From Thermodesulfobacteriota bacterium (lineage in GTDB: Bacteria > Desulfobacterota > Desulfobulbia > Desulfobulbales > BM004): a stretch of 60,533 nt of DNA. The notes beneath the pieces are model-generated. The model worked only from the letters and a program-made list of their open reading frames with translations, was not told the DNA's origin and searched no databases. Each line of letters begins with the position of its first letter. The first letter of the stretch is position 1. Positions 1 through 60,533 of the stretch are shown here, piece after piece. Where the stretch lies: contig JBHPCH010000002.1 of the NCBI GenBank assembly GCA_042576125.1, positions 1-60,533 on the forward strand, given 5' to 3'. The translations under genes and the position numbers were made by a program.

Positions 1-38
1 GTAAAATAAGTGATGAGTTGGAGGATTAAGGATAAAGA

Positions 39-215
39 ATGAGCAAAATCAGGATATATGATTTAGCCAAAGAGGCTGGCATAAAAAGTGCGGAGTTGGC
101 TGAAAAGCTTATCGACCTTGGCTATGATATAAAAGGGCATAGTTCAACCGTGGCTGACGATGTCGCTGACGAGATCCGCAGAAATGTTCTCGGCACCACT
201 TTCCTTTTCAGGTGA
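39..215 (+). CDS. 58-aa stand-alone protein resembling the N-terminal domain of translation initiation factor IF-2 (IF2_N-like)
   Basis: ATG at 39 preceded by GGAGG at 20-24. An in-frame TAA at 33-35 closes the frame upstream and TGA is at 213-215. Translation is MSKIRIYDLAKEAGIKSAELAEKLIDLGYDIKGHSSTVADDVADEIRRNVLGTTFLFR; the first ~50 aa read like the canonical IF-2 N-terminus (MSK-IRVYELAKE...). It is below the 60-aa cut-off of the ORF track and its 3' end overlaps the nusA 3' end antisense (144-215). Confidence 0.55.
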   Translation: MSKIRIYDLAKEAGIKSAELAEKLIDLGYDIKGHSSTVADDVADEIRRNVLGTTFLFR

Positions 216-1469
216 CTGGGTCTCAACTGCAGCAGATTCCATATAGCTTTCAACTGCTTCGGCTAGTTTTGCTGCCCTTTCAGGCTTCATACCCTTCAAA
301 CCTTCCAGTTCTTTAATTTCTATGCCTTTCAAATCGCTTGCTGCTCTAAAACCTGCATCATAAAGGATGTCAGCCATACCTTCATCCACTCCCTCAATAT
401 TAAGAAGTGACCTGTAACCATCCTCCTCAAGCTTGGCATATCTTGCCTCACTCTTCACATCAATATTCCAGCCGAGTAATTTCGACGCCAGTCTTACATT
501 TTGTCCCTGGCGCCCAATGGCCAAGGATAACTGGTCATCGGGAACAACTACCATGAGAGATTTTTTATCCTCGTCAACCAATACCATTGAAACTTCAGCG
601 GGTGCCAGAGCACTGGACACAAATTTCGCCGGGTCAGGGCTCCAGGGAACAATGTCGATTCTTTCACCCTGCAGTTCCTGGACAACATTCTGAACTCTTG
701 ATCCCTTCATGCCTACACAGGCTCCTACAGGATCCACATCTGACTCACTGGAGGAAACTGCAATCTTGGCCCTGAAGCCTGGTTCACGGCTGACTCCCAT
801 GATCTTTACTATGCCTTCAGCAATTTCAGGGACTTCCATCTCAAAAAGTTTTGACAGAAAATCATTATTGACCCTGCTGAGAACAAGTTGCTGTTCCCTG
901 GCGCTCTGGCGTACATCAAAGAGCAGTGCCCTGATCCTGTCGCCCTGGCGGAAAGATCTCTTTGGAATCTGTTCACTATGGGGCAGAATGGCATCCGTAC
1001 GGCCCAGATTGATAATCATATTGCCCCGCTCAAATCTCTGCACAATGCCATTGACAATTTCGCCCTGTCTGCCCTTATACATATCGTATATCACATCAAG
1101 CTCGGCGTCTTTCATCTTCTGGATAATCACCTGCTTGGCCGATTGAGCAGCTATCCGGCCCAGCTCGGCAATATTTTCCATCTTGGTTCCAATTTCATCG
1201 TGCAGTTTTACGCCAGGGTCCAAGGCAGTTGCCTCTTCCAGGGAAATCTCGGTCTGCTCATCTTCAACAGTATCAACTACCATGCGAAACTGAAAGATCT
1301 CAACCTCTCCGAGTTCGTCATTATATTGGACTTCCATATCCCTGCGGCTGCCGAATTTCTTCCTGGCTGCCGAACGAACGGCCTCTTCAATGGTCTCGAC
1401 AAGCAAATGTTTCTCGATTCCCTTATCCCTACTGATCTGCTCAATTATTCTTTTCAAGTCCGACAGCAT
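144..1469 (-). CDS. nusA: transcription termination/antitermination factor NusA
   Basis: 441-aa ORF with a typical NusA N-terminus (MLSDLKRIIEQISRDKGIEK), S1 and KH regions (GACVGMKGSRVQ, IGRQGQNVRLA) and one C-terminal HhH-like repeat. GGAG lies upstream of the ATG and the gene sits directly downstream of rimP. Confidence 0.95.
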   Translation of the reverse strand: MLSDLKRIIEQISRDKGIEKHLLVETIEEAVRSAARKKFGSRRDMEVQYNDELGEVEIFQFRMVVDTVEDEQTEISLEEATALDPGVKLHDEIGTKMENIAELGRIAAQSAKQVIIQKMKDAELDVIYDMYKGRQGEIVNGIVQRFERGNMIINLGRTDAILPHSEQIPKRSFRQGDRIRALLFDVRQSAREQQLVLSRVNNDFLSKLFEMEVPEIAEGIVKIMGVSREPGFRAKIAVSSSESDVDPVGACVGMKGSRVQNVVQELQGERIDIVPWSPDPAKFVSSALAPAEVSMVLVDEDKKSLMVVVPDDQLSLAIGRQGQNVRLASKLLGWNIDVKSEARYAKLEEDGYRSLLNIEGVDEGMADILYDAGFRAASDLKGIEIKELEGLKGMKPERAAKLAEAVESYMESAAVETQSPEKESGAENISADLVSDIVSHG

Positions 1470-1662
1470 AATTTGTACTCCATGTCAAACCGGCAACTGA
1501 TGCCTGATTTGCTCATTGTAATAAAGGTTTCCTAAAATTGTCAGCATCGCAGATAGCGAACGAAGTGAGACTTCGAAAAACACGATGCGGACAGGTATTC
1601 CTCACATAACATATTGATATTATCAGGCCCTGTTACTGACTGAGGACCTTTTTGCTGCTTCA

Positions 1663-2121
1663 TCAAAATTCAACTTCCAGCCTGGCCTTGCTAACCTGAG
1701 AAAACAAAATTGTTACTTCTTCGGTACCAACTTCCAGCACAATGGTTTCCCCTGCAGTTCTATTTATAGTACCGATTAAAACATGCTTACCGGCAATTGG
1801 TTCTGTTGTCTTTACTTTTGCCTTCCGCCCAACAAAACGTTCAAAATCAGCAAAATTTTTCAAAGCCCGGTCAAGTCCGGGAGAGGATACCTCCAGGTTG
1901 TATGCCTGGTCGATAAAATCCTCAATGTCCAAAAGCTGGCTGATTTCCCGGCTGACGACAGCACAGTCATCCAGAGTGACGCCTTCCTGCTTATCAATAA
2001 TGAGCCGCAAAATCCATCCATTTTGTTCCCGCCGGTACTGCACCTCCACCAACTCCAATCCCAATTCTTCAAGAACTGGAAGAGCAACTGCCTCTACGCT
2101 TTCAATTACTGTTGCTGCCAT
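1663..2121 (-). CDS. rimP: ribosome maturation factor RimP
   Basis: 152-aa ORF with RimP-like sequence (LGLELVEVQY...LEVSSPGLDRALK) in the conserved position upstream of nusA. Confidence 0.9.
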   Translation of the reverse strand: MAATVIESVEAVALPVLEELGLELVEVQYRREQNGWILRLIIDKQEGVTLDDCAVVSREISQLLDIEDFIDQAYNLEVSSPGLDRALKNFADFERFVGRKAKVKTTEPIAGKHVLIGTINRTAGETIVLEVGTEEVTILFSQVSKARLEVEF

Positions 2122-2140
2122 CTCGGCCCTTAGCTAATAA

Positions 2141-2170
2141 AATAAAAAAAAGCGGGCAAAAAAAGCCCAC
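2141..2170 (-). terminator. intrinsic terminator/attenuator between tRNA-Gly and rimP
   Basis: Minus-strand RNA is GUGGGC-UUUUUUU-GCCCGC followed by UUUUUUUUAUU (plus-strand stems at 2152-2157 and 2165-2170, A-run at 2144-2151). It ends about 20 nt upstream of the rimP start. Confidence 0.5.
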
Positions 2171-2342
2171 TTTCAACATCAGCACAGGGAAACACCTGTA
2201 CCTTATAACGCGAAAACCAGACCGCAGTATAAAAAGCATATTCCACAAAGGCCTGATAAATCTTTTCGCAAAATCCCGGCTGCTTAAGAGAAGAGCGGGG
2301 CACTTCGCAAACCTTATCAGCAGCCGATCGCAGAGCTTTAGG

Positions 2343-2418
2343 TGGAGCGGGCAACGGGGTTCGAACCCGCGACCCCAAGCTTGGGAAGCTTGTACTCTAC
2401 CAACTGAGCTACACCCGC
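2343..2418 (-). tRNA. tRNA-Gly (anticodon CCC), CCA encoded
   Basis: The reverse complement folds by hand into a 76-nt cloverleaf: acceptor GCGGGTG/TGCCCGC, D arm GCTC-AGTTGGTA-GAGT, anticodon arm CAAGC-TTCCCAA-GCTTG (CCC), variable loop GGGTC, T arm GCGGG-TTCGAAC-CCCGT, discriminator T, then CCA. Confidence 0.9.
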
Positions 2419-2444
2419 CCTCAGGCTCATACTGCAAGCCGATA

Positions 2445-2472
2445 AATATACTTATTTTAATTAACTTGTCAA
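2445..2472 (-). promoter_or_regulatory. sigma70-type promoter for tRNA-Gly (and possibly read-through into rimP-nusA)
   Basis: On the minus strand: TTGACA (2472-2467), a 16-nt spacer, then TATATT (2450-2445), about 27 nt upstream of the mature tRNA 5' end. Confidence 0.5.
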
Positions 2473-2637
2473 GTACGATAAATAGTCAGGCAGGCAAATT
2501 GCATTCAACGACTCACGGTTTCCGGCCCCCTTTTCAGCTTCCTATAGACAGGGACCTTGTAATTACAACCTATGCTTCATACTTTTCTTAACAATTTTAA
2601 GGAGTTTTATAAAAAAAAATACGCGATTTTGGACTCG

Positions 2638-3135
2638 TCATCCTTCCTGTTCAGCAATTGCTTCAACTGCCATGGCGACAGCCTCTTCAGGAGTGGCCGC
2701 AACATACCATTCAGGCTGTTTCACCTTGCCATGCCCGGGGATGGACCAGGATTTCAAGAGAATTATCGGGCAATTGCCTTTTAAGGCCAGGGCAATTTCT
2801 GACAGGGTGCCATATTCCCCCCCTATTGCAATTGCAGCCTCACAGCTCTTTGTATTTATCGCATTTCTTGCCTCACCCATACCGGTATAAATAGCTATAT
2901 CGACATACCTGTTAGCCGGGGTTGTCTTTCTCGTGCCAGGCAGAACGCCAACGGTAATGCCATCTCCCTCCTTTGCGCCCTTGCTGGCAGCAGTCATGAC
3001 ACCTCCCAGACCACCGGTCAAAACCACAAAACCTCTTTGGGCCAGTTGGCGGCCTACCGTTAAAGCTGATTGCCACTCAGCATCGGTATCAGATATGTTT
3101 CCAGCTCCAAAAACTCCAATAATATTTTTTGGCAT
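2638..3135 (-). CDS. LOG / TIGR00725-like Rossmann-fold nucleotide-binding protein
   Basis: 165 aa with the motifs GVFGAG...VLTGGLGGVMTAASKGA...GVLPG...TGMGEARN...IAIGGEYGTLSE, typical of the LOG/SLOG (lysine-decarboxylase-like) family. Confidence 0.7.
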   Translation of the reverse strand: MPKNIIGVFGAGNISDTDAEWQSALTVGRQLAQRGFVVLTGGLGGVMTAASKGAKEGDGITVGVLPGTRKTTPANRYVDIAIYTGMGEARNAINTKSCEAAIAIGGEYGTLSEIALALKGNCPIILLKSWSIPGHGKVKQPEWYVAATPEEAVAMAVEAIAEQEG

Positions 3136-3291
3136 ATTCCTTCCTCTGAATTAAATAATCAGATGCAGATTCCATTCATTCTTGACACATAACATGATAT
3201 ATAACTAAAGTTACATAAACAATGTAAATCCATTGTATGAAAAATGAGGGTCAGTCAAGTGTCTCTTTAAACTCTGCAATCAAACCTGATT

Positions 3292-4161
3292 ATGTTGCAA
3301 AAAAAAATTACATCATACCTTTACAAATGCTTTCTTGCTCTTGTACTTTTAGCGCTTGGCAGCGGCTGTACAACAATAATTGTGAACCCGCTCCTGGACC
3401 CACTATCTCTTTCCCTGCAAAAACAGACAGACCTGGAGCTTCTGCAGGACGGTGCACCTACTCTACTGCTTTTACTTGATGGCCTGATTGCCGGTGATCC
3501 GGACAATGAACGTCTGCTGATGGCTACAATCAAGGCATATGGAGCATATGCATCAATCCTCTATGAGGAAGGTCAAATCGAACGCGCTGTCAATATGAGT
3601 CTCAAATCAAAGGAATATGGCATCAATCTTTTAAAGCAACTGCCCACCCTGGAAAATTTAGATAACCTGACCCTGGAAGAAAGCCAACAGGCGCTTGCCG
3701 GGCTTTCAGCTAAAAAGGTGGAATACTTATTCTGGGGTGCTTATGGATGGGCCACATGGATACAGTACCAGGATGGTGCTCCTGCCTCCATGGCAGACCT
3801 GCCCATTGTGGAACAGATCATGCTCAGAGTAGTAGAACTCGATGAATCGTATTATTATGGCGGTGCCCATATTTTTCTCGGTGCCTACTATGGGAGTCGC
3901 CCTCAAATGTATGGCGGCAAACCGGACCTAAGCCGTCAACACTTTGAAAGGGCACTTACAATAAACAAGAGAGCATTTCTGCTTACACAGGTTGCCTATG
4001 CGCAAACATATGCCCGCTTGATGTTTGACCGGGAACTTTACCTCAAGTTGTTGGCAGAGGTAATTGAACAGCCGCTTGCTGATTCTGACATGGCCTCAAG
4101 TAACAAATTGGCCAAGATCAAGGCTGAAAAGCTTATCAGCCAGGTTGATGAATTCTTTTAA
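3292..4161 (+). CDS. TatT-like TPR lipoprotein associated with a TRAP transporter
   Basis: 289 aa with a lipobox (LALGSGC). The helical/TPR-like sequence reads like the TatT component family, and the gene is immediately followed by dctP/Q/M homologues. Confidence 0.7.
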   Translation: MLQKKITSYLYKCFLALVLLALGSGCTTIIVNPLLDPLSLSLQKQTDLELLQDGAPTLLLLLDGLIAGDPDNERLLMATIKAYGAYASILYEEGQIERAVNMSLKSKEYGINLLKQLPTLENLDNLTLEESQQALAGLSAKKVEYLFWGAYGWATWIQYQDGAPASMADLPIVEQIMLRVVELDESYYYGGAHIFLGAYYGSRPQMYGGKPDLSRQHFERALTINKRAFLLTQVAYAQTYARLMFDRELYLKLLAEVIEQPLADSDMASSNKLAKIKAEKLISQVDEFF

Positions 4162-4163
4162 AC

Positions 4164-5201
4164 ATGAAGACAATGAATACTTTTATAAAATTACTCTTCA
4201 GCTCATTTATCCTGTTGCTTTTTGTCATAAATGCGGGTGAAGTACATGCAGGCAAATCCAGGTATATCTTCAAGGTTGCCTCCCTTGCCCCGGAAGGCAG
4301 CGTCTGGGCAAAAAGATTTCGTGACTTCGCCAATGAAGTTACAGAAAAAAGCGGCGGGGAAATCAGCTTTAAAATTTATGCCGGCGGTGTCATGGGTGAT
4401 GACCGGGCCATGTACCGCAAAATGCGTGTAGGACAAATTAATGGCGGCGGCTTTACCATGACCGGCATCACCGATGTTGTTCCGGACTTTCGGGTACTTG
4501 GAATTCCCTTTTTCTTTAATTCTTATGAAGAGGTTGACGAATTAAAACAAAAACTCTTCCCCAGATTTCAAAAAGAATTTGATAAAAAAAACCTGGTGCT
4601 TCTGGCAATGTCTGAGGTGGGTTTCATATATACCATGTCACAAAAACCGATCACCACCCTGGACCAACTGAAAAAAAGTAAGGCCTGGGCTCCTGAAGGC
4701 GATCCCATCAGCAAAGCCCTGCTCGAGTCCGTTGGACTGACCCCAATCCCCCTGTCAATACCGGATGTCCTCACTTCTCTGCAAACAGGTCTGATCAACA
4801 CAGCCTTTAACTCTTTTTACGGTTCCATTGTCATGCAATGGTTTACCCGCACTTCCTATATTACAGACATTCCTTTTGTCTACGCTTACGGAGCTTTTCT
4901 TCTCGATAAAAAGACTTTTTCAAAACTGCCTGCCGATTATGCCCAAATGATGCATTCAGCTGCCAAGAAACATTTTGCCAAACTGCTTGCCGATACCCGG
5001 AAAAGTAATGATGAAGCTCTGCAGGTCCTCCAGGATAACGATATTTCTCTGGTTCAACTGACTCCGGAATCCAAAACAGAATTGATGAACTACCGGGAAA
5101 TGACAGTAAAAAAACTGGTCGGCGATGCTTTTTCCGAGTCCATTTACCAAGAGGCCGTAGGACACCTTCAAAAATTTCGCGCAACACAGGCAGGCCGGTA
5201 G
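4164..5201 (+). CDS. dctP: TRAP transporter substrate-binding protein (DctP family)
   Basis: 345 aa with a signal peptide and DctP-family-like sequence (SLAPEGSVWAKRF...FKIYAGGVMGDD). Followed by the Q and M subunits. Confidence 0.85.
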   Translation: MKTMNTFIKLLFSSFILLLFVINAGEVHAGKSRYIFKVASLAPEGSVWAKRFRDFANEVTEKSGGEISFKIYAGGVMGDDRAMYRKMRVGQINGGGFTMTGITDVVPDFRVLGIPFFFNSYEEVDELKQKLFPRFQKEFDKKNLVLLAMSEVGFIYTMSQKPITTLDQLKKSKAWAPEGDPISKALLESVGLTPIPLSIPDVLTSLQTGLINTAFNSFYGSIVMQWFTRTSYITDIPFVYAYGAFLLDKKTFSKLPADYAQMMHSAAKKHFAKLLADTRKSNDEALQVLQDNDISLVQLTPESKTELMNYREMTVKKLVGDAFSESIYQEAVGHLQKFRATQAGR

Positions 5202-5211
5202 CATCTGTCAC

Positions 5212-5724
5212 ATGAACATCCTGAAAAAATCCTTTGCTTTCATTTTAAGGAGCATTTCCTGGATAGAGGAGACATTTCTCTGTTTGCTTCTCACCTCCAT
5301 GATTCTTCTGGCCTGTGTACAGATATTCTTACGGTTCTTTTTTTCCGGCGGCTTTGCCTGGGCCGATCCTCTCTTGCGTTATATGGTGCTCTGGGCCGGA
5401 TTATTCGGTGCCGCCGTTGCTACAAAAACAGGCAAGCATATCTCTATCGATATAATTTCACACCTGCTTCCGGACAGATTCAAGCCATGGATACAAGCCC
5501 TGCTGAATCTTTTTTCAGCCGGTGTCTGCGCTGTACTTACATATGCTGCAATTACTTTTGTCCGCGATGAAGCCACATATGGAGGAAGGGCATTGCTGGG
5601 AATTCCTTCCTGGGGACTGAACCTTGTTTTCCCTCTGGCTTTTGGGATTATTTCCCTGCGCTTCCTCATTTTGGCTTTCAATAATCTGGGCTTTGTCTTT
5701 TCACACCCACCAACTTCCGACTGA
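5212..5724 (+). CDS. dctQ: TRAP transporter small permease (DctQ family)
   Basis: 170 aa with 4 predicted TM segments, positioned between dctP and dctM. Confidence 0.8.
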   Translation: MNILKKSFAFILRSISWIEETFLCLLLTSMILLACVQIFLRFFFSGGFAWADPLLRYMVLWAGLFGAAVATKTGKHISIDIISHLLPDRFKPWIQALLNLFSAGVCAVLTYAAITFVRDEATYGGRALLGIPSWGLNLVFPLAFGIISLRFLILAFNNLGFVFSHPPTSD

Positions 5725-5734
5725 GGGCTGAATA

Positions 5735-7003
5735 ATGGGCCTCAGCAAGATATTCATTTTTTTCCTGGCAATTTTGGGAACACCTCTATTTGTAGTTATC
5801 TCTGCCCTGGGACTCCTGTCTTTTTACGGTATCGAAATTGATCTTTCAGTTGTCATTATCGAGATGTCCCGACTTTCAGATACACCTTTGCTGCTCTCAT
5901 TACCGCTGTTCATATTTGCCGGGACGCTACTGGCTGAAAGCGGCACACCGCAAAGATTGCTTCGCCTTTCGCAAGTGCTCCTTGACTGGATGCCGGGCGG
6001 CCTTGCCGTAGTCTCACTTCTGGTATGTGCTGTTTTTACGGCTTTTACAGGTGCTTCAGGCGTTACCATATTTGCTATCGGAGGCCTGCTCTACCCGGCT
6101 CTTATCAAGGATAACTATTCAGAGCGGTTCTCTCTGGGCCTCATAACCTCATCCGGAAGCCTGGGGCTTCTTTTTCCTCCGAGCCTGCCGCTTATTCTCT
6201 ACGGCGTCATCTCAGAAACCCGGGTTGACCAGCTCTTTCTCGCCGGTATTCTCCCCGGCATCCTCATGCTCATCCTCCTTGTTGCCTACAGCATGGCAAA
6301 AGGACCGGGGAAAAAATCAAAAGATTATAAAAAGCCAAAGCTGAAAGATATGCTTTCCGGCTTAAAAGAAGCCGCCTGGGAAATACCTTTGCCTTTTATT
6401 ATCCTGGGAGGCATATACGGAGGTTTTTTTGTGGCGGGTGAAGCTGCAGCTGTGACCGCGCTGTATGTCCTGATCGTCGAGGTTCTCATATATCGGGATA
6501 TCCCCATCAAAAAATTGCCAAAGATCATGGTTCAGAGCATGGTGCTGTTCGGAGGTATCCTTGTGGTTCTTGCCGCGTCAATGGCGACTACAAATTTTCT
6601 GGTAGACCAGGAAGTCCCCATGCGTCTCTTTGAGCTTATCCGCCAGTATATTTCCAGTAAATATACCTTCCTGTTGCTGCTGAATATTTTTCTCCTCATA
6701 GTGGGCTCAATGCTTGATATTTTTTCGGCACTGGTTCTTGTGGTGCCTCTCATAATCCCCATAGCAGAGGCATATGGCGTAGACCTGGTCCACCTTGGCA
6801 TCATTTTTCTCACCAATCTGCAGATCGGTTACTGCACTCCTCCCGTAGGCCTTAATCTCTTTCTCGCCAGCTACCGTTTTGATAAACCTGTCGTAACACT
6901 TTACAGGGCCACCCTGCCATTCCTTGCCCTGCTTATGATTACACTGATCATTATTACTTACTTCCCTGCCATAAGTCTGCTGCTGGTCAATCTCTGGGGA
7001 TAA
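5735..7003 (+). CDS. dctM: TRAP transporter large permease (DctM family)
   Basis: 422-aa polytopic membrane protein with typical DctM-like sequence and position. Confidence 0.85.
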   Translation: MGLSKIFIFFLAILGTPLFVVISALGLLSFYGIEIDLSVVIIEMSRLSDTPLLLSLPLFIFAGTLLAESGTPQRLLRLSQVLLDWMPGGLAVVSLLVCAVFTAFTGASGVTIFAIGGLLYPALIKDNYSERFSLGLITSSGSLGLLFPPSLPLILYGVISETRVDQLFLAGILPGILMLILLVAYSMAKGPGKKSKDYKKPKLKDMLSGLKEAAWEIPLPFIILGGIYGGFFVAGEAAAVTALYVLIVEVLIYRDIPIKKLPKIMVQSMVLFGGILVVLAASMATTNFLVDQEVPMRLFELIRQYISSKYTFLLLLNIFLLIVGSMLDIFSALVLVVPLIIPIAEAYGVDLVHLGIIFLTNLQIGYCTPPVGLNLFLASYRFDKPVVTLYRATLPFLALLMITLIIITYFPAISLLLVNLWG

Positions 7004-7151
7004 TTGCCAGCTAATAAAAAACTTCTTGCCGCATCGGTACAATACGGTGACTTATGAGCTAAAATAGCTATGGTTTCATTGCATTAGAAGCATTATAGTA
7101 AAGATTAACCAGCATCCAACAGCACTTCACTATCTTCAATATGCTAATCAC

Positions 7152-8312
7152 ATGAGAAAAATCCTTTTTGCAATTCTGGTTCTTATTGTAATCGGCATAG
7201 GCATGCTGCATTTTCTTACGCCCGGTTACCTGGTTTTTTATCATGATATGTACAGGCGGCTCAGTTATTTTCCCATTGTTCTTGGGGCAATCTGGTTTGG
7301 GGTCTGGGGAGGGCTATTGCTGGCAGTTATGTCCTCAATCGCTTTCATTCCCCATGTCCTTCTCTATATTGGCGATAGCTCTGGTACCTATCTGAGTGAG
7401 CTGACAGAGATTATCCTTTACATTGCGGCCGGCACAGTGACAGGAATTATTGCCGGCAGGGAGTCACTCCTTCGAAATCGCTACAAAGAGTTGTCAGAAA
7501 AACTGGAAAAATCCTACGATAAACTACACCGGGAGACCGAGCTTCTGATTGAAGTGGAAGAACAGTTGAGCGCTGCCCAGAAACTCTCCGCTCTGGGCCA
7601 GCTCTCAGCCTCTCTTGCCCATGAGATAAAAAATCCCCTCTCTTCTATTAAAGGAACTGCAGAAATTCTGCTTGATGAATTTCCAGAAGGACACCCCAAA
7701 AAAGAATTTGTCGAAATCCTGCTCAAGGAGACGACAAGGCTTAATAATACTGTTGAGGAAGTGTTACAATTTTCACGCCGTGGCATGCAGGGCGGCAGAA
7801 AAGAACAGGCAGACACAGAACCCCTTTCCCAGGTAATTGACAGGGTGACCAGTCTGCTTACCAGTCAGTTGCGTAAAAAAAGCATCAAGCTGACTGTGAC
7901 CGGCTGGGAAAAGGGGAAAACTTTTTTTGTTGCCGGTGAAAAATTATCCCAGGTATTCCTCAATATTATTTTAAATGGGATTGATGCTTCTCCTGCAAAG
8001 GGAGAAATTGCTATCGAGACCATTGAAAATTCCTCCGGCTATTTAATTTCAGTAAAAGATAACGGTCCCGGCATTCCGGCCGAATTTAAGGATAAAATTT
8101 TTGACCCGTTTTATTCCAGCAAAGAAGGCGGCACAGGCCTTGGTCTGTCCATCAGCAGAAAAATCGTTGAAAGCTATGGCGGCACACTCACGCTGTCTGA
8201 TACAGAGACAGGAGGGGCATGTTTTACCGTCTTTCTGCCCAAGGTAAATTCTGGAAGCGATGTAAAAAAACAAACAGAAAGTGACTTTAAAAATATTGAA
8301 GGGAATTTATAA
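7152..8312 (+). CDS. membrane-embedded sensor histidine kinase (HisKA + HATPase_c)
   Basis: 386 aa. The N-terminus has about 4 TM helices and no large periplasmic loop. H-box is SASLAHEIKNPLSSI; the C-terminus carries N/G1/G2 boxes (NGIDAS, DNGPGI, GGTGLGL). Confidence 0.85.
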   Translation: MRKILFAILVLIVIGIGMLHFLTPGYLVFYHDMYRRLSYFPIVLGAIWFGVWGGLLLAVMSSIAFIPHVLLYIGDSSGTYLSELTEIILYIAAGTVTGIIAGRESLLRNRYKELSEKLEKSYDKLHRETELLIEVEEQLSAAQKLSALGQLSASLAHEIKNPLSSIKGTAEILLDEFPEGHPKKEFVEILLKETTRLNNTVEEVLQFSRRGMQGGRKEQADTEPLSQVIDRVTSLLTSQLRKKSIKLTVTGWEKGKTFFVAGEKLSQVFLNIILNGIDASPAKGEIAIETIENSSGYLISVKDNGPGIPAEFKDKIFDPFYSSKEGGTGLGLSISRKIVESYGGTLTLSDTETGGACFTVFLPKVNSGSDVKKQTESDFKNIEGNL

Positions 8313-8494
8313 TACCCGGATTATAAATGATAAATTTGTAAAAAATTGATATACAGTGAGTAGTTGCTTCTCAGGAAAACTCAGGTATACATATGATATG
8401 CCGAGAATTACGTGAACCCGCTACGAAGGAGTAGATCAACTTTTTACAACGCCATCATAAATAGAAAACCCATGCAGTTACTTCAGAGGTTTAT

Positions 8495-9835
8495 ATGGCA
8501 AATACCATTCTTTTAATAGATGATGATGAAAGCCTGCGCCGGGTTACCGAATACAACCTGTCTGAATCCGGTTTTAACTTGATTACAGCCGGCTCCGGCC
8601 GTCAGGGTTTAGAGCTTTTCAGTAAAAATAATCCCGACCTGGTGATAACCGATGTTAAACTGGGCGACATGGATGGACTGGAAGTTCTTGCTGCCATTAA
8701 ACTTGAATCCCCGGAAACACCGGTAATTGTCATAACCGCCTTCGGTTCCATTGAAATGGCAGTCAAGGCCATGCATGAAGGTGCCTTTAATTTTATAACC
8801 AAACCTTTTGACCGTGACACATTGCGGCTTTCCTGCAGCAAAGCCCTTGAACTCAGTTCTCTACGCTCACAAAAACGACAGCTCACTGATGAGGTAGACA
8901 GACTGACCGGAACCTCAGGCATGGAGACAGCAAACTCTGCTATGGCAGAACTGCTGGAGACAGCTCTCAAAGTAGCTTCCAGCGAAGCCACGGTCCTGAT
9001 AACCGGGGAATCGGGCACCGGTAAGGAGGTCATGGCCCGGCTCATTCACCAACATAGCCCTCGTAAAGATAACCCCATGGTGGCGATAAACTGTACGGCT
9101 ATTCCTGATAACCTGATCGAAAGCGAATTGTTCGGCCACGTCAAGGGAGCCTTCACCGGTGCCGTTTCCAACCGCAAGGGGCGTTTCCAAACTGCCGCAC
9201 ACGGCACACTCTTCCTTGATGAAATTGGCGAGCTGAAAATGGACATGCAGGCAAAGCTTCTACGGGCCATCCAGGAACGCGAAGTCGAGCCGGTCGGTTC
9301 TGATAAAACAGAAAAGGTGGACGTACGGATCATCGCAGCAACGAACAAGGACCTGCAGGAGGAAGTTTCCAAAGGCACCTTCCGGGAAGACCTCTATTAC
9401 AGATTAGGTGTTATTCCCCTGCACTTGCCGCCGTTAAGGGAACGGCGTGAGGATATTCCAGGCCTGGCAAAGCATTTTCTCAAAAAACTGGACGCACCAC
9501 GCGGAGTAAAACTTTCCAGCAAAGCCTTATCAGCTATGAAAAAATATGACTGGCCGGGCAATATACGCGAACTGCAGAACTCGGTTGAACGGTGTATAAT
9601 CTTAAGGAAGACTGATATTATTGAACCGGAAGATCTAAACCTGTCAAAATCACTGGATGGGGACACCCTTGAAATTCCTGATATCCCAGCCGACGGGATA
9701 TCTCTGGAAGAATTTGAAAAAGGGCTGATCATGAAAGCCATGCAGAAAAGCAACGGCAACCGCTCCCAGGCCGCACGCCTCCTGAAGATCCCCCGTCACG
9801 TCCTGATCTACCGACTTGAGAAATTCGACCTGTAA
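8495..9835 (+). CDS. sigma54-dependent response regulator (NtrC family: REC + AAA+ + Fis-type HTH)
   Basis: 446 aa. REC domain (LLIDDDE...ITDVKLGDMDG), Walker A GESGTGKE, sigma54-contact loop GAFTGA, and a C-terminal HTH (NRSQAARLLKIPRHVLIYRL). Confidence 0.9.
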   Translation: MANTILLIDDDESLRRVTEYNLSESGFNLITAGSGRQGLELFSKNNPDLVITDVKLGDMDGLEVLAAIKLESPETPVIVITAFGSIEMAVKAMHEGAFNFITKPFDRDTLRLSCSKALELSSLRSQKRQLTDEVDRLTGTSGMETANSAMAELLETALKVASSEATVLITGESGTGKEVMARLIHQHSPRKDNPMVAINCTAIPDNLIESELFGHVKGAFTGAVSNRKGRFQTAAHGTLFLDEIGELKMDMQAKLLRAIQEREVEPVGSDKTEKVDVRIIAATNKDLQEEVSKGTFREDLYYRLGVIPLHLPPLRERREDIPGLAKHFLKKLDAPRGVKLSSKALSAMKKYDWPGNIRELQNSVERCIILRKTDIIEPEDLNLSKSLDGDTLEIPDIPADGISLEEFEKGLIMKAMQKSNGNRSQAARLLKIPRHVLIYRLEKFDL

Positions 9836-10169
9836 TTACTCACCTAGATTAATCTTTAAAAACAGTAGGTTAATATTTCATTCAGCAATTTATACTTATC
9901 GCTGACTGCCAGACTAAAGTGTCTTAGATGTTATATGCAGTGTTTGGAGAGGAGAGAAATTAAACACTTGTTGCAGTTACATGAATCTAAATTATTTCTC
10001 ATGCATTCATTCTCTTAATAGCTACATACACCAGAAACCAGAACGCTATAACCAATGTGAGCTGATTAACACCAGATAAGATATTCAAGAATCGCTTGTC
10101 TTGTCCATTGGATTGATTGTTACTTATTGCATCTCTACCACTCACGGTGGCGGGAAGACATCTAGGCCC

Positions 10170-10328
10170 TCATGAACCAGGAGGGGCCCCAGTCGCTTTA
10201 AAATACTTTCTAGATGACCATATATGAACAAAGAGACTAATTATAGCCACCACTCCAAGCATAATGTAGCTATCTTGAAAAAGTACAACAGGAGCCATTA
10301 TGCAAATAATATATTGAATCAATACCAT
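10170..10328 (-). CDS. hypothetical 52-aa hydrophobic peptide (unsupported small ORF)
   Basis: ATG at 10328, TGA at 10172-10170. Translation is MVLIQYIICIMAPVVLFQDSYIMLGVVAIISLFVHIWSSRKYFKATGAPPGS, with two hydrophobic stretches. No clear SD and no recognisable family. Confidence 0.15.
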   Translation of the reverse strand: MVLIQYIICIMAPVVLFQDSYIMLGVVAIISLFVHIWSSRKYFKATGAPPGS

Positions 10329-10404
10329 CTTAAAATCCTTGCTATTGGTTGATGTGATTTGGCCCCTAAGTCACTTAACAATATTACTAATTATCTTTAA
10401 CGGC

Positions 10405-10842
10405 TTAACAGTTTAAATGAAAGATGGCTCCCAGTGCCTCTTTTGATGATTCATTAAAGAGCTTAACCGCCTCATGAGTATTCATGATATGAACTCTAAT
10501 ATTTTTAGCTTTAAGAAATTTCACTGTTTCATCCGGAATGGCAGCTTCACCATTTGCTCCATTGCCGATAATGAGAGTCTTAATGCTTGTATTAACAATT
10601 TCTCCAATATCTACAGGAAGAATATAGTGAGGGTCACTTGGCGACCATTTCTTTACAATGCCAGTAGGCAATATTTGCAATTCATTTGTATATGTTTTGC
10701 CATCAACAATCATTTTACCAAACGAATAACTGGTTATTGCTGGCCCCTGGCTTCCTGCAGTTGGGGTGAAAGTGGTTTCGCTGCTACAACTGGCAAAGAG
10801 AAAAAGACTTATAAATAGTATGATTCGCAAGAGAAGGTTCAT
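10405..10842 (-). CDS. lipoprotein with Mth938-like (DUF498/NDUFAF3-like) domain
   Basis: 145 aa with a lipobox (LFASC). The C-terminal part (SYSFGKMIVDGKTY...ILP...TLIIGNGANG...FLKAKNIRVHIMNTHEAVKLFN) reads like the Mth938 fold family. Confidence 0.5.
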   Translation of the reverse strand: MNLLLRIILFISLFLFASCSSETTFTPTAGSQGPAITSYSFGKMIVDGKTYTNELQILPTGIVKKWSPSDPHYILPVDIGEIVNTSIKTLIIGNGANGEAAIPDETVKFLKAKNIRVHIMNTHEAVKLFNESSKEALGAIFHLNC

Positions 10843-10948
10843 AGTAGTAGTTATAAGAATATATCAACCCCAATAGTATTTAAAACATCCTTGCCAGAGA
10901 GTTTAGTTTCGCCTTTGCCCTTAAGACTTAGCACCTCCTGGTACTATT

Positions 10949-11311
10949 TTACTTTTGAGGATATCTGGGAACTTTTGGCGTAATCTTCAATGGCTGCAGT
11001 GTAGTCTTTTTATATCGAGTTTCCTGTTCCTGAGTCTCTTGGGAAGGAGCCTCTTCCTGAATTTCAATTGCACAGCGTACAGCCTCGACCGTTGAAGCGA
11101 ATTCAGCCATTACGCTGTCGCCGGCAGTGTTGAATATCCGGCCGCCATGATGCTCAATATTTCGATCAATTATCTTCCGGCACTTGCCCAAAAGTTCATA
11201 GGTGCCATTCTCGTCAACACCCATCATACGGCTGTAACCCACTACATCTGCTGCGAAAATGGTGGTAAACTTTCTTTGCGGAAGTCCTGAAAAATCTTTG
11301 TCTTGAGACAT
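10949..11311 (-). pseudogene. truncated class III adenylate/guanylate cyclase domain (N-terminal half only)
   Basis: FTTIFAADVVGYSRMMG...HGGRIFNTAGDSVMAEFASTVEAVRCAIEIQ matches the first half of a cyclase homology domain. After IQEE the sequence becomes low-complexity (SQETQEQETRYKK) and stops. The second half, with its catalytic Asn/Arg, was not found in any frame downstream. Confidence 0.55.
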
Positions 11312-11647
11312 GCCATTAATCCATGAAACTGTTGGGGTGAAAACAAAAGAGAACCAGCATTATTAATCAGGAACTGATTTGCCATTTAATAAGTTGAGAT
11401 TACTTCTTATTTCACTAGCATTATCTGATTTTTACATTCAAATGCAAGGTAAAACTATCAGTATAATACTATTAAAATGACGGCCGAAAACGATTTCTTT
11501 CAAAGTTACCACCTCAAACAGGTATGAGACCTTGCAGGTGAGTGTTTCAATTTGGCCCTACCGGTATGTTATTATAAGAGTTTGCAACCCAGCTAAGCCT
11601 TACTGTTTTGACTGGTGGGCAATATTATAAAATTTATGCATCTGCCT

Positions 11648-11661
11648 GAAGAATATTCTTC
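11648..11661. promoter_or_regulatory. perfect 14-bp palindrome GAAGAATATTCTTC, candidate enhancer (UAS) site
   Basis: Perfect inverted repeat about 105 bp upstream of the sigma54 -24/-12 element at 11759-11774, which is the usual distance for bacterial enhancer-binding-protein sites. Flanked by further AATATT cores. Confidence 0.3.
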
Positions 11662-11758
11662 AATATTTATTCCATTTATTTTTCAGCATTCCATACTCAT
11701 CTTAATTTGTTTGAATAATTTCAAATAATTATATTTTTTAAAATAAAAACATCCTGTC

Positions 11759-11774
11759 TGGCATGCCCCTTGCT
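11759..11774 (+). promoter_or_regulatory. sigma54 (-24/-12) promoter
   Basis: TGGCATgccccTTGCT has GG at 11760-11761 and GC at 11772-11773 (exact 12-nt GG-to-GC register of the TGGCAC-N5-TTGC consensus). It lies 50-75 nt upstream of the HMA gene start codons. Confidence 0.55.
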
Positions 11775-11847
11775 TTTTATTCTATGAATGGCTGAAGGCG
11801 CTACCATAAACTGAAACAGAGAACCCATGATTAACAGGAAACAGAAT

Positions 11848-12666
11848 ATGAACAATTTGAAACGATCAGTAATTGCATTAACCATCTTATTTGTTGCAGT
11901 CCTGCTGGTAAGCGGAGCACAGGCAGCAGGTGTGCAGCGAAGCAGCTACATTGTTAACAATCTCTCTTGCTCCTCCTGCCTGGCAACCATTGAAGCGGAA
12001 CTAAAAGGCTTGTCAGGCACAATAGGCATGGATGCAAATCTGCAGCAAGGTCGAGTGATTGTCGATCATCAACCTGAACTTGATTCAGAAAAGATTGCTT
12101 TGGTTATCACCAACGCCGGTTATCCCGCTGAAGTTGACTGGACAGCTACGGTACCTGATCAGAACGTCACCAGATATTCGCAGCGCAGCAAATATTCTTC
12201 AGGATGCAGCAGTGGAGGCTGCGGCAGCTCAGGTGGAGCAGGGACCAATCCCACGGTATGGAAAACTGCACCGACTGGCGGCACAATCATCAGGACGACA
12301 TTACAAGTCAGTAACCTTTCCTGCACTTCCTGTCTGAATAATATCGCTGGAGAACTGAGTAAACTTTCTGAGACTTATGGCATGAATGGATATTTAAGTA
12401 GAGGGATTGTCATAGTTGACCATGCTAACACTTTAGAAACAAGCAGGATTGCCGCAATAATTTCCGATCTGGGCTATCCGGCAAGGGCTGTAGCAAGCAA
12501 CGAAGTACCGGCCCAAAAAGCTTTTTCAGCAACAACCCAAAATAGGCCTTCCAATCAAGTAAGACCCAGCGGCAGCGGCTGCAACAGCAAGAGTCCATGC
12601 AATGCAACATCAGCATCATGGCAGAAACTATACAATCGTTATTTTACGCAAACCAATTCTAAATAG
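11848..12666 (+). CDS. secreted protein with two heavy-metal-associated (HMA, MerP/CopZ-like) domains and Cys/Gly/Ser-rich linkers
   Basis: Signal peptide (ALTILFVAVLLVSGAQA). Two repeats carry metal-binding CxxC (NNLSCSSCLATIEAELKGL and SNLSCTSCLNNIAGELSKL). Linker is SSGCSSGGCGSSGG; the tail contains GSGCNSKSPC. The ATG at 11848 has an AGGAA SD; the longest ORF starts at 11827. Confidence 0.75.
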   Translation: MNNLKRSVIALTILFVAVLLVSGAQAAGVQRSSYIVNNLSCSSCLATIEAELKGLSGTIGMDANLQQGRVIVDHQPELDSEKIALVITNAGYPAEVDWTATVPDQNVTRYSQRSKYSSGCSSGGCGSSGGAGTNPTVWKTAPTGGTIIRTTLQVSNLSCTSCLNNIAGELSKLSETYGMNGYLSRGIVIVDHANTLETSRIAAIISDLGYPARAVASNEVPAQKAFSATTQNRPSNQVRPSGSGCNSKSPCNATSASWQKLYNRYFTQTNSK

Positions 12667-12700
12667 TTAAATAATCAACAATATACGGAGGACATTTAAA

Positions 12701-13186
12701 ATGTTTACTACTGGAAAAAAACTGACACTAACTACAATTCTTCTGCTGTTCATCGGAATTACACTGAGTGGATGTTCCGGCTCCTCTTCTTCAGCAGGCA
12801 AAGTCGGCGGGCTTATCGCACCGACTAACGGAAAACTTGAAATTCCCGTGGCCGGAATCAGCGACGGCAAAGCACATCATTACCAGGTCAAATCGCAAGA
12901 CGGGACCATGGTCACTTTCTTTGTACTCAAAAGTGCTGACGGCGTTCTCCGCGCTGCCATTGATGCCTGCGACGTCTGTTTCCGCTCAGGACTCGGCTAT
13001 TACCAGGAAGGCGACAACATGGTCTGCAAGAACTGCGGCCAGAAGTTTGCCTCCAACAGGATCAATGTCATAAAAGGCGGTTGTAACCCGGCCCCGTTGA
13101 ACAGGACCGTAATCAGTGACAAACTGGTGATCGATATGAGAGACATCAATATAAACAGCTGGTACATGAAATACCGCCAGTCATAA
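12701..13186 (+). CDS. DUF2318-like Cys-rich lipoprotein (putative metal/Fe-S-binding)
   Basis: 161 aa with GGAGG SD and a lipobox (LSGC). AIDACDVCFRSGLGYYQEGDNMVCKNCGQKF...KGGCNPAP is the 2xCxxC + GGCNP signature I associate with DUF2318 proteins of FtsX-ABC/P19-type metal uptake loci. Confidence 0.6.
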   Translation: MFTTGKKLTLTTILLLFIGITLSGCSGSSSSAGKVGGLIAPTNGKLEIPVAGISDGKAHHYQVKSQDGTMVTFFVLKSADGVLRAAIDACDVCFRSGLGYYQEGDNMVCKNCGQKFASNRINVIKGGCNPAPLNRTVISDKLVIDMRDININSWYMKYRQS

Positions 13187-13238
13187 TTAGTATATAGGCT
13201 CTAATCATTGATATTCACAAAATAAGGAAATTCGCATC

Positions 13239-13673
13239 ATGGCTTACGATCTAGAAAAATACAGAGACAAACGAGAAAAGGTGCTCGGGGTGAAAAAACG
13301 GGGCGTCAGCTTCGGCACTCTGGCTGCAATGATATCGATGGTAATTATCCTGGGACTGGGATTTGTTGTTGTACCCAAATCAATTGCCTACTTCAATACC
13401 AGGCACCTGGATGACGCCATCTACAAACTTCAGAATACCGAGGTATGGCCCCAGGAAGCCATCACCGGTATTGAACAGCTGGCGGGTGTCAAGGGTATTG
13501 AAACAGATAAAGGTAGTTCGAGGATTGTGGTTACCTTTGATAAGTCCATAACCGGCACAAATGAATTGAATACATTTTTCAAGGCGAATGACGTAAAAGC
13601 TATCCTGCTAAACCAGGTAAGTCATACTCAGCGCCTGCATACCATAAAACAAGAAGCAAAATTTGAGGGATAA
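13239..13673 (+). CDS. hypothetical single-pass membrane protein with Cys-less HMA-like ectodomain
   Basis: 144 aa with AAGGA SD and one TM (LAAMISMVIILGLGFVVV). The C-terminal GIEQLAGVKGIETDKGSSRIVVTFDKS pattern resembles the ferredoxin-like HMA fold but lacks CxxC. Confidence 0.4.
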   Translation: MAYDLEKYRDKREKVLGVKKRGVSFGTLAAMISMVIILGLGFVVVPKSIAYFNTRHLDDAIYKLQNTEVWPQEAITGIEQLAGVKGIETDKGSSRIVVTFDKSITGTNELNTFFKANDVKAILLNQVSHTQRLHTIKQEAKFEG

Positions 13674-13678
13674 ACGCC

Positions 13679-14836
13679 GTGAAACTGCATAATATATCAT
13701 TCAATAATCTCAAACGCCGTAAAGGCAAAATGATCTTTCTGGTCCTGGGTCTTTTTATTGGTATTGCCACGATTGTCGCCCTTATGTCGATCACGGAATC
13801 AATGACCCATGATATTGAAGACCGGCTTGACCAGTATGGGGCAAACATTGTCATGGTTCCCAGAAGCGAAAACCTGACCCTTTCCTACGGTGGCATCACC
13901 ATGGGCGGTGTCAATTATCAGACAGTGGAATTTGCCGAGGAAAGAATCCCTGAGATCAGGACTATACAATACTCAAAGAATCTTGGCCTGGTAGCTCCTA
14001 AAGTTCTTGGCGCTGCTACCGTAAGGGGTAAAGATGTACTGCTCATGGGTGTTGATTTTGAAACCGAGCTGCAGCTCAAAAACTGGTGGCAGTTTGAGGG
14101 AGCCCCTCCTGCTGAAGCAAACGAACTTTTGCTCGGTTCCCAGACTGCAACAACTTTTAATCTGGCAGTGGGTGACACCCTTGCTATTGACGGCCGTGAT
14201 TTCATTGTCACTTCCATCTTAAAACCGACAGGATCATCCGAAGACGGCATTATCATTGGAGATCTGCATGCTTTTCAGAAAATTCTGGACAAGGAAGGCA
14301 AGGTATCAATGGTTGAGATCCAGGCCTTCTGCAGGGACTGCCCGATCTCTGAGCTGGTTCTGCAGATAGGTGAAAAGTTCCCGGAAGCAAAGGTTACCGG
14401 TCTCCGGCAGGCGATGATGTCAAAAATGCAGACCGTTGAAATGTTCAAAACATTCAGCTACGGCATCGCTGTTCTGGTAATTTTTATAGGTTCGCTTCTG
14501 GTATTCGTAACCATGATGGGCTCAGTGAATGAACGGACCCGCGAAATAGGCATCTTCCGCGCCATTGGTTTCCGACGCGGCCATGTCATGCAGATCATAC
14601 TGTTAGAGGCCATGGTGGTTGGTTTAGTTGGCGGCCTTCTTGGTTATCTAGGCGGCAGCGGGATAGCCTGGGCTGCTCTGCCGCTGGTTGTAAAAAGCGC
14701 TTCCTTTGCAGGACTTAACTATAATCTTGGAGGCATTTCGCTTTTACTGGCTATAGCCTTAAGCCTCATTGCAAGCCTTTATCCGGCTCAAAAAGCAAGC
14801 AAGCTCGACCCGAGTGAAGCGCTTCGGGCCCTGTAA
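13679..14836 (+). CDS. ABC transporter permease, FtsX/MacB type with large periplasmic domain
   Basis: 385 aa with GTG start and GAGGGA SD. TM1, then an ~230-aa periplasmic domain, then 3 C-terminal TMs with the FtsX-family pattern (REIGIFRAIGFRRGHV). Confidence 0.8.
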   Translation: MKLHNISFNNLKRRKGKMIFLVLGLFIGIATIVALMSITESMTHDIEDRLDQYGANIVMVPRSENLTLSYGGITMGGVNYQTVEFAEERIPEIRTIQYSKNLGLVAPKVLGAATVRGKDVLLMGVDFETELQLKNWWQFEGAPPAEANELLLGSQTATTFNLAVGDTLAIDGRDFIVTSILKPTGSSEDGIIIGDLHAFQKILDKEGKVSMVEIQAFCRDCPISELVLQIGEKFPEAKVTGLRQAMMSKMQTVEMFKTFSYGIAVLVIFIGSLLVFVTMMGSVNERTREIGIFRAIGFRRGHVMQIILLEAMVVGLVGGLLGYLGGSGIAWAALPLVVKSASFAGLNYNLGGISLLLAIALSLIASLYPAQKASKLDPSEALRAL

Positions 14837-14863
14837 AAAAATAATTTAATTGTAGAACTTATC

Positions 14864-15580
14864 ATGAAGGATAACACAATGCATAACTTAACAGTTGAAC
14901 CCAATGTACAGCACCTCATTGAGGTCCAGAGTATCGGTAAGGATTACCAGGACGGCGAAACTAACGTTCAGGCGATCAGGCAGATGGATTTTTATATTGA
15001 TGACGGTGAATTTGTTGCAATAATGGGGCAGTCAGGTTCCGGCAAGTCAACACTTCTTTCCATACTTGGCGGACTGAACCATCCAAGCAGGGGGAAGGTC
15101 CTGCTCGACACCCTTGACATTTATAAACTTACCAGTGAACAGCGGGCTGACTTGAGAAGTGAATACATCGGCGTGATCTTCCAGTCATTCCAGCTGATTC
15201 CTTACCTTACAGTGTTGGAAAACATTAAACTTCCAATGGCCATAACGGGCAAAAAAGGAAAAGAACAGGAAAATATGGCCCGGGATGTCCTGGCCAGAGT
15301 TGGTCTTACAGATAAAGCAGACCGACTGCCGGACCAGCTTTCAGGCGGGGAACAGGAACGGGTCGCCATTGCCAGGGCAATTGTTAATAAACCGCCTATC
15401 CTGCTTGCGGATGAGCCCACCGGCAGCCTTGACAGCAATACTGCCGATGAAATATTGAACCTTCTCAAGGAATTGAATGAAGAAGGGCAGACCATCATTA
15501 TGGTCACCCATAACCCTGATGCCTGTAAAGATACGACCAGAACCATCCATGTGAAGGATGGTTTATGTTATGAACATTGA
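14864..15580 (+). CDS. ABC transporter ATP-binding protein (MacB/LolD-like)
   Basis: 238 aa with Walker A GQSGSGKST, signature LSGGEQERV and Walker B ILLADEPT. Confidence 0.9.
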   Translation: MKDNTMHNLTVEPNVQHLIEVQSIGKDYQDGETNVQAIRQMDFYIDDGEFVAIMGQSGSGKSTLLSILGGLNHPSRGKVLLDTLDIYKLTSEQRADLRSEYIGVIFQSFQLIPYLTVLENIKLPMAITGKKGKEQENMARDVLARVGLTDKADRLPDQLSGGEQERVAIARAIVNKPPILLADEPTGSLDSNTADEILNLLKELNEEGQTIIMVTHNPDACKDTTRTIHVKDGLCYEH

Positions 15581-15723
15581 TACAATAAAATTTTCTAATC
15601 TCTGCCCTGTGCGTGCCCTTTCCCCACTAGCCCTCCCTGGCTTATGGGGCACCACATCCCTCCTCCGGAACCGACTGTTATGATGATCTAGCAATTCGGT
15701 CCAACTGAACGCCCAAGCCCAGA

Positions 15724-15785
15724 GGGCCATCCGTTAACAGCACGGGCAGAGTCAGCTGTTAACGGATGGCCCTTATTATTTTCCA
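15724..15785 (+). terminator. rho-independent terminator of the HMA-ABC operon
   Basis: Perfect 18-bp stem GGGCCATCCGTTAACAGC (15724-15741) / GCTGTTAACGGATGGCCC (15755-15772) with a 13-nt loop, followed by TTATTATTTT. Confidence 0.75.
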
Positions 15786-15955
15786 GACCAGTAACTCAGC
15801 ATTACACTCTCCACTCATAATAATAGTTTACCCCTATCATTATACTATAATTACTCTACCCTTTTATAATTTTGCAGTATTGGGTAAGGTAGCTGCAATT
15901 AAACTGATCTTTCAATTTTTTAAAAAATTTAAACTTCAGGTTTCAGGAGAGAGTA

Positions 15956-17209
15956 ATGACCGTTCCAAAAATTCTTATCATAGACGATGAGCCGGCCCTG
16001 CAAATGGCCATGCAAAAAGCCTTGAAAAATGAAAACTATGATATTGTTTTTGCAAATAATGGTAATGAAGGTCTTGAGCAATGCCAGAAAGAAAAACCGG
16101 ATTTGATATTGCTTGATCTGCGTATGCCAAAATTGGATGGTTTCGGGTTTCTTGAAAAGATTAAGATAAAGCCGGATGATCCATACAGCATTATAGTCAT
16201 AACCGGGCATGGTAATGACAGGGAAGTAGAGAGAAGCTTTGAACTTGGAGTCAATTTTTTTCTTCATAAACCTTTAAGCATTGTTGAACTCCGCTGCCTT
16301 GTAAAGCGGTGCCTGGGGATGAAAGAACTCGAAAAGGAACTGCGTGAGCACCGCAATTCCCTTGAAAAACTCGTCACGCAAAGAACAAAAGCACTTATCA
16401 ACCAGGTACGTTTCCAACAGAACCTCATCGATTCAATTCCGGTTCCTATTTATTTTAAGGATGCTGATCTGAACTACCTGGGTTGCAACAGGGCATTTGA
16501 AGAAACCCTCGGCTACCCCAAGAAACATATTATCGGCAAGACTGTGCATGATATCCTACCCAAAAAACTTGCAGTGATTCATCATCAGAAGGACCTGCAA
16601 CTCTTACAGTCCGGTGAAATCAAACACTATGAAGTCTCTTCAGTATATCCGGACGGCAAAAAACACGACCTGCTTGTTTTCAAGGCGCTGTTTCATGACC
16701 ATGCCGGCGACATTGAAGGACTTATAGGCACGAACCTGGACATATCTGAAAGAAAACAGGCGCAACTCCAGCTTGAGCAGCATGCCGAGGAACTTGAAAA
16801 TGCCAACACTGCATTAAGAGTTCTTCTGAAGCAGGTTAATGAAAATAAAAATGATATGGAAAGTAAAGTACTTGATAATTTCGCCCGCCTTGTAAATCCC
16901 TATCTCGATACGCTGGAAACAAACCTGGCCAACACAAAGCAATATGAATACATCAAGATAATTCAGGAAAATATCAAGAAAATCACCTCGGCTTTTTCCC
17001 AGAAACTTTCTTCAAGTTACATCGGGTTAAGCCCCAGGGAAATACAGGTGGCAGACCTCGTACGGCATGGGAGAACAAATAAGGAATCTTCTGCAATCCT
17101 TAATGTATCAATCAATGCAGTGGAATTTCACAGGAATAATCTGAGAAAAAAACTGGGCATACAAAATAAGAAAGTCAATCTCAGAACGTATCTTCTCTCA
17201 ATGGATTAA
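15956..17209 (+). CDS. response regulator: REC + PAS + coiled coil + LuxR-type HTH
   Basis: 417 aa. REC (ILIIDDEP...LLDLRMPKLDG...KPL), PAS (NLIDSIPVPIYFKD...GTNLDISERK) and a C-terminal LuxR/GerE HTH (LSPREIQVADLVRHGRTNKESSAILNVSINAVEFHRNNLRKKLG). Confidence 0.85.
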   Translation: MTVPKILIIDDEPALQMAMQKALKNENYDIVFANNGNEGLEQCQKEKPDLILLDLRMPKLDGFGFLEKIKIKPDDPYSIIVITGHGNDREVERSFELGVNFFLHKPLSIVELRCLVKRCLGMKELEKELREHRNSLEKLVTQRTKALINQVRFQQNLIDSIPVPIYFKDADLNYLGCNRAFEETLGYPKKHIIGKTVHDILPKKLAVIHHQKDLQLLQSGEIKHYEVSSVYPDGKKHDLLVFKALFHDHAGDIEGLIGTNLDISERKQAQLQLEQHAEELENANTALRVLLKQVNENKNDMESKVLDNFARLVNPYLDTLETNLANTKQYEYIKIIQENIKKITSAFSQKLSSSYIGLSPREIQVADLVRHGRTNKESSAILNVSINAVEFHRNNLRKKLGIQNKKVNLRTYLLSMD

Positions 17210-17242
17210 TATGATATCAACACCGACGATTCTAATCTTATC

Positions 17243-18760
17243 CTAAGAGTTTCTGGGAACCGTGATTTTCAGCAGAGTCCCTTTCCCGGGAGAAGAATTG
17301 AATGAGAATACACCTCCAAGATTTTCGGCACGCTCCTTAATACTGGTTAGCCCCATTCCGCCATTTCCTGCAATTGAATCTGTTTCAAAGCCAATGCCGT
17401 CATCAGACACCTGAATTTCTGCAGTATCTTTTGTGGTGAGAACTTTAACAGTAACCATGGTTGCAGAGGAATGTTTCAGGGTATTATTTAAGGCCTCCTG
17501 GATAATCCGGTAGAACGTATCCTCTTCAAGCTCGGACAATTCATCGCCCTTATCAATTAACAGTTGCCCCTTGATACCGGAGCGGCTTTCCACAGCATCC
17601 AAACGCTGCTGTATAGCCGCTTTGAATCCTTCTTTTTTCAGAATTTCCGGACGTAAATTATAGATGAGAAGCCGCATCTCTTTCAGAGTTTGCTGTACGG
17701 TGCTATTAAGCTCGCCAAGGCTTGCGAGGGAGTTCTTCAAGTCACCTGCCTCAGCCAGATGCCGGGCTGTTTCACCGATAAGGGAAACACTGTAAAGTGA
17801 CTGGGAAACAGAATCATGAAGTTCACGGGCCAGCCTGCTCCTTTCCGCCAAAACCGCAGATTCTTTGGCAATATTTTTTCGTTTAACAATTTCGTCTGCA
17901 AGTTTTAAATGGGCCTCTTCGAGAGGAGTTATATCCCAAAAACTTTCTATGGCTTGAATAACCCTGCCTTTGTTGTCTTTCAGATAGGCGATACTCTTCG
18001 AGACAACATGGCGGTCTCCGGATTTATCCCTTATTTCAATTTCACGGTTCTGCACATTCCCATTCAACGGCTGTTCAAAATTCAGCGCACATTTCTTGCA
18101 CCTCTGGTCAACTGCAACCCTTTGATAGATGCAAACCTTGCCGACAACCTCGTCTGCAGGGTAGCCGGTTATTTTTTCAGCTGCCAGATTCCATGATGTA
18201 ATTATTCTGTCCTTATTAACGGTAAAAATTGCTGCAGGAGAGGTCATGAGGATGCTCTGCAATTCAACCCTCTGCAACTCCTCCTTTCTGGCAAGATTCC
18301 ATTTTTCAGTCAGTGCGAATGACAGCTGGATAATCTCTTCATGATCAAAAGGCTTACGCAGCAAAATAAGCTTTTCCGGTGTACCAACTGCATGAATGAT
18401 CTCTTCCAGGGACCTGTCAGAGAAAGCGGTGACAATAACAATCTCTATATTCGGATCTATCTCCCGGATTCGGGCGGCTGTAGAAATCCCACCCCAACCA
18501 GGCGGCATACGGATATCAATAAAAGCAAGGGCAAACGGCTTATCTTCTGCAAGCCCTTTCTGCACAAGGCTAAAGCCTTCCTGCCCCTGGGAAGCTATTT
18601 CTAGGGTAAACTTCTGCTTCTCATTATCATCCAATGACAGAAGCTGACTGATCTGATCCCTGTAATTTTCTGACGTGCCCTCGGCAGGGGCGATGATCTT
18701 CTGATAGATTTCCCTGATTTCAGGGTCATCATCTATAACTAAAATTCGCCTGTTGTCCAT
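17243..18760 (-). CDS. REC-PAS-histidine kinase (HisKA_3/NarX-type dimerisation domain + HATPase_c)
   Basis: 505 aa. N-terminal REC (ILVIDDDPE...FIDIRMPPGWGG...LRKPFD), a PAS domain with C-x10-C-x2-C, H-box ARELHDSVSQSLY, and C-terminal DDGIGF...GGMGL. Confidence 0.85.
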   Translation of the reverse strand: MDNRRILVIDDDPEIREIYQKIIAPAEGTSENYRDQISQLLSLDDNEKQKFTLEIASQGQEGFSLVQKGLAEDKPFALAFIDIRMPPGWGGISTAARIREIDPNIEIVIVTAFSDRSLEEIIHAVGTPEKLILLRKPFDHEEIIQLSFALTEKWNLARKEELQRVELQSILMTSPAAIFTVNKDRIITSWNLAAEKITGYPADEVVGKVCIYQRVAVDQRCKKCALNFEQPLNGNVQNREIEIRDKSGDRHVVSKSIAYLKDNKGRVIQAIESFWDITPLEEAHLKLADEIVKRKNIAKESAVLAERSRLARELHDSVSQSLYSVSLIGETARHLAEAGDLKNSLASLGELNSTVQQTLKEMRLLIYNLRPEILKKEGFKAAIQQRLDAVESRSGIKGQLLIDKGDELSELEEDTFYRIIQEALNNTLKHSSATMVTVKVLTTKDTAEIQVSDDGIGFETDSIAGNGGMGLTSIKERAENLGGVFSFNSSPGKGTLLKITVPRNS

Positions 18761-18842
18761 TTAAAAACTGCATCCCTTTTGATATCCAGTGTAAACTACC
18801 CACCGCTCTTTACGTATGGACATTACTGATAAGATTCGCTCG

Positions 18843-21356
18843 CTAACCCCTGCTGCTCGTGTCATTATCCATATGTGCATCAGGTGAAGCAGCAGCATCT
18901 TCAACTCCATCAAGAATAGCCCTGACCCTTGCCGATAACTGGCTGGGGCTGAAAGGTTTCTGCATAAAAAATGTCCGTTGGAGATCGTGGAGATCATGAG
19001 GGGCTATCTCTGAGGTATGTCCACTGATAAACAGTATCGGCAGGTTATCAAACTTGATACGGAACGTTTCAGCCACAGCCTTGCCGCTTAACCCGGGCAT
19101 AACAACATCAGTGATCAACATATCAATTTTTTTATCGTACTCGTGGATTATCCGGATGGCTTTCTCGCTGCCGCTCGCTTCAATCACCTTATAGCCAAAA
19201 ATTTTCAGCCCAGTTGAAATTGCATCAAGGACCTCTTTGCTGTCTTCCACAATCAGGATGACCTCGTTACCCTGCTGGAGGTCTACAGTCTTTTCTTTCT
19301 TTTCATCGCTGGGTTTGTATTCACTCTCTTTAGGCAGGTAAATCATGACGGTAGTACCCTGCCCGGGCTGGCTTTCCAGAATAATGTGTCCACCGTGCTG
19401 TTTCACAATTCCGAATACAGTTGAGAGACCAATACCTGTTCCCTTGCCTGTAGGCTTAGTGGTGAAAAAAGGATCAAATATACGGTCCTGAGTATTTTTG
19501 TCTATACCGGACCCCGTGTCACTAACTGTCATAAGGACAAAATCACCTGAAAAGAAGTTCCTCTCAGAATCCAACAAAGGATCTGATACGGGGATTGATT
19601 CATTCCTGGTGGTAATAGCAATATGCCCACTCTCTTTTATCGCGTCCTTAGCATTTACTATCAGGTTAATCAGTACCTGCCCCAGCCTTCCTGTATCAGC
19701 TTTAGTAAACCACAGATCTCTTTCCAGGTTATATTTCAGCTCAATATCCTCCCGAATAAGCCGGTTTAGCATCTTTCCCATATTCTCAACGACTGAGCTG
19801 ACATTGATCCTGCGGGTATCCAGTACCTGCTGACGGCTGTATGCAAGAATCTGCTTGGTAAGGTCTGCAGCTGAACTGGCACTCTCTATAATAATGTCAA
19901 AGCATTCCTGAATTTTATCATGCTCGTTCTTTTTCAGGTGTAGTTCACCAAGCTGGGCATAACCAATTATTGGGGTAAGAATATTATTGAAGTCATGGGC
20001 AATACCTCCGGCAAGGGTACCTAAAGCTTCAAGTTTCTGACCATGATGATACCGCTCCTCCAGCATGGACTTCTCAGCTTCCATCTTTTTGCGTTCACTG
20101 ATATCACGATCTATGCCATGGTAGCCGACTATTTTTTCCTTACCGCCTGTCACCGGTGTTGCACTGGATTCAACAAAAATAATTTTACCGTCCTTTGTGA
20201 TAACCTGGCGCTCAACCCCTTGAAAACCCTGGAAATTTTCAAGACTTTGCTGAAATTGTTTTTTAAATTCCTTAACAGCATCAGGAGCGGTAAGTGTATC
20301 AAATAACGATTGCCCCAGAAGTTCTTCCGGCAAATATCCATATAAGTCTTCACAAACAGGTGAGCAGTAGGTAAATCTGCCCTCGCTGTCAATTTCCCAC
20401 ACCCAATCACTAGTCGTCTCAACCAGTGACCTGAACCGCTCCTCGGATTCATGTAGAGCCTCTTCAAACTCTTTACGCAATGTGATATCCCAGAAACTCT
20501 CCACCACCCCGATAATTTCATTATCTCTGTCTTTAAGTGGTGATGCATTTATTGATATGGTCTTCGACTTTCCGCCTTTATCCAGAAAGGTAAGTTCAAC
20601 ATTATGACCACTCTGATCATCAATACTGCCTGGACTGCATTTACGGCATATTGACTCATTGGAGATTTTCTGAAAAATACAGGGGCGCCCCATTACTTCT
20701 TCAGCACTGTACCCGGTGACCTGCTCGGCAGCAGGATTCCAGGAAGTAATTCTGCGCTGCATGTCGGTCGTAAAAATGGCAGCCGGTGTGGTTGTAAGAA
20801 TTGTTGATAACTCTTTACGCTGTCTTTCTTCAATCCTGAATATTTTCCACTTTTCACATAAAGAAAGTGCTATCTGTTTCAGTTCGTCCAGATCAAACGG
20901 TTTCCTGAGGTAGAGTAGTTTATGGGGAGGATTGACAGCCTGGGCTATCTCATCCCTTGATCTGTCAGCATAGGCTGTCACAATAACAATTTCTATATCA
21001 GGATCAATGGCACGAATCTGTACAGCTGTTTCCATACCATCCCAGCCGGGCGGCATTCTGACATCAATAAAGGCAATTGCAAACGGCTTATTTTCCTCAA
21101 GAGATTTTTCAACAAGCTGGAGACCTTCCTGCCCCTGGGAAGCAAAACTGACATCAAAATTTTCCTGGCCTGGCAAATCCGTTAACCCGGCGTCAGCAAC
21201 AAGTTCTTCCATCTTTTTCTGGGCGGTAAATTTTCCTTCAAGCTGCTGGGGAGCCAGAATGGCCTTGTAGGCTTCCCATACATCGGGATCATCATCAATA
21301 ACAATTATTCTGTTATTAGATGTCTTTTCTATTTGATTAGTTGTCTTCATTATCAA
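18843..21356 (-). CDS. hybrid sensor kinase: REC-PAS-PAS-HisKA-HATPase_c-REC
   Basis: 837 aa. The N-terminal REC+PAS module is paralogous to that of the 505-aa kinase. H-box is GGIAHDFNNILTPI; ATPase boxes are NAKDA, DTGSGI and GTGIGL. C-terminal REC (ILIVEDS...ITDVVMPGLSG...QKPF). Confidence 0.9.
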   Translation of the reverse strand: MIMKTTNQIEKTSNNRIIVIDDDPDVWEAYKAILAPQQLEGKFTAQKKMEELVADAGLTDLPGQENFDVSFASQGQEGLQLVEKSLEENKPFAIAFIDVRMPPGWDGMETAVQIRAIDPDIEIVIVTAYADRSRDEIAQAVNPPHKLLYLRKPFDLDELKQIALSLCEKWKIFRIEERQRKELSTILTTTPAAIFTTDMQRRITSWNPAAEQVTGYSAEEVMGRPCIFQKISNESICRKCSPGSIDDQSGHNVELTFLDKGGKSKTISINASPLKDRDNEIIGVVESFWDITLRKEFEEALHESEERFRSLVETTSDWVWEIDSEGRFTYCSPVCEDLYGYLPEELLGQSLFDTLTAPDAVKEFKKQFQQSLENFQGFQGVERQVITKDGKIIFVESSATPVTGGKEKIVGYHGIDRDISERKKMEAEKSMLEERYHHGQKLEALGTLAGGIAHDFNNILTPIIGYAQLGELHLKKNEHDKIQECFDIIIESASSAADLTKQILAYSRQQVLDTRRINVSSVVENMGKMLNRLIREDIELKYNLERDLWFTKADTGRLGQVLINLIVNAKDAIKESGHIAITTRNESIPVSDPLLDSERNFFSGDFVLMTVSDTGSGIDKNTQDRIFDPFFTTKPTGKGTGIGLSTVFGIVKQHGGHIILESQPGQGTTVMIYLPKESEYKPSDEKKEKTVDLQQGNEVILIVEDSKEVLDAISTGLKIFGYKVIEASGSEKAIRIIHEYDKKIDMLITDVVMPGLSGKAVAETFRIKFDNLPILFISGHTSEIAPHDLHDLQRTFFMQKPFSPSQLSARVRAILDGVEDAAASPDAHMDNDTSSRG

Positions 21357-23190
21357 TCACATGTTCATTATTCTCATCATCCCTCACAAGAGGAAGATGG
21401 ACGATAAATTCAGCACCCGTACCCGGACCGTTGCTTTTTGCTTCAATGGTCCCTTTATTTGCTATGAGGAAATTAGCGCAAGAATGCAAACCAAAACCTG
21501 ACCCTTCTCTTTTGGAAGTATAACCATAGGTGAAAAGCTTCTCTTTGTCTTCAGGGGCAAAGCCCATCCCGGAATCTTTTATTGCTATGGATATAAACTT
21601 GCCATCATTGTCAAGGTTAGCAGAAACGGCTAGATTACGCTCATCAAGTTGCTTATCTCTCATTGCTTCTAAAGCATTTTTTACTAGATTAATAATAACT
21701 TGCAGAAGCTTGGACTGCTCTATCCGGATAGGCGGCAGATCAGATTCAGTATCCTTTTTTACTGCAACTGAATATTTGGTTATAGAATCTGCCAGCATTT
21801 CCAGGGAATCATTTATGACCTTGTTGACATTTACATTTTCAATATTGCCTGAAAGCCTGGCATAGCGCAGTTGCAGATGAATGATAGACTCAATGTGTTC
21901 ATGCTTAGCCCGTATCCGTTTTATTTCACTGTTTATATGGTCATACTCTTCAATGATCGCATCCGGCATTACTGCAACTATCTGCTGGAGCTGCTCTCTT
22001 TCATCCTGAGGTAAGTCTCCGGGGGCAGCTATAAAATTATTGAGACGCGCCATCATCTCTTTAATGTGGTTACGGATTCTGCTCTCATTAATTCTTTTAA
22101 TTAACAATGCGGTGCTGACCTTGGCCGGGGTGATTGCATTTCCTATATTGTGCAGGATGCCAACTGCCATTTCAGCCATACCGGCTTCGTGGGCCTGGCG
22201 CAACAAGTCTGCCTGGGCCATTTCCAGGTCCCTTGTACGTTCCTCAACCTTGAACTCCAGGTTTCTGCTGTGCTGTTCCAGCTGCTCATAAGATGTATGC
22301 AGCTTTCCTGTCATGGAGTTGAATGAATCAGAAAGGTGAATAAACTCCCGGCAGGAAAGACCGTCCATAGAAATCCGGTGCTTGAGATCCCCTTTTGATA
22401 TTTTCTTAACCCCATTACTTAAAACATTCATGGAACGAATAAATGTCCGGGTGAAAAAGAAAGAGACTAGAGCCCCTATCAGAAAGAAAAAAAGCGTGAT
22501 AGATACAAATGAGATCTTGAGATTGTTCATTTTCTGAGCCCATTCCTGTCTCACGGATGCTGCTTCAGCGTCTAACTTTTTAAAGGAATACCCGCACCGT
22601 AAAAACCCTGCCAGACTTGCGCCACTGTAAACCGGGGTGACTACCTCCAGTGCGTTGATAAAATTTTCATCTTCCTGCACTTTTATCTCAAAAAATCGCA
22701 CTGGGGTGGGTAAATCTTCATCCGTCAGCTTGGCCAGGAATATTTTTTTTTCTAAATCTGAAACCAAAATGGAAGTAGTATCATCCAGGGTCTGGCCAAT
22801 ATTTTTTGAGTCATTGTGAGTCAATATTTTACGATTGGGGGCCATAATATAGGCGTAAATTATTTCCGACTCTTCATTAACCACCTGGGTGAACATGTTA
22901 TTAAGAAAGGAAAAATCAAACCCGGCAATGGCCTGGCCGGCACTGAGAGCGAGATTTTTCGCCAGTGAGGAACTGCGGAGCTCAAGATCCTGCCTCATTT
23001 GCACTATCATTCGCTCAAGGTGTGTATTTTGAAAAGTTGTCTCTTGTCGAAAAAAATATGTGGCCATGGTAGGAAACAGCAAAAAGAGGAGAACAAAATT
23101 CATCACAATCAGATAGACCAGGATTGACGGCTGCCATCGACCGGTCATTTGATTTGCTTTCTGTCCTGTAAGGGTTTTCTCTATGCTCAT
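21337..23190 (-). CDS. membrane sensor kinase: TM - ~190-aa extracytoplasmic domain - TM - HAMP - kinase core with atypical H-box
   Basis: 617 aa with two TM segments and HAMP (MNVLSNGVKKISKGDLKHRI...FNSMTGKL). H-box-like GILHNIGNAITP; ATPase boxes NALEA, DSGMGF and GSGFGL. The start overlaps the preceding gene's stop by 4 nt. Confidence 0.8.
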   Translation of the reverse strand: MSIEKTLTGQKANQMTGRWQPSILVYLIVMNFVLLFLLFPTMATYFFRQETTFQNTHLERMIVQMRQDLELRSSSLAKNLALSAGQAIAGFDFSFLNNMFTQVVNEESEIIYAYIMAPNRKILTHNDSKNIGQTLDDTTSILVSDLEKKIFLAKLTDEDLPTPVRFFEIKVQEDENFINALEVVTPVYSGASLAGFLRCGYSFKKLDAEAASVRQEWAQKMNNLKISFVSITLFFFLIGALVSFFFTRTFIRSMNVLSNGVKKISKGDLKHRISMDGLSCREFIHLSDSFNSMTGKLHTSYEQLEQHSRNLEFKVEERTRDLEMAQADLLRQAHEAGMAEMAVGILHNIGNAITPAKVSTALLIKRINESRIRNHIKEMMARLNNFIAAPGDLPQDEREQLQQIVAVMPDAIIEEYDHINSEIKRIRAKHEHIESIIHLQLRYARLSGNIENVNVNKVINDSLEMLADSITKYSVAVKKDTESDLPPIRIEQSKLLQVIINLVKNALEAMRDKQLDERNLAVSANLDNDGKFISIAIKDSGMGFAPEDKEKLFTYGYTSKREGSGFGLHSCANFLIANKGTIEAKSNGPGTGAEFIVHLPLVRDDENNEHVIDNEDN

Positions 23191-24143
23191 CTCTCAATTA
23201 TTTTCGTTGCCTGATCCAAGGTGTTCCGACTTACCTGTAAACCGATCTTCTTTGCTGTTTTCAAGTTGATAAACAAGCGTGTGCCAATGGGAGGCATAAC
23301 ACCTATCCTGCCTGGCTTCTGATTATTTTGCAGAATACTTTTTGTAATTGAGGCTGCCTGGCTTCCCAAATTTTTCTGGTCAGGATCAACACTGAGTACT
23401 ATTCCGAGTTTTGCAACATTTTCAGAAGGCCCCAGACATATTATCCGATCATTAATGCAACGGCGTTCAAGCCATGAGATATTTTCAAGGGTATAAACAA
23501 CCGGGTCAGGCAGGATCCAGTAGCTGTCAATCTTGTCTTCCATACCTTTGAAAGCGCGTTGAAATTCCTGCGGATTCACTATGACTTTCTCTACGAGTTT
23601 CAGGTTAAGTATTTCAGCAGATTTCCTGGCTGATTCTATAAATTGACTTGAATATTCTCTGCTGTAAACTATCCCAACCTTATTGATTTCAGGTGAAAGC
23701 ATGGAGAGGTTGGCAAGATGCGTTCCGGGCGCCACGTCATAAGCAATTCCAGCAACGTTGCCCTGGCGGCCGATAAGGTCATAACGTTCCCAGTTAAGAA
23801 CCATGGCAAAAACAACCGGTATCTCCGGTTGATCTGCTGTCCAGACCTTGCTTATCACCGCAGCCTTGGCGCCAAGGGCAAAGATAAGTTGGGGATTACG
23901 GCTAATGATTTCAGTCATGACTTCAGGTGCCCGCCGCACATCGCCCTTAAGGTTGTAAATCTCTACAGGCAGATTGACCTCTTCAGTGAAACTATCGATA
24001 GGACCGGAATACGCCTCTTCCGTATCGCTAACCAGAATCACAATCGGTTGCTCACTGCCGGCCAGCAGCATGGCAGGTCCAACCAACCATGCAATGCCAA
24101 ACAACAGTATAATAATTTTATTGCGTAAAATTTTGCCAGTCAT
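23187..24143 (-). CDS. periplasmic binding protein, ABC_sub_bind-like (no cognate permease/ATPase nearby)
   Basis: 318 aa with a signal peptide. The pattern IVILVSDTEEAYSGPIDSF...ALGAKAA...GIAYDV reads like the orphan 'ABC transporter substrate binding protein' family often found next to kinases. Confidence 0.6.
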   Translation of the reverse strand: MTGKILRNKIIILLFGIAWLVGPAMLLAGSEQPIVILVSDTEEAYSGPIDSFTEEVNLPVEIYNLKGDVRRAPEVMTEIISRNPQLIFALGAKAAVISKVWTADQPEIPVVFAMVLNWERYDLIGRQGNVAGIAYDVAPGTHLANLSMLSPEINKVGIVYSREYSSQFIESARKSAEILNLKLVEKVIVNPQEFQRAFKGMEDKIDSYWILPDPVVYTLENISWLERRCINDRIICLGPSENVAKLGIVLSVDPDQKNLGSQAASITKSILQNNQKPGRIGVMPPIGTRLFINLKTAKKIGLQVSRNTLDQATKIIER

Positions 24144-24966
24144 CGATCTGCAACATTTCCATTATTTTATTACGGGGACGATCTGAGGTCATTTTTTTAA
24201 ATGCCTCTACCAGTTTCTTCACATCTCCTGATTCCACCCTGCCTTCCAGATAGCAAAGGACAGGCATAGGTACTGTGATACTTCTATCAAGTTTTTTTAT
24301 CGTTCTAATAATTCTGGGATTTGCATCTGATATGACCTGTAAATTATCCTGGCCCACCAGGGCCATTTTTACCTGGCCGAGGACAAGGGCCAGAATTGCA
24401 TCCAGATCTTTCGGTACACTGATTATGTTTAATTGCTGTACACTGACCAACTCTTCTGAGACCAATTCTTTAATTGCTGCTGTTGCTCCATCAGGCCCCA
24501 TGGTTGTCATGGCAAATGATATGATTTCATAGTCACTCGCAGCAGTCGCACTCACTTGTGAAGCCAAAAGGATTTTCTTGTATGAGGTCGAACCGTTGCG
24601 CATAGGGACAAGAAGAGGACGCAACCCAAGATCCTTGCCGTATTTACGAAAATACCACTCAGGTACAAGGATAAATGATGGCCGCTTTTCACTGTTCAGA
24701 CGGTGAAAATCAACAAAATGGGTAAATGGTTGGAAGGTGAATGAAAAATTATTGTCGGATAAAAACGATTGAAACTCCTGCTTCAACCGCCCGAGATTAC
24801 TTTGGGGTGAGTCAGGATTAAAATAATAAAATTCTCCGGGAAAAGTGGTGTTTGCTGAGATTGTGGATATGCATACGCTTTGCCCGCCAAAAACAAAAAA
24901 CAGGACAAAACACGTTAAGAAAGCGCTATACAGAAAAGCCCTCTTCCTCAATACAAAACACCCCAA
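24118..24966 (-). CDS. periplasmic binding protein, PhnD/SsuA-like type-2 fold (probable)
   Basis: 282 aa with an N-terminal hydrophobic signal/anchor. Weak but recognisable similarity in layout to the clearer PhnD-like protein at 53605-54519. First gene of the signalling operon. Confidence 0.4.
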   Translation of the reverse strand: MGCFVLRKRAFLYSAFLTCFVLFFVFGGQSVCISTISANTTFPGEFYYFNPDSPQSNLGRLKQEFQSFLSDNNFSFTFQPFTHFVDFHRLNSEKRPSFILVPEWYFRKYGKDLGLRPLLVPMRNGSTSYKKILLASQVSATAASDYEIISFAMTTMGPDGATAAIKELVSEELVSVQQLNIISVPKDLDAILALVLGQVKMALVGQDNLQVISDANPRIIRTIKKLDRSITVPMPVLCYLEGRVESGDVKKLVEAFKKMTSDRPRNKIMEMLQIDDWQNFTQ

Positions 24967-25165
24967 CGATTATTAAAAATCACCAAGAATATTACAAATT
25001 TGCATAAAATGAACGAAAAGAATCAACGCCTGCCTACTATTAAAACATGTTGAAGAAATTGCATCAACCTTCAATAACTGTATTTTCAAGCATTACAGCA
25101 TTAAAAAAATCCCCCAAAAAGTGAATGCACGGCAAGCTGATGCACAGGTCAGCCTGCCCCTACAG

Positions 25166-26125
25166 TTAATATATCAGCCTTTTTTCTCCCTCAATCTTCT
25201 GGATGGCACCGATAGCCTGGGTTACTTCCAAAACTCCCATATATTCTCCGGCTTCATCATATACAGGATAGTAGCGGATCAGGATCTTGTCGCCTCTGAA
25301 GTCAATCCAGAACTCTGCGTGGTCCATGGTGCGTTCCTTGAATCCGCTCACTATCTGATTCACCGTCCCAACACTTTTTTCCGGGTGACATTTTTCCACT
25401 TTGCGGCCAATAACAGAACGGGTTCTAGGAAAAAGTTTGGTTTTGTCCAGTTTATTGAAATAGGCCACGGTGTCTTCTGCATCCACAAAGGTCACCTCAA
25501 AAGGAAGGGTTTCCATGATTGCATCGATCTGCTCATAGGAAAGGTTGCGGATAAGGCGTTTTTTCGCTTCACTGTCTTTCTCCACTTCGGCAAGCATCTG
25601 GGCATAATGATCTCTTGCCGTATCTCCATAAGTCTGCCGGTCCAGGGTTTTAAATTCGTTTAACAGAGAGGTATTATCCTCTTCACTGAAAACCTTGCGT
25701 CCCATGGCATAGAGCACATCATTTTCCTTCCAGATATGCTCGGCCCGTATGGTGAGATATTCAAACCCTTCGGCAGCAAATTTCTGCCGGGCAACTGGTG
25801 TTGCTTCAGCCAGATTTGGAAGTTCCGCCATCATTCGCTGCAGCAGTTTTCTCTCAGCGTCATGCTCCATGAGCATTACACCTATGGGCCCCCCCTGCAC
25901 CGGAAGTCCTTTCTGTTCCATGAGAGGGAAGAGAAATTTTTCCTCTTTTGTATTATGAACCTTGTCACCAAATTCCAGCAGAAAGTCTATGGCTCTCTGC
26001 ATCTGCAACGGAGTCTTGATTGCCTCATCAATTTTTTCCAGGTTGCTCCTTAATACTGCCATGGCCCTCTCAATCATCTCATGCTCTGCCACGAGGAAGT
26101 CATCCCATCTTGTATAGTTTTCCAT
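25166..26125 (-). CDS. hemerythrin-like + DUF438 + PAS domain protein
   Basis: N-terminal hemerythrin/HHE-like helices (LVAEHEMIERAM...HNTKEEKFLFPLMEQ...MLMEHD), central DUF438-like region and C-terminal PAS (VTFVDAEDTVAYFN...RKVEKCHPEKS...IRYYPVYDEAGEYMGVLEV). The ATG at 26125 has a GGAGG SD; the longest ORF starts at 26164. Confidence 0.7.
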   Translation of the reverse strand: MENYTRWDDFLVAEHEMIERAMAVLRSNLEKIDEAIKTPLQMQRAIDFLLEFGDKVHNTKEEKFLFPLMEQKGLPVQGGPIGVMLMEHDAERKLLQRMMAELPNLAEATPVARQKFAAEGFEYLTIRAEHIWKENDVLYAMGRKVFSEEDNTSLLNEFKTLDRQTYGDTARDHYAQMLAEVEKDSEAKKRLIRNLSYEQIDAIMETLPFEVTFVDAEDTVAYFNKLDKTKLFPRTRSVIGRKVEKCHPEKSVGTVNQIVSGFKERTMDHAEFWIDFRGDKILIRYYPVYDEAGEYMGVLEVTQAIGAIQKIEGEKRLIY

Positions 26126-26238
26126 AGTGCGCCTCCAGCAAATTAAAATATTATATTGCTTCAATCATCCTGTTTAGTTGTAATACTGTATTTTTTTCTC
26201 TTGACTATATATTTTAGATGACCCGACGACACAAGACC

Positions 26239-26252
26239 TTGACCTGGGTCAA
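26239..26252. promoter_or_regulatory. CRP/FNR-family-type palindrome TTGACC-TG-GGTCAA
   Basis: Perfect TTGAC-N4-GTCAA inverted repeat. On the minus strand its centre lies 29.5 nt upstream of a TAAAAT -10-like hexamer (26216-26211), which puts it at about -41.5, the class II activation position. The 2-nt loop is too small for a hairpin. Confidence 0.45.
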
Positions 26253-26263
26253 CCGGAACTTAA

Positions 26264-26452
26264 TTATTCTTCCTCGTAGATACATGAAGAAGGGCAACTG
26301 TCGATGGCTTCCTTTATCAAGTCTTCAGGCCCATCATCGGGCATAATCACTTCTGCTTTTTCAGTATCTGTATTAAGCTTAAAAACTTCCGGGCATATTT
26401 CTTCACAGGTGCCGCAGCCTATACATTCATCCTCATCAATATAAACTGTCAT
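26264..26452 (-). CDS. small ferredoxin (single [4Fe-4S]/[3Fe-4S]-type)
   Basis: 62 aa with GGAGG SD. Cluster motif is CIGCGTCEEICP plus a distal CP (DSCPSSC), and the tail is acidic. Confidence 0.85.
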   Translation of the reverse strand: MTVYIDEDECIGCGTCEEICPEVFKLNTDTEKAEVIMPDDGPEDLIKEAIDSCPSSCIYEEE

Positions 26453-26525
26453 TTCCCCAGACCTCCATAATAATTAAATTTATAGAGTTGCTTATAAATT
26501 CTTCGTGTAAGCTACATAAACAATT

Positions 26526-27494
26526 CTATGCAGTCAAAAAATAATAAAATATTCCTACAAGAATAATTGAACCCGTACGAAAAATCTGGTTATAGGTGAT
26601 CAGTTCCACAGCAAGTTTGGGCTGAAATATTCCTGCATAAAAAGGGAATTGATGCCGAACGGCACGCATGGGAGATGAAAGGACATTCCCTGCCAGTAAA
26701 GCCAAAACGACCTGCCGGGCTTCCAGGCTGCCATTATCCAGCAAAGCACCTGCAGCAGCCAGGCCGGCACTTATTTCTGCTGTAAGCTGCAGGACAACCA
26801 CTCCCAGGCTTTGTGGATGCAGCCAGGCAAGAAGTTTCACATGTTGCGCCAACCCTTCTTCCAAAAGCGTGAACAGACCAAAACGATTTAATATAAACAC
26901 AGCGGTATAGACCGGTATGGTAATCAAAAGTATTTTTTTAATCCTTTTTTGAAAGCGAAGCCACGCTTTATGGAAGGCCTGGGAGAAATTGCTGACCATA
27001 TTTTCATCAAGCCTGCAGGTGATACAGTGCTCTTTATTGTCTGGAAGCAGAATCCTTCCGACAACCATTATACAGATCGTACGCAGAAACGCGGCAAATA
27101 GGGTCAAGCCGACATAAATGAAAGCCACTCCTTTTAACATGGGTACAGCAAGGAAAAACAGCGTCGGAAGATGCAGAAAATAGGTAGGCAGACTGTTAAA
27201 AAGATTGGCGAAAATGAGCTCCTGCCTGCTGATCTTTCCCTGTTCATATGCTTCTGAAAGCATGGTGTTTGCAGTTACTGCAGAGAAAAAAGCCATGGAA
27301 AAACTGGCACCGGTTATATCTGACAAATGAGCCCTGCGTACCAGTGGAGAAGCAATTCTGGCAACTCTGTGGGTCCAGTTGAGGGACTCGATGAGGTTAC
27401 CGATCAGCAGGCCAAGACTGATAAAAAAAATCAACCTCAGAAGAGGCCGACCTAACCCATGCCAGAGCATGATAAATATTTCCGGCTGCTCCAT
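26526..27494 (-). CDS. membrane protein with nucleoside-recognition (Gate) type domains
   Basis: 322-aa polytopic protein whose sequence is reminiscent of FeoB-C/Gate-domain membrane proteins. The assignment is tentative. Confidence 0.45.
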   Translation of the reverse strand: MEQPEIFIMLWHGLGRPLLRLIFFISLGLLIGNLIESLNWTHRVARIASPLVRRAHLSDITGASFSMAFFSAVTANTMLSEAYEQGKISRQELIFANLFNSLPTYFLHLPTLFFLAVPMLKGVAFIYVGLTLFAAFLRTICIMVVGRILLPDNKEHCITCRLDENMVSNFSQAFHKAWLRFQKRIKKILLITIPVYTAVFILNRFGLFTLLEEGLAQHVKLLAWLHPQSLGVVVLQLTAEISAGLAAAGALLDNGSLEARQVVLALLAGNVLSSPMRAVRHQFPFYAGIFQPKLAVELITYNQIFRTGSIILVGIFYYFLTA

Positions 27495-27830
27495 TATTTT
27501 CTCTTTAGAAGGTCACTGTTTTAAGGGCAATAGCAATTGTTTACGTTTGTATGAAAAGCAAAACAAGCCCTGTTGAAAATAAAATTTATTATTTTTCTCT
27601 CCTGCAGCAAATATGGCAACATACTTGAAACACTCGATATTGTTGCACAATACAACTATTGACATTACAACTCAATACATTCAACATAAATAAAGAACCT
27701 TGAATTCCTTTCCTCTTTTATGATAGCCTCTTGCACATTTTAGGGCTGAAAAATTCAAAAATTCACTGCAAAAGCAAGCAGAAAATTAAGAATATAGACT
27801 ACTAATTTACTTTGAAGTGAGCGCTTAATA

Positions 27831-30107
27831 ATGTCTAAATCATTAATTATTGTAGAGTCACCTGCTAAAGCCAGAACCCTTAAAAAGTATCTTGGCAAGG
27901 ATTATGATGTCAGAGCGTCTGTCGGTCATATCAGAGACCTGCCGGTCAGCGAACTGGGTGTTGATGTTAAAAATAATTTTGCTCCCCATTATGTTACAAT
28001 CAAGGGCAAGGGCAAGATTATCAGTGACCTGAAAAAAGCAGCGCAAAAAGCTGACGATATCTATCTTGCTCCGGACCCTGACCGCGAAGGAGAAGCCATT
28101 GCCTGGCACATTGCCCATATTTTAAAATCTGCAAAAAAACCTGTCCACAGGGCTCTGTTCCATGAACTTACCAAGAAAGCGATTCGCGCTGCCATAGAAA
28201 ACTCCACAAGTATTGACCAGAATAAATTCCAGGCACAGCAGGCACGCCGCATTCTTGACAGGCTGGTGGGTTACCAGATTTCCCCCCTGCTCTGGGAAAA
28301 GGTAAGAAGAGGCCTGTCTGCAGGCCGGGTGCAATCCGTTGCTGTCAGGATGATCTGCGACCGCGAGCATGAAATAGAGCAATTTCAATCAGTGGAATAC
28401 TGGACTATCAGTGAGAATCTTGAAGGAGAAAACCCTCCCCGATTCATTGCCAAGCTTGATAAGATTTCCGGACGCAAGGCCAAGGTGGAAAACGAGCAGC
28501 AGGCAACGGAAATTGTCTCGGTCCTGAAAAAGGCTGAACATACTGTAAGTGCAGTTGAAAAAAAAGAACGCAAGCGTCATCCGAGCCCCCCTTTTATTAC
28601 CAGTACAATGCAGCAGGATGCCAACAGGAAATTTCGCTTCCCGGCCAAAAGGACAATGGGGCTGGCCCAAAAGCTTTACGAAGGAATTGAGTTGGGCGAC
28701 AAAGGTCCTGTTGGATTAATTACCTACATGCGTACGGACTCAACCCGTATAAATAATGAAGCCCTTTCCGAAGTCCGGGACTTCATCACACAGAGTTACG
28801 GCAACGACTTTCTGCCTGCAAAACCTGTATTCTATAAAACATCTAAGTCCTCACAGGACGCTCATGAGGCGATACGGCCTACCGATGTCACCCTAACACC
28901 TGAGAAAGTCGCGCCCTATCTAGAAAAAGGACTGCTCAAACTTTATACGTTGATCTGGAAACGGTTTGTTGCTTCCCAGATGTGTCCGGCCATATTTGAT
29001 CAGACTACTGTTTCCATCAAGGCTGACAAGTACCTGCTCAAAACCCAGGGTGCTATCCTGCGCTTTAAGGGGTTTATGACCCTTTACGTTGAATCTGCGG
29101 GTGACGAAAACGGCGAAGCCAATGGCAAACCGGAAAAAGCGGACAAGGGAAGCGCCATTATTCCTGATGTTGCAACCGGCGACTTATTAAAAGCACTAAC
29201 CGTTGATCCTAAACAAAACTTTACCCAACCCCCGCCAAGATATACAGAAGCTACACTGGTCAAGGCCCTTGAAGAGAACGGGGTTGGACGCCCAAGCACC
29301 TATGCTGCCATCATATCAACTATTCTGGACAAAGAATACGTCATGCAGCAACAGAGAAAATTCATGCCGACTGACCTGGGAAATCTGGTCAATGAACTTT
29401 TGGTAGCTCACTTTCCTGCAATAATGAACATTGAATTTACCGCTTCCATGGAAGAAAGTTTAGACAAGGTTGAAGAGGGGAAGAGTAATTGGGTCAAACT
29501 TTTACAGGTCTTTTATGACCCATTTGAGAAAACCCTTTCTGCTGCCAAGCAGGACATGAAATCTGTAAAAAAACAAGGTATTCCAACAGGCCTCCCCTGT
29601 AAACTCTGTGACGGTAAGCTGGTTATTAAATGGGGTAAAACAGGTGAGTTCCTTGCTTGTGAAAATTACCCGACATGTAAATTTACGCAGAATTTCAAAA
29701 AGGATGAAAACGGCACAGTCATACCCATTGAAAAAGAGAAGCCTGTTGATTCAGGAGAAAAATGTGAAAAATGCGGCAAACCCATGGTTTATAAACATGG
29801 CCGTTATGGAAAATTCCTGGCCTGCTCAGGATATCCGGAGTGCAAGCATATACAGGCCGAGACAACAGGTGTAAAATGCCCTGAGGAAAACTGTGAGGGA
29901 GAACTTGTCCAGAAGATTTCCAAAAGGGGTAAGGTATTCTTTAGCTGCAGCACATTTCCAAAATGTAAATTTGCCACTTGGGATAAGCCGATACCCAAAG
30001 AATGCCCGCAATGTGGTAAACCGTTTCTTCTGGAAAAAAAGACAAAAGAGGGAACTGTTCTACAATGCATTGATAATACTTGCGGTTATTCAGAGCCTTT
30101 GGCATAA
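27831..30107 (+). CDS. topA: DNA topoisomerase I
   Basis: 758 aa with TOPRIM N-terminus (LIIVESPAKARTLKKYLG...ASVGHIRDL...DPDREGEAIAWH), catalytic region (ITYMRTDS) and C-terminal Cys4 zinc ribbons. Confidence 0.97.
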   Translation: MSKSLIIVESPAKARTLKKYLGKDYDVRASVGHIRDLPVSELGVDVKNNFAPHYVTIKGKGKIISDLKKAAQKADDIYLAPDPDREGEAIAWHIAHILKSAKKPVHRALFHELTKKAIRAAIENSTSIDQNKFQAQQARRILDRLVGYQISPLLWEKVRRGLSAGRVQSVAVRMICDREHEIEQFQSVEYWTISENLEGENPPRFIAKLDKISGRKAKVENEQQATEIVSVLKKAEHTVSAVEKKERKRHPSPPFITSTMQQDANRKFRFPAKRTMGLAQKLYEGIELGDKGPVGLITYMRTDSTRINNEALSEVRDFITQSYGNDFLPAKPVFYKTSKSSQDAHEAIRPTDVTLTPEKVAPYLEKGLLKLYTLIWKRFVASQMCPAIFDQTTVSIKADKYLLKTQGAILRFKGFMTLYVESAGDENGEANGKPEKADKGSAIIPDVATGDLLKALTVDPKQNFTQPPPRYTEATLVKALEENGVGRPSTYAAIISTILDKEYVMQQQRKFMPTDLGNLVNELLVAHFPAIMNIEFTASMEESLDKVEEGKSNWVKLLQVFYDPFEKTLSAAKQDMKSVKKQGIPTGLPCKLCDGKLVIKWGKTGEFLACENYPTCKFTQNFKKDENGTVIPIEKEKPVDSGEKCEKCGKPMVYKHGRYGKFLACSGYPECKHIQAETTGVKCPEENCEGELVQKISKRGKVFFSCSTFPKCKFATWDKPIPKECPQCGKPFLLEKKTKEGTVLQCIDNTCGYSEPLA

Positions 30108-30180
30108 CAGTATAAAATATGGCAAGAGTGTCTCCTCTTTGACAACCCATCAAATCCTCTAATACGACAATAAAAAATCC

Positions 30181-30555
30181 ATGCAGCAAATAAAGAAAAA
30201 ACACCGTAAAAAAACAAGTTTAGAACTTGTTAAACTCTGTGTGCTTACCGCAGTAGAAAAAAAAGCTGAAGACCCGATAATTCTTGATGTCAGGAAACTC
30301 TGTTCTTTTACTGACTATTTTGTCGTAATCAGCGGTCGTTCAACCCGGCACGTTCAAGGCCTTGCAGAGGCTATCGAGTCTGAACTTCGCAGCACAAGAC
30401 TTTCCACCAGCAGGTCAGAGGGGTTGAAAGAGGGGACCTGGGTTCTGCTTGATTATAATGATGTGGTGGTTCACATCTTTTATTCTGAAACGAGAAAATT
30501 TTATGATATTGAGGGGCTTTGGCACGATGCTCCCAGAATTTCCATGGATGATTAA
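30181..30555 (+). CDS. rsfS: ribosome silencing factor RsfS
   Basis: 124 aa with the typical FTDYFVVISGRSTRHVQGLAE...WVLLDYNDVVVHIF sequence. Confidence 0.9.
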   Translation: MQQIKKKHRKKTSLELVKLCVLTAVEKKAEDPIILDVRKLCSFTDYFVVISGRSTRHVQGLAEAIESELRSTRLSTSRSEGLKEGTWVLLDYNDVVVHIFYSETRKFYDIEGLWHDAPRISMDD

Positions 30556-30567
30556 CCCCTGGCTGCA

Positions 30568-32118
30568 ATGAAACAGATACCCCCCATATTACTTGCAATT
30601 CTTGACGGCTGGGGAGCAGGTCCCCTGTCCGAGACAAATGCCATTCATGTTGCCAGGACTCCCAATATGGACCGCTGGGCAAAAAGCTTTCCCTCTACAA
30701 CCCTGCTTGCCCATAACGGTGCTGTAGGTCTCCCGGAAGGCCAGATGGGAAATTCTGAAGTCGGTCATCTCAATATCGGGGCAGGCCGAACAGTTTACCA
30801 GGATTTTACCCGGATCAACCGTGCCATTGAATCGGGTGATTTTTTTGAAAATGAAGTCCTGAAAAATACTTTTTCCACAGCCCTGAAAAATGATTCCGGG
30901 CTGCACCTCATGGGCCTTATTTCCGATGGCGGTGTCCACAGCCATATAAATCATTTACTGGCGCTCCTTGAAATGGCTGCCGCCTATGGCCTGACAAAGG
31001 TCTATATCCACGCATTCATGGATGGCAGGGACACTCCGCCCAGCAGCGGGAAGAATTATATAAGCCGATTGCAGAAAGAACTCTCCAGAATTGGCATAGG
31101 GCGTCTGGCATCAATCTCAGGCCGCTATTTTGCCATGGACCGGGATAAACGCTGGAACAGAGTTGAGATAGCCTGGCAGGCCCTTGTAGACGGCCGGGGT
31201 ATTAAAGCTGATGATCCGGTTCAGGCTGTACAGGATGCATATGACCGGGGGGAAACCGATGAGTTCATCCGACCGATCATCCTGCTCGAAAAACACGGCA
31301 ACCCCGTTGCAACGGTCAAGGATAATGATAGTGTCCTGATGTTCAACTTCAGGGCCGACCGCGTCCGTGAACTGACCCATGTTTTCACCGACGATGAATG
31401 GCAGGAGTTTACCTTGGAAAAAAGGCCGAAGTTGGCTGAATATGTTACCTTTACTCAATATGACAAACACTTCACTCTACCCGTTGCATTCCCGCCCGTC
31501 AGCATGGAGCACCTACTGGCAGAGGAAATCAGCAGTCATGGCCTCAGGCAGCTTCGCATAGCTGAAACGGAAAAATACGCTCATGTAACATATTTCTTTA
31601 ACGGTGGCAGGGAAGACCCATTCGAACTTGAAGACCGTATCCTTATTCCTTCTCCCCAAGAGGTTGCAACCTATGACCTGAAACCTGAAATGAGTGCCTA
31701 TCTGGTTACTGATGAACTATTGAAACGCATGGACAATGACTCCTATTCGCTCATTGTCCTCAATTTTGCCAACGGCGATATGGTTGGTCACAGCGGTATA
31801 ATGGAGGCAGCAGTCAAGGCCTGTGAAGCCGTGGATACATGCCTCGGTAAAATAGTGGACAAATTCACGGCAAAAGGTGGCATTGCTTTAATCACAGCGG
31901 ATCACGGCAATGCTGAAACCATGTGTGACCCGCTCTCCCTTTGCCCTTTTACGGCCCATTCCTCCAATCCTGTACCTTTCATTCTTGTCAGCGAACAGCA
32001 CAAGGGATGCACATTGCGAAAAGACGGCTCCCTCCGTGATATTGCCCCCACCATTCTCAGCCTGCAGGAACTTCCCATCCCCCAGGAAATGACAGGTAAA
32101 AGCCTGATTATAGACTGA
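30568..32118 (+). CDS. gpmI: 2,3-bisphosphoglycerate-independent phosphoglycerate mutase
   Basis: 516 aa with ILDGWG...GNSEVGHLNIGAGR...ADHGNAE motifs. Confidence 0.95.
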   Translation: MKQIPPILLAILDGWGAGPLSETNAIHVARTPNMDRWAKSFPSTTLLAHNGAVGLPEGQMGNSEVGHLNIGAGRTVYQDFTRINRAIESGDFFENEVLKNTFSTALKNDSGLHLMGLISDGGVHSHINHLLALLEMAAAYGLTKVYIHAFMDGRDTPPSSGKNYISRLQKELSRIGIGRLASISGRYFAMDRDKRWNRVEIAWQALVDGRGIKADDPVQAVQDAYDRGETDEFIRPIILLEKHGNPVATVKDNDSVLMFNFRADRVRELTHVFTDDEWQEFTLEKRPKLAEYVTFTQYDKHFTLPVAFPPVSMEHLLAEEISSHGLRQLRIAETEKYAHVTYFFNGGREDPFELEDRILIPSPQEVATYDLKPEMSAYLVTDELLKRMDNDSYSLIVLNFANGDMVGHSGIMEAAVKACEAVDTCLGKIVDKFTAKGGIALITADHGNAETMCDPLSLCPFTAHSSNPVPFILVSEQHKGCTLRKDGSLRDIAPTILSLQELPIPQEMTGKSLIID

Positions 32119-32248
32119 CCGTCTTCCCCCATTTTTATAAAACTTGCTTTTTAGAAGTAGATTTTGCTAAACAGAGAAGGCTCACGCCTTATATACAGAT
32201 CAGTACTTTTTTTGTAAATTTTGAACCGTGCCGCAAAGTGAGAAAATC

Positions 32249-33646
32249 ATGAAATATATCAGTACACGCGGGGGAATCTCGCCCGTCTCGTTTCAGGAAG
32301 CTGTCATGATGGGCCTGGCAACCGACGGAGGACTCCTCCTGCCGGAAGTTCTGCCGGAAGTTGATCCGAAGACTGTAAACAGCTGGGAAACACTTTCTTT
32401 CCAGCAACTGGCCGCTAAAATTTTCCACCTCTTTATCAGTGATATTCCTGCTGAACAGCTTGAAGCTCTTATCAATCGTTCCTATAGCACCTTTACCCAT
32501 CCTGAAGTTACTCCCCTGGTAAAAAAAGGCGATTTTTACATCCTGGAACTCTTCCATGGCCCTACCTTCGCCTTCAAGGACGTTGCTTTGCAGTTTCTGG
32601 GCAATATCTTTGAGCACATACTTGAAAAAACAGGGGGTATGATGAATATTGTCGGCGCGACTTCCGGCGACACCGGCAGCGCAGCTATCTATGGGGTTCG
32701 CGGCAAAGACAGAATCAATATTTTTATCCTGCATCCATACAAAAGGGTCAGCCCCATCCAGGAACTCCAGATGACAACAGTCATTGATCCTAATGTTTTC
32801 AACCTGGCAATCAAGGGCACCTTTGACGACGGACAGGGTATTGTCAAATCAATTTTCAACGATATTCCATTCAAGGATAGATACCATCTCGGTGCGGTAA
32901 ACTCCATTAACTGGGCCCGCATTCTAGCCCAGGTAGTCTATTACGTTTATTCCTGGCTTAAAATAAAAACTGCGACAGGCATTAAATCCATCGACTTTTC
33001 TGTACCAACCGGAAATTTTGGTGACATATTTGCCGGATATATTGCCAAAAAACTGCTGCCTCATGGCTCGATTCGAAAACTCATTCTGGCTACTAACGAG
33101 AACAACCTGCTAACACGTTTTGTCAACCAGGGAGATTATTCCATTTCCAGGGTAGTGGCTACCAGCAGTCCGTCCATGGATATACAGGTGGCGAGCAATT
33201 TTGAGCGCTACATGTATTATCTTTACGGCAGCGACCCTGTAAGAACAAAAAAAGATTTTGAACAGTTTGCCTTAAGCGGCAGACTCAATTTTACCGGAAA
33301 TCACCTGCAGGTTATTCAGGAAGATTTTACATCCAAAAGTGTCAATCAGGAAGAAACCCTGGACACTATCAGGCAATTTCACCAGGAGCACGATTATCTT
33401 CTCGACCCCCATACTGCTGTAGGTGTAAACGCCGCACAGGAATGTCGATCTGAAAATATACCGGTTGTCTGCCTTGCGACTGCACACCCGGCAAAATTTG
33501 GTGATGCTGTTCTGAAGGCAGTCGGTAAAGCACCGGACCTGCCTGCTGGGTTACAGGGTCTGGAAGACATGGAAAGCAGATGTGAAGTGCTTGCCCCTGA
33601 CGTCAAAACAGTACAGGATTTCATTGTCCGCCATGCTCTAACATAG
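32249..33646 (+). CDS. thrC: threonine synthase (long form)
   Basis: MKYISTRGG N-terminus and PLP-lysine region GPTFAFKDVALQ. The longest ORF starts at GTG 32228; the ATG at 32249 gives the canonical N-terminus. Confidence 0.9.
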   Translation: MKYISTRGGISPVSFQEAVMMGLATDGGLLLPEVLPEVDPKTVNSWETLSFQQLAAKIFHLFISDIPAEQLEALINRSYSTFTHPEVTPLVKKGDFYILELFHGPTFAFKDVALQFLGNIFEHILEKTGGMMNIVGATSGDTGSAAIYGVRGKDRINIFILHPYKRVSPIQELQMTTVIDPNVFNLAIKGTFDDGQGIVKSIFNDIPFKDRYHLGAVNSINWARILAQVVYYVYSWLKIKTATGIKSIDFSVPTGNFGDIFAGYIAKKLLPHGSIRKLILATNENNLLTRFVNQGDYSISRVVATSSPSMDIQVASNFERYMYYLYGSDPVRTKKDFEQFALSGRLNFTGNHLQVIQEDFTSKSVNQEETLDTIRQFHQEHDYLLDPHTAVGVNAAQECRSENIPVVCLATAHPAKFGDAVLKAVGKAPDLPAGLQGLEDMESRCEVLAPDVKTVQDFIVRHALT

Positions 33647-33718
33647 ACACTGAAAGATATTTTAGGGGGTATGGAGCATCGGAGTTGCACAATCCATATC
33701 AACGAAGGAAGAAAATCA

Positions 33719-34552
33719 ATGATATCCATTGAGGATTACATAAATAAAGTTGATGAGACAGTCAGCTTTCTGAAGAAAGAAATTCAGCGGAAACCTTCAG
33801 TTGTAATCATTCTCGGCACCGGACTCGGTGCTCTTGTTGACTCCATTATGGTTGATTCCATTATACCCTATGAACAGATTCCCCACTTCCCCAAATCCAC
33901 AGTAAAGGGCCACAGGGGCAATCTTATTTTTGGAAAACTACAGAATAAGAATGTGGTTGTGCTGCAGGGACGATTTCATTTTTACGAGGGATATTCGACC
34001 CGTGAGTTGACTTTCCCTCTCAGGACACTTTCACTGCTCGGTGCAGAAACTCTTGTAGTCACTAATGCTGCAGGAGGCCTTAATCCTGCTTTTTCTCCTG
34101 GCACTATCATGGTAATAAACGATCATCTCAACTTCCTGGGGGAAAACCCTCTCCGGGGTAAAAATGTTGATGCATGGGGACCCCGTTTTCCCGATCTTTC
34201 AGAGCCCTATGACAGAAAACTTATAGCTACGACACTGCAATGTGCTGAAAATATCAAGCTGAAAAATGTCACCACAGGAGTTTATGTCGCCATTCCAGGT
34301 CCCAGCCTTGAAACACCTGCTGAAACCAGATTTCTCAGAAATGCAGGTGCTGATGCAGTCGGCATGTCATCCGTACCTGAAGTCATTGTGGCTAAACATG
34401 CCGGCATGAAAATCCTGGGGCTTTCTGCGGTTGCCAATGCTAATGATCCCGACAATTTCGCCCCCATTCTCCTGGATGACATCATAAAAGCTGCGCAGGA
34501 AATTGAACCGGCCCTGCAGGAACTGATCACACAGGTTTTAAGCACTCTATAA
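33719..34552 (+). CDS. purine nucleoside phosphorylase (PunA/trimeric PNP family)
   Basis: ILGTGLG...STVKGHRGNL..GRFHFYEGY...VTNAAGGLN...GPSLETPAE...GADAVGMS motifs. The ATG at 33719 has an AAGGAAG SD; the longest ORF starts at 33671. Confidence 0.85.
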   Translation: MISIEDYINKVDETVSFLKKEIQRKPSVVIILGTGLGALVDSIMVDSIIPYEQIPHFPKSTVKGHRGNLIFGKLQNKNVVVLQGRFHFYEGYSTRELTFPLRTLSLLGAETLVVTNAAGGLNPAFSPGTIMVINDHLNFLGENPLRGKNVDAWGPRFPDLSEPYDRKLIATTLQCAENIKLKNVTTGVYVAIPGPSLETPAETRFLRNAGADAVGMSSVPEVIVAKHAGMKILGLSAVANANDPDNFAPILLDDIIKAAQEIEPALQELITQVLSTL

Positions 34553-34907
34553 GCATAAGAGAAGAAGCCATGACTCAGGTTGAACATACTGCTGCTCTTT
34601 TCTGGTCACCGGAATTTTTTCTACCTGCAGAACAGAGACAAAACCATTGACGCAAAATCTCCCCTCCCAAAGATAATAAAAATGGTTCAAAAATTAATAA
34701 AATGTATGGAGGAATCGCTTGTTACCGTTTCCATTTTGCACGCAAAAAATGCATTTACTGTTCAGCTGAGGGAATAAAATAAATTTGCAAGGATCATTTT
34801 TTCAGGTAAGCTATATATAATTAAATAGCGAGAATGAGAGCAGAGTGGTAAAGAGTTCCATTCTGTTGTTTTATTTAAAATCATATTTGAAACAATGAGG
34901 TAGCTTC

Positions 34908-35087
34908 ATGTTCGGACTTGGAATGCCGGAACTTATTATTATTCTGGTTATAATTGTCATTATCTTTGGTGCCGGCAAACTGCCGGAGATAGGCAGCGGC
35001 CTTGGCAAAGGCATTAAGAATTTCAAAAAAGCAACAAAAGACGAAGAAAAAGAAAAAATCGAAACAGAAACAAAAGAAGACGATTAA
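34908..35087 (+). CDS. tatA: twin-arginine translocase subunit TatA/E (copy 1)
   Basis: 59 aa, below the ORF-track cut-off: [59 protein letters not shown]. Canonical TatA TM plus amphipathic helix. Confidence 0.85.
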
Positions 35088-35177
35088 TCCTGAAAAAAAA
35101 TAATATAATTTTATGCAGACAATCAGCTGCATCAAGCTTTAATCTAAGTTTGATTTATTTATAACAAGGAGTCGATT

Positions 35178-35429
35178 ATGTTTGGCTTAGGAACCCCTGA
35201 ACTTATAGTTATTCTTGGTATTGCCTTCCTGGTTTTCGGTGGCAAAAAACTTCCTGAAATAGGTGCCGGTCTAGGAAAAGGCATCAAATCTTTTAAAAGT
35301 GGTTTAAGCGATGTTGAGAGTGCCGGCAAAAACCTGGTTGAGGAAAATGTACCCGGTTTAAAAGAGGTGAACTCCATCAAAGAAAAGGTTGATCAGGCAA
35401 AAAATATCGGAAATGTCCTGAAGTCCTAA
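35178..35429 (+). CDS. tatA: twin-arginine translocase subunit TatA/E (copy 2)
   Basis: 83 aa with [48 protein letters not shown] followed by a longer acidic/amphipathic tail. Confidence 0.85.
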
Positions 35430-35581
35430 CAAAAGTTTCAGATAGGGGGATTACCCGCCTAAATAACAATATTCTAATAGGGTATTTATAAAAATTAGAA
35501 GTTTTGTTTTCAGGTAAAGCGGAGGGCTTTGAAAAGACCGACAACACAGAATGAGAGCGAAATTACAATTTATAAAATGCC

Positions 35582-36880
35582 CTATAACTCACGCTTGTCA
35601 ATAACCCGCTGACCCTTGCCCTCGAATCGCTCGAGGGTTTTTTCTTCCACCAGTTTTACATCAACGGAAACTCCGAGTTCTGAGGCCAGCCGCTTCTTTA
35701 TTTTATCTACCAGTTGCCGCTGTTTTTTCATTTCATCAAAGAAAAGGGATTCAATAACTTCGACAAGAACAGTTGCTTTATCCTGGTGGTTTTCCCGCTC
35801 TACCACAATACGATAATGGGGTTCAGTCCCCTCAATTTCAAAAAGTACATTTTCAATCTGGGTGGGGAATACATTAACCCCTTTGATAATGAGCATATCA
35901 TCGGTGCGGCCCAGAATCCTGGTCATGCGGTAATTTGTTCTGCCGCAGGCACAGGGTTCGGTTATCAACCTTGTCAGGTCACGTGTTCTATAACGGATAA
36001 CAGGAAAAGCCTCCTTGGTCAGGGTGGTAACAACAAGTTCTCCAACCTCTCCGGGCTGAACCGGCTCCAGGGTTTCCGGGTGGATTACTTCAACCAGAAA
36101 ATGATCTTCATTAATATGCAGCCCGTTGCACTCCAGACATTCACCGGCTACCCCGGGGCCCATTACTTCACTTAAGCCGTAATTGTCTGTTGCCCTGATA
36201 TTGAGCTTATTATTAATTTCAGTGCGCATCGCCTCAGACCAGGGTTCTGCCCCGAACAAACCGAATTTTAAAGAAAGAGCGTTGACGTTAATTCCCATGT
36301 CCAGCATAGTGTCGGCAATCATCAGGGCGTAACTTGGAGTACAAACCAGGGCCGTGGTTTTAAAATCCTGCATTATCTGGATCTGGCGTTTAGTATTGCC
36401 GCTTGAGATAGGAATAACTGAGGCACCTAATCGCTCAGCTCCATAATGAAGACCGAATCCTCCTGTAAACAAGCCATAACCAAAGGCTATCTGGATCACA
36501 TCATCCTTGGTAAGGCCGGCAGCAGTAAGAATTCTGGCTACAAGGTTGGACCAGTTCTTGATGTCATTGCGGGTATAGCCCACTACTGTTGCCATCCCGG
36601 TAGTTCCCGAAGAAGAATGTATCCTGACTACATCCCTCAGAGGTACTGCGAAAAGGCCATACGGATAATTCTGACGTAAATCATCTTTTACAGTAAAAGG
36701 CAGGCTGCTTAATTCGCTGAGAGAGCGAAATCCGTCGGGATCAAGATTTATCTCTTTAAACCTTTTCCTGTAGAAAGGAACATGGGTGGCCACCCTGTAA
36801 ATCGTTGACTGCAGCCTCTCAAGCTGTAACTGCTCCAGATCTTCCCTTGCCATGCACTCTTTGTCTTCTTCCCAGTACAT
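35582..36880 (-). CDS. paaK: phenylacetate-CoA ligase family (PaaK-like adenylate-forming enzyme), copy 1
   Basis: Aligns by eye along its length with the second copy at 42570-43871 (MYWEEDKE.../MIWNEKFE..., [22 protein letters not shown]). The ATG at 36880 is chosen by alignment; the longest ORF starts at 36895. Confidence 0.85.
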
Positions 36881-37109
36881 ATTAGCACCTATCATTTGTG
36901 GTCAGTTATCAGAAAAATTTTCCCCTTCAGTTTCCTAATAAGTATATTTTCGAAGCTAAATATTAAATCGTCAATAAAAGACATCTACGATGACATAGAA
37001 AAAGTTCCAGATACAAGGCGTGCAAATTTTGAGGAACGAGGCGTACTACGTGTACGCCGCAGTGACAAAAAATTTAACACAACACAGTAGATGGATTTTT
37101 CTGTGTCAT

Positions 37110-37829
37110 CTAGTCCATCTCTCTACCGAGATAAGCCCGCTGCACATCCCTGTTCTGCAGGAGGTCTTCAGCCGCCCCCTGAAGGATTATCTTGCCGGTC
37201 TCCAAAACATAACCCCGGTCGGCAATGGACAGTGCTGCCTTGGCATTCTGTTCCACCAGCAGAACTGTATTGCCCTCTTCCCGTAATCGTATAATAACCT
37301 GAAAAATACTTTTGACTATAAGTGGCGCCAGTCCGGTAGAGGGTTCATCCATCATGATAAGCGACGGTTTCGCCATCAGGGCCCGGCCCATGGCTAGCAT
37401 CTGCTGCTCCCCACCGGATAGTGTGCCGGCCAACTGGTTCTCCCGTTCTTTTAATACCGGAAACAGATCATAGACACGTTTTATTTCATCATCAAGATTG
37501 CTTCTGTCCCTTTTTTTCTGAACATATCCGCCCAGAAGCAGGTTTTCCTGGACCGTCATAGTAGAAAACACCTGCCTGCCTTCCGGGACCAGAGAACAGC
37601 CTGAAAAAACAATCTTCTCCGGAGAAATAGTACTCAAATTTTTATCATTAAAGAAAATCTCACCGGAGCCGACTTTTACCAGTCCGGTAATAGTGTGCAG
37701 CAGGGTGGTTTTGCCAGCGCCGTTTGCCCCTATAATCGTTACGATCTCGCCCGGGTCGACATGCATCGAGATGCGTTTCAATACACGCAGTTTTCCGTAA
37801 CCGGCTTCCAGGTTTCTAACCTTTAACAT
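37110..37829 (-). CDS. livF: branched-chain/hydrophobic amino acid ABC transporter ATP-binding protein LivF
   Basis: 239 aa with Walker A GANGAGKTT, LSGGEQQML and the C-terminal LGREM motif typical of LivF. Confidence 0.9.
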   Translation of the reverse strand: MLKVRNLEAGYGKLRVLKRISMHVDPGEIVTIIGANGAGKTTLLHTITGLVKVGSGEIFFNDKNLSTISPEKIVFSGCSLVPEGRQVFSTMTVQENLLLGGYVQKKRDRSNLDDEIKRVYDLFPVLKERENQLAGTLSGGEQQMLAMGRALMAKPSLIMMDEPSTGLAPLIVKSIFQVIIRLREEGNTVLLVEQNAKAALSIADRGYVLETGKIILQGAAEDLLQNRDVQRAYLGREMD

Positions 37830-37897
37830 TGTTTTTTTACAATTTGACGTGCTGTTTTATCTTTGTATTTGCAATTTTCAGTTTTCAATCTTCAATT

Positions 37898-38662
37898 TCA
37901 ATTATCCTCATCCCCCAAATAGATTCGGATTACTTCTTCGTTCTGCTGAATATTATGCGGCAGGTCCTCGGCAATTTTTTCACCAAAGCTTAATACCACA
38001 ATCTCGTCTGATATATCCATCACCAGAGACATATCATGTTCCACAAGCAGCACAGTTATGCCGCTATCCCTTATTTTTGATATAAGGCGCCCAATTTCGG
38101 CCGTTTCATAAATATTGAGGCCGGCTGCAGGTTCATCAAGCAGGAGAAGAGTCGGCTCCGTAGCAAGAGCCCTGGCAAACTCCACCCCGCGCTGCTGGCC
38201 GAATGAAAGGTTGCTTATCTCAATATCAGCACAGTCGGCCACGCCGAGAAGATTAAGATACTCCATACCCTTTTCTTTGGTTTTCTTTTCCTCAGACCAG
38301 GTCCAGGGCAAATTCAGCATTCCGGCCATAAAACCTGCCTTACTCCTGATATGCCTTCCCACCATGACATTTTCAAGGGCAGTCATGCCATGGAAAAGCT
38401 TTATATTCTGATATGTTCTCGAAAGGCCCAAGCCGGCAATCTGGTAAGGCTTATAGCCGTTGATTTTGGTGTTGTTGAAATAAATTGTGCCTGAATTGGC
38501 AGGCAGGTTGCCGGCAATCAGGTTAAAGAGCGTTGTCTTACCGGCACCGTTCGGCCCGATAACTGCCTTTATCATTCCCGGCTCCACTGCAAAGCTGACA
38601 CTGTTAACAGCATGCAGACCACCGAAATGCCGGTTTAGATTCTGTATTTCAAGAAGAGCCAC
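37898..38662 (-). CDS. livG: amino acid ABC transporter ATP-binding protein LivG
   Basis: 254 aa with GPNGAGKTT, LSFGQQRGVEFARAL and LLLDEPAAGL. Confidence 0.9.
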   Translation of the reverse strand: MALLEIQNLNRHFGGLHAVNSVSFAVEPGMIKAVIGPNGAGKTTLFNLIAGNLPANSGTIYFNNTKINGYKPYQIAGLGLSRTYQNIKLFHGMTALENVMVGRHIRSKAGFMAGMLNLPWTWSEEKKTKEKGMEYLNLLGVADCADIEISNLSFGQQRGVEFARALATEPTLLLLDEPAAGLNIYETAEIGRLISKIRDSGITVLLVEHDMSLVMDISDEIVVLSFGEKIAEDLPHNIQQNEEVIRIYLGDEDN

Positions 38663-38737
38663 TGATTATACGTCCCTGCAGGCTTCCCCGCCTTGAGTTG
38701 TTGCTAAAAACATGTTGATTCGATTTCTAAACTTCGT

Positions 38738-39832
38738 TCAATTTTCTATCGACTCTTCTTTATTCCGAACCATAAAGAGAGCAATCAATGACTTTATCCT
38801 CTGCCATGGGTTTATTTTTAATATTCCTTCCGGGGCGAAAAGCATGATAACAATCAGAATTACCCCGAAAACAGCATCATCATAGGACCCGAAAACTCCC
38901 CGTAACGAAAGAAAATTCAATACTATTCCCATGATAAGCGCGCCCCAGATATTTGCCATGCCGCCCACTGCAACTATGGCAACATACCGGACTGACTTCA
39001 TAACCCCGGCTTCAGAGGGCCCTATTCCACCATTGTAGTGGGTGACAAACACACCGGCAATAGCAGCGAAAACAGCGCTTAACACAAAAATATAGAGCTT
39101 GTAGCAGGCTGTATTAACCCCCATGGCATTGGCAGCCTCCTCCGCACCGTGGATTGAGCGCAATGCCCTGCCTACCCTTGAATGGATCAGATTCAGCAGC
39201 AAAATAACAGCGACAATAACCATACCCCAGGCAATATAATAATTTAACACCCGAGCGCCAAAACTGCCGCTCACTTCAATACCCGGGAACAATGTAAAGC
39301 CGGGGACCTCGGAAATGCCGTCAGCCTCTCCAAAATATGCACTGGCAAGAGCAATTCGGTAAATAATTATACCGAAACCAAGGGTTGCCATGGCAAGGTA
39401 ATGACCTTTCAGTTTTAAAATAGGTCCACCAATTACCAGGGCAATTATGCCGGCTGTTAAAACCGCAATAATACAAGCTACCCAAGGCTGAACCGTAAGG
39501 AGTGTATCTCCATAGAGACCAATGCTGTCAACCAGTAACCCAATCTTATCAAGCAATGATACCAGGCCGTGTTCTTTCAAAGGCAACAGATTATAGGTGG
39601 TAAGCGCTCCTGCAAGGTAGCCGCCAATGGCAAAAAAACCGGCATGCCCCAATGAAATCTGGCCGCCGTATCCCATAAGAACACAAAGACCGATAACCAC
39701 TACCGAGTAATAGGCAGACATGGTCAGCTGGGTAAGGTAATAGGTTGTTTCCGTAAAATGCGTCACAAGCTGAATGGACACCACAACAGCCAAGAGGAAC
39801 AATACCGGTATGTATCGTTTGAGCAAATCCAT
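38738..39832 (-). CDS. livM: amino acid ABC transporter permease LivM
   Basis: 364-aa polytopic protein with the LivM-like GQISLGHAGFFAIGGY motif. Confidence 0.85.
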   Translation of the reverse strand: MDLLKRYIPVLFLLAVVVSIQLVTHFTETTYYLTQLTMSAYYSVVVIGLCVLMGYGGQISLGHAGFFAIGGYLAGALTTYNLLPLKEHGLVSLLDKIGLLVDSIGLYGDTLLTVQPWVACIIAVLTAGIIALVIGGPILKLKGHYLAMATLGFGIIIYRIALASAYFGEADGISEVPGFTLFPGIEVSGSFGARVLNYYIAWGMVIVAVILLLNLIHSRVGRALRSIHGAEEAANAMGVNTACYKLYIFVLSAVFAAIAGVFVTHYNGGIGPSEAGVMKSVRYVAIVAVGGMANIWGALIMGIVLNFLSLRGVFGSYDDAVFGVILIVIMLFAPEGILKINPWQRIKSLIALFMVRNKEESIEN

Positions 39833-40722
39833 CAGAATTCCTTCAGGCTTGCCGCCTCACTGCTGCCGAACAGGCCATGCGGCCTGATAAACAGAATGAG
39901 GAGTAAAATGGATGTAGCTATGGCATCCTGAAAAGCCAGGGGCAACACTGAGACGGAAAAAGCCTCAATAATACCGAGCAATAAGCCAGCTGTAACTGCG
40001 GCCATGCTATTGCCAAGCCCGCCCAGGATAGCTACCGTAAAACCCTTGATTGCCAGGTTGGGGCCCATTGAATAATCAGAATAGGTAATGGGTGACATGA
40101 CACACCCTGCCACTGCCCCTATTCCTGCTGAAAGCACAAAAGACAGGGTGACCATATTTTTCGCATTTATACCGCACAATGTCGCTGCCCGACGATTAGC
40201 GGCACAAGCTCGCATCTCGCGCCCCAGAGAGGTGCATTTAAAAAAAAGGCTTAAGCCCGCAACCATAAACGAACAGACACCTATTACCCAGAGAACCTGA
40301 GGTGAGATACGTGCCCCTAAAATGGAAACAGATGTCACCTCATTACCGACAAAATAAGGCAGGGCCCGAACACCTTCGCCCCAGATATGCAGCGCCACTT
40401 CCCGGGCCAGTATGGAAATACCGATGGTGATGATTATCATCCGCAAAACTGACGGACTATCCAGCCAGCGGATAAAAATCATTTCGATAAGCGCCCCCAC
40501 AACCATGGTAATGAGCACGGCCACCACAATAGCAAGGGGAATCGGCATGAAAGAATGCATGGTGATGGCGATCATACCGCCAAGCATGACAAACTCACCC
40601 TGGGCAAAATTGATGATGCCCGTGGTGTTGTAGATGATGTTAAATCCGATAGCCACTATGGCATAGATAATGCCATAGGTTATACCGGCAAACAGATATT
40701 GCAGGAAAAGTTCAGGAGTCAT
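39832..40722 (-). CDS. livH: amino acid ABC transporter permease LivH
   Basis: 296 aa with the LivH-like GIINFAQGEFVMLG motif. Confidence 0.85.
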   Translation of the reverse strand: MTPELFLQYLFAGITYGIIYAIVAIGFNIIYNTTGIINFAQGEFVMLGGMIAITMHSFMPIPLAIVVAVLITMVVGALIEMIFIRWLDSPSVLRMIIITIGISILAREVALHIWGEGVRALPYFVGNEVTSVSILGARISPQVLWVIGVCSFMVAGLSLFFKCTSLGREMRACAANRRAATLCGINAKNMVTLSFVLSAGIGAVAGCVMSPITYSDYSMGPNLAIKGFTVAILGGLGNSMAAVTAGLLLGIIEAFSVSVLPLAFQDAIATSILLLILFIRPHGLFGSSEAASLKEF

Positions 40723-40748
40723 TCGCAGGTGGTGCTACATACAGGAAA

Positions 40749-40781
40749 AGGGGCGGAGAGATACTATGTTTCTCCGCCCCT
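40749..40781 (-). terminator. intra-operon hairpin (partial terminator/mRNA stabiliser) after the binding-protein gene
   Basis: Perfect 11-bp stem AGGGGCGGAGA / TCTCCGCCCCT with an 11-nt loop, followed on the minus strand by UUUUCC. It lies between the livK-like stop and the livH start. Confidence 0.5.
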
Positions 40782-40810
40782 GCTGTTAAATTATTTATTG
40801 GTACTTTATT

Positions 40811-41974
40811 TCACTTGTTATAAATGGCAAATTTACCGTCTTTTACCGTCAGCATCTCAAAAGAATTTATATCCAGGCCGTTATGATCCTCTGCTGAGAA
40901 GTTAAAAACTCCGGCAGTACCAGCAACTCCCTGCAGATTTTCAATGGCATCACGCACCTTATCTTTATCTGTTCCTGCCTTTTCAATGGCTGCAACAAGT
41001 ATTGTAAGTGCATCATAGGCATGACCGCCAAAGGTGGAAACCTGGTCATCATACTTGGCTTCATAATCATTTTTATACTTGATAAGCAATGCTTTCTGAG
41101 GATTAGAATCTGCTAGCTCTTCAGCAACCAGCAGCCGGCCTGCAGGAAAAATAATCCCCTCAGCTGCTGCTCCGCCGGCCTCAATATACTTGACATTGCC
41201 GAAGCCATGGCTCTGGAACAGCGGTACATCCCAGCCGGCCTGTCTCATATTTTTGGCCAGGATGCCCTGGGCCGGGACAATCGACCAGTTGACCACAGCC
41301 TGGATGTCCTTGTTGGCCATGAGCTTGGCAACGACAGCAGAAAGGTCTGTGGCCTTTTTGTCATAGACCTCTGCCATGAGAATCTCAATACCATACTCGG
41401 GAGCAATTTTTTCAAGCTGTCCTTTACCTGCTTTACCAAAGCCTGTATTTCCTGCCATTACCGCGATCTTGGTAATGCCCATATCTTTCATGGTTCCGTA
41501 AATTTTAGCAACAGCATGGCTGTCTTTCTGCGGTGTCTTGAAAACATATTTTGCAACCGGGTTAACTATTACTTCTGCTGCAGCGCAGGAAACAAGGGTC
41601 ATCTTGGCTTCCTCGACGATATTTTTGATCTTCATTGTTTCGCCGCTGGTGGAAGGTCCAATGATTGCAAAGACCTTATCTTCCTCAATAAGCTGCTTGG
41701 TAAAGGAGATAGCCTTTTCGGGATTGGCCCCTGAATCCTTGATGATCAGATCTATTTTATTGCCATTGACACCGCCCTTGGCATTGATCTCTTCAACCAT
41801 CATTTCCAGGGTCCTGGCCTCCGGGCCACCCAGAAACGATGCGCCACCGGTGACAGCCAGAATGGCTCCCACCTTGATGTTCTCGGCCTTGGCAGCTGAT
41901 ACTGGTGAAAAACCAGCTACCAGGCAAAACGAGATTACTACAGTTAGTACAGCATTTAATCCTCGCTTCATCAC
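40811..41974 (-). CDS. amino acid ABC transporter substrate-binding protein (LivJ/K family)
   Basis: 387 aa with a signal peptide and the IKVGAILAVTGGASFLG..., IGPSTSG pattern of the Leu/Ile/Val (or aromatic) binding-protein family. Confidence 0.85.
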   Translation of the reverse strand: MMKRGLNAVLTVVISFCLVAGFSPVSAAKAENIKVGAILAVTGGASFLGGPEARTLEMMVEEINAKGGVNGNKIDLIIKDSGANPEKAISFTKQLIEEDKVFAIIGPSTSGETMKIKNIVEEAKMTLVSCAAAEVIVNPVAKYVFKTPQKDSHAVAKIYGTMKDMGITKIAVMAGNTGFGKAGKGQLEKIAPEYGIEILMAEVYDKKATDLSAVVAKLMANKDIQAVVNWSIVPAQGILAKNMRQAGWDVPLFQSHGFGNVKYIEAGGAAAEGIIFPAGRLLVAEELADSNPQKALLIKYKNDYEAKYDDQVSTFGGHAYDALTILVAAIEKAGTDKDKVRDAIENLQGVAGTAGVFNFSAEDHNGLDINSFEMLTVKDGKFAIYNK

Positions 41975-42055
41975 GTTAAAACCTCCTTGTTCATTTTAGC
42001 TTACAGGAATATGGCTCTTTACAAGAGACCAATATCCCCCCCCATAGTATATAAT

Positions 42056-42487
42056 TTATATTGATCTGACTTCCTCACCCGTCAAAATCTTTATTCCACC
42101 ATTTTGTAATATTGTAATGGCAATATCCGGATCATCAAAACGGAAAATGAGAACAGCGTTTTCACTGCTCTTCTCAACAAATGCATACATATACTCTACA
42201 TTTATGCCTGCTGCATGCAGCACAGATAGTACCTTGGCGAGTCCCCCGGGCTTATCGGCAACCTCAACTGCAATCACTTCAGCTTTGCCGACTGTAAACC
42301 CTTCATCTTTCAAAACTTCTGTCGCCTTGTCTGTATCATCGACAATCAACCGCAGAATACCAAAATCAGCAGTATCTGCCACCGAAAGGGCTCGGATGTT
42401 GATATTGTTGTCACTTAGTGCCTTGGTAATCGCAGCCAAACGCCCGGATTTGTTCTCCAGAAATACGGCAAGTTGATCAACTTTCAT
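42056..42487 (-). CDS. tandem ACT domain protein
   Basis: 143 aa from the ATG at 42487 (GAGGTGG SD). Two ACT-like repeats ([14 protein letters not shown]..., [15 protein letters not shown]...). Confidence 0.75.
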
Positions 42488-42569
42488 ATTCCACCTCACT
42501 AAACTCGAATCACCGGTTGACAACACTGTTCAACATAAAGGCTCAATGCAAACAGTATTGTTTTAAATA

Positions 42570-43871
42570 CTATAAGTTACGATTGTCAATCACCCGTTTT
42601 GCTTTACCTTCACTTCTCTGAATGGTTTTAGGTTCAACCAGGGTGATCTTGCAGGTGGAACCGATCAAATCTTTTATCTCCGCCTGTATGCGCTTGCTTA
42701 ACTTCTCAAGGTTCTTCACTTCATCGGAAAAAAGCTGCTCACTCACCTCAACCTGCACTTCCATTGTATCCATTGAGCCTTCCCGGTTCACTATGATCTG
42801 ATAATGGGGCTCGACTCCTTCAATGCCCATGAGAACATGTTCCACCTGGGTGGGGAAAACATTTACGCCCCGTATGATCAGCATATCATCGGTGCGGCCG
42901 GTAATCTTTTCCATGCGCACAAAAGTTCTGCCGCAAACACAGGGTTCGCTTATGAGCCTGGTAAGATCCTTTGTCCGGTAACGGATAAGCGGGAAGGCCT
43001 GTTTTGTCAGAGTGGTGAAAACAAGCTCACCTTCCTCGCCCATGGGCAGCACTTCTCCTGTGTCAGGGTCAATAATTTCGGGCATAAAATGATCCTCAAA
43101 TATATGCAAGCCGTGCTGCGCCTCGATGCATTCCATGGATACCCCCGGGCCGATAATTTCACTCAACCCGTAAATATCAATGGCTTTCAGGCCCAACTTC
43201 TTTTCCACCTCTTCACGCATATTCTCACTCCATGGTTCTGCGCCGAAAATACCCACACGCAGCGAAAGCGAGGAGGCATCCACGCCCATGTCCGTCATGG
43301 TGTCGGCGATATTAAGGGCATAGGAAGGTGTGGCCAGAAGAACACTGGAACCGAAATCCTGCATGATCATAATCTGTCTCTTGGTCTGTCCGCCTGATAT
43401 CGGGACAACCGTAGCGCCAAGTTTCTCAGCTCCGTAATGGGCCCCAAGCCCTCCGGTAAATAACCCGTATCCATAAGCATTATGCACCACATCGCCTCGA
43501 TGGACGCCGCCGCACGCCAATGCCCGTGCCATGACTTCGGCCCAGGTTTCAATATCCCGTTTGGTGTAACCGACAACCGTCGGTTTTCCCGTGGTGCCGG
43601 ATGAGGCATGCACCCGGACAACCTGGTCCAAGGGCAAAGTAAAGAGGCCGAACGGATAATTATCCCGCAAAAAATCCTTGGTGGTAAAAGGCAGATTCTG
43701 TAGATCAGCCAGAGACTTTATATGCTCCGGTTTAATGCCGACCGCATCCATTTTTTCTCTGTAGGGTTTCACCCTGTAATAGCTGCGCTCCACCAGATCT
43801 TTCAACCTTTCAAGCTGTAAAATCTCCAATTGCTCCCTTGGCAGGGTTTCAAATTTCTCGTTCCAGATCAT
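42570..43871 (-). CDS. paaK: phenylacetate-CoA ligase family (PaaK-like), copy 2
   Basis: 433 aa from the ATG at 43871 (AGGAG SD). The longest ORF (to 43967) would overlap iorB. Motifs as in copy 1. Confidence 0.85.
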
Positions 43872-43890
43872 TCCAGTCTCCTTAGCCTGT

Positions 43891-44475
43891 TTATGCTGCT
43901 GCCAACTTCCTGCCTTCCTGAAAGGCCTTGATATTGACATCCCTGAATTTTTCGGGAATCCGCTCATTCATAACATCCAGAAATACCTGCACATCTACAG
44001 GCAGATAAGTGGAAAGTACACCAACCATAACAATATTGACTGCCCGCACTTCTCCAACCCTGCCGGCAACTTCAAAAGCGTCGATCTCTTTGACATGAAT
44101 ATCATGGCCCGTCAGCTCGGCCAATACATTTTCAGGGTATTCCATCTTACCCGTGGCAATGGCTGGCGGGAAAATTTTATGGGTATTGACAATTACCTTG
44201 CTGTCAGAGTGCATGAATGGAAGATAACGCGCCGCCTCCATCATTTCAAAAGCAACAACTATATCCGCTTCACCCGGACTGATTAACGGTGAATAAACTT
44301 TACCGCCGTAGCGTAGATGCGCTGTAACCGAGCCACCACGCTGGGCCATACCGTGCACTTCGCTCTTCCTCACATCCATGCCGGAAGCAAGCAAACTGTA
44401 AGCAGTCACCTCACTGGCCAGCAGTATGCCCTGCCCGCCGACACCGCAAAAGAGAATATTACCCTGTTCACTCAT
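43891..44475 (-). CDS. iorB: indolepyruvate:ferredoxin oxidoreductase subunit beta
   Basis: 194 aa with [11 protein letters not shown]...[10 protein letters not shown] typical of IorB/gamma-type subunits. The start overlaps the iorA stop (TAATG). Confidence 0.85.
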
Positions 44476-46304
44476 TACTTGTCCTCCTTTAAGGTGATTG
44501 CATCAAATTTACAAAGTTCCGCACACTGTCCACAGCCGTTACACAACTCAATACTGATCTCCGAGTATCCCTTCTGCTTCTCCTTGAAACCCAGTTTTTC
44601 CGCCTCTTCCGGAGTTACCGGCACCCAGTGGATAGCAGGACAGCCAAGCCCAAGACAAGCCTTACATCCGGTACAGTTCTCAATAGTCGTACAATAAGGC
44701 ACCTTTACCCGCTTCTTTTCCGAGGGAATCAAAACACATGGAGACCGGCTGATAACCACGGATGGTTCCGGACGATTAATTTCTTCTTTCAGCGCCTTTT
44801 TCGTTTCACCTATATTATGGGGATTAACCGTCACCACATGCTTGACGCCTATGGCTTTGCAGAGTTCTTCAAAATTGAGCATTTGTGCTGGTTCACCCTT
44901 AATGTTAGTCCCGGAAGAGGCGTTGGGCTGCTGGCCGGTCATAGCTGTTATACGGTTATCAACGATAATGACAGTGGAATAACTGTCATTGTAGACAATA
45001 TTGATAAGTCCGGTAATACCTGAATGCACAAAGGTGGAATCACCGATGATCGCAACTTCCTTGCCCATGCCGTCTTCCCCTAAAGCCTTGGCCATACCGT
45101 GTACAGCTGAAACCCCGGCACCCATGCAGACACATGAGTCCATGGAAGACAGGGGAGGCAGAAAACCCAGGGTGTAGCAACCGATATCACCGGCGACAAA
45201 TACCTTCTGCTTGGACAGTGCGTAAAAAAGGCCCCGGTGCGGACATCCCGGACACATATTCGGAGGCCGGGGCGGCAATGCAACCGGAGCAAACCTGGCA
45301 GAATCTTCGCCTGTAATTGCTTTTTTAATGATGGCAGGATTGAGTTCGCCTTCTGCCGGGATCAAATCCTTGCCGTGACAACGGATGCCCATAGCCTTGA
45401 TGTGCAGCTCCAGAAACGGATCAAGTTCCTCAACAATAAAGAGTTCATCCACCTGTTCGGCAAAGCTCCTGATCATCTTCTCCGGCAGGGGCCATACCAT
45501 ACCCAACTTCAAAACTGCAGCCTCAGGAAAGGCTTCTTTGACGTACAGGTAAGAAATACCGCTGGTGATGAAACCCCGTGTTCCGTCACCCCATTCGATG
45601 CGATTCTCAGGAAATGTCTCGGCAAATTCAGAGAGTTTTTTCATGCGTTCGGTGACAAACTTGCGCCTGTTTCTGGCATTGGCAGGCAGCATGACAAACT
45701 TGGCAGCATCCTTGACGATTTCAGGCTTTACGGACGAACCTGTCTTTTCACCGGGAGCAACCTGTCCTTTTACATGGGCTATACGGGTCGTTGTCCGCAC
45801 TATAACCGGGGTGTCATATCCCTCGCTTAACCAGTAGGCTGTCTTCAAAAATTCCTTTGCTTCTGCCGGATCACAGGGTTCCAGCATCGGGAGCTTGGCG
45901 GCAAAGGCATAATTGCGGTTGTCCTGTTCATTCTGAGAACTGTGCATCTCCGGATCATCAGCATTGATAATGACCAGACCTCCACGGATACCAGTATACG
46001 CTGAAGTGAAAAGCGGGTCTGCTGCCACATTCATTCCCACGTGTTTCATGGTAGCCAAAGCCCGTACACCGACAAAAGATGCTCCCAGGGCAACCTCCAA
46101 GCCCACTTTTTCATTGGGAGCCCATTCCGTATAAACGCCTTCATATTTTGAGAGATTTTCCATAATCTCCGTTGAGGGAGTTCCCGGGTATCCTGAAGCA
46201 ACTTTGACCCCTGCCTCATAGGCTCCGAGGGCCAGGGCTTCATTGCCTGAAAGCCAGAGCTTATCTGTAGTTTTTGTTGTCACGTTGTACCTCCTGTGAT
46301 TCAT
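44475..46304 (-). CDS. iorA: indolepyruvate:ferredoxin oxidoreductase subunit alpha
   Basis: 609 aa. N-terminal pyruvate-flavodoxin/ferredoxin-OR-like domain, TPP-binding GDIGCY...GDSTFVHSG, and two C-terminal 4Fe-4S motifs (CTGCKAC..., CNGCGQCAELC). Confidence 0.9.
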   Translation of the reverse strand: MNHRRYNVTTKTTDKLWLSGNEALALGAYEAGVKVASGYPGTPSTEIMENLSKYEGVYTEWAPNEKVGLEVALGASFVGVRALATMKHVGMNVAADPLFTSAYTGIRGGLVIINADDPEMHSSQNEQDNRNYAFAAKLPMLEPCDPAEAKEFLKTAYWLSEGYDTPVIVRTTTRIAHVKGQVAPGEKTGSSVKPEIVKDAAKFVMLPANARNRRKFVTERMKKLSEFAETFPENRIEWGDGTRGFITSGISYLYVKEAFPEAAVLKLGMVWPLPEKMIRSFAEQVDELFIVEELDPFLELHIKAMGIRCHGKDLIPAEGELNPAIIKKAITGEDSARFAPVALPPRPPNMCPGCPHRGLFYALSKQKVFVAGDIGCYTLGFLPPLSSMDSCVCMGAGVSAVHGMAKALGEDGMGKEVAIIGDSTFVHSGITGLINIVYNDSYSTVIIVDNRITAMTGQQPNASSGTNIKGEPAQMLNFEELCKAIGVKHVVTVNPHNIGETKKALKEEINRPEPSVVISRSPCVLIPSEKKRVKVPYCTTIENCTGCKACLGLGCPAIHWVPVTPEEAEKLGFKEKQKGYSEISIELCNGCGQCAELCKFDAITLKEDK

Positions 46305-46505
46305 AAAAAAAATGAAATCATACGCTACGATTTCATCAATCCTTCTTAAATGGTAAAGAATAACTAGGTGAAAATACCCAAAGCCCCTTGAATGGGCAAG
46401 TTTTTTTTATGGATATATAAGGAGATAATTCCGATTTTCATTAACTGCAATACATATTAAAATTCAGTTGAAGTTTGACAGGCAGTGGATTAATTAGGAC
46501 AGGTC

Positions 46506-46581
46506 GGGCGATTAACTCAGTGGTAAGAGTGCCACCTTCACACGGTGGAAGTCACAGGTTCGAATCCCGTATCGCCCACCA
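46506..46581 (+). tRNA. tRNA-Val (anticodon CAC), CCA encoded
   Basis: Hand-folded 76-nt cloverleaf: acceptor GGGCGAT/ATCGCCC, anticodon arm CCACC-TTCACAC-GGTGG, T loop TTCGAAT (one A-C mismatch in the T stem), discriminator A, then CCA. Confidence 0.85.
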
Positions 46582-46593
46582 TATGCTATCAAA

Positions 46594-46648
46594 GGGGTTG
46601 TGTTTTACCACGCAACCCCTTTTTTATTGGGGTTGCTTTGTTTTTTTT
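46594..46648 (+). terminator. two overlapping, mutually exclusive terminator hairpins after tRNA-Val
   Basis: GGGGTTGTG (46594-46602) pairs with CGCAACCCC (46611-46619) followed by TTTTTT. The same GCAACCCC (46612-46619) can instead pair with GGGGTTGC (46629-46636) followed by TTTGTTTTTTTT. Confidence 0.65.
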
Positions 46649-46746
46649 GCTTCAATCAGTTTGGAAAACAGAACTTTCAAACCTGCAAGCTACCTTTTGC
46701 CTGGAAGGAGGCAAATGGGGGACTTAAATATTCAAATATTTTTCCT

Positions 46747-47280
46747 CTACTCTCCTTCAAACTCAGTAAGCGAAAAAACATTGTATTTTTTCGCCTTGAG
46801 CTTTTTCTCACCTCCGACATCCGGAAGGTTAACAATAAATGCCATCTCTACAATATCAGCACCCAGTTTCCTTATGAGGTCTGCGGCTGCCATTGCCGTT
46901 CCGCCGGTGGCTAACAGATCGTCAACCAGGAGAATTTTTTCACCTTTTACCAAAGCATCTTTATGGATTTCAATTTTGTCGCTTCCGTACTCCAGGTCAT
47001 ATACCTGTTCCTCCACATCACTGGGAAGTTTGCCGGCTTTTCTGATAGGAATAAAGCCCTTGCCTAGGGTATACGCCAAAGCGCCGCCCATAATGAAGCC
47101 ACGGGCTTCAATGCCGACAATTGTATCAAATTGTATGTCTCCGGTTATATAACGTTGGGTAAGGCTGTCTATTACCAGACGAAAGCCGACCGGATCCTTA
47201 ATGAGCGTAGTGATATCCCGAAACATAATTCCTTTTTTGGGATAATCCGGTACTGTCCTGATACGTGATTTGATTGGCAT
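46747..47280 (-). CDS. apt: adenine phosphoribosyltransferase
   Basis: 177 aa with IRTVPDYPKKGIMFRDITTL and the PRPP loop LLVDDLLATGGT. Confidence 0.92.
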   Translation of the reverse strand: MPIKSRIRTVPDYPKKGIMFRDITTLIKDPVGFRLVIDSLTQRYITGDIQFDTIVGIEARGFIMGGALAYTLGKGFIPIRKAGKLPSDVEEQVYDLEYGSDKIEIHKDALVKGEKILLVDDLLATGGTAMAAADLIRKLGADIVEMAFIVNLPDVGGEKKLKAKKYNVFSLTEFEGE

Positions 47281-47311
47281 TCCTTCCTCCGTTGCGAAAA
47301 GTTATTACTTG

Positions 47312-48076
47312 TCAGTCTCTGCAGACATCATCATATTCTTCTATTTTGGGTATTACATGTAAAAAAAGATTCAGAACGCTGTCGGCGTTTTTTCTCATGG
47401 TATCCAGAATCATCTCCCATGTGACCGATTCTTCACCCTCACGCCAGCAATCGTAATCAGTGGACATGGCAGCAGAAGCATAATGAATTTTCTTTTCCCG
47501 GGCAAGACTCACTTCCGGCACGGTGCTCATATTTATGACATCGGCATTCCAGGACCGAAACATATGGCTTTCTGCCTTGGTTGAAAAACGCGGCCCTTCA
47601 ATGGTGATTACTGTCTTTTCAGTATGGTGCTGAATACCAAGTTTTTGGGCAGATTCTGCTAAAAGTTGGCGCAAATTAGGACAAAATGGCTCTGCCATAG
47701 GGGTATGCACAACGACATCCCCGTCAAAAAAAGTCTTTTCTCTTTTTCTGGTAAAATCTATGAACTGGTCAGGAAAAACAAGGTGCCCCGGCTCAATCTC
47801 CTCCCGCAGAGACCCTACAGCAGTTGCTGCCAGGATATGCGTACAGCCATATTCTTTCAAAGCCCAGATATTAGCCCTGAAGTTCACCTGAGATGGCCTG
47901 ATTGAGTGCTTCTTGCCATGCCTGGCTAAAATAGCAATATCGACTCCTTCTATTTTTCCACATGTTAATGTGGAGGAGGGCTTGCCGTAAGGGGTATCTA
48001 TTTCAAGCTCCTCAGGTTTTTGTAAAATCTTCGGGTCATCCAGACCTGAACCGCCAATAATACCTACCTTAATCAT
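47312..48076 (-). CDS. mtnP: S-methyl-5'-thioadenosine phosphorylase
   Basis: 254 aa with IGIIGGSG...TPYG.PS...LARHG..H...PSQVNFRANIWALKE.G motifs of the MTAP family. Confidence 0.85.
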   Translation of the reverse strand: MIKVGIIGGSGLDDPKILQKPEELEIDTPYGKPSSTLTCGKIEGVDIAILARHGKKHSIRPSQVNFRANIWALKEYGCTHILAATAVGSLREEIEPGHLVFPDQFIDFTRKREKTFFDGDVVVHTPMAEPFCPNLRQLLAESAQKLGIQHHTEKTVITIEGPRFSTKAESHMFRSWNADVINMSTVPEVSLAREKKIHYASAAMSTDYDCWREGEESVTWEMILDTMRKNADSVLNLFLHVIPKIEEYDDVCRD

Positions 48077-48319
48077 TTGTATCTCCTTTAATCATTGAGC
48101 TGTATCATGAATCGTGCATTAAAATATGTGTAACCATGCAAAAAGTAAAAAGAATTAGCAAGTCGTTTTTTGCTGTCGGCCTGCCGCCATTTTTGCTATT
48201 AAACACAATAAAGCATCAGATGCCCGGATCAAATACCTCTTTGCTTTTTATCGATCTTTTTTTATCCTGTCCTGCAGGAGAAGCACCTATTTGCAATATG
48301 GTCTGAAAGGGAAATCATC

Positions 48320-48985
48320 ATGTGTGGACGTTTCGCCCTTAAAACTCCTCCAAAATCCATTCAGGAACACTTCCACCTTCCTGAAACAGTTGAACTGTCT
48401 CCCAGGTACAATATCGCTCCGTCACAAACGGTAGCTGTTGTCAGACACCTACCAAAAAATAATTCACCTCAACTGAACATGCTCCGCTGGGGTTTGATCC
48501 CGCACTGGGCTAAAGATATGAAAATAGGGTACAAACTCATCAATGCAAGGGGTGAGACCCTTAAGCAAAAAACCTCCTTTCGCTCTGCTTTCAAAATGCG
48601 ACGCTGCCTGATAGTGGCTGACGGCTTTTATGAATGGAAACGTTCCGGAAAGATCAGGCAGCCCTTTTATGTGCATTTAAAAAGTGACTCTCTTTTCGGT
48701 TTTGCAGGACTCTGGGAATCATGGAATGACCCGGATGGAAACATAGTTGAATCAACCACTATTATCACCACCTCACCAAACGAACTTATCAGGGAAATCC
48801 ACGACAGAATGCCTGTTATTCTCCACCCTGACCAGTATGAAACCTGGCTGTTGGATTCGACGCCGGAACATGCATTGCAGGAGCTTCTCGCATCCTATCC
48901 GGCAGATAAAATGGCAGCGTACAGGGTCAGTTTAGAAGTCAACAGTCCTCAAAATGACTCACCGGACTGCTTAATACCGATATGA
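48320..48985 (+). CDS. SOS response-associated peptidase (SRAP/YedK family, abasic-site sensor)
   Basis: 221 aa starting MCGRFAL (catalytic Cys2), with NIAPSQ and FYEW motifs. Confidence 0.85.
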   Translation: MCGRFALKTPPKSIQEHFHLPETVELSPRYNIAPSQTVAVVRHLPKNNSPQLNMLRWGLIPHWAKDMKIGYKLINARGETLKQKTSFRSAFKMRRCLIVADGFYEWKRSGKIRQPFYVHLKSDSLFGFAGLWESWNDPDGNIVESTTIITTSPNELIREIHDRMPVILHPDQYETWLLDSTPEHALQELLASYPADKMAAYRVSLEVNSPQNDSPDCLIPI

Positions 48986-48991
48986 TTAATC

Positions 48992-49807
48992 ATGAAAGAT
49001 GAAGCCTGCATATGCTTTCTGCAATGGGCCCTGCCCCATTTGAAGATGCGCTGGTCCGGTTTCAAGAAAGTACGTGGCCAGGTGTGCAAACGTCTTGGCC
49101 GTCGTCTTGATGAATTGAAACTGGTTGACCTGAAAAACTACCGGAGATATTTACAGAATAATCCCCTGGAATGGCAAATTCTTGACAGTTTATGCAGAAT
49201 TACCATCTCCAGGTTTTATCGCGACCAGGGAATTTTCGATACTCTCCGCTCAAAAATTTTACCTGAACTGATAAAAAAAGCCCTGCAACAAGGAGACGAA
49301 ACCCTTTCCTGCTGGTGCATTGGGGCCGCCTCTGGCGAAGAACCTTATTCAATAAGCTTGATATGGGATCTATCAGGGATTAACACAAAGGGTATTGATC
49401 TCAAGATATTGGCCACCGATGTGGATCAGCACATGATTAAACGGGCCAGATACGGTTGTTACCCTGAGAGCTGCATCCGTGAATTGCCTGCAGCAATGAA
49501 GACCAGGGCATTCACTCATGACAATGAACTTTTCTGCATAAATGAAATTTTCAAAAAAAGGGTAAAATTCCTGGAGCAGGACATCAGGAACGAACAGCTC
49601 ACCTCAACTTTTGATCTCATTTTTTGCCGAAACCTGGTTTTTACTTATTTTTCCTGTGAACGACAGAAAGAAATTCTCCGAAAAATTCTTATGTGCCTCA
49701 AAGAAGGGGGGGCGTTTGTAATAGGAAGCCATGAAGAGTTGCCCGAAATCGTTCCAAATCTGATTCCGTGGTACCCTGAAAAGTCAATCTACAGAAGAGA
49801 AGGATAA
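48992..49807 (+). CDS. CheR-type SAM-dependent protein-glutamate methyltransferase (orphan)
   Basis: 271 aa with ISRFYRD, WCIGAASGEEPYS, ATDVD...ARYG.Y and FCRNLVFTYF motifs of the CheR family. No other che genes in the window. Confidence 0.75.
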   Translation: MKDEACICFLQWALPHLKMRWSGFKKVRGQVCKRLGRRLDELKLVDLKNYRRYLQNNPLEWQILDSLCRITISRFYRDQGIFDTLRSKILPELIKKALQQGDETLSCWCIGAASGEEPYSISLIWDLSGINTKGIDLKILATDVDQHMIKRARYGCYPESCIRELPAAMKTRAFTHDNELFCINEIFKKRVKFLEQDIRNEQLTSTFDLIFCRNLVFTYFSCERQKEILRKILMCLKEGGAFVIGSHEELPEIVPNLIPWYPEKSIYRREG

Positions 49808-49848
49808 ATTTAAGTTGACATTGGTAATTTTTTTACCAATATGGGGCC

Positions 49849-51306
49849 ATGTCAAAATCAGGAACAAAAAAAATCCCAAAAACGCAAAACTGGCTCATTT
49901 TTCTTCTGGTTGCTATCGGCATCTTTATGGCAACCCTGGATGGTTCCATTGTCAATATAGCGCTTCCTTCCATAATGGCAGATTTTGCTGTTCCCCTTGC
50001 CACAATCCAGTGGGTGGTCATGATATACCTTTTAACCGTTACCTCCCTGTTGCTTTCCTTCGGCAGATTAAGTGACATCCGCGGCAGAAGGGTGGTTTAC
50101 AGTCTTGGCTTATGCCTTTTTTCCTTTGGCTCCTTTTTTTGCGGCATAGCACCTTCAGCTCACTGGCTTATCGGGTCCCGTTTTTTTCAGGGACTGGGTG
50201 CTGCAATGACCATGGCCTGCACTCCGGCCCTGATCGTTGATATCTTCCCGGAAAGAGAACGCGGCAGGGCCATAGGCATGATGGGGTCGGTAGTGGCTTC
50301 CGGCTTAACTGCAGGACCTGCGCTGGGGGGTCTGCTGATTCATTATTTTTCCTGGAGGGCCATTTTCTATATTAACATCCCCATCGGCCTGCTCACTGGT
50401 GCTGGTGTCTTTTTTCTCTTAAAAGGCAGCAAGGCGGACATCACCAGACCGGAAACCTTTGACTGGCCAGGAGCAACTCTTCTGGCTGTCCTTCTGGGCT
50501 CCTTGCTTGTTGCTATAACCCATGCCTATGATTGGGGATATTTTTCTTTTTCCACCCTTTCACTCATGGCTGTTTCCATTCTGGCCACAACCTGTCTCAT
50601 CTACGTTGAATCACGGGTCAAACATCCAATTCTTTCGCGCTCACTTTTTGGAATAAAACTTTTTTCCATGCCGATCGTTTCAGCAATTATCCTCTTTATC
50701 TGCCTCTTTTCCCTTGTATTTCTCATGCCGTTTTATCTTATCCATCCCGGCGGCTATCCGGTAAATGCGACAGGTGGAATCATGGCCTCTATTTTTATCT
50801 CTTTATTTATTATTTCACCCTTTTCAGGTGCGCTTTATGACCGCATCGGCTCCCGCCTGCTCTGCACCCTGGCAATGGCGATTATTGCCTGCTCCCTTTT
50901 CTCTCTTGCCACCATTCACGCCAATGCTTCTTTTTTCTCAATAATCTGGCGTCTTTCACTGGCAGGGATAGGCACAGCTGTTTTTCTGCCGCCAAACAGT
51001 GCCGCCGCCTTCAGTGCAGTCTCGCCTGAAAGGCGCGGAGTGGCTGCAGCAACAGTTGCTGCAGCTCGCAATCTCGGTATGGTACTGGGAGTGGCAATCA
51101 CCGGGGCAATTTTCAATAGTGTATTTTACAGGTTAAGCAACGGGTTAAGCCTGAAAGAATATCACCCTGCCCTGGAAGGGATTTTTATGGAAAGCTTTCA
51201 TTTTGTCATGATGGCAGGAGGGTTTATCGCTATCCTCGGCATGGTCATCGCTTTCCTGCGCGGTCCGGAAAAGACCGGTTCCAGAAATCAGCACTTTGGG
51301 GTATAA
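49849..51306 (+). CDS. MFS transporter, 14-TMS DHA2 (EmrB/QacA-like) type
   Basis: 485 aa, about 14 TM segments, with LDGSIVNIALPSI and GRLSDIRGRR motifs. Confidence 0.8.
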   Translation: MSKSGTKKIPKTQNWLIFLLVAIGIFMATLDGSIVNIALPSIMADFAVPLATIQWVVMIYLLTVTSLLLSFGRLSDIRGRRVVYSLGLCLFSFGSFFCGIAPSAHWLIGSRFFQGLGAAMTMACTPALIVDIFPERERGRAIGMMGSVVASGLTAGPALGGLLIHYFSWRAIFYINIPIGLLTGAGVFFLLKGSKADITRPETFDWPGATLLAVLLGSLLVAITHAYDWGYFSFSTLSLMAVSILATTCLIYVESRVKHPILSRSLFGIKLFSMPIVSAIILFICLFSLVFLMPFYLIHPGGYPVNATGGIMASIFISLFIISPFSGALYDRIGSRLLCTLAMAIIACSLFSLATIHANASFFSIIWRLSLAGIGTAVFLPPNSAAAFSAVSPERRGVAAATVAAARNLGMVLGVAITGAIFNSVFYRLSNGLSLKEYHPALEGIFMESFHFVMMAGGFIAILGMVIAFLRGPEKTGSRNQHFGV

Positions 51307-51401
51307 TTTTTTACCACTATAAGTTTTTATGAATATTTAATGTTAATAATATCTTTCCATTTGACTTGAGAAACACGAAACCATTCAGAGGAGTGATTAC
51401 C

Positions 51402-51974
51402 ATGCGAAACCTGTTCTATATGATTTTCATACTTGCTATTATTTCTACCGGTTGTGCACCTGTTGTTGTTGGTGGTGCTGCTACCGGGGCTTACAAAACA
51501 GGCACTGACGAAAGAACAATGGGTACCATGGTGGATGATTCCACTATATCCAGTAAAGTCAAAATGAATCTGATCAGCGCTTCCGACGTGAAAGCCAGAC
51601 GTATCGATGTTGACGTCTTGAATGGCGTGGTAACTCTCACCGGTCTTGTTGAGAGTGCTGCTGAAATTAAAAAAGCTGAGGAGATTGCCTTTGCTGTTGC
51701 AGGAGTTAAAGGTGTGACCAACTATCTGACTGTTGGAAGCAGAACTATGGGCCAGGCCCTGGAAGACAATATTATCGTTGGGAAAATTAACTCAAACCTT
51801 ATTGTTGAACCTAATATGAGGTCATTAAATATCGATGTGGATTCCAATAACGGCGTAGTTACGCTTACCGGAATCGTAGCAAATGCAGAACAAAAAAATA
51901 GAGCTTTAGAAATTGCTAAAGCGACAGCGGGGGTTGTTAAGGTTGTTGATAACCTGAAGGTAAATAAGCAATAA
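51402..51974 (+). CDS. lipoprotein with two BON domains (OsmY/DolP-like)
   Basis: The ATG at 51402 has a GAGGAG SD. Lipobox ISTGC. Two BON repeats (IDVDVLNGVVTLTGLV..., IDVDSNNGVVTLTGIV...). Confidence 0.8.
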   Translation: MRNLFYMIFILAIISTGCAPVVVGGAATGAYKTGTDERTMGTMVDDSTISSKVKMNLISASDVKARRIDVDVLNGVVTLTGLVESAAEIKKAEEIAFAVAGVKGVTNYLTVGSRTMGQALEDNIIVGKINSNLIVEPNMRSLNIDVDSNNGVVTLTGIVANAEQKNRALEIAKATAGVVKVVDNLKVNKQ

Positions 51975-52119
51975 ACAATCCCTAAAGGCAGGGACATAAT
52001 GTTTCACAGAATCGTTCGTGATACATTGTTTGAAGAATCGAGAATAACTGAGCCACCTTATATTTAACTGAGTGGCTTCAAGCCAGGACAGAGCTTCTTC
52101 CCTTTTTCTGGAGATGCAC

Positions 52120-53601
52120 TCACGTTTTTGCCGAATCCTCCTCAATTGGAAAGGTGAGGGTAAAGGTCACGCCTTCCCCACCGGGATTGTTCACAACAGA
52201 GATATCACCACCATGGTGTTGCTCGACAAGGCGTTTGGTTATTGCCAGGCCCAGACCTGTTCCCTTGGACTTGGTAGTAAAAAAGGGTTTGAATACTTCA
52301 GTAAGTGATTTTTCCTCTATACCTTTCCCATTATCGACAAAGGAGATTTGCACTAAACCATCCGAGGACTGCCGTGTTTGTATGGTTATGACACCCTGAC
52401 GTTCAGAAGCCGAGTAGATAGCGTCTACCGCATTGAGTATCAGATTCAGAAAAATCTGTTGCAGCTGACCAGGGTCGGCAACAATATTCGGAAGTTCAGG
52501 ACTGAGCTCCCTGACGAATTCGATCTGCCTGTCTTGGCCATTAACCTTATATTTTGGTGAACGCAGGGAATAACGGGCTGATTTGATTGTTCCCTCCAGG
52601 AGCTGGTTTACATCCAGGGAAATCAACTTGGGTTTCGGGGGACGGGCATAGCTAAGCAAACCTTTGAGCATGGCCATGATTCTGTCAATTTCATTGATCA
52701 CCCGGAGAAGCACCTCTTTGTCCTCCTGGGGGAGGGGTGAGTCTTGACTGAGAACTTCCATGGAAACCTTGATCCCTGCCATGGGATTCTTTATTTCATG
52801 AGCCATGCCGGCTGCAAGTTCTCCGACCACGGCCAGCCGTTCCGTCTGCTGTAATTTAGTATATTGCTCCTCCAGGGAAACAGCCATCTCGTTAAATGAT
52901 CCGGCCAGCTCTCCAAACTCGTCTTTTAAGTTTTTTTCTATCCGATACTGCAGCTTACCTGATTTGATCTTGCGGGTAGCTCCCAGGAGCTCTGTAACCG
53001 GCCCGGTAATACTTTTGATGAAATATATTGAGAAAATGACTCCCACTAAAAATGCAAAGACCAGAGTGCCTGTTAAAATCTTTTTAGAGTCAGCCACATC
53101 CGCCATTGCCACAGTTGTCTTTTGCCGCAAGGACTCGTTGGCTATTATTGCCATCCATTGAGACTTCTCAATTATCCTGTCACCGATATCAGCTGCAAAA
53201 ATCTGAAGTCGCTTGATACGTTGAGTGTCGGCCGTCGAAGTTATAAAATAACTAAGAGCCTCACTGTACTGCCCTGTCAATTCCTGCAACTGACTAATTT
53301 CATTGGCCATCCCTGGTTCATGATGGCAATCAGAACATGTTCCAGCCCGATCACTCAGTTTGAGGACATTATCCACTATAATGTCCAAATCCTTGTTGAA
53401 TGAAGTACCAATGGTATACAGATTTGACTGAACCGTCTGGACGTTGATGACCAGTTCCTGCCGGATAACCTCTACTTTATGCAGCAAAAGCAGAGAGGCA
53501 AGATTCGTGGTTGTCTTGTTGATAATATGCAGGGTTGTGGCGATGCCCGTGAGGAACAACAGGAATAACAAGAAGAAGGCCATGATAATTTTTTTCTTCA
53601 T
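52120..53601 (-). CDS. sensor histidine kinase: TM - helical periplasmic domain with CXXCH - TM - HAMP - HisKA - HATPase_c
   Basis: 493 aa. TM1 at aa 6-25, CSDCH at aa 89-93, TM2 at about aa 186-207. HAMP (ITGPVTELLGATRKIKSGKLQYRI...FNEMAVSL), H-box AAGMAHEIKNPMAGI, ATPase boxes NAVDA, DNGKGI and GTGLGL. Last gene of the mtrAB-like operon. Confidence 0.85.
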   Translation of the reverse strand: MKKKIIMAFFLLFLLFLTGIATTLHIINKTTTNLASLLLLHKVEVIRQELVINVQTVQSNLYTIGTSFNKDLDIIVDNVLKLSDRAGTCSDCHHEPGMANEISQLQELTGQYSEALSYFITSTADTQRIKRLQIFAADIGDRIIEKSQWMAIIANESLRQKTTVAMADVADSKKILTGTLVFAFLVGVIFSIYFIKSITGPVTELLGATRKIKSGKLQYRIEKNLKDEFGELAGSFNEMAVSLEEQYTKLQQTERLAVVGELAAGMAHEIKNPMAGIKVSMEVLSQDSPLPQEDKEVLLRVINEIDRIMAMLKGLLSYARPPKPKLISLDVNQLLEGTIKSARYSLRSPKYKVNGQDRQIEFVRELSPELPNIVADPGQLQQIFLNLILNAVDAIYSASERQGVITIQTRQSSDGLVQISFVDNGKGIEEKSLTEVFKPFFTTKSKGTGLGLAITKRLVEQHHGGDISVVNNPGGEGVTFTLTFPIEEDSAKT

Positions 53602-53604
53602 CTG

Positions 53605-54519
53605 TTACTTACCGTGTACCGTTAGGGCTCCCAGGGCCTTCTGTGCCATTTTTTCTATGATGCTAAAATCCTCTTTGTTTGACTCGACAAAACGCTTGGC
53701 GTTAAATTGTTTGAGAACCTTCATGCCATAATCCGTTCTGTCCATTTGAATCAGAACACTGCGCAACCTTTCACGTAAATCCTGATCAATTTCACTTTTT
53801 ATGCAGAGGGTAACTTCAGGGACTTTGGGGGATCGGGCAATAATTTCCAACTCCTGCCCAACAGAAGGATCATTGTTTACCAGGTTGTTATAAACCGTAC
53901 TTTTCGCTGAACCAATGTCAGCCCTTCCGTCCAGTACTGCAAAAATTGCCGATTCATGGCTGCCTGAAAAATAATATCGATGAAAAAACTTGTTCATTTC
54001 CTTAACACCATGCTGCTCCAAAAATGCCAGAGGGAAAAGGTATCCTTCCATTGTTGCCGGGTCCACAAATACTATGTTACCATTTTCCATATCAGAAACG
54101 CTTCTTATGCCGCTGTCTTTCCGTACAAAAATGTATCCCTGCGAAGTTACCTCCCCCTTCAGGTTGACTGGATTAACAATGGGTGCCAAATTTAACTCTT
54201 TAATACCCAGGGTGGCGGTATAGGAAGTCAGAAATGCTCCATCCAACTTGAGGGTTTTAAACCGTTTAATCACTTCACCATAACGGCTCATTATGGTGAG
54301 TTTTACTTTTACCCCAAGTTGATCCGAAAGGTACTCGGCAATGTAGCGATACCGTTTCATCTGCTCAAAGATATTGTGCTCGGGTTCGATACCGATCAGC
54401 AGTTCACTTGTCTGCCCGAAAACGATAACCGGCATAGCTGCTGAGGAGATAAAACAGAAAAGCAGAAAAGCGATAAAGCTTCGCAAAATATTATTTTTCG
54501 GCAGAGAAATCGACCTCAT
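53605..54519 (-). CDS. periplasmic binding protein, PhnD-like (phosphonate-bd type fold), orphan
   Basis: 304 aa with a signal peptide. LLIGIEPEHN...YIAEYLSDQLGVKVKL...LDGAFLTSY...GYIFVRKDSGIRS...VFVDPATMEGYLFP pattern. The start overlaps the upstream stop by 4 nt. Confidence 0.6.
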   Translation of the reverse strand: MRSISLPKNNILRSFIAFLLFCFISSAAMPVIVFGQTSELLIGIEPEHNIFEQMKRYRYIAEYLSDQLGVKVKLTIMSRYGEVIKRFKTLKLDGAFLTSYTATLGIKELNLAPIVNPVNLKGEVTSQGYIFVRKDSGIRSVSDMENGNIVFVDPATMEGYLFPLAFLEQHGVKEMNKFFHRYYFSGSHESAIFAVLDGRADIGSAKSTVYNNLVNNDPSVGQELEIIARSPKVPEVTLCIKSEIDQDLRERLRSVLIQMDRTDYGMKVLKQFNAKRFVESNKEDFSIIEKMAQKALGALTVHGK

Positions 54520-55454
54520 TCAATAACCCTTGTAGCTTCAATTAACAGCTGAATGGGGATAGTAATACCGAGATACTTTGCTTCCACAAGATTTAACACC
54601 AACTCCGTATCACGAAAGATATGGGCGGGAACGTCAACAGGCTTTTTCCCACTCAGAATCTGTGATACTAATTCCGCAGCCATTTCTCCCTGCGAAGCCG
54701 TCGGTTGATACAGAGTCATCAGCACCCCGGACTCCGAATTGTCCGGAAAAATATCAGCAACAGGAACCTGTTTTTGATCCAAAATCGTTATAATTTCATC
54801 GAGCCACAAGTGAGCGATAGAACTTCCCGTCATAAAAACGGCATCCGCATTTATTGCCTTCAGTTTTTCCAGTTCGGCGCGTGACCGAATATCAATTTTT
54901 TCAGTTTTTATTTTCTGCTGTGAGCAAAGGAGTTGCATTGTTTCGTATTGCCGAACCGAATCTTCTTCAGTACTGCTGAAAACAATGCCTATGGTGTTGA
55001 CTGTTTTGAAACGTTTAAAGTATCGAAGAATACTCGACAGAGGTACCTTAAAGCCACAACCTGTAACATTTTTTGCGCTTAGAGCTGCTTCATCAGGTTC
55101 GTACAAACCGGCATAAACCAGAGGGATTTTGCTTTTTTCCTGGATAACGGCATGGGTCGCGGGGGAACCATATGTCATGATAAGGTCTACATCAAATGCT
55201 ATGAGTTTTCGGGCGGCGTTACTCCAGGATATGGGATTCGGGAAAGGTCTTTGCAGGAGTATCTCTAATTTTTCAGTCCCGGTATATCTCTTGTTCATTT
55301 CAGCGACAAAGCTATCATGTATCTCCCTGTAAAAAGAGATATCACCGGTCATGATTACACCTATTCGTTTTTCCGCATGCAAACCCGGTGCGGCAGCAAG
55401 AACGAATAAAACCGTGAGCAGTATTCTCAGCAAATGGTGGTGTAACGTACTCAA
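54516..55454 (-). CDS. periplasmic binding protein, ABC_sub_bind-like, orphan
   Basis: 312 aa with a signal peptide. RIGVIMTGDISFYREIHDSF...IMTYGSPAT... layout parallel to the protein at 23187-24143. Starts 1 nt after the mtrB-like stop. Confidence 0.6.
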   Translation of the reverse strand: MSTLHHHLLRILLTVLFVLAAAPGLHAEKRIGVIMTGDISFYREIHDSFVAEMNKRYTGTEKLEILLQRPFPNPISWSNAARKLIAFDVDLIMTYGSPATHAVIQEKSKIPLVYAGLYEPDEAALSAKNVTGCGFKVPLSSILRYFKRFKTVNTIGIVFSSTEEDSVRQYETMQLLCSQQKIKTEKIDIRSRAELEKLKAINADAVFMTGSSIAHLWLDEIITILDQKQVPVADIFPDNSESGVLMTLYQPTASQGEMAAELVSQILSGKKPVDVPAHIFRDTELVLNLVEAKYLGITIPIQLLIEATRVIE

Positions 55455-55455
55455 T

Positions 55456-57471
55456 TTAAAAATACCTTTTCATGGTGAAGGTGGAGCTGAACACATCGCC
55501 ATCCAAAAAGTCCGTAGATGTATCATCATCGTATTTATTAAAAAACAGCCTGAGCCCGATTTCCCAGTCTTTGGGAAGTTTTTTGGCCATATCAAGAGAA
55601 AAGCTTGTTTCTGATGCTTCAAAATCTGACAATGAGGATAAAGACTCTCCTTCAAACACAACAGTATAATCGGTTGAAGCTTTGGTTATTGTATGGGAAA
55701 GATCGGCTCCCACAGTAAAATCATCCCGCGGGACCCAATAAAAGGATAATGAAAAGGAGTTAGCATTATCTGTATAGGGAACCCCTAAATCTATAAAATA
55801 TGGAGGAACATCAGTTGGCACTTTTGAGAACACAAGATCCTGTTCTACTTTCATGCGCTGATAATACCAGCTTGCAGTAAATGAAAGCTTGGGAGTAATT
55901 CCTGTCGTAAAGCTGGCGAGAAAGTGCTCACGTTTCCCATCTCTTTCCAGTTGGTCAGGAACATCAAGATAACTCAAGGAATCTCTACCAGTCAGAACCA
56001 GAAGGTATTCCGCATAAATATTAAGGTCAGGAGATGGTGTGTAGGTAGTTGTCAAATACAGTTTATTGGAATTATCCGGGTTCGTGTTAAATCCAGGCTG
56101 ATCGTAATTCTTATATTCGTATAATGCTTTTACCTTGAGTTTATTTAGAGGCCTTGCCCTTGCAGTGAAGTTAATTGTGTGGATACTGGTTCGCCCGGAA
56201 AGAAGCTCCCAGTCTGCGGTATCTTTTCGTTCGAGATGGGAAAACTCATAGTCTGCATATAACGACAGAAAATTTACCGGTTTATATCTGGTGGATAAGG
56301 TGAGCACGTCTTTTTTATATGACATACCCTGCCGGACCGGAGAGAGGTTATTATAATAGGTTTTGTCACCATTATAGCCAATCAGATAAACAGTACCGGG
56401 AGTATCCATGTCCACATCTTTATGCCGGTATTTGAAGAAGAGGCCTAATACAGGATCGGGTACCCAACTGATGTCAAAGGCTCCCTTCCAGGTGGTGGAC
56501 TCTGTCAGGCTGAAATTATTTTTCTGGAACAGATTACTAAAAGTTGCGGCAGCGACAATCCCGCCGGTATAGGATGAATGCATCTTGATAGTGTGGGCCG
56601 ATGATTCGGTTTCCGGAATGACATTGTGCGGGTAAGTACCTGCAGGTCTATCTGGGAAGGTTGAACTTGTATATGCAGGAAAATTTTCATAACGAAGAAT
56701 ATTGTTTGAACCTGGATCGAATTTGGACTGATCATAAGCGTATTCAATCTCAACAGGTCCGAGGTGACTGTTGACTCCAAGTGTTACGGTATCTGTCTCC
56801 CATTCTATGTCCCGGGATTCGGATATCATTTTGTTTATGCCACCGAACCCATTTGGCTCGCCGAGTTGATTTATATATCCGGGCATAAACCTCTGCTGTA
56901 TCCTGCCGTCCTTTTCAACATGGCGATGATTAACAAAGGTGTGAAAGGGAAAATCCGGGGTCTTCAGTCTAAGTAATATAAGGTTGCTGGTAAAATCCTT
57001 ATAATAAGCATCAGTTGGATTATTGTCGTCACGGAGGTTTGAGGAAGAATAATTATAATGACTCAGATTATGCTGGACCCCTCCCAGGATGTCCCTGAAC
57101 AGGAGTAAATCTTTATAGGCGAAACCGGCATCCAAATAAAAATCATGCTTGCTGATAAATTCGGTATTGATGTGATACCTGTATGGTAGCGGGGCTGACA
57201 GCAGATTAAGACCAAAACTCATAGATGAATGAGGGTAACTGAATTCAGCCGCTTTCAATGAATCATCGGTGGAAATTACCCGGTATCCCAGAGAAAAATC
57301 ACCTTCAGTCTTGAAGCTGACAGCAGAATCTGCCGTTACCGTACTAACGACCGGCCCGGTAGTCTCTGGGAGTGGCTGGTCTTCTGCAGCCATACTGATA
57401 GAAATTCCACAGCATAGGACAAGTCCGAAAACAAAAACCTTCAAGCCCCAATCCTTTTTTATATAACTCAT
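55456..57471 (-). CDS. MtrB/PioB-like outer-membrane beta-barrel (porin partner of a decahaem cytochrome)
   Basis: About 671 aa from the ATG at 57471, which overlaps the cytochrome stop as ATGA. Signal peptide (VFVFGLVLCCGISISMA), Tyr/Asp/Ser/Thr-rich alternating beta-strand pattern and a C-terminal ...KRYF. Size and position match MtrB-type partners. The longest ORF starts at 57543. Confidence 0.65.
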   Translation of the reverse strand: MSYIKKDWGLKVFVFGLVLCCGISISMAAEDQPLPETTGPVVSTVTADSAVSFKTEGDFSLGYRVISTDDSLKAAEFSYPHSSMSFGLNLLSAPLPYRYHINTEFISKHDFYLDAGFAYKDLLLFRDILGGVQHNLSHYNYSSSNLRDDNNPTDAYYKDFTSNLILLRLKTPDFPFHTFVNHRHVEKDGRIQQRFMPGYINQLGEPNGFGGINKMISESRDIEWETDTVTLGVNSHLGPVEIEYAYDQSKFDPGSNNILRYENFPAYTSSTFPDRPAGTYPHNVIPETESSAHTIKMHSSYTGGIVAAATFSNLFQKNNFSLTESTTWKGAFDISWVPDPVLGLFFKYRHKDVDMDTPGTVYLIGYNGDKTYYNNLSPVRQGMSYKKDVLTLSTRYKPVNFLSLYADYEFSHLERKDTADWELLSGRTSIHTINFTARARPLNKLKVKALYEYKNYDQPGFNTNPDNSNKLYLTTTYTPSPDLNIYAEYLLVLTGRDSLSYLDVPDQLERDGKREHFLASFTTGITPKLSFTASWYYQRMKVEQDLVFSKVPTDVPPYFIDLGVPYTDNANSFSLSFYWVPRDDFTVGADLSHTITKASTDYTVVFEGESLSSLSDFEASETSFSLDMAKKLPKDWEIGLRLFFNKYDDDTSTDFLDGDVFSSTFTMKRYF

Positions 57472-58466
57472 TGGGTAAACCTTCCATTTCCTGAGGTTGA
57501 CGGAACATCTGAGCCATGGATACTTGAGTGACAATCCGTACATCGTATAAACAATGCCATGCCCCTCTCGAGGGTTATGCCGCCCGTATCTGTATTTATT
57601 CTGTGACTATCATGACACTGGAGGCACAAAAAGGGCTCCCGTGCATTGAGAAGCTTATTGTTAACTGAACCATGAGGGCTGTGGCAGTTGAGACAGTCCT
57701 CTGCCACATCCGCATGTTCATAAAGGAAAGGACCTCTCTTCTCGGCATGACACTGGACACATGTCTCTTTGACACTGTCCTGGATAAGATCCTGTTCTGT
57801 AAATCCTCCGTGAGCATTGTGACAGTCTGCGCAGGAGACCCTTCCCTCCTTAAGGGGATGATGACTCGGCAGGGAAAACTGCGCCTGGGCATCCTGATGG
57901 CAGTTGAAACAAAGAATGCCGGCAGCGATCGGTGTAACTTTCAAATCCGGACTGGAATGAATATCATGGCATTTAAAACAGGAAACTTCGTTAATTGCAT
58001 GTACTCCGGCGTTCCAGTTATGCAGGTTGAAGGTGGCGTTTGCCGTATGACATTTGAGGCAAATGAGTGACTGGGCAGTGGCGGGCAAGTTTTTCAGGTC
58101 GATCAGGGTTTTAAAATTACAGGCTGCCTTGATGCCCTGCCTGGCTTTTTCCTCAACCAGTTCTTTGGTCAGATCCTTGATAGCCAGGCTACCCGGGCCA
58201 TGGCAGGATTCACAATCCACCAGGGGCATGCCGGACTCCTTTTTCAGTTGGGCACCCATGGTGCTTGCATCAAAGAACTGCCTCAAACGATCATGTTCAT
58301 GACAGGCTGCCAGGCAATTTTCGGTACCGACATAATCTGCATAAAGATCACCGACAATCATTTTTTCATATTCACGGATCGGCAGAATCGGCTTTGATCC
58401 TTTTAAGTCAGCACATCCGCTGAAGACAGTAAATATGATTATTATGAGCAGGAATGATTTATTCAT
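57468..58466 (-). CDS. MtrA/DmsE-family periplasmic decahaem c-type cytochrome
   Basis: 332 aa with signal/lipobox (VFSGC) and exactly ten CXXCH motifs: CLAACH, CESCH, CLKCH, CFKCH, CFNCH, CADCH, CVQCH, CLNCH, CLQCH, CTDCH. Confidence 0.85.
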   Translation of the reverse strand: MNKSFLLIIIIFTVFSGCADLKGSKPILPIREYEKMIVGDLYADYVGTENCLAACHEHDRLRQFFDASTMGAQLKKESGMPLVDCESCHGPGSLAIKDLTKELVEEKARQGIKAACNFKTLIDLKNLPATAQSLICLKCHTANATFNLHNWNAGVHAINEVSCFKCHDIHSSPDLKVTPIAAGILCFNCHQDAQAQFSLPSHHPLKEGRVSCADCHNAHGGFTEQDLIQDSVKETCVQCHAEKRGPFLYEHADVAEDCLNCHSPHGSVNNKLLNAREPFLCLQCHDSHRINTDTGGITLERGMALFIRCTDCHSSIHGSDVPSTSGNGRFTQ

Positions 58467-59107
58467 AATGGTGTTCCCTGGTGAGTATATAGTGCCCCAT
58501 TGCAGCCTTTCCCTTCCGGACAGGGCCTTATTTGAAAGACGAAACCCTGCACATCAGAGATGCCTAAACTGCTGGTGATGATGAGAAATCGCTTTTTGAT
58601 TCTCATAAAAGAATGTCCATGCCGAATCACCCCGATTCTGCCAGATACTTTTTTATAATGAATCGCAGCTAAGGCTGTCAACATAAATGAAAATTTAATA
58701 TAAGCTTCTGCCTCTCCAAACTATTCAAATCATGCAATTTCAGCACTGCGGGTCAAACTATTTACAAGCTAAGTTTACCATTTGGCACTGCAATATACAA
58801 AATCTGAAAATTTCACATGATAGCAATATGTTATATAAACCTCTCCTTATGAACACATACAGTTTTTTATAATCAAGCTAATTCCCCTCAGACTTTCTGA
58901 AATTTGCCAGATTATCCACCGGGTTTTTGAAAAATTTATGTCACAATAATTCTTTTTATTCAAACATTTACACTTAATGCTCTCTTGCCGCCCGGCAGCC
59001 CACTGCATACTATTTGCATATTTTTATATTCTTTTAAGAATAATTAAATCTTGATTTTTGTATGTAATTTTATTAAATTTTTTGTGGAAGAGGAGAGAAA
59101 AAGGGGA

Positions 59108-59380
59108 ATGAACACTACTATTAAAATAGCATTATCAATTATTTGTGCATTTTCTTTATCGGTGCTATTCACTGTTTACATTGGTAGTGTTGATGGCGAA
59201 ACTACAGGCAATACTTTAAATTCAATATATGAGTGTGATAGAGATAATGATGGTGTGGTTGATGCTGTTTACCACTACACATACGATATCAACGGCACCG
59301 AAATTAAAGTTGCGGTAGATTCAGATAATGATGGTCTGATTAATGAGGTCTGTTGTTACAACCTGAGTAAGGATATTTAA
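59108..59380 (+). CDS. small membrane-anchored/secreted protein with two DxDxDG calcium-loop-like motifs
   Basis: 90 aa from the ATG at 59108 (purine-rich GAGGAG...AAGGGG upstream). One N-terminal hydrophobic helix, then DRDNDGVVD and DSDNDGLIN. No recognisable family. Confidence 0.4.
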   Translation: MNTTIKIALSIICAFSLSVLFTVYIGSVDGETTGNTLNSIYECDRDNDGVVDAVYHYTYDINGTEIKVAVDSDNDGLINEVCCYNLSKDI

Positions 59381-59445
59381 AAACTATTCGTTACAATAAC
59401 GGGAATGAGTGGCTGTTGTGAAACAACTTACTCAAGATAATTAGA

Positions 59446-59475
59446 CAGGGTCCACAATGACTCTGCTTTTTTTAT
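59446..59475 (+). terminator. rho-independent terminator after the small DxDxDG gene
   Basis: CAGGGTC (59446-59452) / GACTCTG (59459-59465), 7 bp including one G-U, with a 6-nt loop, followed by CTTTTTTTATTT. Confidence 0.5.
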
Positions 59476-59557
59476 TTAAAAATCAAGCATATCACTGTCA
59501 ATGTTAACGCTTAAGTGATTCTCAAAAAGTCAGTGTAGCTATTGACTATATCTCGAG

Positions 59558-60533
59558 TTAAAAAATGTCCTCATATTCTGACTCAATTGCTTCAATCCCG
59601 GCCTGTGCTTCTTCCCATTTATTGTAGTGTCGCTCCAATTTTCGCTCAATCCCCTTATATTCTATACTGCACCCGGCAAACTTATCCTGATCCTGATAAA
59701 GCTCCGGGTCTGCCATCATCTGCTCAAGTTCTTTCTTGCGAGATTCCAGACTGCTGATCGCCTCTTCAATCAGCGCAACTTCTTTTTTCAATGGATTAAG
59801 ATTTTTGCTTTTCTCCAGCCTGATCCTGGCCTGCTCCTGTCGTGCCGCCTTCCCTTTCTGCTTTGCAGGTTGAGCAGCCAAGGCTTCCCTGTCTTCTTCA
59901 ATCCGAATTGCGGATTCTTTCTCCTGGAGGCTTTTCAGCTTATAAAGATAATCATCAATATTGCCTTCAAAGAGGGATGCCTGCCCATCTTTTATCTCCA
60001 GAACCTTATTGATGAAACCATTTACAAAATGCCTGTTATGCGACACAGTAATAATGGTACCGTCATATTGGGCCATAGCTTCCTGCAAAATTTCCTGGGA
60101 ACTCATATCAAGATGATTTGTGGGTTCGTCAAGAATAAGAAGATTGGCGGGTTGCACTATCATCTTTGCCAGAGCAAGCCTGCTTTTTTCCCCTCCTGAA
60201 AGCACCTGCACTTTCTTGTCCACCTCTTCGCCCCTGAAGAGAAAGGCGCCAAGCAGGCTCCGTGTTTGCGTAACCGTCATATCACCGGCAACTGCCGACA
60301 GTGTCTGCAGGGCGGTAAGGCTTGGCGCAAGCTCCTGCGCCTGGTGCTGGCCGAAGTAGGAAATCCTGGCGTTATGGCCCAGCTTCACTTTACCGCCATC
60401 CTCACCCTCAAGTCCTGCAAGAATTCGCATCAAGGTTGACTTGCCGGCTCCGTTAACTCCCACCACTGCCAATTTATCCCCCCGCTGCAACTGGAAGGAT
60501 ATATCCTGAAAGACCTGCCTGTCTTCATAGTTC
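59558..60533 (-). CDS. ABC-F family ATPase (C-terminal part; gene continues beyond window end)
   Basis: Second NBD (GVNGAGKSTL, LSGGEKSRLALA, LILDEPTNHLD) plus a C-terminal coiled-coil tail. The reading frame is open to the window edge. Confidence 0.85.
   Translation of the reverse strand, partial: NYEDRQVFQDISFQLQRGDKLAVVGVNGAGKSTLMRILAGLEGEDGGKVKLGHNARISYFGQHQAQELAPSLTALQTLSAVAGDMTVTQTRSLLGAFLFRGEEVDKKVQVLSGGEKSRLALAKMIVQPANLLILDEPTNHLDMSSQEILQEAMAQYDGTIITVSHNRHFVNGFINKVLEIKDGQASLFEGNIDDYLYKLKSLQEKESAIRIEEDREALAAQPAKQKGKAARQEQARIRLEKSKNLNPLKKEVALIEEAISSLESRKKELEQMMADPELYQDQDKFAGCSIEYKGIERKLERHYNKWEEAQAGIEAIESEYEDIF

Follow-up and report, generated by a model that had tools for sequence, protein, structure and literature searches.

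A Putative Conduit–Sensor Operon Joining an MtrAB-Like Pair to Two Binding Proteins and a Haem-Motif Kinase

Related Conduits and Sensors

Shewanella MtrCAB (6R2Q) resembles the locus considered here in that a decahaem MtrA homologue and a large barrel are encoded by adjacent and overlapping genes. However, the system in the window (the whole 60.5-kb stretch of DNA that was analysed) is devoid of an MtrC-type surface decahaem, and its gene run goes on to encode binding proteins and a sensor. MtoAB and PioAB(C) are two-protein conduits of the MtrB/PioB Pfam family that likewise have no outer decahaem; their usual partners are a CymA/MtoC-type quinol dehydrogenase, MtoD or the HiPIP PioC. In contrast to PioABC and MtoAB-CymA, no tetrahaem ORF is present in the window or conserved in the flanks, and signalling genes are linked to the conduit instead.

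Regarding the sensory genes, AioXSR and ArrXSR (and TorT-TorS) show the same placement of a PhnD-family gene directly before that of a membrane kinase whose transmitter is NtrB-like. They are also linked to respiratory electron-transfer genes, and the NtrC-type regulator that follows in these systems follows as well in a free-standing clade of the kinase family described below. The sensor domain predicted here is a haem-bearing four-helix bundle, whereas theirs is an sCache-like domain; furthermore, the present cassette lacks an adjacent regulator, contains a second binding protein (ABC_sub_bind) and is embedded in a conduit operon. The PAS-type chemoreceptors GSU0582 and GSU0935, Cache_haem proteins and DcrA are transmembrane transducers whose periplasmic input domain carries a single CXXCH, and they occur in metal- and sulfur-cycling anaerobes. 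The kinase here shares this general design but differs in its NarQ/Tar-like four-helix bundle with CxxCHH and His41, in having no Pfam model and in its obligatory PhnD-like partner. In cell-surface signalling by TonB-dependent transducers (FecA-FecR-FecI), the chain of signals across the envelope likewise begins with an outer-membrane barrel. This system is an analogy only, with no homology, and ligand occupancy is transmitted there, whereas electrons or redox state would be transmitted here. No published description of the five-gene system was found in the literature.

Organization of the Locus

An ORF check in this sediment bacterium bore out the five tightly packed minus-strand genes of an earlier sequence-only reading (52120-58466), coordinates included. 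The features of the locus are as follows, in order of transcription for the genes.

57468-58466, minus strand: MtrA/DmsE-family decahaem c-type cytochrome gene (332 aa)
55456-57471, minus strand: MtrB/PioB-superfamily outer-membrane beta-barrel gene (671 aa from the ATGA-overlap start; an identical 671-aa product is on record)
54516-55454, minus strand: ABC_sub_bind binding protein gene (312 aa, TTG start, signal peptide)
53605-54519, minus strand: PhnD-family (Phosphonate-bd) binding protein gene (304 aa)
52120-53601, minus strand: sensor histidine kinase gene (493 aa)
53320-53337, minus strand: CSDCHH codons, kinase residues 89-94, predicted covalent haem c attachment site
58652-58681, minus strand: candidate sigma-70-type promoter (TTGACA-18-TATAAA), found by eye some 185 nt ahead of the start of the cytochrome gene
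51978-51995, both strands: terminator-like hairpin (consensus match only), between the kinase stop and a convergent BON-domain gene

Reading the junctions from the sequence, the barrel start overlaps the cytochrome stop (ATGA), the TTG start of the ABC_sub_bind gene lies 1 nt past the barrel stop, the PhnD-like gene overlaps the ABC_sub_bind gene by another ATGA, and the kinase gene follows after a 3-nt gap. Junctions in the orthologous loci are likewise ATGA overlaps or gaps of 1-3 nt, suggesting that the five genes are translationally coupled. The hairpin at 51978-51995 is the probable 3′ end of the operon. The promoter candidate, whose second hexamer has A at position 6, is missing from the consensus-scan list. 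No consistent -24/-12 element of a sigma-54 promoter was found upstream of the cytochrome gene across 50 loci, and an Rfam scan of the operon and its leader gave no credible match.

The MtrA/MtrB-Type Pair

The HMM search of the cytochrome gave a whole-protein match to TIGR03508 (DmsE-family decahaem) of 258.7 bits against a cutoff of 192.2, in agreement with its previous description as MtrA-like. The second-best NCBIfam match, NF041028, scored 233 bits (259 bits for TIGR03508) and fell below its cutoff. Residues 46-323 align with residues 62-327 of MtrA (PDB 6R2Q chain A; E 4e-46). The ten haem sites counted previously are all present, but not all as CXXCH: nine motifs are CXXCH and one is CXXXCH (C51-LAA-C55-H56). 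C18, C116 and all ten haem motifs are conserved among 48 orthologues, in which eight of ten candidate distal histidines are invariant and the remaining two are found in at least 90%; on the strength of these motifs and histidines, bis-His ligation is predicted for all ten sites. In contrast to MtrA, the cytochrome is predicted to be a lipoprotein (lipobox FSGC, with Cys18), its first motif is the CXXXCH, and the invariant Cys116 lies in an insertion that is missing from MtrA.

The barrel matches PF11854 (MtrB_PioB) with 31.2 bits, against a gathering score of 23, over residues 195-492 only. Its only NCBIfam match is the GSU2204-family model NF041027 (85 bits, below cutoff), and no match to the NCBIfam MtrB/PioB models was listed. 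An AlphaFold model of moderate quality (mean pLDDT 65.7) has 26 strands, and its best Foldseek match in the PDB is MtrB (6R2Q_B; E 3e-11), with a TM score of only 0.38. The barrel differs from MtrB in being very divergent: its profile found nothing among PDB sequences at E ≤ 1, so that it is the Pfam and fold searches that tie it to MtrB. The MtrB-like character proposed for it earlier is retained on these matches. The barrel has 256 homologues, mainly in Desulfobulbales, and contains neither CXXCH nor selenocysteine. Taken together, the family matches and the fold model support the view that the cytochrome and the barrel make up a real MtrA/MtrB-type conduit.

The two below-cutoff matches, NF041028 and NF041027, also relate the pair to GSU2203 (OmcK) and GSU2204 of Geobacter sulfurreducens. 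GSU2204 itself has been classed as an MtrB/PioB-type barrel, and both GSU2203 and GSU2204 are induced with haematite and magnetite. A paper on a multihaem selenoenzyme was set aside; its subject is MccSep, a purified selenoprotein of G. sulfurreducens that forms a soluble five-haem tetramer, and not GSU2204.

Conservation and Gene Neighbourhoods

A neighbourhood survey revealed that the linkage is conserved in relatives: the gene order is shared with 58 other loci in two phyla, from Desulfobulbales and Nitrospirota. Barrel identities among these loci run from 87% down to 27%, the flanks are unrelated, and no other gene family is conserved in them. One of the loci (L001) comes from the complete genome of a culturable carrier, Thiovibrio. 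The cytochrome-barrel-ABC_sub_bind triad is near-invariant wherever enough sequence is available, and a transducer gene comes after it in about 46 of the 49 loci of this kind. The transducers comprise kinases, a HAMP-PAS-kinase-receiver hybrid, a GAF-kinase, a PAS-GAF-HD-GYP protein and sCache_3_2-HAMP chemoreceptors. At two loci (L047 and L048), the triad is followed by MCP-MCP-CheW-HEAT-CheB, i.e., the conduit heads a chemosensory operon, and further MCPs follow the triad at two others (L045 and L054). The chemoreceptors of the Nitrospirota cassettes contain no CXXCH.

Across about 50 loci, the surroundings of the conduit show no conserved gene for a surface cytochrome, a periplasmic carrier or a quinol dehydrogenase. 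In the window, no other ORF of at least 70 aa has more than one CXXCH; hence the window encodes no MtrC- or CymA-type cytochrome, as the sequence-only reading had stated. In about 50 species of two phyla, this conduit clade stays in physical linkage with genes for kinases, chemoreceptors or c-di-GMP enzymes. The swapping of transducers behind a constant triad is the usual signature of an input module, suggesting such a role for the triad.

The Kinase and the Binding Proteins

The kinase is composed, in order, of TM1, a periplasmic four-helix bundle, TM2, HAMP, HisKA and HATPase_c, according to Pfam, NCBIfam and the AlphaFold topology, and its transmitter is of the AtoS/ZraS (NtrB-like) type. 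The model of residues 1-250 is all-helical (pLDDT 78), with the sensor-TM-HAMP fragment of NarQ (5IJI) as its best fold match, and in it CSDCHH falls between the second and third helices of the periplasmic domain (residues 28-175). A Pfam scan of the isolated sensor domain matched no family. The sensor family comprises 253 clusters, and CxxCHH was found in 146 of 148 cluster representatives. All 28 linked sensors have the motif at position 89 or 90 of their called ORF; among 95 diverse members, the only columns without variation are C89, C92, H93 and H94, and H41 is kept in 90% or more. We infer that the CxxCHH binds haem c covalently, and the near-invariant H41 is a candidate axial ligand. 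This CxxCHH-bearing haem-c four-helix-bundle sensor domain is a newly defined, previously unannotated element. The TM-HAMP kinase with a haem motif and no neighbouring response regulator, as first described for this locus, thus belongs to a family in which the motif is invariant. Word-indexed searches with the sensor-domain sequence and with a profile of divergent members returned mostly fragments and were uninformative; an exhaustive homologue search and a metagenome scan took their place. GSU2507, a kinase near omcS in G. sulfurreducens whose loss raises omcB expression, was considered as a family member and rejected, since it is annotated as Cache_1-HAMP.

No regulator gene adjoins the cassette kinase in any cassette checked, and the only NtrC-type regulator among the window ORFs examined lies 44 kb away, beside another kinase. 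Among free-standing relatives of the kinase, a PhnD-like gene is directly upstream in 63 of 67 and an NtrC-type regulator is adjacent in 41 of 44. These free-standing triads of PhnD-like protein, haem kinase and NtrC-type regulator often adjoin OmcS-like or MtrAB-type cytochrome genes; one (L097) lies upstream of a canonical MtrAB pair. The PhnD-like protein and the haem kinase are therefore an autonomous module, usually accompanied by an NtrC-type regulator, and this triad, a second newly defined and previously unannotated element, may generally regulate the OmcS-like and MtrAB-type genes beside which it is found.

The PhnD-like protein matches PF12974 (Phosphonate-bd) with 190 bits, and its best PDB matches are ArrX (6X8W, E 5e-21) and AioX (6ESK). 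In the related loci, its gene is always alongside a haem-type kinase gene. The arsenite-binding Cys of AioX, which lies in an I-C-G-Y motif, is replaced by Thr (L-T-S-Y) at the aligned position. A co-sensor role is indicated because the closest relatives, ArrX and AioX, signal via kinases. Among the fold matches of the kinase sensor domain is LytS-XylFII, a known case of a four-helix-bundle sensor working with a binding protein.

The ABC_sub_bind protein matches PF04392 with 90 bits, and its residues Q68, P70, N79, R82, E106 and N288 are invariant. The nearest solved structures are 3LKV and 3LFT, along with the TrpX-type 6HNI, all of which presumably bind aromatic amino acids. Its gene stands directly after the barrel gene in almost every related locus of either phylum, whatever the transducer. 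The operon and its conserved relatives contain no permease and ATPase genes, just as the sequence-only reading had noted for the two solute-binding-type proteins; however, they need no longer be regarded as unexplained orphans, for the PhnD-like protein groups with ArrX and AioX. Both proteins are most likely co-sensors rather than transport orphans. The ATPase-like gene nearest the operon, read by eye, is at 59558-60490.

Proposed Function and Alternatives

The best reading is that the conduit is reserved for, or under the close control of, signal transduction in the periplasm, and it probably helps cells to detect, or react to, minerals or redox partners outside the cell. In full, we propose one operon built from two conserved units, with the conduit coupled to haem-kinase sensing, an explanation that we put forward tentatively and rate slightly short of an even chance. 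In the first unit, the lipid-anchored MtrA-like decahaem cytochrome would be threaded through the MtrB-like 26-strand barrel to form a trans-outer-membrane conduit, to which the periplasmic ABC_sub_bind protein would be an obligatory addition. The second unit, the ArrX/AioX-like PhnD-family protein and the membrane kinase, would constitute a binding-protein-dependent sensor, with covalent haem c carried by the NarQ-like periplasmic four-helix bundle. Electrons would be exchanged with an extracellular partner (metal oxide, sulfur species, Fe(II), humics or a partner cell), and the kinase haem would read the redox state of the periplasmic end of the conduit and of the periplasmic cytochrome pool. 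The two binding proteins may attach to the sensor domain and gate it through their small-molecule ligands, that of the PhnD-like protein probably being an oxyanion. The kinase would then phosphorylate a regulator encoded elsewhere, probably one of the NtrC type, and the module would thereby report whether electron acceptors or donors are available outside the cell. In Nitrospirota, the first unit would feed chemoreceptors instead. Because those chemoreceptors lack CXXCH, a direct haem-to-haem relay is not the general coupling mechanism.

The idea that the conduit reports its state to the kinase was raised in the sequence-only reading. The coupling to sensing is favoured by the conserved transducer linkage and the invariant haem motif; the conduit may report to the kinase or may only be regulated together with it. 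In the stronger form of this idea, an MtrAB-like wire would serve as a sensory antenna: the outside redox state would be conducted inward and converted in the periplasm to phosphorylation, c-di-GMP turnover or taxis, and the conversion may take place via the kinase haem or via ABC_sub_bind-dependent chemoreceptors. We regard this form as possible, although we would sooner expect it to fail than to hold. If true, it would give cells a way of sensing insoluble acceptors or donors that differs from every form of chemoreception or energy taxis described so far. A standing question in the field of extracellular electron transfer is by what means bacteria locate insoluble minerals, electrodes or partner cells and react to them, and the cassette offers a concrete, testable candidate.

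The proposal is weakened by the moderate quality of the barrel model, by the lack of a conserved Cys in ABC_sub_bind and by the fact that the same arrangement is equally expected if the sensors merely regulate a respiratory conduit. The conduit might thus be a metabolic MtrAB-like one, for Fe(III), Mn(IV) or sulfur reduction or Fe(II) oxidation, which stays outside the signal path while the sensors only control its expression or taxis; we consider this a serious contender with a probability well under one half. AioX, ArrX and the PhnD-like domain of TtrS control adjacently encoded respiratory enzymes, and the AioXSR, ArrXSR, TtrSR and TorTSR genes all adjoin the enzymes under their control. 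The free-standing PhnD/haem-kinase/NtrC triads adjoin cytochrome genes as ordinary regulators would, L097 with its MtrAB pair included, and the induction of GSU2203/2204 with iron oxides points in the same direction. Yet a regulator is never found beside the cassette kinases and almost always beside the free-standing ones, a transducer almost always lies near the conduit while respiratory partners are never conserved in about 50 loci, and the ABC_sub_bind gene is kept after the barrel gene regardless of the transducer. Respiratory structural genes heading a che operon would also be unusual. The metabolic reading also has current practice on its side, as MtrA/MtrB matches in Desulfobulbales and Nitrospirota MAGs are scored as iron-reduction markers and the homologues are taken as iron-reduction genes in MAG studies; for this conduit clade, that scoring may be wrong.

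It is improbable that the binding proteins are periplasmic working partners of the conduit, with the ABC_sub_bind protein holding, e.g., a flavin or quinone, or delivering or collecting a ligand, and with the kinase as a passenger. ABC_sub_bind is the sole non-conduit gene invariant with the conduit in both phyla, its nearest solved relatives are the presumed aromatic amino acid binders named above, and its conserved polar residues of the cleft type suggest one conserved small ligand. However, redox-suggestive residues are not conserved: there is no conserved Cys, and His46 is only near-invariant. The previous suggestion that binding proteins take over from cytochromes as periplasmic redox partners is left unsupported. 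At L033, another binding-protein family stands in place of ABC_sub_bind (with weak NCBIfam matches to 2-aminoethylphosphonate, thiamine and spermidine binding proteins) and, elsewhere in the same window, an ABC_sub_bind gene is paired with an sCache kinase in the absence of a conduit. The ABC_sub_bind and chemoreceptor genes of Nitrospirota share a 4-nt overlap, an arrangement typical of co-receptor pairs. The alternative binding protein of L050 has a weak, PstS-type NCBIfam match.

Finally, fortuitous packing of unrelated gene sets, for which nothing speaks apart from the general compactness of bacterial genomes, has a negligible probability and is effectively refuted by the conservation data, as the order and overlaps recur in 58 loci of two phyla over the whole range of barrel identities and amid unrelated flanks.

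Organization of the operon and identity of the conduit

The operon at 52120-58466 is best interpreted as linking an electron conduit of the outer membrane with signal transduction in the periplasm that is assisted by binding proteins. The ORF listing and the junction sequences agree with the sequence-only reading of five tightly packed minus-strand genes in a row, encoding a cytochrome, a barrel, an ABC_sub_bind protein, a PhnD-like protein and a histidine kinase. As read from the sequence, the cytochrome and barrel genes share an ATGA overlap, a 1-nt gap and a TTG start lead into the ABC_sub_bind gene, a second ATGA overlap joins this gene to the PhnD-like gene, and a 3-nt gap precedes the kinase. 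The public protein collection contains the same 671-aa barrel product, with its start at the ATGA overlap. The operon is preceded by approximately 1.1 kb of AT-rich non-coding DNA with a divergent small ORF and a candidate TTGACA-18-TATAAA element recognized by eye, and its downstream edge is a hairpin common to the operon and a convergent gene. Besides the cytochrome, no ORF of at least 70 aa in the 60.5-kb window contains more than one CXXCH.

The MtrA-sized cytochrome proved to belong to the MtrA/DmsE family as proposed: it passes the curated family model (258.7 bits against a cutoff of 192.2) and can be aligned from end to end with the MtrA chain of the MtrCAB structure (6R2Q_A, E 4e-46). 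The earlier count of ten haem sites is correct, but the motifs are nine CXXCH and one CXXXCH, the latter being the first (C51-L-A-A-C55-H56; window 57468-58466). All ten motifs and the lipobox Cys18 are kept in 48 orthologues from two phyla, together with ten further histidines (eight invariant, two in at least 90%), which by number would suffice for bis-His ligation. The CXXXCH motif and an extra Cys116 are both invariant in these orthologues, whereas Shewanella MtrA is devoid of the insertion holding Cys116. The barrel passes Pfam MtrB_PioB (31.2 bits against 23), and its sole NCBIfam match, below cutoff at 85 bits, is the GSU2204 family, itself described as an MtrB/PioB-type barrel. An AlphaFold model, for which 25 homologues were used, shows 26 strands at a mean pLDDT of 65.7 and finds MtrB as its best fold match in the PDB (6R2Q_B, E 3e-11), with a TM-score of just 0.38; the sequence profile gave no match to the PDB. 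The anticipated kinship with MtrB/PioB is thus borne out, and we conclude that the two proteins represent a divergent MtrAB-type porin-cytochrome pair.

Conservation of the linkage and exchange of outputs

Homologues of the barrel occur mostly in Desulfobulbales (Thiovibrio, Desulfurivibrio, Desulfocapsa and Desulfobulbus MAGs), and three locus look-ups revealed the identical five genes within differing flanks. One genome was scanned per species, which yielded 55 loci from Desulfobulbales and Nitrospirota; the five proteins were mapped onto all of these. The five-gene linkage put forward from the sequence recurs in all 26 Desulfobulbales loci with enough downstream sequence, and the junctions there are just as small; one subclade has a HAMP-PAS-kinase-receiver hybrid as its kinase. 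The Nitrospirota loci keep the cytochrome-barrel-ABC_sub_bind triad and differ downstream. In L032 and L051, the triad is followed by a PhnD-like protein and a HAMP-GAF kinase, in L042 by a PAS-GAF-HD-GYP protein, and in most others by at least one chemoreceptor (TM, sCache_3_2, TM, HAMP, MCPsignal), whose gene usually overlaps the ABC_sub_bind gene by 4 nt. In L047 and L048, CheW, a HEAT-repeat protein and then CheB come after the chemoreceptors; further MCPs are present in L054, and L045 has additional MCP fragments together with a HEAT-repeat protein. The conduit thus stands first in a chemosensory cluster in these loci. Among the variants, an SBP_bac_8 protein replaces ABC_sub_bind in L033, a PstS-like protein is added ahead of the chemoreceptor in L050, and L039, without a separate binding protein, lies next to a convergent hybrid kinase into which a PhnD-like periplasmic domain is fused. 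By our own count, a same-strand transducer is present in about 46 of 49 informative loci, and one is adjacent in 48 of 50 once L039 and the window are included, missing only in L040 and L049. Chance adjacency is excluded. No further conserved gene family was found in the flanks.

A cassette relative with 69% barrel identity (L004) lies in a bin labelled Nitrospinaceae, and 'Nitrospira bacterium SG8_35_1' falls into the same 90% cytochrome cluster as window 57468-58466; all remaining close relatives are Desulfobulbales or Thermodesulfobacteriota, and these two probably stem from MAG contigs that were binned or labelled wrongly. A 931-aa ORF of L054 (14866-17661) contains HAMP, MCPsignal and a C-terminal Phosphonate-bd, and is either a real chemoreceptor-binding protein fusion or two genes that an error in sequencing or ORF calling has joined.

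The predicted haem sensor of the kinase

No Pfam match was found for the periplasmic segment of the kinase (residues 28-175); the AlphaFold model (pLDDT 78) has four helices between TM1 and TM2, then HAMP, with a CxxCHH site between helices 2 and 3. The nearest fold, a weak match, is the NarQ sensor-TM-HAMP fragment (E 2e-3, TM 0.41), followed by further weak matches to the Tar and PcaY four-helix-bundle domains and a binding-protein-dependent LytS sensor. All 28 cassette-type and paralogous sensors have CxxCHH at called-ORF residue 89 or 90; the cassette-linked chemoreceptors contain no CXXCH. An exhaustive HMMER search collected 253 clusters of the domain at 50% identity, always N-terminal in host proteins of about 470-990 aa. 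CxxCH is present in 147 and CxxCHH in 146 of the 148 representatives listed. Only C89, C92, H93 and H94 are invariant across 95 diverse members, and H41 is kept in at least 90%. We infer that haem c would be covalently attached to the sensor, ligated proximally by H93 and distally by H41 or H94. In the literature found, periplasmic sensors with haem c have a PAS or Cache fold only, and the predicted structure makes this sensor a putative new haem-c four-helix bundle. In a Desulfobulbaceae MAG (L009 15695-19785), the cassette has as its neighbour a kinase paralogue with CxxCHH; an NtrC-type regulator comes after this kinase and a divergent c7-type cytochrome gene before it.

The PhnD-like protein and free-standing triads

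The PhnD-like protein had been regarded as an orphan, a view that no longer holds. Among solved structures, it is closest to ArrX and AioX, which serve the kinases ArrS and AioS as periplasmic partners, and it has the D-P-x-S/T...G and S-H motifs in common with these two binding proteins. The position of the arsenite-binding Cys of AioX is Thr in the window protein; therefore, no ligand is assigned from AioX. When metagenomes were scanned with a divergent clade of the haem sensor, 80 loci emerged, 79 of which retain CxxCHH. The PhnD-like gene is directly upstream in 63 of 67 (two more are ORF-calling artefacts), an NtrC-type sigma-54 regulator is directly downstream in 41 of 44, and ABC_sub_bind is found in none. 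An ORF with at least four haems occurs in 20 of the 31 loci of at least 8 kb. Eleven loci hold an OmcS homologue, assigned by its match to 6EF8 (E 1e-121), and many more have the triad next to other multihaem cytochromes. Given these counts and neighbours, the PhnD-like protein and haem kinase, with the regulator, constitute an autonomous and apparently undescribed three-component system that is often linked to cytochromes of extracellular electron transfer. Triads adjoin OmcS homologues in, for example, L098 (212-5281) and L109 (7057-12980), and this widespread triad is possibly an undescribed regulator of nanowire-type cytochromes. L097 (2876-11233) successively encodes a PhnD-like protein, haem kinase, NtrC regulator, single-domain receiver, DmsE-family decahaem (245 bits), canonical MtrB_PioB barrel (270 bits) and WG-repeat protein, and is a second, independent link of the haem-sensor family to MtrAB-type conduits.

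In the window's clade, the three-component system has become part of the conduit operon and no longer has a regulator in cis, in accord with the kinase having been noted without an adjacent response regulator. Just one of the window ORFs that were examined encodes an NtrC-type sigma-54 regulator (8495-9835, +); it lies beside a kinase without transmembrane input (7152-8312; locus 7152-9835). This regulator is a formal candidate partner of the cassette kinase, but already has its own kinase.

Proposed coupling mechanism

We tentatively favour, at slightly less than even confidence, a mechanism in which the conduit, or a periplasmic cytochrome pool equilibrating with it, would set the redox state of the kinase haem, and the binding proteins would contribute ligand inputs, so that the cell would sense whether electron acceptors or donors are available outside it. 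Alternatively, the conduit may be a respiratory or lithotrophic device whose sensors merely regulate it or steer taxis to its substrate; AioXSR, ArrXSR, TtrSR, TorTSR and the L097 layout fit this explanation, which we consider a serious possibility although probably not the correct one. Sensing through the conduit is preferred because outputs are swapped on a constant conduit and binding-protein input, the conduit heads che operons, the genes are translationally coupled, the haem motif is invariant, and no respiratory partner is conserved. The earlier idea of a conduit reporting to a kinase is partly supported, gaining from the conserved sensor linkage; since the chemoreceptors have no haem, a haem-to-haem relay is not the universal coupling. 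There is a substantial, though less than even, chance that the operon embodies a new sensing principle. MAG and isolate papers have noted mtrA and mtrB homologues of this kind without mtrC and taken them as iron-reduction markers. In the literature found, with subscription journals outside its scope, the sensor linkage, the haem four-helix-bundle domain and the PhnD/haem-kinase/regulator triad are not described. The chemotaxis-like electrode-sensing network of Geobacter comes closest as a concept (PMC5585712); conduit-linked sensor genes are not known to take part in it.

ABC_sub_bind and the second sensory locus

ABC_sub_bind, whose putative role is central to the coupling, differs from the PhnD-like protein in being tied to this conduit clade. 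Both cassette binding proteins are most likely co-sensors. Both families recur without a conduit in a second sensory locus at 17243-24966 (-).

Genes of the second sensory locus
24118-24966 (-), weak PhnD-like protein
23187-24143 (-), ABC_sub_bind protein, 23.5% identical to that of the cassette
21337-23190 (-), sCache_3_2-HAMP kinase
18843-21356 (-), PAS-kinase-receiver hybrid
17243-18760 (-), receiver-PAS-HisKA_3 kinase

As the Nitrospirota chemoreceptors overlapping ABC_sub_bind are of the sCache_3_2 type like the kinase of this locus, ABC_sub_bind proteins are plausibly co-receptors of sCache sensors as well. Just upstream of the locus, a hemerythrin and PAS_10 protein (25166-26164, -) may be a further sensor, of O2, iron or redox state.
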